A stretch of DNA of 64,000 bases from Nemertoderma westbladi (taxonomy: Eukaryota > Animalia > Xenacoelomorpha), in assembly GCA_032718475.1 (NCBI GenBank), contig JAUCBJ010009153.1, positions 62,001-126,000 of the forward strand, in the 5' to 3' direction. Below, one piece after another: positions 1 to 64,000 of this stretch. Below the pieces are notes generated by a model that ran no database searches, was not told where the DNA came from, and saw only the letters and a list, made by a program, of their open reading frames with translations. The position numbers were made by a program, and so were the translations under genes. The first letter of the stretch is position 1; every line of letters begins with the position of its first letter.

Positions 1-598
1 GTCCCAATTACCTAAAACAAAAATTCAACAGAGTACGCGATACACACTCTTACAGTACCAGAGCTAGTGCTTCAAACTTCTACCTCCCGAATTGTAAATC
101 CTTCGAATCTGATACTTTCTTTTTTAACGGCATAAAAAATTGGAACGCTCTGCCTAATGAAATTAAAAACCTAAATAATCAACATTCTTTTAAATCTGCA
201 GTTAAATCTCATCTCCGTGTGCAATGTAAAAATAGGTACAATAGTCCTACAGTAAGTTATTAGTTTATTAATTATTTACTATTTATACTGTAATTACGTT
301 TTTAATAAATTGTTCTGTACATTACATCTTTATCGTTGAGTCGGGCATTGTCACGCTCTCGGTAAAGTTGTACATGTACATAGTGTAATTACGTTTTATA
401 TTCGTTTAGGTTAGCGTAGTGTAATATTGTATTTGTAACCAAGTAACATAAAGGACCCCCTTGGAAATAAGCTGCAAAGCTTTAGGGGTAATCCTATATG
501 TTATGTTGGACAATACCTTTATACCGGTACATTGTTTGGTGTATTTGTTATTGTTTTTACATAATGTATAAATAAATCTATAAAATAAATCTATCTAT
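1..598 (+). mobile_element. LINE copy 1 (3' part: end of ORF2, 3' UTR, tail), CR1/L2-group; cut by window start
   Basis: Matches 13775-14372; ORF2 ends ...RYNSPTVSY* at ~263; tail ATAAATAAATCTATAAAATAAATCTATCTAT joins satellite GGCACTC at 599. Confidence 0.92.
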
Positions 599-3500
599 GG
601 CACTCTACCGGTACTACCTAGTAAAACAAACAAAGTTCGGCACTCTACCGGTACTACCTAGTAAAACAAACAAAGTGCGGCACTCTACCGGTACTACCTA
701 GTAAAACAAACAAAGTGCGGCACTCTACCGGTACCACCTAGTGAAACAAACAAAGTTCGGCACTTTACCGGTACTACCTAGTAAAACAAACAAAGTGCGG
801 CACTCTACCAGTACTACCTAGTAAAACAAACAAAGTGCGGCACTCTACCGGTACTACCTAGTAAAACAAACAAAGTTCGGCACTCTACCGGTACTACCTA
901 GTAAAACAAACAAAGTGCGGCACTCTACCAGTACTACCTAGTAAAACAAACAAAGTGCGGCACTCTACCGGTACTACCTAGTAAAACAAACAAAGTTCGG
1001 CACTCTACCGGTACTACCTAGTAAAACAAACAAAGTGCGCCACTTTACCGGTACTACCTAGTAAAACAAACAAAGTGCGGCACTCTACCGGTACTACCTA
1101 GTAAAACAAACAAAGTGCGGCACTCTACCGGTACTACCTAGTAAAACTCAAAGTCCGGCACTCTACCAGTACTACCTAGTAAAACAAACAAAGTGCGGCA
1201 CTCTAACGGTACTACCTAGTAAAACTCAAAGTTCGGCTCTCTACCGGTACTACCTAGTAAAACAAACAAAGTGCGGCACTCTACCAGTACTACCTGGTGA
1301 AACAAACAAAGTTCGGCACTCTACCAGTACTACCTAGTAATACAAACAAAGTGCGGCACTCTACCAGTACTACCTAGTAAAACTCAAAGTTCGGCACTCT
1401 ACCGGTACTACCTAGTAAAACAAACAAAGTGCGGCACTCTACCAGTACTACCTAGTAAAACTCAAAGTTCGGCACTCTACCGGTACTACCTAGTAAAACA
1501 AACAAAGTGCGGCACTCTACCGGTACTACCTAGTAAAACAAACAAAGTGCGGCACTCTACCGGTACTACCTAGTAAAACAAACAAAGTGCGGCACTCTAC
1601 CGGTACTACCTAGTAAAACTCAAAGTCCGGCACTCTACCAGTACTACCTAGTAAAACAAACAAAGTGCGGCACTCTAACGGTACTACCTATTAAAACTCA
1701 AAGTTCGGCACTCTACCGGTACTACCTAGTAAAACAAACAAAGTGCGGCACTCTACCAGTACTACCTGGTGAAACAAACAAAGTTCGGCACTCTACCAGT
1801 ACTACCTAGTAATACAAACAAAGTGCGGCACTCTACCAGTACTACCTAGTAAAACTCAAAGTTTGGCAATCTACCAGTACTACCTAGTAAAACAAACAAA
1901 GTTCGGCACTCTACCAGTACTACCTAGTGAAACTCAAAGTTCGTCCATCTACCAGAACTACCTAGTAAAACAAACAAAGTTCGGCACTCTACCAGTACTA
2001 CCTAGTGAAACAAACAAAGTTCGGCACTCTACCGGTACTACCTAGTAAAACAAACAAAGTCCGGCACTCTACCAGTACTACCTAGTAAAACAAACAAAGT
2101 GCGGCACTCTACCAGTACTACCTAGTGAAACAAACAAAGTGCGGCACACTACCAGTACTACCTAGTAAAACAAACAAAGTGCGGCACTCTACCGGTACTA
2201 CCTAGTGAAACAAACAAAGTGCGGCACTCTACCGGTACTACCTAGTGAAACAAACAAAGTTCGGCTCTCTACCAGTTCTACCTAGTGAAACAAACAAAGT
2301 TCGGCACTCTACCGGTACTACCTAGTAAAACAAACAAAGTGCGGCACTCTACCAGTACTACCTAGTGAAACAAACAAAGTTCGGCACTCTACCAGTACTA
2401 CCTAGTGAAACAAACAAAGTTCGGCACTCTACCGGTACTACCTAGTAAAACAAACAAAGTGCAGCACTCTACCGGTACAACCTAGTGAAACAAACAAAGT
2501 GCGGCACTCTACCAGTACTACCTAGTAAAACAAACAAAGTGCGGCACTCTACCAGTACTACCTAGTGAAACAAACAAAGTGCGGCACTCTACCAGTACTA
2601 CCTAGTAAAACAAACAAAGTGCGGCACTCTACCGGTACTACCTAGTGAAACAAACAAAGTGCGGCACTCTACCGGTACCACCTAGTGAAACAAACAAAGT
2701 TCGGCACTCTACCAGTACTACCTAGTAAAACAAACAAAGTTCGGCACTCTACCGGTACTACCTAGTAAAACTCAAAGTTCGGCAATCTACCAGTACTACC
2801 TAGTAAAACAAACAAAGTTCGGCACTCTACCAGTACTACCTTGTGAAACTCAAAGTTCGGCCATCTACCAGTACTACCTAGTAAAACAAACAAAGTTCGG
2901 CACTCTACCAGTACTACCTAGTGAAACAAACAAAGTTCGGCACTCTACCGGTACTACCTAGTAAAACAAACAAAGTTCGGCACTCTACCAGTACTACCTA
3001 GTAAAACAAACAAAGTGCGGCACTCTACCGGTACTACCTAGTAAAACAAACAAATTGCGGCACTCTACACTACCTAGTAAAACAACCAAAGTGCGGCACT
3101 CTACCAGTACTACCTAGTGAAACAAACAAAGTGCGGCACTCTACCAGTACTACCTAGTAAAACAAACAAAGTCCGGCACTCTACCAGTACTACCTAGTAA
3201 AACAAACAAAGTGCGGCACTCAACCAGTACTACCAGTAAAACAAACAAAGTGCGGCACTCTACCAGTACTACCTAGTAAAACAAACAAAGTGCGGCACTC
3301 TACCGGTACTACCTAGTAAAACAAACAAAGTGCGGCACTCTACCGGTACTACCTAGTGAAACAAACAAAGTTCGGCACTCTACCAGTACTACCTAGTGAA
3401 ACAAACAAAGTTCGGCACTCTACCGGTACTACCTAGTAAAACAAACAAAGTGCGGCACTCAACCAGTACTACCTAGTGAAACAAACAAAGTTCGGCACTC

Positions 3501-6500
3501 TACCAGTACTACCTAGTGAAACAAACAAAGTTCGGCACTCTACCGGTACTACCTAGTAAAACAAACGAAGTGCAGCACTCTACCAGTACTACCTAGTGAA
3601 ACAAACAAAGTGCGGCACTCTACCAGTACTACCTAGTAAAACAAACAAAGTGCGGCACTCTACCAGTACTACCTAGTGAAACAAACAAAGTGCGGCACTC
3701 TACCAGTACTACCTAGTAAAACAAACAAAGTGCGGCACTCTACCGGTACTACCTAGTGAAACAAACAAAGTGCGGCACTCTACCGGTACCACCTAGTGAA
3801 ACAAACAAAGTTCGGCACTCTACCAGTACTACCTAGTAAAACAAACAAAGTTCGGCACTCTACCGGTACTACCTAGTAAAACAAACAAAGTGCGGCACTC
3901 TACCAGTACTACCTAGTAAAACAAACAAAGTGCGGCACTCTACCGGTACTACCTAGTAAAACAAACAAAGTTCGGCACTCTACCGGTACTACCTAGTAAA
4001 ACAAACAAAGTGCGGCACTCTACCGGTACTACCTAGTAAAACAAACAAAGTGCGGCACTCTACCGGTACTACCTAGTAAAACAAACAAAGTGCGGCACTC
4101 TACCGGTACTACCTAGTAAAACTCAAAGTCCGGCACTCTACCGGTACTACCTAGTAAAACAAACAAAGTGCGGCACTCTACCAGTACTACCTGGTGAAAC
4201 AAACAAAGTTCGGCACTCTACCAGTACTACCTAGTAATACAAACAAAGTGCGGCACTCTACCAGTACTACCTAGTAAAACTCAAAGTTTGGCAATCTACC
4301 AGTACTACCTAGTAAAACAAACAAAGTGCGGCACTCTACCGGTACCACCTAGTGAAACAAACAAAGTTCGGCACTCTACCAGTACTACCTAGTAAAACAA
4401 ACAAAGTTCGGCACTCTACCGGTACTACCTAGTAAAACAAACAAAGTGCGGCACTCTACCAGTACTACCTGGTGAAACAAACAAAGTTCGGCACTCTACC
4501 AGTACTACCTAGTAAAACAAACACAGTGCGGCACTCTAACGGTACTACCTAGTAAAACTCAAAGTTCGGCACTCTACCGGTACTACCTAGTAAAACAAAC
4601 AAAGTGCGGCACTCTACCGGTACCACCTAGAGAAACAAACAAAGTTCGGCACTCTACCAGTACTACCTAGTAAAACAAACAAAGTTCGGCACTCTACCGG
4701 TACTACCTAGTAAAACAAACAAAGTGCGGCACTCTACCAGTACTACCTAGTAAAACAAACAAAGTGCGGCACTCTACCGGTACTACCTAGTAAAACAAAC
4801 AAAGTTCGGCACTCTACCGGTACTACCTAGTAAAACAAACAAAGTGCGGCACTCTACCGGTACTACCTAGTAAAACAAACAAAGTGCGGCACTCTACCGG
4901 TACTACCTAGTAAAACAAACAAAGTGCGGCACTCTACCGGTACTACCTAGTAAAACTCAAAGTCCGGCACTCTACCAGTACTACCTAGTAAAACAAACAA
5001 AGTGCGGCACTCTAACGGTACTACCTAGTAAAACTCAAAGTTCGGCTCTCTACCGGTACTACCTAGTAAAACAAACAAAGTGCGGCACTCTACCAGTACT
5101 ACCTGGTGAAACAAACAAAGTTCGGCACTCTACCAGTACTACCTAGTAATACAAACAAAGTGCGGCACTCTACCAGTACTACCTAGTAAAACTCAAAGTT
5201 CGGCACTCTACCGGTACTACCTAGTAAAACAAACAAAGTGCGGCACTCTACCAGTACTACCTAGTAAAACTCAAAGTTCGGCACTCTACCGGTACTACCT
5301 AGTAAAACAAACAAAGTGCGGCACTCTACCGGTACTACCTAGTAAAACAAACAAAGTGCGGCACTCTACCGGTACTACCTAGTAAAACAAACAAAGTGCG
5401 GCACTCTACCGGTACTACCTAGTAAAACAAACAAAGTGCAGCACTCTACCGGTACAACCTAGTGAAACAAACAAAGTGCGGCACTCTACCAGTACTACCT
5501 AGTAAAACAAACAAAGTGCGGCACTCTACCAGTACTACCTAGTGAAACAAACAAAGTGCGGCACTCTACCAGTACTACCTAGTAAAACAAACAAAGTGCG
5601 GCACTCTACCGGTACTACCTAGTGAAACAAACAAAGTGCGGCACTCTACCGGTACCACCTAGTGAAACAAACAAAGTTCGGCACTCTACCAGTACTACCT
5701 AGTAAAACAAACAAAGTTCGGCACTCTACCGGTACTACCTAGTAAAACTCAAAGTTCGGCAATCTACCAGTACTACCTAGTAAAACAAACAAAGTTCGGC
5801 ACTCTACCAGTACTACCTTGTGAAACTCAAAGTTCGGCCATCTACCATAACTACCTAGTAAAACAAACAAAGTTCGGCACTCTACCAGTACTACCTAGGG
5901 AAACAAACAAAGTTCGGCACTCTACCGGTACTACCTAGTAAAACAAACAAAGTTCGGCACTCTACCAGTACTACCTAGTAAAACAAACAAAGTGCGGCAC
6001 TCTACCGGTACTACCTAGTAAAACAAACAAAGTGCGGCACTCTACACTACCTAGTAAAACAACCAAAGTGCGGCACTCTACCAGTACTACCTAGTGAAAC
6101 AAACAAAGTGCGGCACTCTACCAGTACTACCTAGTAAAACAAACAAAGTCCGGCACTCTACCAGTACTACCTAGTAAAACAAACAAAGTGCGGCACTCTA
6201 CCAGTACTACCAGTAAAACAAACAAAGTGCGGCACTCTACCAGTACTACCTAGTAAAACAAACAAAGTGCGGCACTCTACCGGTACTACCTAGTAAAACA
6301 AACAAAGTGCGGCACTCTACCGGTACTACCTAGTGAAACAAACAAAGTTCGGCACTCTACCAGTACTACCTAGTGAAACAAACAAAGTTCGGCACTCTAC
6401 CGGTACTACCTAGTAAAACAAACAAAGTGCGGCACTCTACCAGTACTACCTAGTGAAACAAACAAAGTTCGGCACTCTACCAGTACTACCTAGTGAAACA

Positions 6501-9500
6501 AACAAAGTTCGGCACTCTACCGGTACTACCTAGTAAAACAAACGAAGTGCAGCACTCTACCAGTACTACCTAGTGAAACAAACAAAGTGCGGCACTCTAC
6601 CAGTACTACCTAGTAAAACAAACAAAGTGCGGCACTCTACCAGTACTACCTAGTGAAACAAACAAAGTGCGGCACTCTACCAGTACTACCTAGTAAAACA
6701 AACAAAGTGCGGCACTCTACCGGTACTACCTAGTGAAACAAACAAAGTGCGGCACTCTACCGGTACCACCTAGTGAAACAAACAAAGTTCGGCACTCTAC
6801 CAGTACTACCTAGTAAAACAAACAAAGTTCGGCACTCTACCGGTACTACCTAGTAAAACAAACAAAGTGCGGCACTCTACCAGTACTACCTAGTAAAACA
6901 AACAAAGTGCGGCACTCTACCGGTACTACCTAGTAAAACAAACAAAGTTCGGCACTCTACCGGTACTACCTAGTAAAACAAACAAAGTGCGGCACTCTAC
7001 CGGTACTACCTAGTAAAACAAACAAAGTGCGGCACTCTACCGGTACTACCTAGTAAAACAAACAAAGTGCGGCACTCTACCGGTACTACCTAGTAAAACT
7101 CAAAGTCCGGCACTCTACCGGTACTACCTAGTAAAACAAACAAAGTGCGGCACTCTACCAGTACTACCTGGTGAAACAAACAAAGTTCGGCACTCTACCA
7201 GTACTACCTAGTAATACAAACAAAGTGCGGCACTCTACCAGTACTACCTAGTAAAACTCAAAGTTTGGCAATCTACCAGTACTACCTAGTAAAACAAACA
7301 AAGTGCGGCACTCTACCGGTACCACCTAGTGAAACAAACAAAGTTCGGCACTCTACCAGTACTACCTAGTAAAACAAACAAAGTTCGGCACTCTACCGGT
7401 ACTACCTAGTAAAACAAACAAAGTGCGGCACTCTACCAGTACTACCTGGTGAAACAAACAAAGTTCGGCACTCTACCAGTACTACCTAGTAAAACAAACA
7501 CAGTGCGGCACTCTAACGGTACTACCTAGTAAAACTCAAAGTTCGGCACTCTACCGGTACTACCTAGTAAAACAAACAAAGTGCGGCACTCTACCGGTAC
7601 CACCTAGTGAAACAAACAAAGTTCGGCACTCTACCAGTACTACCTAGTAAAACAAACAAAGTTCGGCACTCTACCGGTACTACCTAGTAAAACAAACAAA
7701 GTGCGGCACTCTACCAGTACTACCTAGTAAAACAAACAAAGTGCGGCACTCTACCGGTACTACCTAGTAAAACAAACAAAGTTCGGCACTCTACCGGTAC
7801 TACCTAGTAAAACAAACAAAGTGCGGCACTCTACCGGTACTACCTAGTAAAACAAACAAAGTGCGGCACTCTACCGGTACTACCTAGTAAAACAAACAAA
7901 GTGCGGCACTCTACCGGTACTACCTAGTAAAACTCAAAGTCCGGCACTCTACCAGTACTACCTAGTAAAACAAACAAAGTGCGGCACTCTAACGGTACTA
8001 CCTAGTAAAACTCAAAGTTCGGCTCTCTACCGGTACTACCTAGTAAAACAAACAAAGTGCGGCACTCTACCAGTACTACCTGGTGAAACAAACAAAGTTC
8101 GGCACTCTACCAGTACTACCTAGTAATACAAACAAAGTGCGGCACTCTACCAGTACTACCTAGTAAAACTCAAAGTTCGGCACTCTACCGGTACTACCTA
8201 GTAAAACAAACAAAGTGCGGCACTCTACCAGTACTACCTAGTAAAACTCAAAGTTCGGCACTCTACCGGTACTACCTAGTAAAACAAACAAAGTGCGGCA
8301 CTCTACCGGTACTACCTAGTAAAACAAACAAAGTGCGGCACTCTACCGGTACTACCTAGTAAAACAAACAAAGTGCGGCACTCTACCGGTACTACCTAGT
8401 AAAACTCAAAGTCCGGCACTCTACCAGTACTACCTAGTAAAACAAACAAAGTGCGGCACTCTAACGGTACTACCTAGTAAAACTCAAAGTTCGGCACTCT
8501 ACCGGTACTACCTAGTAAAACAAACAAAGTGCGGCACTCTACCAGTACTACCTGGTGAAACAAACAAAGTTCGGCACTCTACCAGTACTACCTAGTAATA
8601 CAAACAAAGTGCGGCACTCTACCAGTACTACCTAGTAAAACTCAAAGTTTGGCAATCTACCAGTACTACCTAGTAAAACAAACAAAGTTCGGCACTCTAC
8701 GAGTACTAATAGTGAAACTCAAAGTTCGTCCATCTACCAGTACTACCTAGTAAAACAAACAAAGTTCGGCACTCTACCAGTACTATCTAGTGAAACAAAC
8801 AAAGTTCGGCACTCTACCGGTACTACCTAGTAAAACAAACAAAGTCCGGCACTCTACCAGTACTACCTAGTAAAACAAACAAAGTGCGGCACTCTACCAG
8901 TACTACCTAGTGAAACAAACAAAGTGCGGCACTCTACCAGTACTACCTAGTAAAACAAACAAAGTTCGGCACTCTACCGGTACTACCTAGTAAAACAAAC
9001 AAAGTGCGGCACTCTACCAGTACTACCTAGTAAAACAAACAAAGTGCGGCACTCTACCGGTACTACCTAGTAAAACAAACAAAGTTCGGCACTCTACCGG
9101 TACTACCTAGTAAAACAAACAAAGTGCGGCACTCTACCGGTACTACCTAGTAAAACAAACAAAGTGCGGCACTCTACGGGTACTACCTAGTAAAACAAAC
9201 AAAGTGCGGCACTCTACCGGTACTACCTAGTAAAACTCAAAGTCCGGCACTCTACCAGTACTACCTAGTAAAACAAACAAAGTGCGGCACTCTAACGGTA
9301 CTACCTAGTAAAACTCAAAGTTCGGCTCTCTACCGGTACTACCTAGTAAAACAAACAAAGTGCGGCACTCTACCAGTACTACCTGGTGAAACAAACAAAG
9401 TTCGGCACTCTACCAGTACTACCTAGTAATACAAACAAAGTGCGGCACTCTACCAGTACTACCTAGTAAAACTCAAAGTTCGGCACTCTACCGGTACTAC

Positions 9501-9995
9501 CTAGTAAAACAAACAAAGTGCGGCACTCTACCAGTACTACCTAGTAAAACTCAAAGTTCGGCACTCTACCGGTACTACCTAGTAAAACAAACAAAGTGCG
9601 GCACTCTACCGGTACTACCTAGTAAAACAAACAAAGTGCGGCACTCTACCGGTACTACCTAGTAAAACAAACAAAGTGCGGCACTCTACCGGTACTACCT
9701 AGTAAAACTCAAAGTCCGGCACTCTACCAGTACTACCTAGTAAAACAAACAAAGTGCGGCACTCTAACGGTACTACCTAGTAAAACTCAAAGTTCGGCAC
9801 TCTACCGGTACTACCTAGTAAAACAAACAAAGTGCGGCACTCTACCAGTACTACCTGGTGAAACAAACAAAGTTCGGCACTCTACCAGTACTACCTAGTA
9901 ATACAAACAAAGTGCGGCACTCTACCAGTACTACCTAGTAAAACTCAAAGTTTGGCAATCTACCAGTACTACCTAGTAAAACAAACAAAGTTCGG
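599..9995. repeat. 40/39-bp tandem satellite, block 1
   Basis: Continuous monomers GGCACTCTACC(A/G)GTACTACCTAGT(A/G)AAACAAACAAAGT(G/T/C)C; 39-bp variant has AAACTCAAAG in place of AAACAAACAAAG. Confidence 0.99.
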
Positions 9996-10095
9996 NNNNN
10001 NNNNNNNNNNNNNNNNNNNNNNNNNNNNNNNNNNNNNNNNNNNNNNNNNNNNNNNNNNNNNNNNNNNNNNNNNNNNNNNNNNNNNNNNNNNNNNN
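9996..10095. other. Assembly gap (100 N)
   Basis: Run of exactly 100 N, the usual placeholder for a gap of unknown size. Confidence 0.99.
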
Positions 10096-12961
10096 GGTGA
10101 AACAAACAAAGTTCGGCACTCTACCAGTACTACCTAGTAATACAAACAAAGTGCGGCACTCTACCAGTACTACCTAGTAAAACTCAAAGTTTGGCAATCT
10201 ACCAGTACTACCTAGTAAAACAAACAAAGTTCGGCACTCTACGAGTACTAATAGTGAAACTCAAAGTTCGTCCATCTACCAGTACTACCTAGTAAAACAA
10301 ACAAAGTTCGGCACTCTACCAGTACTATCTAGTGAAACAAACAAAGTTCGGCACTCTACCGGTACTACCTAGTAAAACAAACAAAGTCCGGCACTCTACC
10401 AGTACTACCTAGTAAAACAAACAAAGTGCGGCACTCTACCAGTACTACCTAGTGAAACAAACAAAGTGCGGCACTCTACCAGTACTACCTAGTAAAACAA
10501 ACAAAGTTCGGCACTCTACCGGTACTACCTAGTAAAACAAACAAAGTGCGGCACTCTACCAGTACTACCTAGTAAAACAAACAAAGTGCGGCACTCTACC
10601 GGTACTACCTAGTAAAACAAACAAAGTTCGGCACTCTACCGGTACTACCTAGTAAAACAAACAAAGTGCGGCACTCTACCGGTACTACCTAGTAAAACAA
10701 ACAAAGTGCGGCACTCTACGGGTACTACCTAGTAAAACAAACAAAGTGCGGCACTCTACCGGTACTACCTAGTAAAACTCAAAGTCCGGCACTCTACCAG
10801 TACTACCTAGTAAAACAAACAAAGTGCGGCACTCTAACGGTACTACCTAGTAAAACTCAAAGTTCGGCTCTCTACCGGTACTACCTAGTAAAACAAACAA
10901 AGTGCGGCACTCTACCAGTACTACCTGGTGAAACAAACAAAGTTCGGCACTCTACCAGTACTACCTAGTAATACAAACAAAGTGCGGCACTCTACCAGTA
11001 CTACCTAGTAAAACTCAAAGTTCGGCACTCTACCGGTACTACCTAGTAAAACAAACAAAGTGCGGCACTCTACCAGTACTACCTAGTAAAACTCAAAGTT
11101 CGGCACTCTACCGGTACTACCTAGTAAAACAAACAAAGTGCGGCACTCTACCGGTACTACCTAGTAAAACAAACAAAGTGCGGCACTCTACCGGTACTAC
11201 CTAGTAAAACAAACAAAGTGCGGCACTCTACCGGTACTACCTAGTAAAACTCAAAGTCCGGCACTCTACCAGTACTACCTAGTAAAACAAACAAAGTGCG
11301 GCACTCTAACGGTACTACCTAGTAAAACTCAAAGTTCGGCACTCTACCGGTACTACCTAGTAAAACAAACAAAGTGCGGCACTCTACCAGTACTACCTGG
11401 TGAAACAAACAAAGTTCGGCACTCTACCAGTACTACCTAGTAATACAAACAAAGTGCGGCACTCTACCAGTACTACCTAGTAAAACTCAAAGTTTGGCAA
11501 TCTACCAGTACTACCTAGTAAAACAAACAAAGTTCGGCACTCTACGAGTACTAATAGTGAAACTCAAAGTTCGTCCATCTACCAGTACTACCTAGTAAAA
11601 CAAACAAAGTTCGGCACTCTACCAGTACTACCTAGTGAAACAAACAAAGTTCGGCACTCTACCGGTACTACCTAGTAAAACAAACAAAGTCCGGCACTCT
11701 ACCAGTACTACCTAGTAAAACAAACAAAGTGCGGCACTCTACCAGTACTACCTAGTGAAACAAACAAAGTGCGGCACTCTACCAGTACTACCTAGTAAAA
11801 CAAACAAAGTGCGGCACTCTACCGGTACTACCTAGTGAAACAAACAAAGTGCGGCACTCTACCGGTACTACCTAGTGAAACAAACAAAGTTCGGCTCTCT
11901 ACCAGTTCTACCTAGTGAAACAAACAAAGTTCGGCACTCTACCGGTACTACCTAGTAAAACAAACAAAGTGCGGCACTCTACCAGTACTACCTAGTGAAA
12001 CAAACAAAGTTCGGCACTCTACCAGTACTACCTAGTGAAACAAACAAAGTTCGGCACTCTACCGGTACTACCTAGTAAAACAAACAAAGTGCAGCACTCT
12101 ACCGGTACAACCTAGTGAAACAAACAAACTGCGGCACTCTACCAGTACTACCTAGTAAAACAAACAAAGTGCGGCACTCTACCAGTACTACCTAGTGAAA
12201 CAAACAAAGTGCGGCACTCTACCAGTACTACCTAGTAAAACAAACAAAGTGCGGCACTCTACCGGTACTACCTAGTGAAACAAACAAAGTGCGGCACTCT
12301 ACCGGTACCACCTAGTGAAACAAACAAAGTTCGGCACTCTACCAGTACTACCTAGTAAAACAAACAAAGTTCGGCACTCTACCGGTACTACCTAGTAAAA
12401 CAAACAAAGTGTGGCACTCTACCAGTACTACCTAGTAAAACAAACAAAGTGCGGCACTCTACCAGTACTACCTAGTAAAACTCAAAGTTCGGCACTCTAC
12501 CGGTACTACCTAGTAAAACAAACAAAGTGCGGCACTCTACCGGTACTACCTAGTAAAACAAACAAAGTGCGGCACTCTACCGGTACTACCTAGTAAAACA
12601 AACAAAGTGCGGCACTCTACCGGTACTACCTAGTAAAACTCAAAGTCCGGCACTCTACCAGTACTACCTAGTAAAACAAACAAAGTGCGGCACTCTAACG
12701 GTACTACCTAGTAAAACTCAAAGTTCGGCACTCTCCCGGTACTACCTAGTAAAACAAACAAAGTGCGGCACTCTACCAGTACTACCTAGTAAAACTCAAA
12801 GTTTGGCAATCTACCAGTACTACCTAGTAAAACAAACAAAGTTCGGCACTCTACCAGTACTACCTAGTGAAACTCAAAGTTCGTCCATCTACCAGTACTA
12901 CCTAGTAAAACAAACAAAGTTCGGCACTCTACCAGTACTACCTAGTGAAACAAACAAAGTT
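10096..12961. repeat. 40/39-bp tandem satellite, block 2
   Basis: Same monomer and orientation. Confidence 0.99.
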
Positions 12962-14372
12962 TAGGCCTGATGGGTGTAGGTTCTATAGACTGGTTCAAGT
13001 CCTACCTGTCAGACAGAGGTCAAACTGTAGTCATTAGCAAATCGCTGTCTACTGTACAAGAGATTACCTGTGGTGTACCGCAAGGTAGTATATTAGGTCC
13101 TCTGCTTTTTGTATGCTATGTAAATGATATGATAAGTAGTATAGATCCCGATTTTAAACTCATTTTATATGCCGACGACAGTGCTCTTATTTTCTCTCAT
13201 AAAGATCCTATCCATATTTCCCAAAAGTTAAGTGCAGTTCTAGAATCCTGTAATGAGTGGTTGGTTGATAATAAGCTATCCATTCACTACGGTAAAACTG
13301 AAAGTATTTTGTTTGGTTCCAAAAGAAAGTTAAAGAAGGTAACTAAGTTTGAAGTCACTAGTAATGGACATAAGATTGAAAATAAATAGGAAGTTAAATA
13401 TTTAGGCGCCACATTAGATAACTGCTTATCAGGAGAAAGTACAGTGAAAAATATTTTCTCGAAAGTTAACAGTAGGCTTAGGTTTCTATACAGAAATAAA
13501 AATAGTTTGAACACCGACTCCCGCAAGTTACTTTGCTCTTCTTTAATACAGTGTCACATGGACTATGCGTGCTCTTCTTGGTATGAAGGCTTAACCTAAC
13601 AGCTTAAATGTAAATTACAAGTAGCTCAGAATAAAGTAGTACGATTTATTAAAGACTACAAACCTAGACACCACCTAACTCCAGATGACTTTTCTGAATC
13701 TGGACTACTTAACTTAGATAGTAGAGTTAAGCAGCTACGCCTTAACCATGTGCATAAAGTGTATAATGGTAAATGTCCCAATTACCTAAAACAAAAATTC
13801 AACAGAGTACGCGATACACACTCTTACAGTACCAGAGCTAGTGCTTCAAACTTCTACCTCCCGAATTGTAAATCCTTCGAATCTGATACTTTCTTTTTTA
13901 ACGGCATAAAAAATTGGAACGCTCTGCCTAATGAAATTAAAAACCTAAATAATCAACATTCTTTTAAATCTGCAGTTAAATCTCATCTCCGTGTGCAATG
14001 TAAAAATAGGTACAATAGTCCTACAGTAAGTTATTAGTTTATTAATTATTTACTATTTATACTGTAATTACGTTTTTAATAAATTGTTCTGTACATTACA
14101 TCTTTATCGTTGAGTCGGGCATTGTCACGCTCTCGGTAAAGTTGTACATGTACATAGTGTAATTACGTTTTATATTCGTTTAGGTTAGCGTAGTGTAATA
14201 TTGTATTTGTAACCAAGTAACATAAAGGACCCCCTTGGAAATAAGCTGCAAAGCTTTAGGGGTAATCCTATATGTTATGTTGGACAATACCTTTATACCG
14301 GTACATTGTTTGGTGTATTTGTTATTGTTTTTACATAATGTATAAATAAATCTATAAAATAAATCTATCTAT
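12962..14372 (+). mobile_element. LINE copy 2, 5'-truncated non-LTR retrotransposon (CR1/L2/Crack-like group)
   Basis: RT motifs WFKSYLSDRGQ, CGVPQGSILGPLLF, YADD, KYLG; C-terminal DYACSSW and KNWNALP; microsatellite-like tail; no TSD (1-2 bp of the satellite target lost). Confidence 0.93.
12970..14037 (+). pseudogene. Reverse transcriptase ORF2 fragment with two in-frame stops
   Basis: ORFs 12970-13389 and 13750-14037 share a frame; TAG at 13387 and TAA at ~13597. Confidence 0.9.
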
Positions 14373-17300
14373 GGCACTCTACCGGTACTACCTAGTAAAA
14401 CAAACAAAGTTCGGCACTCTACCGGTACTACCTAGTAAAACAAACAAAGTGCGGCACTCTACCAGTACTACCTAGTAAAACAAACAAAGTGCGGCACTCT
14501 ACCAGTACTACCTAGTAAAACTCAAAGTCCGGCACTCTACCAGTACTACCTAGTAAAACAACCAAAGTGCGGCACTCTACCAGTACTACCTAATGAAACA
14601 AACAAAGTGCGGCACTCTACCAGTACTACCTAGTAAAACAAACAAAGTCCGGCACTCTACCAGTACTACCTAGTAAAACAAACAAAGTGCGGCACTCTAC
14701 CAGTACTACCTAGTAAAACAAACAAAGTGCGGCACTCTACCAGTACTACCTAGTAAAACAAACAAAGTGCGGCACTCTACCGGTACTACCTAGTGAAACA
14801 AACAAAGTGCGGCACTCTACCGGTATTACCTAGTGAAACAAACAAAGTTCGGCTCTCTACCAGTTCTACCTAGTGAAACAAACAAAGTTCGGCACTCTAC
14901 CGGTACTACCTAGTAAAACAAACAAATTGCGGCACTCTACCAGTACTACCTAGTGAAACAAACAAAGTTCGGCACTCTACCAGTACTACCTAGTGAAACA
15001 AACAAAGTTCGGCACTCTACCGGTACTACCTAGTAAAACAAACAAAGTGCAGCATTCTACCGGTACTACCTAGTGAAACAAACAAAGTGCGGCACTCTAC
15101 CAGTACTACCTAGTAAAACAAACAAAGTGCGGCACTCTACCAGTACTACCTAGTGAAACAAACAAAGTGCGGCACTCTACCAGTACTACCTAGTAAAACA
15201 AACAAAGTGCGGCACTCTACCGGTACTACCTAGTGAAACAAACAAAGTGCGGCACTCTACTGGTACTACCTAGTGAAACAAACAAAGTTCGGCACTCTAC
15301 CAGTACTACCTAGTGAAACAAACAAAGTTCGGCACTCTACCGGTACTACCTAGTAAAACAAACAAAGTGCGGCACTCTACCAGTACTACCTAGTGAAACA
15401 AACAAAGTGCGGCACTCTACCAGTACTACCTAGTGAAACTTAAAGTTCGGCACTCTACCAGTACTACCTAGTGAAACAAACAAAGTGCGGCACTCTACCA
15501 GTACTACCTAGTGAAACTCAAAGTTCGGCACTCTACCGGTACTACCTAGTGAAACAAACAAAGTTCGGCACTCTACCGGTGCTACCTAGTAAAACAAACA
15601 AAGTGCGGCACTCTACCAGTACTACCTAGTGAAACAAACAAAGTGCGGCACTCTACCAGTACTACCTAGTGAAACTCAAAGTTCGGCACTCTACCGGTAC
15701 TACCTAGTAAAACAAACAAAGTGCGGCACTCTACCGGTACTACCTAGTAAAACAAACAAAGTGCGGCACTCTACCGGTACTACCTAGTAAAACAAACAAA
15801 GTGCGGCACTCTACCGGTACTACCTAGTAAAACTCAAAGTCCGGCACTCTACCAGTACTACCTAGTAAAACAAACAAAGTGCGGCACTCTACCGATACTA
15901 CCTAGTAAAACAAACAAAGTGCGGCACTCTACCAGTACTACCTAGTAAAACTCAAAGTTCGGCAATCTACCAGTACTACCTAGTAAAACAAACAAAGTTC
16001 GGCACTCTACCAGTACTACCTAGTGAAACTCAAAGTTCGTCCATCTACCAGTACTACCTAGTAAAACAAACAAAGTTCGGCACTCTACCAGTACTACCTA
16101 GTGAAACAAACAAAGTTCGGCACTCTACCGGTACTACCTAGTGAAACTCAAAGTTCGGCACTCTACCAGTACTACCTAGTAAAACAAACAAAGTGCGGCA
16201 CTCTAACGGTACTACCTAGTAAAACTCAAAGTTCGGCACTCTACCGATACTACCTAGTAAAACAAACAAAGTGCGGCACTCTACCAGTACTACCTAGTAA
16301 AACAAACAAAGTTCGGCACTCTACCGGTACTACCTAGTGAAACTCAAAGTTCGGCCATCTACCAGTACTACCTAGTAAAACAAACAAAGTTAGGCACTCT
16401 ACCGGTACTACCTAGTAAAACAAACAAAGTTCGGCACTCTACCGGTACTACCTAGTGAAACTCAAAGTTCGGCCATCTACCAGTACTACCTAGTAAAACA
16501 AACAAAGTTCGGCACTCTACCAGTACTACCTAGTGAAACAAACAAAGTTCGGCACTCTACCAGTACTACCTAGTGAAACTCAAAGTCCGGCACTCTACCA
16601 GTACTACCTAGTGAAACAAACAAAGTTCACTACGTAGTGAAACTCAAAGTCCGGCACTCTACCAGTACTACCTAGTGAAACAAACATAGTTCGGCACTCT
16701 ACCGGTACTACCTAGTGAAACAAACAAAGTTCGGCACTCTACCAGTACTACCTAGTTAAACAAACAAAGTGCGGCACTCTACCAGTACTACCTAGTGAAA
16801 CAAACAAAGTGCGGCACTCTACCAGTACTACCTAGTGAAACAAACAAAGTGCGGCACTCTACCAGTACTACCTAGTGAAACAAACAAAGTGCGGCACTCT
16901 ACCAGTACTACCTAGTGAAACAAACAAAGTGCGGCACTCTACCAGTACTACCTAGTGAAACAAACAAAGTGCGGCACTCTACCAGTACTACCTAGTGAAA
17001 CAAACAAAGTTCGGCACTCTACCAGTACTACCAAGTGAAACAAACAAAGTTCGGCACTCTACCGGTACTACCTAGTAAAACAAACAAAGTTCGGCACTCT
17101 ACCGGTACTACCTAGTGAAACTCAAAGTTCGGCCATCTACCAGTACTACCTAGTAAAACAAACAAAGTTCGGCACTCTACCAGTACTACCTAGCGAAACA
17201 AACAAAGTTCGGCACTCTACCGGTACTACCTAGTGAAACTCAAAGTTCGGCCATCTACCAGTACTACCTAGTAAAACAAACAAAGTTCGGCACTCTACCA

Positions 17301-20300
17301 GTACTACCTAGTGAAACAAACAAAGTTCGGCACTCTATCAGTACTACCTAGTGAAACAAACAAAGTGCGGCACTCTACCAGTACTACCTAGTGAAACTCA
17401 AAGTTCGGCCTTCTACCAGTACTACCTAGTAAAACAAACAAAGTTCGGCACTCTACCGGTACTACCTAGTGAAACAAACATAGTTCGGCACTCTACCAGT
17501 ACGACCTAGTGAAACAAACATAGTTCGGCACTCTACCGGTACTACCTAGTGAAACAAACAAAGTTCGGCACTCTACCAGTACTACCTAGTGAAACAAACA
17601 AAGTGCGGCACTCTACCAGTACTACCAAGTGAAACAAACAAAGTGCGGCACTCTACCAGTACTACCTAGTGAAACAAACAAAGTGCGGCACTCTACCAGT
17701 ACTACCTAGTGAAACAAACAAAGTGCGGCACTCTACCAGTACTACCTAGTGAAACAAACAAAGTGCGGCACTCTACCAGTACTACCTAGTGAAACAAACA
17801 AAGTTCGGCACTCTACCAGTACTACCAAGTGAAACAAACAAAGTTCGGCACTCTACCGGTACTACCTAGTAAAACAAACAAAGTTCGGCACTCTACCGGT
17901 ACTACCTAGTGAAACTCAAAGTTCGGCCATCTACCAGTACTACCTAGTAAAACAAACAAAGTTCGGCACTCTACCAGTACTACCTAGTGAAACAAACAAA
18001 GTTCGGCACTCTACCGGTACTACCTAGTGAAACTCAAAGTTCGGCCATCTACCAGTACTACCTAGTAAAACAAACAAAGTTCGGCACTCTACCAGTACTA
18101 CCTAGTGAAACAAGCAAAGTTCGGCACTCTACCAGTACTACCTAGTGAAACAAACAAAGTGCGGCACTCTACCGGTACTACCTAGTGAAACTCAAAGTTC
18201 GGCCATCTACCAGTACTACCTAGTAAAACAAACAAAGTTCGGCACTCTACCGGTACTACCTAGTGAAACAAACAAAGTTCGGCACTCTACCAGTACTACC
18301 TAGTGAAACTCAAAGTTCGGCCATCTACCAGTACTACCTAGTAAAACAAACAAAGTTCGGCACTCTACCGGTACTACCTAGTGAAACAAACAAAGTCCGG
18401 CACTCTACCGGTACTACGTAGTGAAACAAACAAAGTTCGGCACTCTACCAGTACTACCTAGTGAAACTCAAAGTCCGGCACTCTACCAGTACTACCTAGT
18501 GAAACAAACATAGTTCGGCACTCTACCGGTACTACCTAGTGAAACAAACAAAGTTCGGCCATCTACCAGTACTACCTAGTAAAACAAACAAAGTTCGGCA
18601 CTCTACCGGTACTACCTAGTGAAACTCAAAGTCCGGCACTCTACCGGTACTACCTAGTGAAACTCACAGTTCGGCACTCTACCAGTACTACCTAGTGAAA
18701 CAAACAAAGTCCGGCACTCTACCGGTACTACCTAGTGAAACTCAAAGTCCGGCACTCTACCGGTACTACCTAGTGAAACTCAAAGTTTGGCACTCTACCA
18801 GTACTACCTAGTGAAACTCAAAGTTCGGCCATCTACCAGTACTACCTAGTAAAACAAACAAAGTCCGGCACTCTACCAGTACTACCTAGTGAAACAAACA
18901 AAGTTCGGCACTCTACAAGTACTACCTAGTGAAACTCAAAGTTCGGCCATCTACCAGTACTACCTAGTAAAACAAACAAAGTTTGGCACTCTACCAGTAC
19001 TACCCAGTGAAACAAACAAAGTTCGGCACTCTGCCAGTACTACCTAGTGAAACTCAAAGTCCGGCACTCTACCAGTACTACCTAGTGAAACAAACAAAGT
19101 TCGGCACTCTACCGGTACTACCTAGTGAAACAAACAAAGTTCGGCACTCTACAAGTACTACCCAGTGAAACAAACAAAGTTCGGCACTCTACCAGTACTA
19201 CCTAGTGAAACTCAAAGTCCGGCACTCTACCAGTACTACCTAGTGAAACAAACAAAGTTCGGCACTCTACCGGTACTACCTAGTGAAACAAACAAAGTTC
19301 GGCACTCTACCGGTACTACCTAGTAAAACAAACAAAGTGCGGCACTCTACCAGTACTACCTAGTAAAACAAACAAAGTGCGGCACTCTACCAGTACTACC
19401 TAGTGAAACAAACAAAGTTCGGCACTCTACCAGTACTACCAAGTGAAACAAACAAAGTTCGGCACTCTACCGGTACTACCTAGTAAAACAAACAAAGTTC
19501 GGCACTCTACCGGTACTACCTAGTGAAACTCAAAGTTCGGCCATCTACCAGTACTACCTAGTAAAACAAACAAAGTTCGGCACTCTACCAGTACTACCTA
19601 GTGAAACAAACAAAGTTCGGCACTCTACCGGTACTACCTAGTGAAACTCAAAGTTCGGCCATCTACCAGTACTACCTAGTAAAACAAACAAAGTTCGGCA
19701 CTCTACCAGTACTACCTAGTGAAACAAGCAAAGTTCGGCACTCTACCAGTACTACCTAGTGAAACAAACAAAGTGCGGCACTCTACCGGTACTACCTAGT
19801 GAAACTCAAAGTTCGGCCATCTACCAGTACTACCTAGTAAAACAAACAAAGTTCGGCACTCTACCGGTACTACCTAGTGAAACAAACAAAGTTCGGCACT
19901 CTACCAGTACTACCTAGTGAAACTCAAAGTTCGGCCATCTACCAGTACTACCTAGTAAAACAAACAAAGTTCGGCACTCTACCGGTACTACCTAGTGAAA
20001 CAAACAAAGTCCGGCACTCTACCGGTACTACGTAGTGAAACAAACAAAGTTCGGAACTCTACCAGTACTACCTAGTGAAACTCAAAGTCCGGCACTCTAC
20101 CAGTACTACCTAGTGAAACAAACATAGTTCGGCACTCTACCGGTACTACCTAGTGAAACAAACAAAGTTCGGCCATCTACCAGTACTACCTAGTAAAACA
20201 AACAAAGTTCGGCACTCTACCGGTACTACCTAGTGAAACTCAAAGTCCGGCACTCTACCGGTACTACCTAGTGAAACTCACAGTTCGGCACTCTACCAGT

Positions 20301-23300
20301 ACTACCTAGTGAAACAAACAAAGTCCGGCACTCTACCGGTACTACCTAGTGAAACTCAAAGTCCGGCACTCTACCGGTACTACCTAGTGAAACTCAAAGT
20401 TTGGCACTCTACCAGTACTACCTAGTGAAACTCAAAGTTCGGCCATCTACCAGTACTACCTAGTAAAACAAACAAAGTCCGGCACTCTACCAGTACTACC
20501 TAGTGAAACAAACAAAGTTCGGCACTCTACAAGTACTACCTAGTGAAACTCAAAGTTCGGCCATCTACCAGTACTACCTAGTAAAACAAACAAAGTTTGG
20601 CACTCTACCAGTACTACCCAGTGAAACAAACAAAGTTCGGCACTCTGCCAGTACTACCTAGTGAAACTCAAAGTCCGGCACTCTACCAGTACTACCTAGT
20701 GAAACAAACAAAGTTCGGCACTCTACCGGTACTACCTAGTGAAACAAACAAAGTTCGGCACTCTACAAGTACTACCCAGTGAAACAAACAAAGTTCGGCA
20801 CTCTACCAGTACTACCTAGTGAAACTCAAAGTCCGGCACTCTACCAGTACTACCTAGTGAAACAAACAAAGTTCGGCACTCTACCGGTACTACCTAGTGA
20901 AACAAACAAAGTTCGGCACTCTACCGGTACTACCTAGTAAAACAAACAAAGTGCGGCACTCTACCAGTACTACCTAGTAAAACAAACAAAGTGCGGCACT
21001 CTACCAGTACTACCTAGTAAAACAAACAAAGTGCGGCACTCTACCAGTACTACCTAGTGAAACTCAAAGTTCGGCCATCTACCTGTACTACCTAGTAAAA
21101 CAAACAAAGTTCGGCACTCTACCAGTACTACCTAGTGAAACAAACAAAGTTCGGCACTCTACCAGTACTACCTAGTGAAACAAACAAAGTTCGGCCATCT
21201 ACCAGTACTACCTAGTAAAACAAACAAAGTTCGGCACTCTACCAGTACTACCTAGTGAAACAAACAAAGTGCGGCACTCTACCAGTACTACCTAGTGAAA
21301 CTCAAAGTCCGGCACTCTACCAGTACTACCTAGTGAAACAAACAAAGTTCGGCACTCTACCGGTACTACCTAGTGAAACAAACAAAGTTCGGCACTCTAC
21401 CAGTACTACCCAGTGAAACAAACAAAGTTCGGCACTCTACCAGTACTACCTAGTGAAACTCAAAGTCCGGCACTCTACCAGTACTACCTAGTGAAACAAA
21501 CAAAGTTCGGCACTCTACCGGTACTACCTAGTGAAACAAACAAAGTTCGGCACTCTACCGGTACTACCTAGTAAAACAAACAAAGTCCGGCACTCTACCG
21601 GTACTACCTAGTAAAACAAACAAAGTGCGGCACTCTACCGGTACTACCTAGTAAAACAAACAAAGTGCGGCACTCTACCGGTACTACCTAGTAAAACAAA
21701 CAAAGTGCGACACTCTACCGGTACTACCTAGTGAAACAAACAAAGTGCGGCACTCTACCGGTACTACCTAGTGAAACAAACAAAGTGCGGCACTCTACCG
21801 GTACTACCTAGTAAAACAAACAAAGTGCGGCACTCTACCGGTACTACCTAGTAAAACTCAAAGTCCGGCACTCTACCGGTACTACCTAGTAAAACAAACA
21901 AAGTGCGGCACTCTACCAGTACTACCTGGTGAAACAAACAAAGTTCGGCACTCTACCAGTACTACCTAGTAATACAAACAAAGTGCGGCACTCTACCAGT
22001 ACTACCTAGTAAAACTCAAAGTTTGGCAATCTACCAGTACTACCTAGTAAAACAAACAAAGTGCGGCACTCTACCGGTACCACCTAGTGAAACAAACAAA
22101 GTTCGGCACTCTACCAGTACTACCTAGTAAAACAAACAAAGTTCGGCACTCTACCGGTACTACCTAGTAAAACAAACAAAGTGCGGCACTCTACCAGTAC
22201 TACCTGGTGAAACAAACAAAGTTTGGCACTCTACCAGTACTACCTAGTAAAACAAACACAGTGCGGCACTCTAACGGTACTACCTAGTAAAACTCAAAGT
22301 TCGGCACTCTACCGGTACTACCTAGTAAAACAAACAAAGTGCGGCACTCTACCGGTACCACCTAGTGAAACAAACAAAGTTCGGCACTCTACCAGTACTA
22401 CCTAGTAAAACAAACAAAGTTCGGCACTCTACCGGTACTACCTAGTAAAACAAACAAAGTGCGGCACTCTACCAGTACTACCTAGTAAAACAAACAAAGT
22501 GCGGCACTCTACCGGTACTACCTAGTAAAACAAACAAAGTTCGGCACTCTACCGGTACTACCTAGTAAAACAAACAAAGTGCGGCACTCTACCGGTACTA
22601 CCTAGTAAAACAAACAAAGTGCGGCACTCTACCGGTACTACCTAGTAAAACAAACAAAGTGCGGCACTCTACCGGTACTACCTAGTAAAACTCAAAGTCC
22701 GGCACTCTACCAGTACTACCTAGTAAAACAAACAAAGTGCGGCACTCTAACGGTACTACCTAGTAAAACTCAAAGTTCGGCTCTCTACCGGTACTACCTA
22801 GTAAAACAAACAAAGTGCGGCACTCTACCAGTACTACCTGGTGAAACAAACAAAGTTCGGCACTCTACCAGTACTACCTAGTAATACAAACAAAGTGCGG
22901 CACTCTACCAGTACTACCTAGTAAAACTCAAAGTTCGGCACTCTACCGGTACTACCTAGTAAAACAAACAAAGTGCGGCACTCTACCAGTACTACCTAGT
23001 AAAACTCAAAGTTCGGCACTCTACCGGTACTACCTAGTAAAACAAACAAAGTGCGGCACTCTACCGGTACTACCTAGTAAAACAAACAAAGTGCGGCACT
23101 CTACCGGTACTACCTAGTAAAACAAACAAAGTGCGGCACTCTACCGGTACTACCTAGTAAAACTCAAAGTCCGGCACTCTACCAGTACTACCTAGTAAAA
23201 CAAACAAAGTGCGGCACTCTAACGGTACTACCTAGTAAAACTCAAAGTTCGGCACTCTACCGGTACTACCTAGTAAAACAAACAAAGTGCGGCACTCTAC

Positions 23301-26300
23301 CAGTACTACCTGGTGAAACAAACAAAGTTCGGCACTCTACCAGTACTACCTAGTAATACAAACAAAGTGCGGCACTCTACCAGTACTACCTAGTAAAACT
23401 CAAAGTTTGGCAATCTACCAGTACTACCTTGTAAAACAAACAAAGTTCGGCACTCTACGAGTACTAATAGTGAAACTCAAAGTTCGTCCATCTACCAGTA
23501 CTACCTAGTAAAACAAACAAAGTTCGGCACTCTACCAGTACTACCTAGTGAAACAAACAAAGTTCGGCACTCTACCGGTACTACCTAGTAAAACAAACAA
23601 AGTCCGGCACTCTACCAGTACTACCTAGTAAAACAAACAAAGTGCGGCACTCTACCAGTACTACCTAGTGAAACAAACAAAGTGCGGCACTCTACCAGTA
23701 CTACCTAGTAAAACAAACAAAGTTCGGCACTCTACCGGTACTACCTAGTAAAACAAACAAAGTGCGGCACTCTACCAGTACTACCTAGTAAAACAAACAA
23801 AGTGCGGCACTCTACCGGTACTACCTAGTAAAACAAACAAAGTTCGGCACTCTACCGGTACTACCTAGTAAAACAAACAAAGTGCGGCACTCTACCGGTA
23901 CTACCTAGTAAAACAAACAAAGTGCGGCACTCTACCGGTACTACCTAGTAAAACAAACAAAGTGCGGCACTCTACCGGTACTACCTAGTAAAACTCAAAG
24001 TCCGGCACTCTACCAGTACTACCTAGTAAAACAAACAAAGTGCGGCACTCTAACGGTACTACCTAGTAAAACTCAAAGTTCGGCTCTCTACCGGTACTAC
24101 CTAGTAAAACAAACAAAGTGCGGCACTCTACCAGTACTACCTGGTGAAACAAACAAAGTTCGGCACTCTACCAGTACTACCTAGTAATACAAACAAAGTG
24201 CGGCACTCTACCAGTACTACCTAGTAAAACTCAAAGTTCGGCACTCTACCGGTACTACCTAGTAAAACAAACAAAGTGCGGCACTCTACCAGTACTACCT
24301 AGTAAAACTCAAAGTTCGGCACTCTACCGGTACTACCTAGTAAAACAAACAAAGTGCGGCACTCTACCGGTACTACCTAGTAAAACAAACAAAGTGCGGC
24401 ACTCTACCGGTACTACCTAGTAAAACAAACAAAGTGCGGCACTCTACCGGTACTACCTAGTAAAACTCAAAGTCCGGCACTCTACCAGTACTACCTAGTA
24501 AAACAAACAAAGTGCGGCACTCTAACGGTACTACCTAGTAAAACTCAAAGTTCGGCACTCTACCGGTACTACCTAGTAAAACAAACAAAGTGCGGCACTC
24601 TACCAGTACTACCTGGTGAAACAAACAAAGTTCGGCACTCTACCAGTACTACCTAGTAATACAAACAAAGTGCGGCACTCTACCAGTACTACCTAGTAAA
24701 ACTCAAAGTTTGGCAATCTACCAGTACTACCTAGTAAAACAAACAAAGTTCGGCACTCTACGAGTACTAATAGTGAAACTCAAAGTTCGTCCATCTACCA
24801 GTACTACCTAGTAAAACAAACAAAGTTCGGCACTCTACCAGTACTACCTAGTGAAACAAACAAAGTTCGGCACTCTACCGGTACTACCTAGTAAAACAAA
24901 CAAAGTCCGGCACTCTACCAGTACTACCTAGTAAAACAAACAAAGTGCGGCACTCTACCAGTACTACCTAGTGAAACAAACAAAGTGCGGCACTCTACCA
25001 GTACTACCTAGTAAAACAAACAAAGTGCGGCACTCTACCGGTACTACCTAGTGAAACAAACAAAGTGCGGCACTCTACCGGTACTACCTAGTGAAACAAA
25101 CAAAGTTCGGCTCTCTACCAGTTCTACCTAGTGAAACAAACAAAGTTCGGCACTCTACCGGTACTACCTAGTAAAACAAACAAAGTGCGGCACTCTACCA
25201 GTACTACCTAGTGAAACAAACAAAGTTCGGCACTCTACCAGTACTACCTAGTGAAACAAACAAAGTTCGGCACTCTACCGGTACTACCTAGTAAAACAAA
25301 CAAAGTGCAGCACTCTACCGGTACAACCTAGTGAAACAAACAAACTGCGGCACTCTACCAGTACTACCTAGTAAAACAAACAAAGTGCGGCACTCTACCA
25401 GTACTACCTAGTGAAACAAACAAAGTGCGGCACTCTACCAGTACTACCTAGTAAAACAAACAAAGTGCGGCACTCTACCGGTACTACCTAGTGAAACAAA
25501 CAAAGTGCGGCACTCTACCGGTACCACCTAGTGAAACAAACAAAGTTCGGCACTCTACCAGTACTACCTAGTAAAACAAACAAAGTTCGGCACTCTACCG
25601 GTACTACCTAGTAAAACAAACAAAGTGTGGCACTCTACCAGTACTACCTAGTAAAACAAACAAAGTGCGGCACTCTACCAGTACTACCTAGTAAAACTCA
25701 AAGTTCGGCACTCTACCGGTACTACCTAGTAAAACAAACAAAGTGCGGCACTCTACCGGTACTACCTAGTAAAACAAACAAAGTGCGGCACTCTACCGGT
25801 ACTACCTAGTAAAACAAACAAAGTGCGGCACTCTACCGGTACTACCTAGTAAAACTCAAAGTCCGGCACTCTACCAGTACTACCTAGTAAAACAAACAAA
25901 GTGCGGCACTCTAACGGTACTACCTAGTAAAACTCAAAGTTCGGCACTCTCCCGGTACTACCTAGTAAAACAAACAAAGTGCGGCACTCTACCAGTACTA
26001 CCTAGTAAAACTCAAAGTTTGGCAATCTACCAGTACTACCTAGTAAAACAAACAAAGTTCGGCACTCTACCAGTACTACCTAGTGAAACTCAAAGTTCGT
26101 CCATCTACCAGTACTACCTAGTAAAACAAACAAAGTTCGGCACTCTACCAGTACTACCTAGTAAAACAAACAAAGTGCGGCACTCTACCAGTACTACCTA
26201 GTAAAACAAACAAAGTGCGGCACTCTACCAGTACTACCTAGTAAAACAAACAAAGTGCGGCACTCTACCGGTACTACCTAGTAAAACAAACAAAGTGCGG

Positions 26301-26617
26301 CACTCTACCAGTACTACCTAGTAAAACAAACAAAGTGCGGCACTCTACCAGTACTACCTAGTAAAACAAACAAAGTGCGGCACTCTACCAGTACTACCTA
26401 GTAAAACAAACAAAGTTCGGCACTCTACCAGTACTACCTAGTAAAACAAACAAAGTGCGGCACTCTACCAGTACTACCTAGTAAAACAAACAAAGTGCGG
26501 CACTCTACCAGTACTACCTAGTAAAACAAACAAAGTGCGGCACTCTACCGGTACTACCTAGTAAAACAAACAAAGTTCGGCACTCTACCAGTACTACCTA
26601 GTGAAACAAACAAAGTT
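14373..26617. repeat. 40/39-bp tandem satellite, block 3 (includes a ~1614-bp local duplication)
   Basis: Same monomer; identical translated segments at 18983 and 20597; rare CAAGCAAAG variant at ~18111 and ~19725. Confidence 0.99.
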
Positions 26618-27870
26618 TAGGCCTGATGGGTGTAGGTTCTATAGACTGGTTCAAGTCCTACCTGTCAGACAGAGGTCAAACTGTAGTCATTAGCAAATCG
26701 CTGTCTACTGTACAAGAGATTACCTGTGGTGTACCGCAAGGTAGTATATTAGGTCCTCTGCTTTTTGTATGCTATGTAAATGATATGATAAGTAGTATAG
26801 ATCCCGATTTTATACTCATTTTATATGCCGACGACAGTGCTCTTATTTTCTCTCATAAAGATCCTATCCATATTTCCCAAAAGTTAAGTGCAGTTCTAGA
26901 ATCCTGTAATGAGTGGTTGGTTGATAATAAGCTATCCATTCACTACGGTAAAACTGAAAGTATTTTGTTTGGTTCCAAAAGAAAGTTAAAGAAGGTAACT
27001 AAGTTTGAAGTCACTAGTAATGGACATAAGATTGAAAATAAATAGGAAGTTAAATATTTAGGCGCCACATTAGATAACTGCTTATCAGGAGAAAGTACAG
27101 TGAAAAATATTTTCTCGAAAGTTAACAGTAGGCTTAGGTTTCTATACAGAAATAAAAATAGTTTGAACACCGACTCCCGCAAGTTACTTTGCTCTTCTTT
27201 AATACAGTGTCACATGGACTATGCGTGCTCTTCTTGGTATGAAGGCTTAACCAAACAGCTTAAATGTAAATTACAAGTAGCTCAGAATAAAGTAGTACGA
27301 TTTATTAAAGACTACAAACCTAGACACCACCTAACTCCAGATGACTTTTCTGAATCTGGACTACTTAACTTAGATAGTAGAGTTAAGCAGCTACGCCTTA
27401 ACCATGTGCATAAAGTGTATAATGGTAAATGTCCCAATTACCTAAAACAAAAATTCAACAGAGTACGCGATACACACTCTTACAGTACCAGAGCTAGTGC
27501 TTCAAACTTCTACCTCCCGAATTGTAAATCCTTCGAATCTGATACTTTCTTTTTTAACGGCATAAAAAATTGGAACGCTCTGCCTAATGAAATTAAAAAC
27601 CTAAATAATCAACATTCTTTTAAATCTGCAGTTAAATCTCATCTCCGTGTGCAATGTAAAAATAGGTACAATAGTCCTACAGTAAGTTATTAGTTTATTA
27701 ATTATTTACTATTTATACTGTAATTACGTTTTTAATAAATTGTTCTGTACATTACATCTTTATCGTTGAGTCGGGCATTGTCACGCTCTCGGTAAAGTTG
27801 TACATGTACATAGTGTAATTACGTTTTATATTCGTTTAGGTTAGCGTAGTGTAATATTGTATTTGTAACC
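26618..27870 (+). mobile_element. LINE copy 3, left part (interrupted in the 3' UTR)
   Basis: Same 5' junction CAAAGTT|TAGGCCTGATGG as copy 2 (offset 13,656); breaks at ...TTTGTAACC. Confidence 0.93.
26626..27693 (+). pseudogene. Reverse transcriptase ORF2 fragment with one in-frame stop
   Basis: ORFs 26626-27045 and 27100-27693 share a frame; TAG at 27043 is shared with copy 2. Confidence 0.9.
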
Positions 27871-30800
27871 GAGAGAAAGCCGCCCCAATATTAGATTATT
27901 ACAACAACATATCCATTGGGTAAGAAAGTGGAGGAGAGCCAGCCCGTCTCTTAATTTTTTACTTTATATTACGCGATCAATTTTCACTCATCTCGTCATG
28001 AACCCAACATGTATGTAACCTTTTGTTAAATTTGTTGGCTATGCGTTTGAGGTTGTTTGGGCGGAGTGTGGTAGGCCTACACTTTTCATACTTAAATATT
28101 TTGGTTGTGAAATGTTACAGGGCATAGCGATCTGAGATATTTCATTTATATTTTATTATGAGAGGAAGAAGAACATACAACGTTATTTACTATGTAACAA
28201 AATAATTGTTTTCGGGTTTAACTTGGAAGCCTCCCCAAATAGTTGATATACAATTATATTTAAAATTATTTCCATGGTCATGGTCATTCACCCGTCTTTA
28301 GTTAGAAATTTGTTTGCATGAAAGACAGTTTAGTTTAGTTTTTACTGATTTATTATCTCTTATCTGACTGGGGTAATAATAAAGGATAGGATAAATGGAA
28401 GCAAAGTGTGACAGTAACAAATATTTCCCCGTCACCCTAGCATGTCTTAAGTATATGATATATCAAAGGGGGAAGTTTGGATTCACTGCATAAATGCAGT
28501 TCACCAAACTTCCCCCGAATGCACACTGTAACTTCCCCCTTCCCACAAATATCCACTGTTGAATTAATTTGAAGCGATATAATAAGTACAAAATTGTGCG
28601 AGTTTTTAATTGTGTGGTCCAATTGTTATTTGATTTCTATTTATTATTTAAAGTGCATTTAATATCACACTGGTTTTTAGAATATTATACTATACAACCT
28701 TATGTTTTATTAATTTACCCAATCGAAGCCTCATAAGGGCCGGTTATTTGTACGCATATCCCCTAATGCGCTCAGTAAGGTTCAAACAACATATTAATAT
28801 GAAAATAAAGTATCTGCAAAGAAAATAACCCAATACTATATAATTTGACCTTATTAAAAAATTTGCACTTTTGAACACTTATTTGTACAAGTGCACTTTA
28901 GCAGATCGTAATGGTGGCTCTTATTTAACAAACTTATGTTTATCCTTTGCCGATCTACGATAGTGTATGATCAAGTGTCAGTCGCTAAAAGTGTCAAAAA
29001 TCCAATTTAATAAATCTGGATTTGCGATTTTGGACCATATTCATGGACATTTTAAGTCACTTTATAGACATAAAAAGTTAAACAAATGTTACGATTATAG
29101 TTAGAAATCATTCCAAACTACATTTTAATCCAAAAAATAACATTCTACGATGAATAGAACTGGAAATAATAGTGTTTGAAATATCGAAAAAATGTTCACT
29201 ATTTAAGTGCATTTTGCACTAAGTGCACATGCGTCTTTTCCCAAGTTGTATCCTATTTCACACACTACAATCTATTCTCTATCCAATGAAAAAAGTTTCA
29301 GATTAAACGGCCCTCTAGAACCGAAGTTATTTATGTTTAAAAATAGTCACTCGAAAATTTCAAATTCTATTGGTCACATAGTCTAGTGGTTATCAATCAC
29401 GTTAATGAAACCTAAGTTCGTGGGTTCGAAACCCAATATTGACCTGACCATTCTTAATTTTTTTGCAAAAAAAATTATTTTTACTTTGTCACTAAAATCG
29501 CTCTAACTTCGGTTCTGGTGGTCCAAATTCAATAAAATTGGTATATTCTTTGCCGTAATTTTTTTCTTAATCTTTTGAGAAGGGGTTATTTTTGGCCCCA
29601 AAAAAATTAAAAAAAAGGGCCAAAATAACGCGATATTTTTCGACCCTTAAAATTCGTAATTTTAATTATATATGTTAAGATAAAAGATAGCGGAGTTAAT
29701 TTGATACTTTTTACAGGTACTTTTGGCGAAATACGCTAAATTATAATGGAATAGCGATTTGTTAAAAAAAAAAATTTTTCGTCCCTTTTTATAAATATTA
29801 TATTTCACACGATCGCCTGCCGCTCCAGTTTTATAATACCTCCAGCGCTGTGATTAACGCTGTTAGATAGATAATTTAACGCACTATAAGTCTGTGTAAA
29901 CAAATCTCCCGTAAGTTAAGTAGTTTTCGAGCTAGACGATTTCCCGCGAAGCAAGTTTGAAGCGCAAAATTATAATTTTGGCCCTCATTTTTTTAATATC
30001 ATCCTTGGAGCAAAACCGATAGCATATTTGAATTCCCCGTATGGATATTGACTGTATAGAATGTACCTTAACCAACTAAAGTTAAAAATAAAAAATTATT
30101 CGATAAAAACTACTTTACAAATTCTGGCCCTTTTTGGCCCCTATTGCCGACATATTTTTTGTACCCCCATTCGATAGGAACGTAGCCCCAATGGTCTTCT
30201 ACGAGTTTCATAAAAGAATTAGTGGATTCCTACCCGCGTTGTCGAATTAAACATTTCAGAAATAAGTTTTCCAAAAAAGACGGACAAAAACGTACAAATT
30301 TACAGCCCCTTTTTCCACCCGAAATTTTAATAAATATCTTACCCCCATTCGATACGAAGGTAGTACCACTCTTCCCCTTTCCAACCGCGTTACTTTCGTC
30401 CCCGTACGATTAATATTAGCCGAGTTATAGCCGATCCCGCAAAGTCATTTTGTCCGTTTTTTCAACTTTGACGGACATTTTCGGAAAAAAGGCGTGGTAA
30501 TCTTTTTTGAAAAAAAAAACGAATTCACTAATTAATCCCTTCTATCGTATCCCGGCGTCGGCTAAGCAATAACCTAGGGTTTTTTCGAGCCACTGTAGAG
30601 CGCCTTTCAAAAAAATTTTAAAATTGTCGAAAAAATGACGGTTTTTTGTCCGCCGTGTCCGTCGAAGGGTTATATTTCATAATGTTAGAGTTGCTAATAT
30701 CTTAGAATTCCGAGCCGCTCCCCTGGTGAGAAAATAAAAAAATTTGGTCAGTTCCTTCATCGAAAAGTCCCCCAGAATCCCAAGTTAACCTATATAGTTA

Positions 30801-30895
30801 GCGAGGGCCTGCGGCTTTAGGAGCGGCCGCGGTATTCACCTCCCTCATAGCGGCCGCGGCGGTGTTGCGTCAAATGGAGAAATATTTATCCCACC
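27871..30895. mobile_element. Unit A of composite insertion (3,025 bp)
   Basis: Ends in a GC hairpin plus ATATTTATCCCACC|AAG; ~28455-30490 aligns with ~31480-33480 of unit B. Confidence 0.75.
29372..29444 (+). pseudogene. tRNA-derived relic (Pol III A/B boxes) in unit A
   Basis: 73 bp; GGTCA...TGACC acceptor-like ends, A-box TAGTCTAGTGG, T-arm TGGG-TTCGAAA-CCCA; D and anticodon stems do not pair. Confidence 0.65.
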
Positions 30896-33875
30896 AAGGC
30901 GGACCCCTCAATAAAGATATACTTAACGAAAGACCACGAGGTAAAGGGAAAAGCGTGCAGGGAGGGGGAAGGATGGGGGTATGGGTCGAATGAAATGACA
31001 AGAGGGGAGACCAACTGGACTCGTTAATTTTATATTACTCGAAATTTTATGTAATATATTTTCGCTCCCAGTGTACACTTGTTCTATATACCGGTAACCC
31101 CTTAATATTAATATATACTACTCAGTCGTTTGTACATAATACGAAGCCTGTAAGTTATAGTCACCGAAACATTTCAGCTCGGAAATAATAATATATGAAT
31201 CAAGGATGTCTCTCTTATGATCTACATAGAATAGATATGGTTATTGATACTGTTACATTGTGATAATGGATTCTAGGTTTCTTTCACTGGTAAATCCGCA
31301 TAATAGTTGAAGTAATAAAATTTAATTACACAACCATAGTTCGAAGATCAGCATTTTTCATACCAGTCATTGCTTAGAAATTTTACAGGATAATATTGTT
31401 AATCTGACTTAAGTTGTTTAGGTTGAACAAAGTCTACATAGTAAACAACAGGTCCTCCAAAGAGTGTGTCTTTGGTATATTATATCATGAAGGGGGAAGT
31501 TAGATTCACTGCATAAATGCAGTTCATCTAACTTCCCCCAAATATCTACTGTTGAATAAAATTGAAGCGATATATTAAGTCCGAAGAGGTGCGAGTTTTT
31601 TAATAAATTGTGTGGTCCATTTGTTATCTGTTCTCTATTTATTGTTTAAAGTTCATTTAAGATCACACTGGTTTTTAGAATATTACAACCTTATTTATTA
31701 TTAATTTAACCAATCGAACCCTTATAAGGATCGGTTATTCGTACACATACTCCTAATGCGCTCAGTAAGATCCAAACAACATATTAATATGAAAATAAAT
31801 TATCTGCAACGAAAAGAACCCAATAATACACCATTTGACCTTATTAAAAAAATTGCACATTTGCACACATATTTGCACAAGTGCTATTTAACGGATCCTA
31901 AATGTGGTTCCTATTTAACACACTTATGTCTATCCTCTACCGATCTGCGATGGTGCATGATCAAGTCTCAGTCACTAAAAGTGTCAAAAATCCAATTTAA
32001 TAAATCGCGACATTTGCGATTTTGGACCATATTCATGGACATTTTAAGTCACTTTATAGACATAAAAAGATAAACAAATGTTAAGATTATAGTTAGAAAT
32101 CACTCCAAACTACATTTTAACCCAAAAAATAACATTCTAGGATGTATAGAACTTGAAATAATAGTGTTTGAATTATCGAAAAAATGTGCACTATTTAAGT
32201 GCATTTTGCACTAAGTGCACATGCGTCTTTTCCCAAGTTGTATCCTATTTCACACACTACAATCTATCCTCTATCCAATGAAAAAAGTTTCAGATCAAAC
32301 GGCCCAGTAGAACCGAAGTTATTGATGTTTAAAAATAGTCACTCGAAAATTTCAAAATCACTTGGTCACATAGTCTAGTGGTTATCAATCACGTTAATGA
32401 AACCTAAGTTCGTGGGTACGAAATCCAATATTGGCCATTCTTAATTTTTTGTAAAAAAAATTTTTTTTATTTTTTCACTAAAATCGCTCTAACTTCGGTT
32501 CTGATGGTCCAAATTCAATAAAATTTGTATATTCTTTGCCGTAATTTTTTTTTCTATCTTTTGAGAGGGGGTCATTTTTGGCCCCAAAAAAAATTGAAAA
32601 AAAGGGCCAAAATTACGCGATATTTTTCGGCCCTTAAAATTCATAATTTTAATTATAAATGTTAAGAAAAAAGATAGCGGAGGTAATTATCTACATTTTA
32701 AATGTACTTTTGGAGCAATACACTAAATTATAATGGAGTAGCGATTTATTAAAAATAAAATTTTTTTTGCCCCTTTTTATAAATATTTTATTTCACACGA
32801 TCGTCTACCGCACCAGTTGTATAATAGCTACGGCGTTGTAACTAACGCTGAAAGATAGATAATTTAACGCTCTATAAGAATGTTTAAATACGTTTCCCCG
32901 ACGTTGAGTAGTTTTCGAGCTACACGTGTTCCCGCGCAGCCAGTTTGAAACGCGAAATTTTAATATTGGCCCTCATTTTTTTTATATCATTTGCGCAGCA
33001 AAACCAATCGAATATTTGGATTGCCCGTATTAATATTAACCTTATAAAATGCACCTTAACCTTCTAGAGTCAAAAATTTAAAAGTTATTAGTTATAAATC
33101 ATTTATCAGTTTCTGGCCCTTTTTGGACCCTTTTGCCGACATATTTTTTGTACCCCCATTCGATAGGAATGTAGCCCCTGTGGTCTGTTACACCTTCCGA
33201 AAAGAATTGGCAGATTCCTACTAGCGTTTTCGAATTAAAAATTTCGGAAATATTAATTATATATAAAAGACGGACAAAAACGGAAAAGTTACGGCCCCTT
33301 TTTCCACCCGCAATATTAATAAATATCTTACCCCCATTCGATAAGAATGTAGTACCACTCTTTCCCTATCCACCCGCGTTACTTTCGTCTCCGTACGATT
33401 AATATTGTCCGAGTTATAGCGCATTCCGCAAAGTCATTTTGTCCGTTTTCTCGATTTTGACGGACATTAGCTGGAAAACGATCGGCTTAATTTTTAAAAC
33501 AAAAATATGTGAAATCTAATTTTTAAACCCTCTTTCGATTCCGGGCGACGTCTTGTCCGTAGAGGCGAGATTTAATTTTTTTTACATAGACCCTAATGGT
33601 GAAAAAGACAAAAAAACCAGACAATTGTCCGTCATGTCCGTCAAAACGATAGATTCGCTAAAAGCTCTGAAGAATCTTATTTTTTTGGCATTACGCGTCC
33701 CCCTTCGAAAAATCGAGAAAATCGTACGGCTGGAAATAGGTCGAATGGGGGGGGAACACCGTTTTCGCAGTAACTACGCGTCCAGTATGTAGACTGCGTC
33801 CTTTAGAGGGGCGGCGAATTCACCTCACTCGACGCCGCCCTTACTGAATGTTTTTAAAAGATATTTCTTCCCACC
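30896..33875. mobile_element. Unit B of composite insertion (2,980 bp)
   Basis: Starts AAGGCGGACCCCTCAATA (cf. unit A GAGAGAAAGCCGCCCCAATA); ends in a GC hairpin plus ATATTTCTTCCCACC|AAG. Confidence 0.75.
32364..32436 (+). pseudogene. tRNA-derived relic in unit B
   Basis: Paralog of 29372-29444; A-box intact, B-box mutated (GGTACGAAATCC). Confidence 0.55.
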
Positions 33876-34033
33876 AAGTAACATAAAGGACCCCCTTGGA
33901 AATAAGCTGCAAAGCTTTAGGGGTAATCCTATATGTTATGTTGGACAATACCTTTATACCGGTACATTGTTTGGTGTATTTGTTATTGTTTTTACATAAT
34001 GTATAAATAAATCTATAAAATAAATCTATCTAT
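33876..34033 (+). mobile_element. LINE copy 3, right part (rest of 3' UTR and tail)
   Basis: AAGTAACATAAAGGACCCCC...ATCTATCTAT, matching 14215-14372. Confidence 0.93.
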
Positions 34034-37000
34034 GGCACTCTACCGGTACTACCTAGTAAAACAAACAAAGTTCGGCACTCTACCGGTACTACCTAGTAAA
34101 ACAAACAAAGTGCGGCACTCTACCAGTACTACCTAGTAAAACAAACAAAGTGCGGCACTCTACCAGTACTACCTAGTAAAACTCAAAGTCCGGCACTCTA
34201 CCAGTACTACCTAGTAAAACAACCAAAGTGCGGCACTCTACCAGTACTACCTAATGAAACAAACAAAGTGCGGCACTCTACCAGTACTACCTAGTAAAAC
34301 AAACAAAGTCCGGCACTCTACCAGTACTACCTAGTAAAACAAACAAAGTGCGGCACTCTACCAGTACTACCTAGTAAAACAAACAAAGTGCGGCACTCTA
34401 CCAGTACTACCTAGTAAAACAAACAAAGTGCGGCACTCTACCGGTACTACCTAGTGAAACAAACAAAGTGCGGCACTCTACCGGTATTACCTAGTGAAAC
34501 AAACAAAGTTCGGCTCTCTACCAGTTCTACCTAGTGAAACAAACAAAGTTCGGCACTCTACCGGTACTACCTAGTAAAACAAACAAATTGCGGCACTCTA
34601 CCAGTACTACCTAGTGAAACAAACAAAGTTCGGCACTCTACCAGTACTACCTAGTGAAACAAACAAAGTTCGGCACTCTACCGGTACTACCTAGTAAAAC
34701 AAACAAAGTGCAGCATTCTACCGGTACTACCTAGTGAAACAAACAAAGTGCGGCACTCTACCAGTACTACCTAGTAAAACAAACAAAGTGCGGCACTCTA
34801 CCAGTACTACCTAGTGAAACAAACAAAGTGCGGCACTCTACCAGTACTACCTAGTAAAACAAACAAAGTGCGGCACTCTACCGGTACTACCTAGTGAAAC
34901 AAACAAAGTGCGGCACTCTACTGGTACTACCTAGTGAAACAAACAAAGTTCGGCACTCTACCAGTACTACCTAGTGAAACAAACAAAGTTCGGCACTCTA
35001 CCGGTACTACCTAGTAAAACAAACAAAGTGCGGCACTCTACCAGTACTACCTAGTGAAACAAACAAAGTGCGGCACTCTACCAGTACTACCTAGTGAAAC
35101 TTAAAGTTCGGCACTCTACCAGTACTACCTAGTGAAACAAACAAAGTGCGGCACTCTACCAGTACTACCTAGTGAAACTCAAAGTTCGGCACTCTACCGG
35201 TACTACCTAGTGAAACAAACAAAGTTCGGCACTCTACCGGTGCTACCTAGTAAAACAAACAAAGTGCGGCACTCTACCAGTACTACCTAGTGAAACAAAC
35301 AAAGTGCGGCACTCTACCAGTACTACCTAGTGAAACTCAAAGTTCGGCACTCTACCGGTACTACCTAGTAAAACAAACAAAGTGCGGCACTCTACCGGTA
35401 CTACCTAGTAAAACAAACAAAGTGCGGCGCTCTACCGGTACTACCTAGTAAAACAAACAAAGTGCGGCACTCTACCGGTACTACCTAGTAAAACTCAAAG
35501 TCCGGCACTCTACCAGTACTACCTAGTAAAACAAACAAAGTGCGGCACTCTACCGATACTACCTAGTAAAACAAACAAAGTGCGGCACTCTACCAGTACT
35601 ACCTAGTAAAACTCAAAGTTCGGCAATCTACCAGTACTACCTAGTAAAACAAACAAAGTTCGGCACTCTACCAGTACTACCTAGTGAAACTCAAAGTTCG
35701 TCCATCTACCAGTACTACCTAGTAAAACAAACAAAGTTCGGCACTCTACCAGTACTACCTAGTGAAACAAACAAAGTTCGGCACTCTACCGGTACTACCT
35801 AGTGAAACTCAAAGTTCGGCACTCTACCAGTACTACCTAGTAAAACAAACAAAGTGCGGCACTCTAACGGTACTACCTAGTAAAACTCAAAGTTCGGCAC
35901 TCTACCGATACTACCTAGTAAAACAAACAAAGTGCGGCACTCTACCAGTACTACCTAGTAAAACAAACAAAGTTCGGCACTCTACCGGTACTACCTAGTG
36001 AAACTCAAAGTTCGGCCATCTACCAGTACTACCTAGTAAAACAAACAAAGTTAGGCACTCTACCGGTACTACCTAGTAAAACAAACAAAGTTCGGCACTC
36101 TACCGGTACTACCTAGTGAAACTCAAAGTTCGGCCATCTACCAGTACTACCTAGTAAAACAAACAAAGTTCGGCACTCTACCAGTACTACCTAGTGAAAC
36201 AAACAAAGTTCGGCACTCTACCAGTACTACCTAGTGAAACTCAAAGTCCGGCACTCTACCAGTACTACCTAGTGAAACAAACAAAGTTCACTACGTAGTG
36301 AAACTCAAAGTCCGGCACTCTACCAGTACTACCTAGTGAAACAAACATAGTTCGGCACTCTACCGGTACTACCTAGTGAAACAAACAAAGTTCGGCACTC
36401 TACCAGTACTACCTAGTTAAACAAACAAAGTGCGGCACTCTACCAGTACTACCTAGTGAAACAAACAAAGTGCGGCACTCTACCAGTACTACCTAGTGAA
36501 ACAAACAAAGTGCGGCACTCTACCAGTACTACCTAGTGAAACAAACAAAGTGCGGCACTCTACCAGTACTACCTAGTGAAACAAACAAAGTGCGGCACTC
36601 TACCAGTACTACCTAGTGAAACAAACAAAGTGCGGCACTCTACCAGTACTACCTAGTGAAACAAACAAAGTTCGGCACTCTACCAGTACTACCAAGTGAA
36701 ACAAACAAAGTTCGGCACTCTACCGGTACTACCTAGTAAAACAAACAAAGTTCGGCACTCTACCGGTACTACCTAGTGAAACTCAAAGTTCGGCCATCTA
36801 CCAGTACTACCTAGTAAAACAAACAAAGTTTGGCACTCTACCAGTACTACCTAGTGAAACAAACAAAGTTCGGCACTCTACCGGTACTACCTAGTGAAAC
36901 TCAAAGTTCGGCCATCTACCAGTACTACCTAGTAAAACAAACAAAGTTCGGCACTCTACCAGTACTACCTAGTGAAACAAACAAAGTTCGGCACTCTATC

Positions 37001-40000
37001 AGTACTACCTAGTGAAACAAACAAAGTGCGGCACTCTACCAGTACTACCTAGTGAAACTCAAAGTTCGGCCATCTACCAGTACTACCTAGTAAAACAAAC
37101 AAAGTTCGGCACTCTACCGGTACTACCTAGTGAAACAAACATAGTTCGGCACTCTACCAGTACGACCTAGTGAAACAAACATAGTTCGGCACTCTACCGG
37201 TACTACCTAGTGAAACAAACAAAGTTCGGCACTCTACCAGTACTACCTAGTGAAACAAACAAAGTGCGGCACTCTACCAGTACTACCAAGTGAAACAAAC
37301 AAAGTGCGGCACTCTACCAGTACTACCTAGTGAAACAAACAAAGTGCGGCACTCTACCAGTACTACCTAGTGAAACAAACAAAGTGCGGCACTCTACCAG
37401 TACTACCTAGTGAAACAAACAAAGTGCGGCACTCTACCAGTACTACCTAGTGAAACAAACAAAGTTCGGCACTCTACCAGTACTACCAAGTGAAACAAAC
37501 AAAGTTCGGCACTCTACCGGTACTACCTAGTAAAACAAACAAAGTTCGGCACTCTACCGGTACTACCTAGTGAAACTCAAAGTTCGGCCATCTACCAGTA
37601 CTACCTAGTAAAACAAACAAAGTTCGGCACTCTACCAGTACTACCTAGTGAAACAAACAAAGTTCGGCACTCTACCGGTACTACCTAGTGAAACTCAAAG
37701 TTCGGCCATCTACCAGTACTACCTAGTAAAACAAACAAAGTTCGGCACTCTACCAGTACTACCTAGTGAAACAAGCAAAGTTCGGCACTCTACCAGTACT
37801 ACCTAGTGAAACAAACAAAGTGCGGCACTCTACCAGTACTACCTAGTGAAACTCAAAGTTCGGCCATCTACCAGTACTACCTAGTAAAACAAACAAAGTT
37901 CGGCACTCTACCGGTACTACCTAGTGAAACAAACAAAGTCCGGCACTCTACCGGTACTACGTAGTGAAACAAACAAAGTTCGGCACTCTACCAGTACTAC
38001 CTAGTGAAACTCAAAGTCCGGCACTCTACCAGTACTACCTAGTGAAACAAACATAGTTCGGCACTCTACCGGTACTACCTAGTGAAACAAACAAAGTTCG
38101 GCCATCTACCAGTACTACCTAGTAAAACAAACAAAGTTCGGCACTCTACCGGTACTACCTAGTGAAACTCAAAGTCCGGCACTCTACCGGTACTACCTAG
38201 TGAAACTCACAGTTCGGCACTCTAGCAGTACTACCTAGTGAAACAAACAAAGTCCGGCACTCTACCGGTACTACCTAGTGAAACTCAAAGTCCGGCACTC
38301 TACCGGTACTACCTAGTGAAACTCAAAGTTTGGCACTCTACCAGTACTACCTAGTGAAACTCAAAGTTCGGCCATCTACCAGTACTACCTAGTAAAACAA
38401 ACAAAGTCCGGCACTCTACCAGTACTACCTAGTGAAACAAACAAAGTTCGGCACTCTACCAGTACTACCTAGTGAAACTCAAAGTTCGGCCATCTACCAG
38501 TACTACCTAGTAAAACAAACAAAGTTTGGCACTCTACCAGTACTACCCAGTGAAACAAACAAAGTTCGGCACTCTGCCAGTACTACCTAGTGAAACTCAA
38601 AGTCCGGCACTCTACCAGTACTACCTAGTGAAACAAACAAAGTTCGGCACTCTACCGGTACTACCTAGTGAAACAAACAAAGTTCGGCACTCTACAAGTA
38701 CTACCCAGTGAAACAAACAAAGTTCGGCACTCTACCAGTACTACCTAGTGAAACTCAAAGTCCGGCACTCTACCAGTACTACCTAGTGAAACAAACAAAG
38801 TTCGGCACTCTACCGGTACTACCTAGTGAAACAAACAAAGTTCGGCACTCTACCGGTACTACCTAGTAAAACAAACAAAGTGCGGCACTCTACCAGTACT
38901 ACCTAGTAAAACAAACAAAGTGCGGCACTCTACCAGTACTACCTAGTAAAACAAACAAAGTGCGGCACTCTACCAGTACTACCTAGTGAAACTCAAAGTT
39001 CGGCCATCTACCTGTACTACCTAGTAAAACAAACAAAGTTCGGCACTCTACCAGTACTACCTAGTGAAACAAACAAAGTTCGGCACTCTACCAGTACTAC
39101 CTAGTGAAACAAACAAAGTTCGGCCATCTACCAGTACTACCTAGTAAAACAAACAAAGTTCGGCACTCTACCAGTACTACCTAGTGAAACAAACAAAGTG
39201 CGGCACTCTACCAGTACTACCTAGTGAAACTCAAAGTCCGGCACTCTACCAGTACTACCTAGTGAAACAAACAAAGTTCGGCACTCTACCGGTACTACCT
39301 AGTGAAACAAACAAAGTCCGGCACTCTACCAGTACTACCTAGTGAAACAAACAAAGTTCGGCACTCTACCGGTACTACCTAGTGAAACAAACAAAGTTCG
39401 GCACTCTACCGGTACTACCTAGTAAAACAAACAAAGTGCGGCACTCTACCAGTACTACCTAGTAAAACAAACAAAGTGCGGCACTCTACCAGTACTACCT
39501 AGTAAAACAAACAAAGTGCGGCACTCTACCAGTACTACCTAGTGAAACTCAAAGTTCGGCCATCTACCTGTACTACCTAGTAAAACAAACAAAGTTCGGC
39601 ACTCTACCAGTACTACCTAGTGAAACAAACAAAGTTCGGCACTCTACCAGTACTACCTAGTGAAACAAACAAAGTTCGGCCATCTACCAGTACTACCTAG
39701 TAAAACAAACAAAGTTCGGCACTCTACCAGTACTACCTAGTGAAACAAACAAAGTGCGGCACTCTACCAGTACTACCTAGTGAAACTCAAAGTCCGGCAC
39801 TCTACCAGTACTACCTAGTGAAACAAACAAAGTTCGGCACTCTACCGGTACTACCTAGTGAAACAAACAAAGTTCGGCACTCTACCAGTACTACCCAGTG
39901 AAACAAACAAAGTTCGGCACTCTACCAGTACTACCTAGTGAAACTCAAAGTCCGGCACTCTACCAGTACTACCTAGTGAAACAAACAAAGTTCGGCACTC

Positions 40001-43000
40001 TACCGGTACTACCTAGTGAAACAAACAAAGTTCGGCACTCTACCGGTACTACCTAGTAAAACAAACAAAGTCCGGCACTCTACCGGTACTACCTAGTAAA
40101 ACAAACAAAGTGCGGCACTCTACCGGTACTACCTAGTAAAACAAACAAAGTGCGGCACTCTACCGGTACTACCTAGTAAAACAAACAAAGTGCGACACTC
40201 TACCGGTACTACCTAGTGAAACAAACAAAGTGCGGCACTCTACCGGTACTACCTAGTGAAACAAACAAAGTCTGGCACTCTACCGGTACTACCTAGTGAA
40301 ACAAACAAAGTGCGGCCCTCTACCGGTACTACCTAGTGAAACAAACAAAGTCCGGCACTCTACCGGTACTACCTAGTAAAACAAACAAAGTGCGACACTC
40401 TACCGGTACTACCTAGTAAAACAAACAAAGTGCGGCACTCTACCGGTACTACCTAGTAAAACAAACAAAGTGCGACACTCTACCAGTACTACCTAGTAAA
40501 ACAAACAAAGTCCGGCACTCTACCAGTACCACCTAGTAAAACAAACAAAGTTCGGCACTCTACCGGTACTACCTAGTGAAACAAACAAAGTCCGGCACTC
40601 TACCGGTACTACCTAGTGAAACTCAAAGTCCGGCACTCTACCGGTACTACCTAGTGAAACTCAAAGTTCGGCACTCTACCAGTACTACCTAGTGAAACAA
40701 ACAAAGTCCGGCACTCTACCGGTACTACCTAGTGAAACTCAAAGTCCGGCACTCTACCGGTACTACCTAGTGAAACTCAAAGTTCGGCACTCTACCAGTA
40801 CTACCTAGTGAAACTCAAAGTTCGGCCATCTACCAGTACTACCTAGTAAAACAAACAAAGTACGGCACTCTACCAGTACTACCTAGTGAAACAAACAAAG
40901 TTCGGCACTCTACCAGTACTACCTAGTGAAACTCAAAGTTCGGCCATCTACCAGTACTACCTAGTAAAACAAACAAAGTTCGGCACTCTACCGGTACTAC
41001 CTAGTGAAACAAACAAAGTTCGGCACTCTACCAGTACTACCTAGTGAAACTCAAAGTTCGGCCATCTACCAGTACTACCTAGTAAAACAAACAAAGTCCG
41101 GCACTCTACTGGTACTACCTAGTAAAACAAACAAAGTTCGGCACTCTACCGGTACTACCTAGTGAAACAAACAAAGTTCGGCACTCTACCGGTACTACCT
41201 AGTAAAACAAACAAAGTTCGGCACTCTACCGGTACTACCTAGTAAAACAAACAAAGTTCGGCACTCTACCGGTACTACCTAGTAAAACAAACAAAGTCCG
41301 GCACTCTACCAGTACTACCTAGTGAAACAAACAAAGTTCGGCACTCTACCAGTACTACCTAGTGAAACAAACAAAGTCCGGCACTCTACCAGTACTACCT
41401 AGTAAAACAAACAAAGTTCGGCACTCTACCAGTACTACCTAGTAAAACAAACAAAGTTCGGCACTCTACCAGTACTACCTAGTGAAACTCAAAGTTCGGC
41501 CATCTACCAGTACTACCTAGTAAAACAAACAAAGTTCGGCACTCTACCGGTACTACCTAGTAAAACAAACAAAGTTCGGCACTCTAGCGGTACTACCTAG
41601 TGAAACAAACAAAGTTCGGCACTCTACCAGTACTACCTAGTGAAACTCTAAGTTCGGCCATCTACCAGTACTACCTAGTAAAACAAACAAAGTTCGGCAC
41701 TCTACCAGTACTACCTAGTGAAACTCAAAGTTCGGCCATCTACCAGTACTACCTAGTAAAACAAACAAAGTTCGGCACTCTACCAGTACTACCCAGTGAA
41801 ACAAACAAAGTTCGGCACTCTACCAGTACTACCTAGTGAAACTCAAAGTCCAGCACTCTACCAGTACTACCTAGTGAAACAAACAAAGTTCGGCACTCTA
41901 CCGGTACTACCTAGTGAAACAAACAAAGTTCGGCACTCTACCAGTACTACCTAGTGAAACTCAATGTTCGGCCATCTACCAGTACTACCTAGTAAAACAA
42001 ACAAAGTTCGGCACTCTACCAGTACTACCTAGTGAAACAAACAAAGTTCGGCACTCTACCGGTACTACCTAGTGAAACTCAAAGTTCGGCACTCTACCAG
42101 TACTACCTAGTAAAACAAACAAAGTGCGGCACTCTAACGGTACTACCTAGTAAAACTCAAAGTTCGGCACTCTACCGATACTACCTAGTAAAACAAACAA
42201 AGTGCGGCACTCTACCAGTACTACCTAGTAAAACTCAAAGTTCGGCAATCTACCAGTACTACCTAGTAAAACAAACAAAGTTCGGCACTCTACCAGTACT
42301 ACCCAGTAAAACAAACAAAGTGCGGCACTCTACCAGTACTACCTAGTAAAACTCAAAGTTCGGCAATCTACCAGTACTACCTAGTAAAACAAACAAAGTT
42401 CGGCACTCTACCAGTACTACCCAGTAAAACAAACAAAGTTCGGCACTCTACCAGTACTACCTAGTAAAACAAACAAAGTGCGGCACTCTACCGGTACTAC
42501 CTAGTGAAACTCAAAGTTCGGCCATCTACCAGTACTACCTAGTAAAACAAACAAAGTTCGGCACTCTACCAGTACTACCTAGTGAAACACACAAAGTTCG
42601 GCACTCTACCGGTACTACCTAGTGAAACTCAAAGTCCGGCACTCTACCAGTACTACCTAGTAAAACAAATAAAGTGCGGCACTCTACCAGTACTACCTAG
42701 TAAAACAAACAAAGTTCGGCACTCTACCGGTACTACCTAGTAAAACAAACAAAGTGCGGCACTCTACCAGTACTACCTAGTAAAACGCAAAGTCCGGCAC
42801 TCTACCGGTACTACCTAGTGAAACAAACAAAGTTCGGCACTCTACCAGTACTACCTAGTAAAACAAACAAAGTGCGGCACTCTACCAGTACTACCTAGTA
42901 AAACTCAAAGTCCGGCACTCTACCGGTACTACCTAGTGAAACAAACAAAGTCCGGCACTCTACCAGTACTACCTAGTGAAACTCAAAGTTCGGCAATCTA

Positions 43001-45617
43001 CCAGTACTACTTAGTAAAACAAACAAAGTGCGGCACTCTACCAGTACTACCTAGTAAAACTCAAAGTCCGGCACTCTACCAGTACTACCTAGTAAAACAA
43101 ACAAAGTCCGGCACTCTACCAGTACTACCTAGTGAAACTCAAAGTTCGGCAATCTACCAGTACTACTTAGTAAAACAAACAAAGTGCGGCACTCTACCAG
43201 TACTACCTAGTAAAACTCAAAGTTCGGCACTCTACCAGTACTACCTAGTAAAACAAACAAAGTTCGGCACTCTACCGGTACTACCTAGTGAAACAAACAA
43301 AGTCCGGCACTCTACCAGTACTACCTAGTGAAACTCAAAGTTCGGCAATCTACCAGTACTACTTAGTAAAACAAACAAAGTGCGGCACTCTACCAGTACT
43401 ACCTAGTAAAACTCAAAGTTCGGCACTCTACCAGTACTACCTAGTAAAACAAACAAAGTTCGGCACTCTACCGGTACTACCTAGTAAAACAAAGAAAGTG
43501 CGGCACTCTTCCAGTACTACCTAGTAAAACAAACAAAGTGCGGCACTCTACCAGTACTACCTAGTAAAACAAACAAAGTCCGGCACTCTACCAGTACTAC
43601 CTAGTGAAACTCAAAGTTCGGCAATCTACCAGTACTACTTAGTAAAACAAACAAAGTGCGGCACTCTACCAGTACTACCTAGTAAAACTCAAAGTTCGGC
43701 ACTCTACCAGTACTACCTAGTAAAACAAACAAAGTTCGGCACTCTACCGGTACTACCTAGTGAAACAAACAAAGTCCGGCACTCTACCAGTACTACCTAG
43801 TGAAACTCAAAGTTCGGCAATCTACCAGTACTACTTAGTAAAACAAACAAAGTGCGGCACTCTACCAGTACTACCTAGTAAAACTCAAAGTTCGGCACTC
43901 TACCAGTACTACCTAGTAAAACAAACAAAGTTCGGCACTCTACCGGTACTACCTAGTAAAACAAAGAAAGTGCGGCACTCTTCCAGTACTACCTAGTAAA
44001 ACAAACAAAGTGCGGCACTCTACCAGTACTACCTAGTGAAACAAACAAAGTTCGGCACTCTACCAGTACTACCTAGTGAAACTCAAAGTTCGGCCATCTA
44101 CCAGTACTACTTAGTAAAACAAACAAAGTTCGGCACTCTACCGGTACTACCTAGTGAAACAAACAAAGTTCGGCACTCTACCAGTACTACCTAGTGAAAC
44201 TCAAAGTTCGGCCATCTACCAGTACTACCTAGTAAAACAAACAAAGTCCGGCACTCTACCGGTACTACCTAGTAAAACAAACAAAGTTCGGCACTCTACC
44301 GGTACTACCTAGTAAAACAAACAAAGTTCGGCACTCTACCGGTACTACCTAGTGAAACAAACAAAGTTCGGCACTCTACCGGTACTACCTAGTAAAACAA
44401 ACAAAGTTCGGCACTCTACCGGTACTACCTAGTAAAACAAACAAAGTTCGGCACTCTACCGGTACTACCTAGTAAAACAAACAAAGTCCGGCACTCTACC
44501 AGTACTACCTAGTGAAACAAACAAAGTTCGGCACTCTACCAGTACTACCTAGTGAAACAAACAAAGTCCGGCACTCTACCAGTACTACCTATTAAAACAA
44601 ACAAAGTTCGGCACTCTACCAGTACTACCTAGTAAAACAAACAAAGTTCGGCACTCTACCAGTACTACCTAGTGAAACTCAAAGTTCGGCCATCTACCAG
44701 TACTACCTAGTAAAACAAACAAAGTTCGGCACTCTACCGGTACTACCTAGTAAAACAAACAAAGTTCGGCACTCTAGCGGTACTACCTAGTAAAACAAAG
44801 AAAGTGCGGCACTCTTCCAGTACTACCTAGTAAAACAAACAAAGTACGGCACTCTACCAGTACTACCTAGTGAAACTCAAAGTCCGGCACTCTACCAGTA
44901 CTACCTAGTAAAACAAACAAAGTTCGGCACTCTACCGGTACTACCTAGTAAAACAAAGAAAGTGCGGCACTCTTCCAGTACTACCTAGTAAAACAAACAA
45001 AGTACGGCACTCTACCAGTACTACCTAGTGAAACAAACAAAGTTCGGCACTCTACCAGTACTACCTAGTGAAACTCAAAGTTCGGCCATCTACCAGTACT
45101 ACCTAGTAAAACAAACAAAGTTCGGCACTCAACCGGTACTACCTAGTGAAACAAACAAAGTTCGGCACTCTACCAGTACTACCTAGTGAAACTCAAAGTT
45201 CGGCCATCTACCAGTACTACCTAGTAAAACAAACAAAGTCCGGCACTCTACCGGTACTACCTAGTAAAACAAACAAAGTTCGGCACTCTACCGGTACTAC
45301 CTAGTAAAACAAACAAAGTTCGGCACTCTACCGGTACTACCTAGTGAAACAAACAAAGTTCGGCACTCTACCGGTACTACCTAGTAAAACAAACAAAGTT
45401 CGGCACTCTACCGGTACTACCTAGTAAAACAAACAAAGTTCGGCACTCTACCGGTACTACCTAGTAAAACAAACAAAGTCCGGCACTCTACCAGTACTAC
45501 CTAGTGAAACAAACAAAGTTCGGCACTCTACCAGTACTACCTAGTGAAACAAACAAAGTCCGGCACTCTACCAGTACTACCTAGTAAAACAAACAAAGTT
45601 CGGCACTCTACCAGTAC
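34034..45617. repeat. 40/39-bp tandem satellite, block 4
   Basis: Same monomer; the first ~6 kb mirrors block 3, including the deleted monomer CAAAGTTCACTACGTAGTG (16621 and ~36282). Confidence 0.99.
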
Positions 45618-46143
45618 TGTTAGCTTATCCAATTCCGCTAACACAAACCCATAGAGTGAGCCATAAAGCAATATTGGGAGCACGAGGTTGATCACCAATC
45701 AACCTCGTGTCAGCCCAGTAAACGGGGACAATAGGCCCCAAAGGAAGCACACAATAGAGGGTCAGGGGCCAAACCCCTAACCCAAGGAGAACACAGGGAG
45801 TGAAGGGAAACACTCCAAAGGGTGCCAACAAGGGTATCAACCAATCAGAGGGGGGAAAGGCATCGATTGAGTAGCAATAAGGCCACCGTGCAATATAACC
45901 AGTAACCTGTAATCATTCATTCAGTTTACTCAGTCAGATCAGTAGGGTGGAACGGGGACTTCTGTCACCGTCCGCTACCGCCATCATACTTATATTACCT
46001 GTTGTGTTATACTATATATATATCAGACTATTATACCTTATACATATAACCGGACACCAGAACTGTTTCACCTTTCACACAACGGCGGGGACGCGTGGAT
46101 AGAAAACCCAACGGATAAACCGGGATCCGTAGATCCCGTCACA
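45618..46143 (+). repeat. 5' LTR (526 bp)
   Basis: TGTTAGC...CCGTCACA; no difference from the 3' LTR seen by eye; identical antisense 71-aa translations in the ORF track. Confidence 0.97.
45841..45926 (+). promoter_or_regulatory. Putative LTR Pol II promoter
   Basis: CCAATCA at 45841, TATAA at 45894, Inr-like TCAGTT at 45921, in canonical -80/-30/+1 spacing. Confidence 0.5.
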
Positions 46144-46154
46144 GTGACAGAACT
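46144..46154 (+). promoter_or_regulatory. Primer-binding-site position, non-canonical (GTGACAGAACT, no TGG)
   Basis: Directly follows the 5' LTR; first 9 nt are the reverse complement of LTR 45960-45968. Confidence 0.5.
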
Positions 46155-46232
46155 AGATCCGCCCAGCTGCCCTGACAGAGATAGAATAGAGCTACCGTCC
46201 TAGCTAGCGACGACCAGCTACTAAAGACGAAG

Positions 46233-49200
46233 ATGAGTCGAGAGAGAGGAACGACACCGCCGCGGACCCCGGACGACGATCTAACGATCCGTGAGGCCAC
46301 GGCGAGACGATACGAACCCACGACGCCGATCGATGCCACGCCGACCACGTCGACGCAGGTTGACGCCACGTCGACAACGAGCGACCCGGCGAACCAAGAT
46401 GTGGGGGGTCGTCTACAACCGGAGAGCGAGTCGAGGGAAGGAGACGAGAAGGGAGGAGAAGAGAAAGACGAGTCGACGCGGAGCGAGGGTCGACATACCG
46501 ATGTCACCGGTCAGCCACAGGCCGAGGACGACGGACGGTCCACCGGAACGGCAACGGTGGGGCCGTCGGTACGACGTCGGACCCGGAGAGACAGAGGAGA
46601 GATCGGCGACGAGGACGTCGGGGTTTCTGATCGACTTCGACGGGCCTACAACGCGACCCGGGAACTACTAAAGGAGGCCAAGGAGGGGGCGAAGGTAGAC
46701 GAGGTGAGACTGAGGAGACGACTAGGTGAGTCGAACAGGTACCTTGATCACCTAGTGTGTTCTGGGCAGAGAGAACTAGCCGAGGAGAGGGCGTGGGGAG
46801 TTGCCTTCGGACTGTTTGAACTATGGGAATGTGGGGGTATGGAGCCTAGTGTAGTGTACATAGGGCCATACTTAGTCGATGCCCGGGGAGCAAAATTAGT
46901 GGGTTGGAAGAGACCTGAGGAGGGCGAATCCGAGGTTAAACCCAAGGATTCGGTCTCGTCGGTCGGAAGAAGTTCCGGGAAGCGGGGGAAAGTTGGTAGG
47001 ACGGAGGGGCGACGGGAGTCTGTCGCAACCGATAAGTCTGCTACATCCTCCGCAAAAGAAAGAAGGGTGCGGGAGAGATATCTAAAGTGTAAATTAGGAA
47101 TGGCGGCGGCAGAGCAGGAACAGTTAGAGTGGCAATTGAGGAGTGAAACCACATTATTAGAGTTGGCAAGGGAGGATAGAGAGAGAGCCGAGGAGCGAAG
47201 AGATCGGGAGATGAGAGTAGAGAGCGAGCCGGCGAGCTGGTTTGATATGCTTGCGAGAGAGACGGCCGAGCGAAGTTTACGAGGGTACAGAGAGAGAGAG
47301 ATAGAGAAAGAGCGTGACCGGGATGATTTGTGTGCCCGGATAGGGAGGCTTGCGCAATATCAAGCCAAACTTAAACGGCGCCGACTAGAACTGGCGCGGT
47401 TGGAAATGTCAGAGAGTGAGACCCCACTTACAGGCACCGGGCGAGAGAACCAGAACTGGTGTAGCCGTACGGGCGGGGGGGGTAGTAGTAGTACGTTAGA
47501 GACAGTTAATGTTAATAGTACCGTAGTAAATAACCCTAATCCCTTTATTACAGGAAATATTTTACCCGGTAGTAGTAATTTAAGTTTAAATTCAAATAAT
47601 AACATTAATTCAAATATTCAGAATAATTCAAATAATACGAATAATAATTTAAATTTTGAAAATAATAACAATCCTAATTTAAATAATTTAAATAATAATC
47701 CCGTTTCAAATTCTAATAATTTAATTGATTTAACAAATAATATTGGGAATGGTGCTATTGATATGAGCGTGTCGGACGTGCATAACCCGACAGACGGTGG
47801 CCTGGTAGGCCACGTAGTTAGTAGGCAGGAAGTGGCAGGGCTGAGCCAACCCGACGGCGGCCTGGTAGGCCACGTAGTTGGTAGGCAGGAGGTAGCGGGG
47901 TTGAGCCAACCCGAGGTGGGCCTGATGGGCCACGCAGTAGTAGAGAGAGAGGCGGGGGTGAATAGACCCAGCCGTAGTAGAGACAGTGCGTCGACTAGAG
48001 AGGGGTGTAGAGACGAAGTAAGATATAGTGAAGTTAGATGTGGCGAGTGGGGGGGGGGCTACCGGCGCCCCACCACGTAAGACTAGTGGCGAGAGAGGGG
48101 GGGCAGAGAATGCCCCACAAGAGGGACGCAAAAGTGTAGTAAGAGATAGTGGAGTTAGAAGTGGCGGGTGGGGGGGGGCTACGGGCACCCCACCGCGAGA
48201 AGTTAGTAGAGAGAGAGGGGGGACAGAGAGTGTCCCACAGCCGTCAGCGGATAATGTGCGGGCCGAATCAGGTAAACCGCAACAACCGGCGACGGAGAGT
48301 AATAGGGGGATTGCGAGTATCCCCAGCGGCGTGCGATCGAGCAGAGAGAGGCAGGTTGACGTCGCGAGAGGGCAGACGAAGCGTCGAGCCCGACCAGAAG
48401 AGAGAAGAAGAACAGTGGAGTTTAACCGGGAGGTCGACGAGAGATCTCACGAGCCGGAATACTACACAGAAAAGAGAAGAAGAGAAGATAGTAAAAAAGG
48501 TGTCGCCACGAATGATAGGAGTGCGAGGACGGATAACGAACCGTCGATAGTAGAGATGGAGTCAGGGAGCCAGTGGGGTCGAACTTCGGGAGATTGCCGT
48601 CGCCCCGGAGAAACGCACCGCACGCCAAGAGAGGGGTACAAGACGTACCAATACAGAGTCTAGAACAGGAGAGGGGATCGGAGAGAAGCTTCCCGACGGG
48701 ATATAGCTGCCGATCGAGAGTGCAGTAGTCGCGGGGAGATTCGAGATTCGCGAAGAATAAACGTCGGTTCGGAAGGGCACATGCAGACTGCAGGACATAC
48801 TGTAGGCCTTACTGCACATACTATTATAGGCCATGCTGGGAGAGATAGAGTAGGCGATGGGGTAGCGCGAACGACGGAATTAAACCCGGAAGTCGCGGAG
48901 TACATACCGGTAGGTAGGCGAGAGGTAGGTAGGCCTATATCGGTACAGCAGCATGACTATAATACACAGGGACATAATATATATCCAGGGGAGGGGGGAG
49001 TTATTGGAGATAGACGTATGGGCCCCAATGTATTAACATCAACCCCAGCACCAAACATACCGGCCGGGGGGGGACAGGGTGACATTCCCCCATCACAATA
49101 TCGACAATGTACCCCGATAGGAGCAAGAACATCGAACTCCCTGGACGAGAACAGGTCGTGCGGACAGTCACAACCACACGCGGCCGTACAGGGGACTGCT

Positions 49201-49932
49201 AGTCCACAGTTAGGTGGTAGCAGGACCACACCGTGGCAGGGACAGAAAGAAAATAACACCAAAAATAAACACAATCCCAATATACCCAGTAGGCCGAGTC
49301 TAGACAACCAAAACATTAAATCGGTACATATAAACCTAAGCGCGATACGTGAAGGACTATACAGGAAACGCTATAATCCAGGATTCCAATGTCAATTACA
49401 TCGGGACGGAACCCATAAGACCAGGAGTTGCAAGTACTGGCAAGCGTTGCCCAAACGAGATCGTGTAGCCTACACAGACGCAAACGGACTATGTCATCGA
49501 TGTGTGGTAAAAGGACACAGATCCGGAGAGTGTTGGAAAGGGAAAGGATACGAAAGGACTAAACCAGGGGCAGAGAAGCCCATTAGCAAACTTAAGGGAG
49601 TCGGGAAAGTAGGAGGAGGCGTGTTGCATACACACGCAGGACGGACACAGTGCGAGGGGGCATTGCACGGGCAGACACCGCGTATACCGAGGGACGAGCG
49701 GGGGTCGTCGAGGGCTCTAATGCCAGCGCACATACGAAGGGGGAGGCCAGCAAAGGTGGCACCGAAGAGAGTGTGGCGAAGAGTTAGAGGACGTATAGGA
49801 GGGCAACAGGAGAGTGCCTACTGGAAGAAGGGGCACCTGAGAGTTTTTAGTCGTCCAAAGTTTTGGACTGAGGGGGGTGGGAATGAGGGCGAGACGCCCT
49901 TCCCACGCACAAAATATAAAATAATTATTTAA
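46233..49932 (+). pseudogene. gag: Gag-like ORF (~1,230 codons reconstructed) with one frameshift and one in-frame TAG
   Basis: ORFs 46233-48080, 48028-48663 and 48781-49932 join via an extra G in the run at 48049-48058 and TAG at 48661; charged coiled-coil N-terminus, Asn-rich island, CQLHRDGTHKTRSC...LCHRCVVKGHRSGEC knuckles. Confidence 0.7.
47788..48240 (+). repeat. In-frame coding tandem repeats (60-bp x~2.5, then 120-bp x2)
   Basis: PDGGLVGHVVSRQEVAGLSQ units; WGGATG(A/T)PPR...ERGG units. Confidence 0.8.
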
Positions 49933-49985
49933 TTAAAAATAAGAAAATAATTAAATAATAGAGTAGGTAGAAGTTAGGTAGTAAG

Positions 49986-50026
<41 letters not shown>

Positions 50027-51760
50027 AAGAGGGTACGTAGTACCGTTAGTTAGAGAGTTAGTAGGTACGTAGTACCTAATCAGAGTTAGAGTTAGTAGGT
50101 ACGTAGTACCTAGAGTTAGTTAGAGTTAGTAGGTACGTAGTACCTAATCAGAGTTAGAGTTAGTAGGTACGTAGTGCCTAGAGTTAGAGAGTTAGTAGGT
50201 ACGTAGTGCCTAGAGTTAGAGAGTTAGTAGGTACGTAGTACCGATAGTTAGAGAGTTAGTAGGTACGTGGTACCTAGTTAGAGTTAGAGTTAGTAGGTAC
50301 GTAGTACCTAGAGTTAGTTAGAGAGTCAGTAGGTACGTGGTACCTAGTTAGAGTTAGAGTTAGTAGGTACGTGGTACCTAGTTAGAGTTAGAGTTAGTAG
50401 GTACGTGGTACCTAGTTAGAGTTAGAGTTAGTAGGTACGTGGTACCTAGTTAGAGTTAGAGTTAGTAGGTACGTGGTACCTAGTTAGAGTTAGAGCTAGA
50501 GGGTACGTAGTACCGATAGTTAGAGAGTTAGAGGGTACGTAGTACCAATAGTTAGTTAGAGTTAGTAGGTACGTAGTACCTAGTTCGAGTTAGAGTTAGA
50601 GGGTATGTAGTACCGCTAGTTAGAGTTAGAGTTAGTAGGTACGTAGTACCTAGAGTTAGTTAGAGAGTCAGTAGGTACGTGGTACCTAGTTAGAGTTAGA
50701 GTTAGTAGGTACGTGGTACCTAGTTAAAGTTAGAGTTAGAGGGTATGTAAGTACCGCTAGTTAGGAAGTAGTAGAGCAGTAGGGGTTGTGGGCACCGGAA
50801 GCGCCACGCAGTTAGACTTAGTAGGGAATGCGCTGAACTTAGTGGGGCACGGGCGTGATGACGTGTTTGATGTAAGAGCAGGGTATGTTAATTAGGGTGG
50901 GTGCCGGGCACAAGAGGTGCCGGGCACAAAAAGAGTTAGTAGTAGAGTTAGTTGAGTTAGTAGTAGAGTTAGTTGAGTTAGTAGTAGAGTTAGTTGAGTT
51001 AGTAGTAGAGTTAGTAGAGTTAGAAGGTGCTGGGCACAAGAGGTGCCGGGCACAAAAAGAGTTAGTAGAGTTAGAAGAGAGTTAGTAGAGTTAGTAGAGT
51101 CAGTAGTAGTTCACATAATTAACGTACCCACTCTGCCGGCACTCAGAGCGTCACGTGTAGGCGATGAGACGTAAAGGGGGAGTAGAGGAGTAGAGACGGG
51201 TACATAGGGTACCAGTGAGTAGAAGAGTAGAGACGGGCACGTAGGGTGCCAGGTAGTAGAGTTAGAGAGTTAGAGATAGAGTAGAGTAGTAGAGAGGGCA
51301 CATAGGGTGCCAGGTAGTAAGTTAGAGAGGTAGTAGTGTAGTAGAGAGGGCACATAGGGTGCCAGGTAGTAGAGTAGAGCAGAGGGGGCACATAGGGTGC
51401 CAGGTAGTAGAGCTAGAGAGGTAGCTGAGTAGTAGAGGGCACATAGGGTGCCAGATAGTAGAATGGTTGTGGGCACCGCAAGCGCCACGTACTTAGAAGA
51501 GTGGAGTAGAGTTAGTAGAGCTAGTTAGTAGAGTTAGCAGAGCTAGTGGAGTAGAGTTAGTAGAGCTAGTTAGCGGACTTGGTAGACTCGGAGGAGTCAA
51601 GTAGAGCTAGTAGAAGTAGAAAGTTAGTAGGAGTTAGTTAGACTTAGTACAGAGTTTGAGTCAGTAGAAAGTTAGAGGCCCTCAGTTAGAGCTAGAAGTA
51701 GTAAGAGTTAGTAGTTAGCAGAGTTAGTTAGATAGTTAGAGTTAGTAAGCAGTAGGTAGA
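49986..51760 (+). repeat. Internal purine-rich repeat tract: (AGTT)10, ~30-bp GGTACGT(A/G)GTACC units, 21-bp units, GGCACATAGGGTGCC units
   Basis: Read directly; linkers are AGAGTT/AGT words nearly devoid of C. Confidence 0.9.
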
Positions 51761-52155
51761 TAGTATGATAGCACAGGGGTAGCATTAGAGATTAAAGCCT
51801 TAGGGAGTGACAAGAGAGTGGAGAGGTAATAGTGCGGAGTGCGAAGAGAGCGTGGGCGCAATTCAAGTGTGGGGGAGGAGAAGTGAGAGGAAGAGTGTGG
51901 GACGAGGAAGTCCGGGAGTATGCGAGAGTTGGAGTAGAATGGTGAGAGTGTTGGGGAAACAAAAATTGTGTGAGAGAAGCGCACGATCGGCCCGACACGA
52001 GACGCCAGAGGGTAGTGACATCATACCCATAGGGAGCGGCCTGGAAAGCCGACTCCGAAAAAATATACCCACCCCACACCCGATAATAGATCGGGATCCA
52101 GCGGAATTGTAGCGCACTTGAGTTGGATGCTATCTTCTCACCGGGAAGATAGCAT

Positions 52156-52164
52156 GGGGGGGAG
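52156..52164 (+). promoter_or_regulatory. Polypurine tract
   Basis: GGGGGGGAG immediately before the TG of the 3' LTR. Confidence 0.85.
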
Positions 52165-52690
52165 TGTTAGCTTATCCAATTCCGCTAACACAAACCCATA
52201 GAGTGAGCCATAAAGCAATATTGGGAGCACGAGGTTGATCACCAATCAACCTCGTGTCAGCCCAGTAAACGGGGACAATAGGCCCCAAAGGAAGCACACA
52301 ATAGAGGGTCAGGGGCCAAACCCCTAACCCAAGGAGAACACAGGGAGTGAAGGGAAACACTCCAAAGGGTGCCAACAAGGGTATCAACCAATCAGAGGGG
52401 GGAAAGGCATCGATTGAGTAGCAATAAGGCCACCGTGCAATATAACCAGTAACCTGTAATCATTCATTCAGTTTACTCAGTCAGATCAGTAGGGTGGAAC
52501 GGGGACTTCTGTCACCGTCCGCTACCGCCATCATACTTATATTACCTGTTGTGTTATACTATATATATATCAGACTATTATACCTTATACATATAACCGG
52601 ACACCAGAACTGTTTCACCTTTCACACAACGGCGGGGACGCGTGGATAGAAAACCCAACGGATAAACCGGGATCCGTAGATCCCGTCACA
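52165..52690 (+). repeat. 3' LTR (526 bp)
   Basis: Direct repeat of 45618-46143, followed by TSD AGTAC. Confidence 0.97.
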
Positions 52691-55600
52691 AGTACTACCT
52701 AGTAAAACAAACAAAGTTCGGCACTCTACCAGTACTACCTAGTGAAACTCAAAGTTCGGCCATCTACCAGTACTACCTAGTAAAACAAACAAAGTTCGGC
52801 ACTCTACCGGTACTACCTAGTAAAACAAACAAAGTTCGGCACTCTAGCGGTACTACCTAGTGAAACAAACAAAGTTCGGCACTCTACCAGTACTACCTAG
52901 TGAAACTCAAAGTTCGGCCATCTACCAGTACTACCTAGTAAAACAAACAAAGTTCGGCACTCTACCAGTACTACCTAGTGAAACTCAAAGTTCGGCCATC
53001 TACCAGTACTACCTAGTAAAACAAACAAAGTTCGGCACTCTACCAGTACTACCCAGTGAAACAAACAAAGTTCGGCACTCTACCAGTACTACCTAGTGAA
53101 ACTCAAAGTCCAGCACTCTACCAGTACTACCTAGTGAAACAAACAAAGTTCGGCACTCTACCGGTACTACCTAGTGAAACAAACAAAGTTCGGCACTCTA
53201 CCAGTACTACCTAGTGAAACTCAATGTTCGGCCATCTACCAGTACTACCTAGTAAAACAAACAAAGTTCGGCACTCTACCAGTACTACCTAGTGAAACAA
53301 ACAAAGTTCGGCACTCTACCGGTACTACCTAGTGAAACTCAAAGTTCGGCACTCTACCAGTACTACCTAGTAAAACAAACAAAGTGCGGCACTCTAACGG
53401 TACTACCTAGTAAAACTCAAAGTTCGGCACTCTACCGATACTACCTAGTAAAACAAACAAAGTGCGGCACTCTACCAGTACTACCTAGTAAAACTCAAAG
53501 TTCGGCAATCTACCAGTACTACCTAGTAAAACAAACAAAGTTCGGCACTCTACCAGTACTACCCAGTAAAACAAACAAAGTTCGGCACTCTACCAGTACT
53601 ACCTAGTAAAACAAACAAAGTGCGGCACTCTACAGGTACTACCTAGTGAAACTCAAAGTTCGGCCATCTACCAGTACTACCTAGTAAAACAAACAAAGTT
53701 CGGCACTCTACCAGTACTACCTAGTGAAACAAACAAAGTTCGGCACTCTACCGGTACTACCTAGTGAAACTCAAAGTCCGGCACTCTACCAGTACTACCT
53801 AGTAAAACAAACAAAGTGCGGCACTCTACCAGTACTACCTAGTAAAACAAACAAAGTTCGGCACTCTACCGGTACTACCTAGTAAAACAAACAAGGTGCG
53901 GCACTCTACCAGTACTACCTAGTAAAACGCAAAGTCCGGCACTCTACCGGTACTACCTAGTGAAACAAACAAAGTTCGGCACTCTACCAGTACTACCTAG
54001 TAAAACAAACAAAGTGCGGCACTCTACCAGTACTACCTAGTAAAACTCAAAGTCCGGCACTCTACCGGTACTACCTAGTGAAACAAACAAAGTCCGGCAC
54101 TCTACCAGTACTACCTAGTGAAACTCAAAGTTCGGCAATCTACCAGTACTACTTAGTAAAACAAACAAAGTGCGGCACTCTACCAGTACTACCTAGTAAA
54201 ACTCAAAGTCCGGCACTCTACCAGTACTACCTAGTAAAACAAACAAAGTTCGGCACTCTACCGGTACTACCTCGTAAAACAAAGAAAGTGCGGCACTCTT
54301 CCAGTACTACCTAGTAAAACAAACAAAGTGCGGCACTCTACCAGTACTACCTAGTAAAACAAACAAAGTTCGGCACTCTACCGGTACTACCTAGTAAAAC
54401 AAACAAAGTGCGGCACTCTACCAGTACTACCTAGTAAAACAAACAAAGTCCGGCACTCTACTAGTACTACCTAGTAAAACAAACAAAGTGCGGCACTCTA
54501 CCAGTACTACCTCGTAAAACAAAGAAAGTGCGGCACTCTTCCAGTACTACCTAGTAAAACAAACAAAGTGCGGCACTCTACCGGTACTACCTCGTAAAAC
54601 AAAGAAAGTGCGGCACTCTTCCAGTACTACCTAGTAAAACAAACAAAGTGCGGCACTCTACCAGTACTACCTAGTAAAACAAACAAAGTGCGGCACTCTA
54701 CCAGTACTACCTAGTAAAACAAACAAAGTGCGGCACTCTACCAGTACTACCTAGTAAAACAAACAAAGTGCGGCACTCTACCGGTACTACCTCGTAAAAC
54801 AAACAAAGTGCGGCACTCTACCGGTACTACCTCGTAAAACAAAGAAAGTGCGGCACTCTTCCAGTACTACCTAGTAAAACAAACAAAGTGCGGCACTCTA
54901 CCAGTACTACCTAGTAAAACAAACAAAGTGCGGCACTCTACCTGTACTCCCTATTAAAACAAACAAAGTCCGGCACTCTACCAGTACTACCTAGTAAAAC
55001 AAACAAAGTGCGGCACTCTACCAGTACTACCTAGTAAAACTCAAAGTTCGGCACTCTACCGGTACCACCTAGTAAAACTCAAAGTTCGGCAATCTACCAG
55101 TACTACCTAGTAAAACAAACAAAGTTCGGCACTCTACCAGTACTACCTAGTGAAACAAACAAAGTGCGGCACTCTACCAGTACTACCTAGTAAAACAAAC
55201 AAAGTCCGGCACTCTACTAGTACTACCTAGTAAAACAAACAAAGTGCGGCACTCTACCAGTACTACCTAGTAAAACAAACAAAGTGCGGCACTCTACCGG
55301 TACTACCTAGTAAAACAAACAAAGTTCGGCACTCTACCAGTACTACCTAGTGAAACAAACAAAGTGCGGCACTCTACCAGTACTACCTAGTAAAACAAAC
55401 AAAGTCCGGCACTCTACTAGTACTACCTAGTAAAACTCAAAGTTCGGCACTCTACCAGTACTACCTAGTAAAACAAACAAAGTGCGGCACTCTACCGGTA
55501 CTACCTAGTAAAACAAACAAAGTTCGGCACTCTACCGGTACTACCTAGTGAAACAAACAAAGTCCGGCACTCTACCGGTACTACCTAGTGAAACTCAAAG

Positions 55601-58600
55601 TCCGGCACTCTACCGGTACTACCTAGTGAAACTCAAAGTTCGGCACTCTACCAGTACTACCTAGTAAAACAAACAAAGTTCGGCACTCTACCGGTACTAC
55701 CTAGTGAAACAAACAAAGTCCGGCACTCTACCAGTACTACCTAGTGAAACAAACAAAGTGCGGCACTCTACCGGTACTACCTAGTGAAACAAACAAAGTC
55801 CGGCACTCTACCAGTACTACCTAGTGAAACAAACAAAGTTCGGCACTCTACCGGTACTACCTAGTGAAACAAACAAAGTCCGGCACTCTACCAGTACTAC
55901 CTAGTGAAACAAACAAAGTGCGGCACTCTACCAGTACTATCTAGTAAAACAAACAAAGTCCGGCACTCTACTAGTACTACCTAGTAAAACAAACAAAGTG
56001 CGGCACTCTACCAGTACTACCTAGTAAAACAAACAAAGTCCGGCACTCTACTAGTACTACCTAGTAAAACTCAAAGTTCGGCACTCTACCAGTACTACCT
56101 AGTAAAACAAACAAAGTGCGGCACTCTACCGGTACTACCTAGTAAAACCAACAAAGTCCGGCACTCTACCAGTACTACCTAGTGAAACAAACAAAGTTCG
56201 GCACTCTACCGGTACTACCTAGTGAAACAAACAAAGTCCGGCACTCTACCAGTACTACCTAGTGAAACAAACAAAGTTCGGCACTCTACCGGTACTACCT
56301 AGTGAAACAAACAAAGTCCGGCACTCTACCAGTACTACCTAGTGAAACAAACAAAGTGCGGCACTCTACCAGTACTATCTAGTAAAACAAACAAAGTCCG
56401 GCACTCTACTAGTACTACCTAGTAAAACAAACAAAGTGCGGCACTCTACCAGTACTACCTAGTAAAACAAACAAAGTGCGGCACTCTACCGGTACTACCT
56501 AGTAAAACCAACAAAGTGCGGCAATCTACCAGTACTACCTAGTAAAACTCAAAGTTCGGCGCTCTACCAGTACTACCTAGTAAAACAAACAAAGTCCGGC
56601 ACTCTACCAGTACTACCCAGTAAAACAAACAAAGTTCGGCACTCTACCGGTACTACCTAGTGAAACAAACAAAGTCCGGCACTCTACCGGTACTACCTAG
56701 TGAAACTCAAAGTCCGGCACTCTACCAGTACTACCTAGTAAAACAAACAAAGTTCGGCACTCTACCGGTACTACCTAGTGAAACAAACAAAGTCCGGCAC
56801 TCTACCAGTACTACCTAGTGAAACAAACAAAGTGCGGCACTCTACCAGTACTATCTAGTAAAACAAACAAAGTCCGGCACTCTACTAGTACTACCTAGTA
56901 AAACAAACAAAGTGCGGCACTCTACCAGTACTACCTAGTAAAACAAACAAAGTCCGGCACTCTACTAGTACTACCTAGTAAAACTCAAAGTTCGGCACTC
57001 TACCAGTACTACCTAGTAAAACAAACAAAGTGCGGCACTCTACCGGTACTACCTAGTAAAACCAACAAAGTGCGGCAATCTACCAGTACTACCTAGTAAA
57101 ACTCAAAGTTCGGCGCTCTACCAGTACTACCTAGTAAAACAAACAAAGTCCGGCACTCTACCAGTACTACCCAGTAAAACAAACAAAGTTCGGCACTCTA
57201 CCGGTACTACCTAGTGAAACAAACAAAGTCCGGCACTCTACCGGTACTACCTAGTGAAACTCAAAGTCCGGCACTCTACCGGTACTACCTAGTGAAACTC
57301 AAAGTTCGGCACTCTACCAGTACTACCTAGTGAAACTCAAAGTCCGGCACTCTACCAGTACTACCTAGTAAAACAAACAAAGTTCGGCACTCTACCGGTA
57401 CTACCTAGTGAAACAAACAAAGTCCGGCACTCTACCGGTACTACCTAGTGAAACTCAAAGTCCGGCACTCTACCGGTACTACCTAGTGAAACTCAAAGTT
57501 CGGCACTCTACCAGTACTACCTAGTGAAACTCAAAGTCCGGCACTCTACCAGTACTACCTAGTGAAACAAACAAAGTGCGGCACTCTATCAGTACTACCT
57601 AGTGAAACTCAAAGTTCGGCCATCTACCAGTACTACCTAGTAAAACAAACAAAGTTCGGCACTCTACCAGTACTACCTAGTGAAACAAACAAAGTTCGGC
57701 ACTCTACCGGTACTACCTAGTGAAACTCAAAGTTCGGCACTCTACCAGTACTACCTAGTAAAACAAACAAAGTGCGGCACTCTAACGGTACTACCTAGTA
57801 AAACTCAAAGTTCGGCACTCTACCGATACTACCTAGTAAAACAAACAAAGTGCGGCACTCTACCAGTACTACCTAGTAAAACTCAAAGTTCGGCAATCTA
57901 CCAGTACTACCTAGTAAAACAAACAAAGTTCGGCACTCTACCAGTACTACCTAGTGAAACTCAAAGTTCGGCCATCTACCAGTACTACCTAGTAAAACAA
58001 ACAAAGTTCGGCACTCTACCAGTACTACCTAGTGAAACAAACAAAGTTCGGCACTCTACCGGTACTACCTAGTGAAACTCAAAGTCCGGCACTCTACCAG
58101 TACTACCTAGTAAAACAAACAAAGTGCGGCACTCTACCAGTACTACCTAGTAAAACAAACAAAGTTCGGCACTCTACCGGTACTACCTTGTAAAACAAAC
58201 AAAGTGCGGCACTCTACCAGTACTACCTAGTAAAACTCAAAGTCCGGCACTCTACCGGTACTACCTAGTGAAACAAACAAAGTTCGGCACTCTACCAGTA
58301 CTACCTAGTAAAACAAACAAAGTGCGGCACTCTACCAGTACTACCTAGTAAAACTCAAAGTCCGGCACTCTACCGGTACTACCTAGTGAAACAAACAAAG
58401 TCCGGCACTCTACCAGTACTACCTAGTGAAACTCAAAGTTCGGCAATCTACCAGTACTACCTAGTAAAACAAACAAAGTGCGGCACTCTACCAGTACTAC
58501 CTAGTAAAACTCAAAGTCCGGCACTCTACCAGTACTACCTAGTAAAACAAACAAAGTTCGGCACTCTACCGGTACTACCTAGTAAAACAAAGGAAGTGCG

Positions 58601-59217
58601 GCACTCTACCAGTACTACCTAGTAAAACAAACAAAGTGCGGCACTCTACCAGTACTACCTAGTAAAACAAACAAAGTTCGGCACTCTACCGGTACTACCT
58701 AGTAAAACAAACAAAGTGCGGCACTCTACTAGTACTACCTAGTAAAACAAACAAAGTGCGGCACTCTACCTGTACTCCCTATTAAAACAAACAAAGTCCG
58801 GCACTCTACGAGTACTACCTAGTAAAACAAACAAAGTGCGGCACTCTACCAGTACTACCTAGTAAAACTCAAAGTTCGGCACTCTACCGGTACCACCTAG
58901 TAAAACTCAAAGTTCGGCAATCTACCAGTACTACCTAGTAAAACAAACAAAGTTCGGCACTCTACCAGTACTACCTAGTGAAACAAACAAAGTGCGGCAC
59001 TCTACCAGTACTACCTAGTAAAACAAACAAAGTCCGGCACTCTACTAGTACTACCTAGTAAAACAAACAAAGTGCGGCACTCTACCAGTACTACCTAGTA
59101 AAACAAACAAAGTGCGGCACTCTACCGGTACTACCTAGTAAAACAAACAAAGTTCGGCACTCTACCAGTACTACCTAGTGAAACAAACAAAGTGCGGCAC
59201 TCTACCAGTACTACCTA
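52691..59217. repeat. 40/39-bp tandem satellite, block 5
   Basis: Resumes in register after the TSD; ends abruptly at ...CTACCTA|TGATG. Confidence 0.99.
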
Positions 59218-59355
59218 TGATGAATTATTTCACTATAAGGTAGCATTTGTAGTTTAACTTTAACGTAAAAACTTTCGAAAATCCGACGTATTTTGATTAA
59301 GTTACAGTAATGTAATATGCCTATTCATATTTGTACACATAAAACCCTTAGGTAC

Positions 59356-59430
59356 TCTCGTGGCGTAGTGGTCAGATGGTTAAGGCGTTGGTTACATTAC
59401 ATAGGTTACGAGGTCGAATCCCGGTCGGGA
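59356..59430 (+). pseudogene. tRNA-like / SINE-head-like segment
   Basis: A-box-like TGGCGTAGTGG and TGGTCAGATGGTTAAGGCG; B-box-like GGTCGAATCCC. Confidence 0.45.
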
Positions 59431-61059
59431 AATTTGTATTTTGGGGCCATTTATTTTCGTTTGGTGCTAATTGGTAGGCCAATGAGAAGCGTACAGCGTA
59501 GCGAATGATGAGCCAGGCCAATCATAGGGTGTAAAAGCTTTTGTGGGATAACTGATTCGTTTGCCTTGTTGGCCAGTTCCCCCCCAGTCGCTAAGAATAC
59601 TCTCAAAGTGATCTACAGCTAAAAATAGTGCAAGTTACCAGCTTATTGGCTGATTTGCTGTACGCAGGCATCTGGGCTCTGTTTAATCGGCCAACAAGCC
59701 TAGGGAGGTTGCGTCATAGCCTTGTTTTTGTATCTCCCAATAGAATTTGAGTTAGCCTTGATTTTGACCTATCACAGGCTACTGAACTGAAATTTGCCTA
59801 TCTCACTGCTCTTTCTCTGTGTTGAACGGGAGCTTCGTGGAATAAGGGAGTTGGTATCCTCGTATAGAGCAGTAGTCACGAGTTTTTCAAAGCCACGAAA
59901 GAACGGCTTTTTAGTGTTTTGTGCTTTCTGCTTTTTAGCTCAACACTAGTAGGTTTAATTATAAGGACATATATCCTTTAACTGGCGACAGCAACTGCTG
60001 CCACACGGCTTTTAATAACTGCTGAAACTGCTAAAATTACCTGCTCAATCAATACTGTATACTGCTATTTGTTGTCAGTTATTCATTATATTTGTTGATG
60101 AATTATTATATTGGAATAACGAGAAATAACCCCGACACCCAATATTCTTGATATACCGAAGGTAAGAGAGAAAGGTTACCAATAACGATTGTGACTTATG
60201 TTAAAGTGGTTTGAAGTGAATCTAATGTTATTTGATAGACCCTACATGAGTCAGTCTGTGTTCCTTCTATACGTGACTAAAATCAGTGAAGATTGGCAGA
60301 TTAGTGTGCAGTATTGTGCAGCATTGCGTATGAGTGAGTCTGTTAAAGAAGCATTTCCTAAAGAATGTGCCATATATGTGAAATATAATTAAGCCATATC
60401 GTTGTGAGTAGTTTAAGTCATAACTCTGTTTATATAGATAAAGCGCCACGTCCTAAAGGAACTGTTAATATTCCCGAAGGTGAATAATATTGTCAGAGAT
60501 TATATAATACTGTCAGTCGAATAATACATTAGGCTTACATAGCAATAAAATTAAACCGTCGAACCCAATCTCCCGGGAATATCCAGCGGGTGAATGGTCG
60601 CGCACAGATTGGTTTCGACTAGTGTAGTGAATCAAATACTTGTCATAGGCTAAAAAGCGATTTAATATCTAGAAGACATCTTAATTTGGCGGGTTAAACT
60701 GCCAAAGGTCTGAAAGCGCGAACATTAAAGGATATAGCTTCTTTGTTGCAGTAAGCAATAAAGTTGAAAGTACCGGTCAACCGGTAAACCTGAATCGGTA
60801 CATCTGTAGGTCAGTAGGCCCAACCGCTAGAACCGGTACTTCTGTAGGTCCGTAGGCCTAACTGTCCTAACCGGTACCTCCCGTATAAGTACATTAGTAT
60901 TATTCGATTTGATTGTTGTATACCGGTAGGTCTTAGTATTTAATCAGGGAACGGCCGCCCTGGTTTTTTATTGAGATTTTACTTATTTCTGTCAAGTTTT
61001 ATTTGTTTGTAGGCCAGTATTGAACAGAAGGCGTGTAAGCCTGATCAGATTGTACAGAC

Positions 61060-61630
61060 AATTTGTAGGCTGAGCTGTTGTCTGATTGCTGTTAAGTCCG
61101 AACGGATTGCCGCGTGTGTAGATCATCTGTCCGATTAAGTACGTTTAGGCAGTAGGGGCAGCGAACGCTGTAAGGTAAACCCCCAACTAAAGAATAAGTC
61201 GCACTACTGGGTTAGAGCGCATACTCCCTAATCATTTCAGAGTCTGCATGTCCTGTAGTTTATTTAGGCTTGAGAGTAGTCTGCCATCGTTTAGTCTGTA
61301 CTTTGTTTGTGTAAGTCTGTACGGGTAGCGTATAATTTTATTTAGATAATTTGTAGGCTGGATAGTTGTCTGGCTGTTATTAGGTCTGAGCGGATTGCCG
61401 CGTGTGTAGATCATCTGTCCGATTAAGTACGGTTAGGCAGTAGGGGCAGCGAACGCTGTAAGGTAAACCCCCAACTAAAGAATAAGTCGCACTACTGGGT
61501 TAGAGCGCATACTCCCTAATCATTTCGGAGTCTGCATATACCGTAGTTTGTTTAGGCTTGATAGTAGTCTGTCAGTGTTCGGTCTGTATTTTGTTTGAGT
61601 AGTTTGTACGCGTAGCGTAATATTTATTAT
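61060..61630. repeat. Two-copy tandem repeat, period 288 bp
   Basis: AATTTGTAGGCTG at 61060 and 61348; core 61103-61238 vs 61391-61526 differs at one base. Confidence 0.92.
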
Positions 61631-62948
61631 TCAGAGTTTATGCGATTATCCGCAACATTCATTCCCCAAGTTTGTTCCTACAGTAATTGTGTTTGTTATA
61701 CATACCGCTATAGTTAAATTAACCCCGGTACTACACGGGCTGCTCGGCGTAGGTAAAGACTGGTGATTTTGTGCATCGGTCACTCCAGCAGATGCCGTGG
61801 TTCTTTTAGCTGTTCAAGTATATTTAACTACTGATTATCTGTTGTACAAGTACTCGTACCTAATTTAGGGTTTAGTGTACAGTACTTTCCGAAGTAATTA
61901 TTGTAGACATTATATCTGTGTTGTAAAGTGGTTGATAGGCACATTCGATTAGCTCTATTAACTTCTAGGTAGGAACACTCCGTGATACATAACGTAGAAC
62001 CTATAGCGATACGGCTATAGGTCGTCAGGCGGTGGTATTTTCCTATCTAGACAACGCAGTGTATTTACTACTACTTATTATTTCAAATACCGTAGTACCC
62101 TGTCCGTTGTAATAACCGGTTATCTAACCCTTTGTTAGGCTGGTTTGTAGACTTCTTGTAAAATTACCCTAAAAATTCGTATTTTGTGTTTTTTTGTAAA
62201 TTTTTGTGTTTATTTAGAGATTGTAATCTCACCCGAATTGTACGTAATTTGTAGTATTAAGTAACTTAGGTAAATTAGTATTATTTGTTTTAGTGTCCTA
62301 TAAGTAACACTTCATTGAAAGCGCACCGCTTTGTGTAGTGATTACTCCCCAGAAATAATAACATTTATTTCAAACATTGACTAAACCCATTAAAACGGGT
62401 ATATATATATTATAAATCAAATCTAACGATTTATAAATAGTAGGCCTACCATATAACAATTAGGTCTCCATATCAGTTGGACTACTGCTCAAATAACGGT
62501 AATAAAGTAAGTAAAGTAACAAAGTAACCCTAAAGTAACAGAAATTCAATTATTTGAAATAATTGATATACCGGTATTTACGATAGGCCTATTATCTTTA
62601 TTTCTATAAATCTAGGCTGAAATTATACCGGTACTTGTAATTAATTCTATTTCAGAATTATATATCCTACAAACTGTAAGCTGTATACCGGTATTCCAGA
62701 TAGGCCTATTATATATTTATATATATTGGTGCTAAAATTATACCGGTATTCTGTGATAAACCTAGTCTGTAATAATACTTATATACTTATATATACTATA
62801 AGTATACCGGTATTCTAATATATTATATATACCACGCTGCATTGAGTAGCAATACTGGTAATTAATTATTAGGCTAACAGTTAATACTGAGTTACTAGAC
62901 TTGCTCAGACTGTAATACAGCAGTAGACATTCAACGGTATACATAGTC

Positions 62949-64000
62949 ATGTCTGATACTAAGCAGAACCTGTCAGACAGTATATTAGATGTAACTATCT
63001 GCGACTCAGATAGAGACGTACAACCGTCTGGTCGTAAATTCAGTTCACCTCCCACTGTGAGGAAGGTCATCCCTCCAGTAGTAATAACAGAACCTAGGCT
63101 AGTCCAACATCGTAGGTCTATCATAGGCACTCGAGCTCAGGTCAAGCGGGACCAAGAAGCAGCGGAACAGCAACAACCCGCGAGTCAAGAACTTATTCCT
63201 CAGCGGCCCAGCAGCTCCAGTAGTGAGGATACTGTAGAGCTGACACCCGAGCGCGGAGCAGAGATGACGGATGCGGTTTATACGGATCCCCTTCTCATCC
63301 TTCCTGCAGCCGTACTCACTAGGTTATTGATCGCGGTGGAAGAACACCAGATCGATTGGGCGAGGAGTCAACGATCAACTAGAGATAGTTATGCGGGGTA
63401 CACGAGGGAAGAATTGAAGTCTATTGTCGAGTCGCAATGGAACTTCCCCGGACCCGGACTCCCGTTTGATTTATCAGAAGCTGCCTGGGAAGACATACAC
63501 CGTATGGGAGTAGCCAAAGAAACCATCGATCCAGCTGTATGGAAGAGGTCCGCAGCCGGATACGCACAGGGATTCTTCAGCTCTATGGAGCGAGTAGAAA
63601 GACAACTGTTTAAACAACCTCAAGGACCTCAAGAGCAGGGATCGCTGCTTTATCAAGTTAGAGAAAGAGTTCTACGAATTAGGCTAATATTATCGGCCTT
63701 TGAGGAGGCTTCTAAACGAAGACAAGACACGTCGTTGCAAGTCGCCGTAAAGACTTGGTTTCAAAGGGTGAATCTCCAGGTTCAAGGAACAGCTCAGTGG
63801 AAAGCTCAGCTGGAGGAGCGATCAACCCATGGAGAATCAACAGACGCTACTTTTTCCCAAGTGGAAAGTGAAGCGACGGCAGAGAAACCGCATAAGAGGG
63901 ATGCCATTGACATCTATCTGTCAGACTATCAACGTTTTTTAGGTGATGACGAGTTGAGGAGAAGGTTAGAGGGACTTAGCCCTAATAGCGAAGGAACCAA
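62949..64000 (+). CDS. Unlisted ORF of >=350 aa (MSDTKQNLSDSILDV...LEGLSPNSEGT), 3'-incomplete; possibly retroelement ORF1/gag
   Basis: Manual translation finds no stop from ATG 62949 to the window end; composition shifts from AT-rich to balanced near the ATG; no motif recognised. Confidence 0.75.
   Translation, partial: MSDTKQNLSDSILDVTICDSDRDVQPSGRKFSSPPTVRKVIPPVVITEPRLVQHRRSIIGTRAQVKRDQEAAEQQQPASQELIPQRPSSSSSEDTVELTPERGAEMTDAVYTDPLLILPAAVLTRLLIAVEEHQIDWARSQRSTRDSYAGYTREELKSIVESQWNFPGPGLPFDLSEAAWEDIHRMGVAKETIDPAVWKRSAAGYAQGFFSSMERVERQLFKQPQGPQEQGSLLYQVRERVLRIRLILSAFEEASKRRQDTSLQVAVKTWFQRVNLQVQGTAQWKAQLEERSTHGESTDATFSQVESEATAEKPHKRDAIDIYLSDYQRFLGDDELRRRLEGLSPNSEGT

What the first reader, a model, noticed from the sequence alone, without database searches (positions are those of the whole stretch)
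27868..33878. TIR-less head-to-tail heterodimer inserted at ACC|AAG, with the site regenerated at each junction: candidate site-specific, array-building mobile system
Seen: empty target GTAACC|AAGTAAC; junctions GTAACC|GAGAG (left), TCCCACC|AAGGCG (A/B) and TCCCACC|AAGTAA (right), i.e. ACC|RAG three times; no TIRs, poly-A, LTR or credible ORF. Units A and B are related but clearly diverged (very roughly 80-90% in the central 2 kb by eye, unalignable in the first ~0.6 kb), yet sit in a LINE copy almost identical to its empty siblings. So the dimer is not a local duplication: either two subfamilies hit the same site in turn, or a pre-formed dimer moved. Established: short terminal direct repeats without TIRs characterise tyrosine-recombinase Cryptons and HUH rolling-circle elements (IS91 starts CGAG and inserts 5' of CAAG/GAAC; Replitrons). 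Sliding the boundary 1 bp gives CGAG...|CAAG...|CAAG. Inference: a very recently active non-autonomous family whose integration recreates its target, allowing integron-like cassette stacking. The ends do not fit canonical Helitrons (TC...CTRR in A|T).
Basis: partly seen in the sequence, partly recalled or inferred. Interest (0 to 1): 0.85.

Follow-up and report, generated by a model that had tools for sequence, protein, structure and literature searches.

The report
Self-stacking transposon family without inverted ends
Two related, non-coding 3-kb mobile elements sit head to tail inside a retrotransposon copy of an animal genome; public DNA data show abundant families with the same three letters (ACC) at both ends that also stack end to end elsewhere, and they likely move by a rolling-circle enzyme that has not yet been found.

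Summary
A 6,005-bp insert (A 27871-30895, B 30896-33875; core 85.7% identical) sits at ACC|AAG in a LINE 3' end, with ACC at all three junctions, no significant TIR and no Pfam hit. Contigs of public runs bridge the empty site in 4 of 4 runs and show that A and B are high-copy. Most A right ends are not followed by B. A's shared sequence begins and ends with ACC. The best-covered B-type left ends lie directly behind a family right end (A, B or a third type), so stacking is not confined to this locus. Each unit has its only all-GC 8-bp stem 35-38 nt from the right end, with different stems around one loop. Best reading (0.5): a non-autonomous rolling-circle (HUH) family, laid out like Helitron2/HINE but with IS91-like cut sites (CTTG/CTCG) instead of T|T. 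Rivals: Crypton-like 0.25, Dada-like DDE 0.17. No transposase was found and no genome was held, so the mechanism is inferred. 'Very recent' is less secure than claimed. The scan noted self-targeting Helitron-like trains in other genomes (not checked here).

The parts
26620..27870 (+). 5'-truncated LINE (host of the insertion), left part; ends in GTAACC
   Evidence: RVT_1 hit E 1.7e-15 in 26605-27042; 99.8% to 12964-14217; 2 differences in 1,251
27868..27870 (+). ACC, left copy of the 3-bp direct repeat
   Evidence: contig X4 record 17 (depth 265) begins exactly here
27871..30895 (+). Unit A, 3,025 bp, no protein-coding evidence
   Evidence: high depth in runs X1, X3, X4; contigs stop at 30895
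27875..27884 (+). A left subterminal motif, 8/10 complementary to 30810-30819 (8-bp perfect core 27876-27883 / 30811-30818)
   Evidence: (95/1000 shuffles, weak)
28443..30488 (+). Core of A, 85.7% identical to core of B
   Evidence: identity 0.73-0.95 per 200 nt inside, 0.46-0.57 outside
28468..28516 (.). Internal long hairpin of A (13-bp perfect outer stem) at the start of the core
   Evidence: tandem-repeat joints 28525-28529 back to 28489-28493 in other copies (table 5c)
30823..30857 (.). Subterminal hairpin of A: the unit's only all-GC 8-bp stem, 38 nt from the right end; loop holds ATTCACCTCCCTC
   Evidence: stem length reached by 20/500 shuffles; folding z only 0.19
30893..30895 (+). ACC at the A/B junction (TCCCACC|AAGG), recreating ACC|AAG
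30896..33875 (+). Unit B, 2,980 bp, no protein-coding evidence
31492..31539 (.). Internal long hairpin of B (21 of 23 pairs); two pairs changed on both sides relative to A
33796..33805 (+). B motif just upstream of the hairpin, homologous to A 30810-30819; 9/10 complementary to the target flank 33884-33893
   Evidence: only such site on either strand of the LINE; post hoc, one site
33809..33840 (.). Subterminal hairpin of B: the unit's only all-GC 8-bp stem, 35 nt from the right end; loop holds ATTCACCTCACTC
   Evidence: 5/500 shuffles; z -2.95
33873..33875 (+). ACC, right copy of the direct repeat
33876..34033 (+). Rest of the LINE 3' end and tail, then the 39-40-bp satellite
   Evidence: 100% to 438-581 and 14212-14355
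14212..14217 (+). Empty target ACCAAG in sibling block 2
438..443 (+). Empty target ACCAAG in sibling block 1

Best explanation
A and B are two abundant non-coding, TIR-less element families stacked at one ACC|AAG site, and they are likely non-autonomous rolling-circle transposons moved by an HUH (Helitron-type or IS91-like) enzyme encoded elsewhere. Shown: the ends, the fixed ACC, the high copy number, the one-sided hairpin and the stacking. Inferred: on the minus strand the enzyme would nick after CTYG (target CTTG, far end of B CTTG, far end of A CTCG) and join the hairpin-bearing end (GTGGGA...) to the target, as IS91 does. No bases need be duplicated, because element end and target share the letters. 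Each right junction leaves ...TCCCACC|AAG, again a target. B's left end is itself a target look-alike, so B units would add behind resident elements or be read through, giving A-B and B-B arrays. I think it slightly more likely (about 60:40) that this dimer arrived pre-formed than in two hits.
For: One-sided subterminal hairpin: in each 3-kb unit the only all-GC perfect 8-bp stem lies 35-38 nt from the right end, with different stem letters around the same loop (20/500 and 5/500 shuffles); the left ends have none (178/500, 488/500). A 3' palindrome 8-35 bp and a subterminal repeat 38-60 bp from the end is the HINE layout (PMC4067079); FoHeli1/2 have theirs ~30-40 bp from the end (PMC5148889). 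A motif directly upstream of A's hairpin pairs with A's left end (8/10; 17/2734 LINE windows, 0/2021 core windows), and A's joined ends fold better than 150/150 controls on both strands. Oriented fixed target: A contigs start at ACC (X4 record 17) and stop at ACC (records 3, 5, 18, 25). IS91 uses target CTTG and ter cut CTCG without TSD (PMC13181058). Head-to-tail joints: B-type left ends run unbroken from TCCCACC in contigs of depth 573, 412 (X3) and 432 (X1), against 24-34 for the unique-flank contig; B right end before B left end in 2 contigs (X2); A into a B variant at depth 98 (X2); a third right end in X4. Tandem Helitron insertions are reported. Variable central tandem repeats and mixed ends on a shared core (loose end at 33602) also fit.
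Against: No transposase or autonomous partner was found. No register of the junctions gives the T|T or A|T target of HLE2/HLE1 at all three junctions, there is no 5' hairpin (z 0.31 and 0.19) and the inverted repeat is 8 bp, not 12-17. B's own ends do not pair (5/10; joined ends 67/150 and 51/150 controls). A's hairpin region does not fold better than shuffles overall (z 0.19). The IS91 match was picked from 4 registers x 2 strands after the fact. A fixed 3-bp repeat is equally what a recombinase core or a strict 3-bp TSD leaves; Dada shows that a DDE enzyme can be TIR-less, oriented and stacking. Some copies lack the full ACC (A-like left end starting at 27871 in X1 record 2; 2 X3 contigs leaving at 30893; an X3 B-type contig starting one C before AAGG). 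Contig-end reasoning is indirect, and one search printed only 26 of 401 records.
Confidence: 0.5

Rival explanations
1. Non-autonomous Crypton-like elements: a tyrosine recombinase would excise a double-stranded circle and recombine its ACC(RAG) core with a genomic ACC(AAG), recreating the core on both sides, so units can stack and can leave an exact empty site.
For: No TIRs and short terminal direct repeats are the Crypton hallmark; non-autonomous Cryptons exist in animals (PMC3212892). ACC|RAG at all three junctions reads as a 6-bp core with one mismatch. Precise loss from sibling blocks would explain why the insert looks older than the block duplication.
Against: Described Crypton repeats are 4-6 bp, and the paper found no terminal repeats in animal CryptonA/I. 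No inverted arms flank the joined ends (best 7/13 for A, 6/13 for B, with different cores). A one-sided hairpin 35-38 nt from the crossover is not explained by what I read.
Confidence: 0.25
2. Non-autonomous cut-and-paste elements of a TIR-less, target-specific DDE kind (Dada-like): ACC would be a true 3-bp target duplication, and B inserted at the duplicated ACC behind A.
For: ACC[A]ACC[B]ACC is exactly what serial 3-bp TSDs give. Dada elements lack TIRs, insert in one direction, carry short subterminal repeats that recur in the target, and Dada-U1A/U1B stack with one TSD copy between them (PMC3706591). B's subterminal motif recurs, inverted, in the target flank (9/10).
Against: Dada TSDs are 6-7 bp and their targets are small RNA genes; here 3 bp, a LINE 3' end and varied flanks. 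The motif lies at different distances in A (+5) and in the target (+9). The conserved hairpin is not accounted for.
Confidence: 0.17
3. IS607-like elements moved by a serine recombinase that crosses over at a GG/CC dinucleotide.
For: CC is present at all junctions; IS607 integrates by crossover between GG dinucleotides (PMC10711439); 2 contigs leave A's right end after TCCCA.
Against: The shared stretch is 3 bp plus RAG; in the same paper the mollusc Fanzor2 elements are TIR/TSD cut-and-paste, not IS607; no TnpA or TnpB remnant among the 4 frames scanned.
Confidence: 0.05

Closest known systems
Non-autonomous HLE2 (Helitron2/Helentron; HINE, DINE-1, FoHeli). Seen: passages of PMC4067079, PMC5148889, PMC3627910, PMC11417382
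   Same: No true TIRs; short asymmetric subterminal inverted repeat next to a hairpin some tens of bases from one end; central tandem repeats; tandem and composite copies; high copy number in invertebrates
   Different: Target ACC|AAG instead of T|T; no terminal T; no 5' hairpin; inverted repeat 8 bp and clear only in A
IS91 family (IS91, IS801). Seen: passages of PMC13181058, PMC3189936
   Same: Minus-strand target CTTG; far-end tetranucleotide CTCG (A) or CTTG (B); no duplication needed; palindrome near the end that abuts the target
   Different: Bacterial; no palindrome at the ter-like end here; no sequence relationship or protein shown
Dada transposons. Seen: 10 of 10 passages of PMC3706591
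   Same: TIR-less, oriented, two families stacked with one target copy between them; subterminal motif also in the target
   Different: TSD 6-7 bp and small RNA gene targets, against 3 bp and varied flanks
Cryptons. Seen: passages of PMC3212892, PMC5753468; the supplement listing termini was not read
   Same: No TIRs, short direct repeat at both ends, non-autonomous animal families
   Different: Repeat of 3 bp (4-6 described); animal CryptonA/I reported without terminal repeats; no recombinase arms found
Replitrons. Seen: parts 1-2 of 7 and passages of PMC10288648
   Same: Short direct repeat at the termini, oriented insertion, hairpin at one end
   Different: Reported from plants, algae and stramenopiles, not animals; 6-bp repeat, RG target and fuzzy ends in Replitron-1

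Membership tests
HLE1 (canonical Helitron) | 5'-TC, CTRR-3', A|T target, hairpin 10-12 nt from the end | tested here: not met
   Junction letters on both strands; hairpin 35-38 nt from the end; definitions
HLE2 (Helitron2/Helentron/HINE) | Insertion at T|T (or T|C), T at the termini | tested here: not met
   One of 4 registers gives T|T on the minus strand at the outer site, but T|G at the A/B junction and at a B-type monomer
HLE2 (Helitron2/Helentron/HINE) | Asymmetric subterminal inverted repeat, 8-15 or 12-17 bp, next to the 3' hairpin | tested here: inconclusive
   A: 8 bp perfect (95/1000 shuffles; 8/10 and 0/150). B: gapped 11/13 (77/1000), motif itself 5/10
HLE2 (Helitron2/Helentron/HINE) | Subterminal 3' hairpin | tested here: met
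   (significant by folding only in B)
HLE2 (Helitron2/Helentron/HINE) | 5' terminal hairpin (Helitron2) | tested here: not met
   z 0.31 and 0.19; 178/500 and 488/500
HLE2 (Helitron2/Helentron/HINE) | RepHel partner with the same ends | not testable with these tools
   No genome held
IS91 family | Tetranucleotide target CTTG/GTTC beside the ori end; ter cut CTCG/GTTC; no TSD | tested here: met
   Met at this locus in one register chosen after the fact; target logo not available
IS91 family | Palindrome beside the ter cut site | tested here: not met
   No stem at the left ends
IS91 family | Y2 HUH transposase | not testable with these tools
   Units are non-coding; no partner reachable
Crypton | No TIRs; 4-6-bp terminal direct repeat (none in animal CryptonA/I) | tested here: inconclusive
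   No TIR; 3-bp exact repeat, 5/6 if RAG is counted
Crypton | Inverted arms of 11-13 bp around a 6-8-bp core | tested here: not met
   Best 7/13 and 6/13 on the joined ends; feature as stated for YR sites
Crypton | Tyrosine recombinase partner | not testable with these tools
Dada | 6-7-bp TSD in a small RNA gene | tested here: not met
   3-bp repeat in a LINE 3' end; no Rfam or tRNA hit
Replitron | Short terminal direct repeat and one-sided hairpin | tested here: met
   weak because the features are generic
Replitron | Y1 Rep (HUQ) transposase; host range plants, algae, protists | not testable with these tools
   No partner protein; host is an animal according to unchecked scan notes and the named LINE hits
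Any described Repbase/Dfam family | Full-length sequence match | not testable with these tools
   No such library among the tools

The most novel reading that the evidence does not exclude
An animal lineage of HUH transposons outside HLE1/HLE2 that keeps the bacterial IS91 cutting rule (CTTG target, CTCG/CTTG termination), picks targets that mimic its own left end, possibly by pairing a motif at the foot of the hairpin with DNA just beyond the cut, and so builds ordered A-B-B cassette arrays on its own right ends.
Probability: 0.13. Interest if true: 0.8.

Novelty: new variant of a known kind. Interest (0 to 1): 0.5.

Why it matters
The ends fit none of the eukaryotic definitions I read (HLE1, HLE2, Crypton, Dada, Replitron), yet the family appears to have hundreds of copies, so end-based annotators would miss it. 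If the partner is an HUH enzyme, it would be a site-preferring, self-stacking system in an animal with IS91-like cut sites, useful for studying how rolling-circle elements choose targets and form arrays. If it is a Crypton or Dada relative, it would give unusually clean termini for a poorly described group. Until the partner is found it is one more non-autonomous repeat with odd ends.

Tried and rejected
Whole-genome search: no G000 is held, so no BLAST of the ends, target logo or partner search. Right-end pattern: 0 matches in viral contigs; 3 in metagenome contigs (L001-L003), all chance, with no homology to A or B beyond 14-22 nt at E >= 0.07. Core patterns: 0 in prokaryote genomes, 0 in viral contigs. 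Rfam 0, ARAGORN 0. Pfam: 0 for 4 insert frames; the other 56 frames were not scanned. No RNA holder listed; X5 is only guessed to be RNA, so nothing is claimed on expression. Earlier scan notes by sequence: none for A or B; none near (38); word searches 37 and 66 empty. Rejected: local duplication (85.7% core, both families abundant); LTR, DIRS or SINE (no long terminal repeats, no tail); ordinary TIR element. An AAG preference after ACC could not be measured: loose ends that continue in AAG are over-represented because they match the stretch for longer, and unique-flank contigs overlap by only ~30 nt. Paper searches showed no element with these ends among the passages read; most subscription journals and Repbase Reports are not covered, and no supplement was read (the Crypton termini list may bear on the Crypton rival). 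PMC13085455 (passages, part 1 of 2 of one section) and PMC11934779 (passages) show Helitron-like elements with other targets or arrays but gave no matching ends. Atlas search of the ORF at 62916 gave no usable hit.
Full report
Setting. The window is mostly a 39-40-bp satellite. It holds three copies of a 5'-truncated LINE end (1-581, 12964-14355, 26620-34016), an LTR-type element (45618-52690) and an unclassified repeat at the right edge. No genome is held, so evidence on other copies comes from contigs of public runs laid on the window.

Observation. The third LINE copy carries 6,005 extra bases at ACC|AAG: A (27871-30895) and B (30896-33875). Contigs bridge the empty site in 4 of 4 runs, with 3 letters fitting either side. 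The units share a core of 85.7% identity. Identity per 200 nt is 0.73-0.95 inside the core and 0.46-0.57 outside, yet the outer parts are still homologous (z 5.3 and 4.6; last 100 nt z 6.0; each 0/200 shuffles). So A and B are full-length relatives with diverged ends on a similar core. There is no TIR above chance, no frame over 122 aa, and no Pfam, Rfam or tRNA hit in what was scanned.

Other copies. Both units are covered at very high depth in X1 and X3. One X3 contig in A has depth 9,542, against 28-50 for contigs with unique flanks, which suggests hundreds of copies; this is a rough inference, not a count. Across the A/B junction summed depth falls from 52,904 to 3,398 (X1), 138,434 to 8,684 (X2), 49,860 to 4,661 (X3) and 93 to 0 (X4), so most A right ends are not followed by B. 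Contigs break where copies stop agreeing (inference from how such assemblies work). A contig starts exactly at the left ACC (X4 record 17), and four listed contigs stop exactly at the right ACC (records 3, 5, 18, 25). ACC is therefore fixed and oriented at both ends of most A copies. Exceptions exist: one diverged left end without it (X1 record 2) and 2 X3 contigs leaving at 30893.

Stacking. B-type left ends behave differently. Three contigs of depth 573, 412 and 432 run unbroken from TCCCACC into B (records 20, 21, 6). Two X2 contigs put B's own right end before a B left end, one X2 contig (depth 98) runs from A into a B variant, and X4 shows a third right end before another variant. B-type left ends with unique flanks also exist (records 7, 15, 22, probably one locus, depth 24-34; one more X2 loose end). 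Only 26 of 401 records and 20 of 52 loose ends were printed, so no fraction can be given. B-B joints could be circles or tandem arrays; at these depths arrays are more likely.

Structure. In each 3-kb unit the only perfect all-GC 8-bp stem lies 35-38 nt from the right end. The stems differ, the loop is nearly the same (20/500 and 5/500 shuffles). By folding energy only B's end stands out (z -2.95; A 0.19). An internal long hairpin opens the core, with two pairs changed on both sides; palindromes can be homogenised without selection, so this is weak. A motif directly upstream of A's hairpin pairs with A's left end (8/10), and A's joined ends fold better than all 150 controls on both strands. 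The homologous motif of B does not pair with B's left end (5/10) but pairs 9/10 with the target flank at 33884-33893, the only such site on either strand of the LINE (16/2734 windows, all the same site). This is one site, found after the fact among 6 comparisons: a lead only.

Age. The empty siblings are duplicated blocks (2 differences in 1,251 sites). Among the 40 of 384 difference rows printed, the window's A differs from >=95% of X1 depth at 14 sites, B at 10 and the ~400 LINE bases at 1. The insert thus looks older than the block duplication. Either an already diverged, perhaps pre-formed, dimer was copied here, or the siblings lost it, or the sequenced animals carry other master copies. 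'Very recent' is possible but not shown.

Mechanism. Sequence alone cannot tell a strict 3-bp TSD, a recombinase core and an HUH nick site apart; all give ACC[A]ACC[B]ACC. The one-sided hairpin, the asymmetric repeat beside it, the oriented target, mixed ends and head-to-tail joints match the HLE2/HINE layout. In one register the minus strand reads CTTG at the target, CTTG at B's far end and CTCG at A's far end, which are IS91's target and ter cut. I put HUH rolling circle at 0.5, Crypton-like at 0.25, Dada-like DDE at 0.17 and IS607-like at 0.05. All enzyme steps are inferred.

Comparison. It works like a non-autonomous HLE2 but fails that group's T|T target and 5' hairpin, so I do not file it there. 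It fails HLE1 and Dada features, and is inconclusive for Crypton. Dada-U1A/U1B are a published case of two TIR-less families stacked with one target copy between them, which lowers the surprise of the dimer itself. All papers were seen as passages or named parts only, no supplements. Repbase and Dfam could not be searched, so a described family is not excluded. Unchecked scan notes report self-targeting Helitron-like trains in other genomes; they agree in idea and are not evidence.

Verdict. A real, abundant family with non-standard ends and real stacking; class unproven. New variant of a known kind, interest 0.5.

Noticed in passing
window 1-581, 12964-14355, 26620-34016: The LINE fragment plus flanking satellite forms a ~13.7-kb higher-order block repeated three times; same 5' truncation (copies 2, 3) and 3' junction, no target duplication seen. 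A 100-N gap lies at 9996-10095.
   Followed up: partly
window 45618-52690: LTR-type element in the satellite: identical 526-bp LTRs (TG...CA) flanked by AGTAC on both sides, frames of 631 and 422 aa without Pfam hit, internal tandem repeats; no polymerase frame seen.
   Followed up: partly
window 59218-64000: Unclassified repeat running off the window: a ~290-bp tandem duplication (61056-61635) and an open frame of 361+ aa from 62916 with no Pfam or Atlas hit.
   Followed up: partly
window 29371-29440, 32363-32425 and 59357-59430: Segments that look tRNA-like by eye inside A, B and the right-edge repeat; ARAGORN finds none and Rfam none in A/B.
   Followed up: partly
window 30646-30663 and 33625-33642: A short TGTCC-type motif kept in both units inside the otherwise diverged right part; recalls the GTCY repeats named for DINE-1-like elements in a cited title.
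   Followed up: no
window 33602 (runs X3, X5): Contigs that share only the last ~270 nt of B and continue upstream in unlike sequence, pointing to further subfamilies with a B-type right end.
   Followed up: no
run X5 (organism B): A run labelled as another organism holds pieces of A, B and the empty LINE at low depth; mixed sample or close relative not resolved.
   Followed up: no
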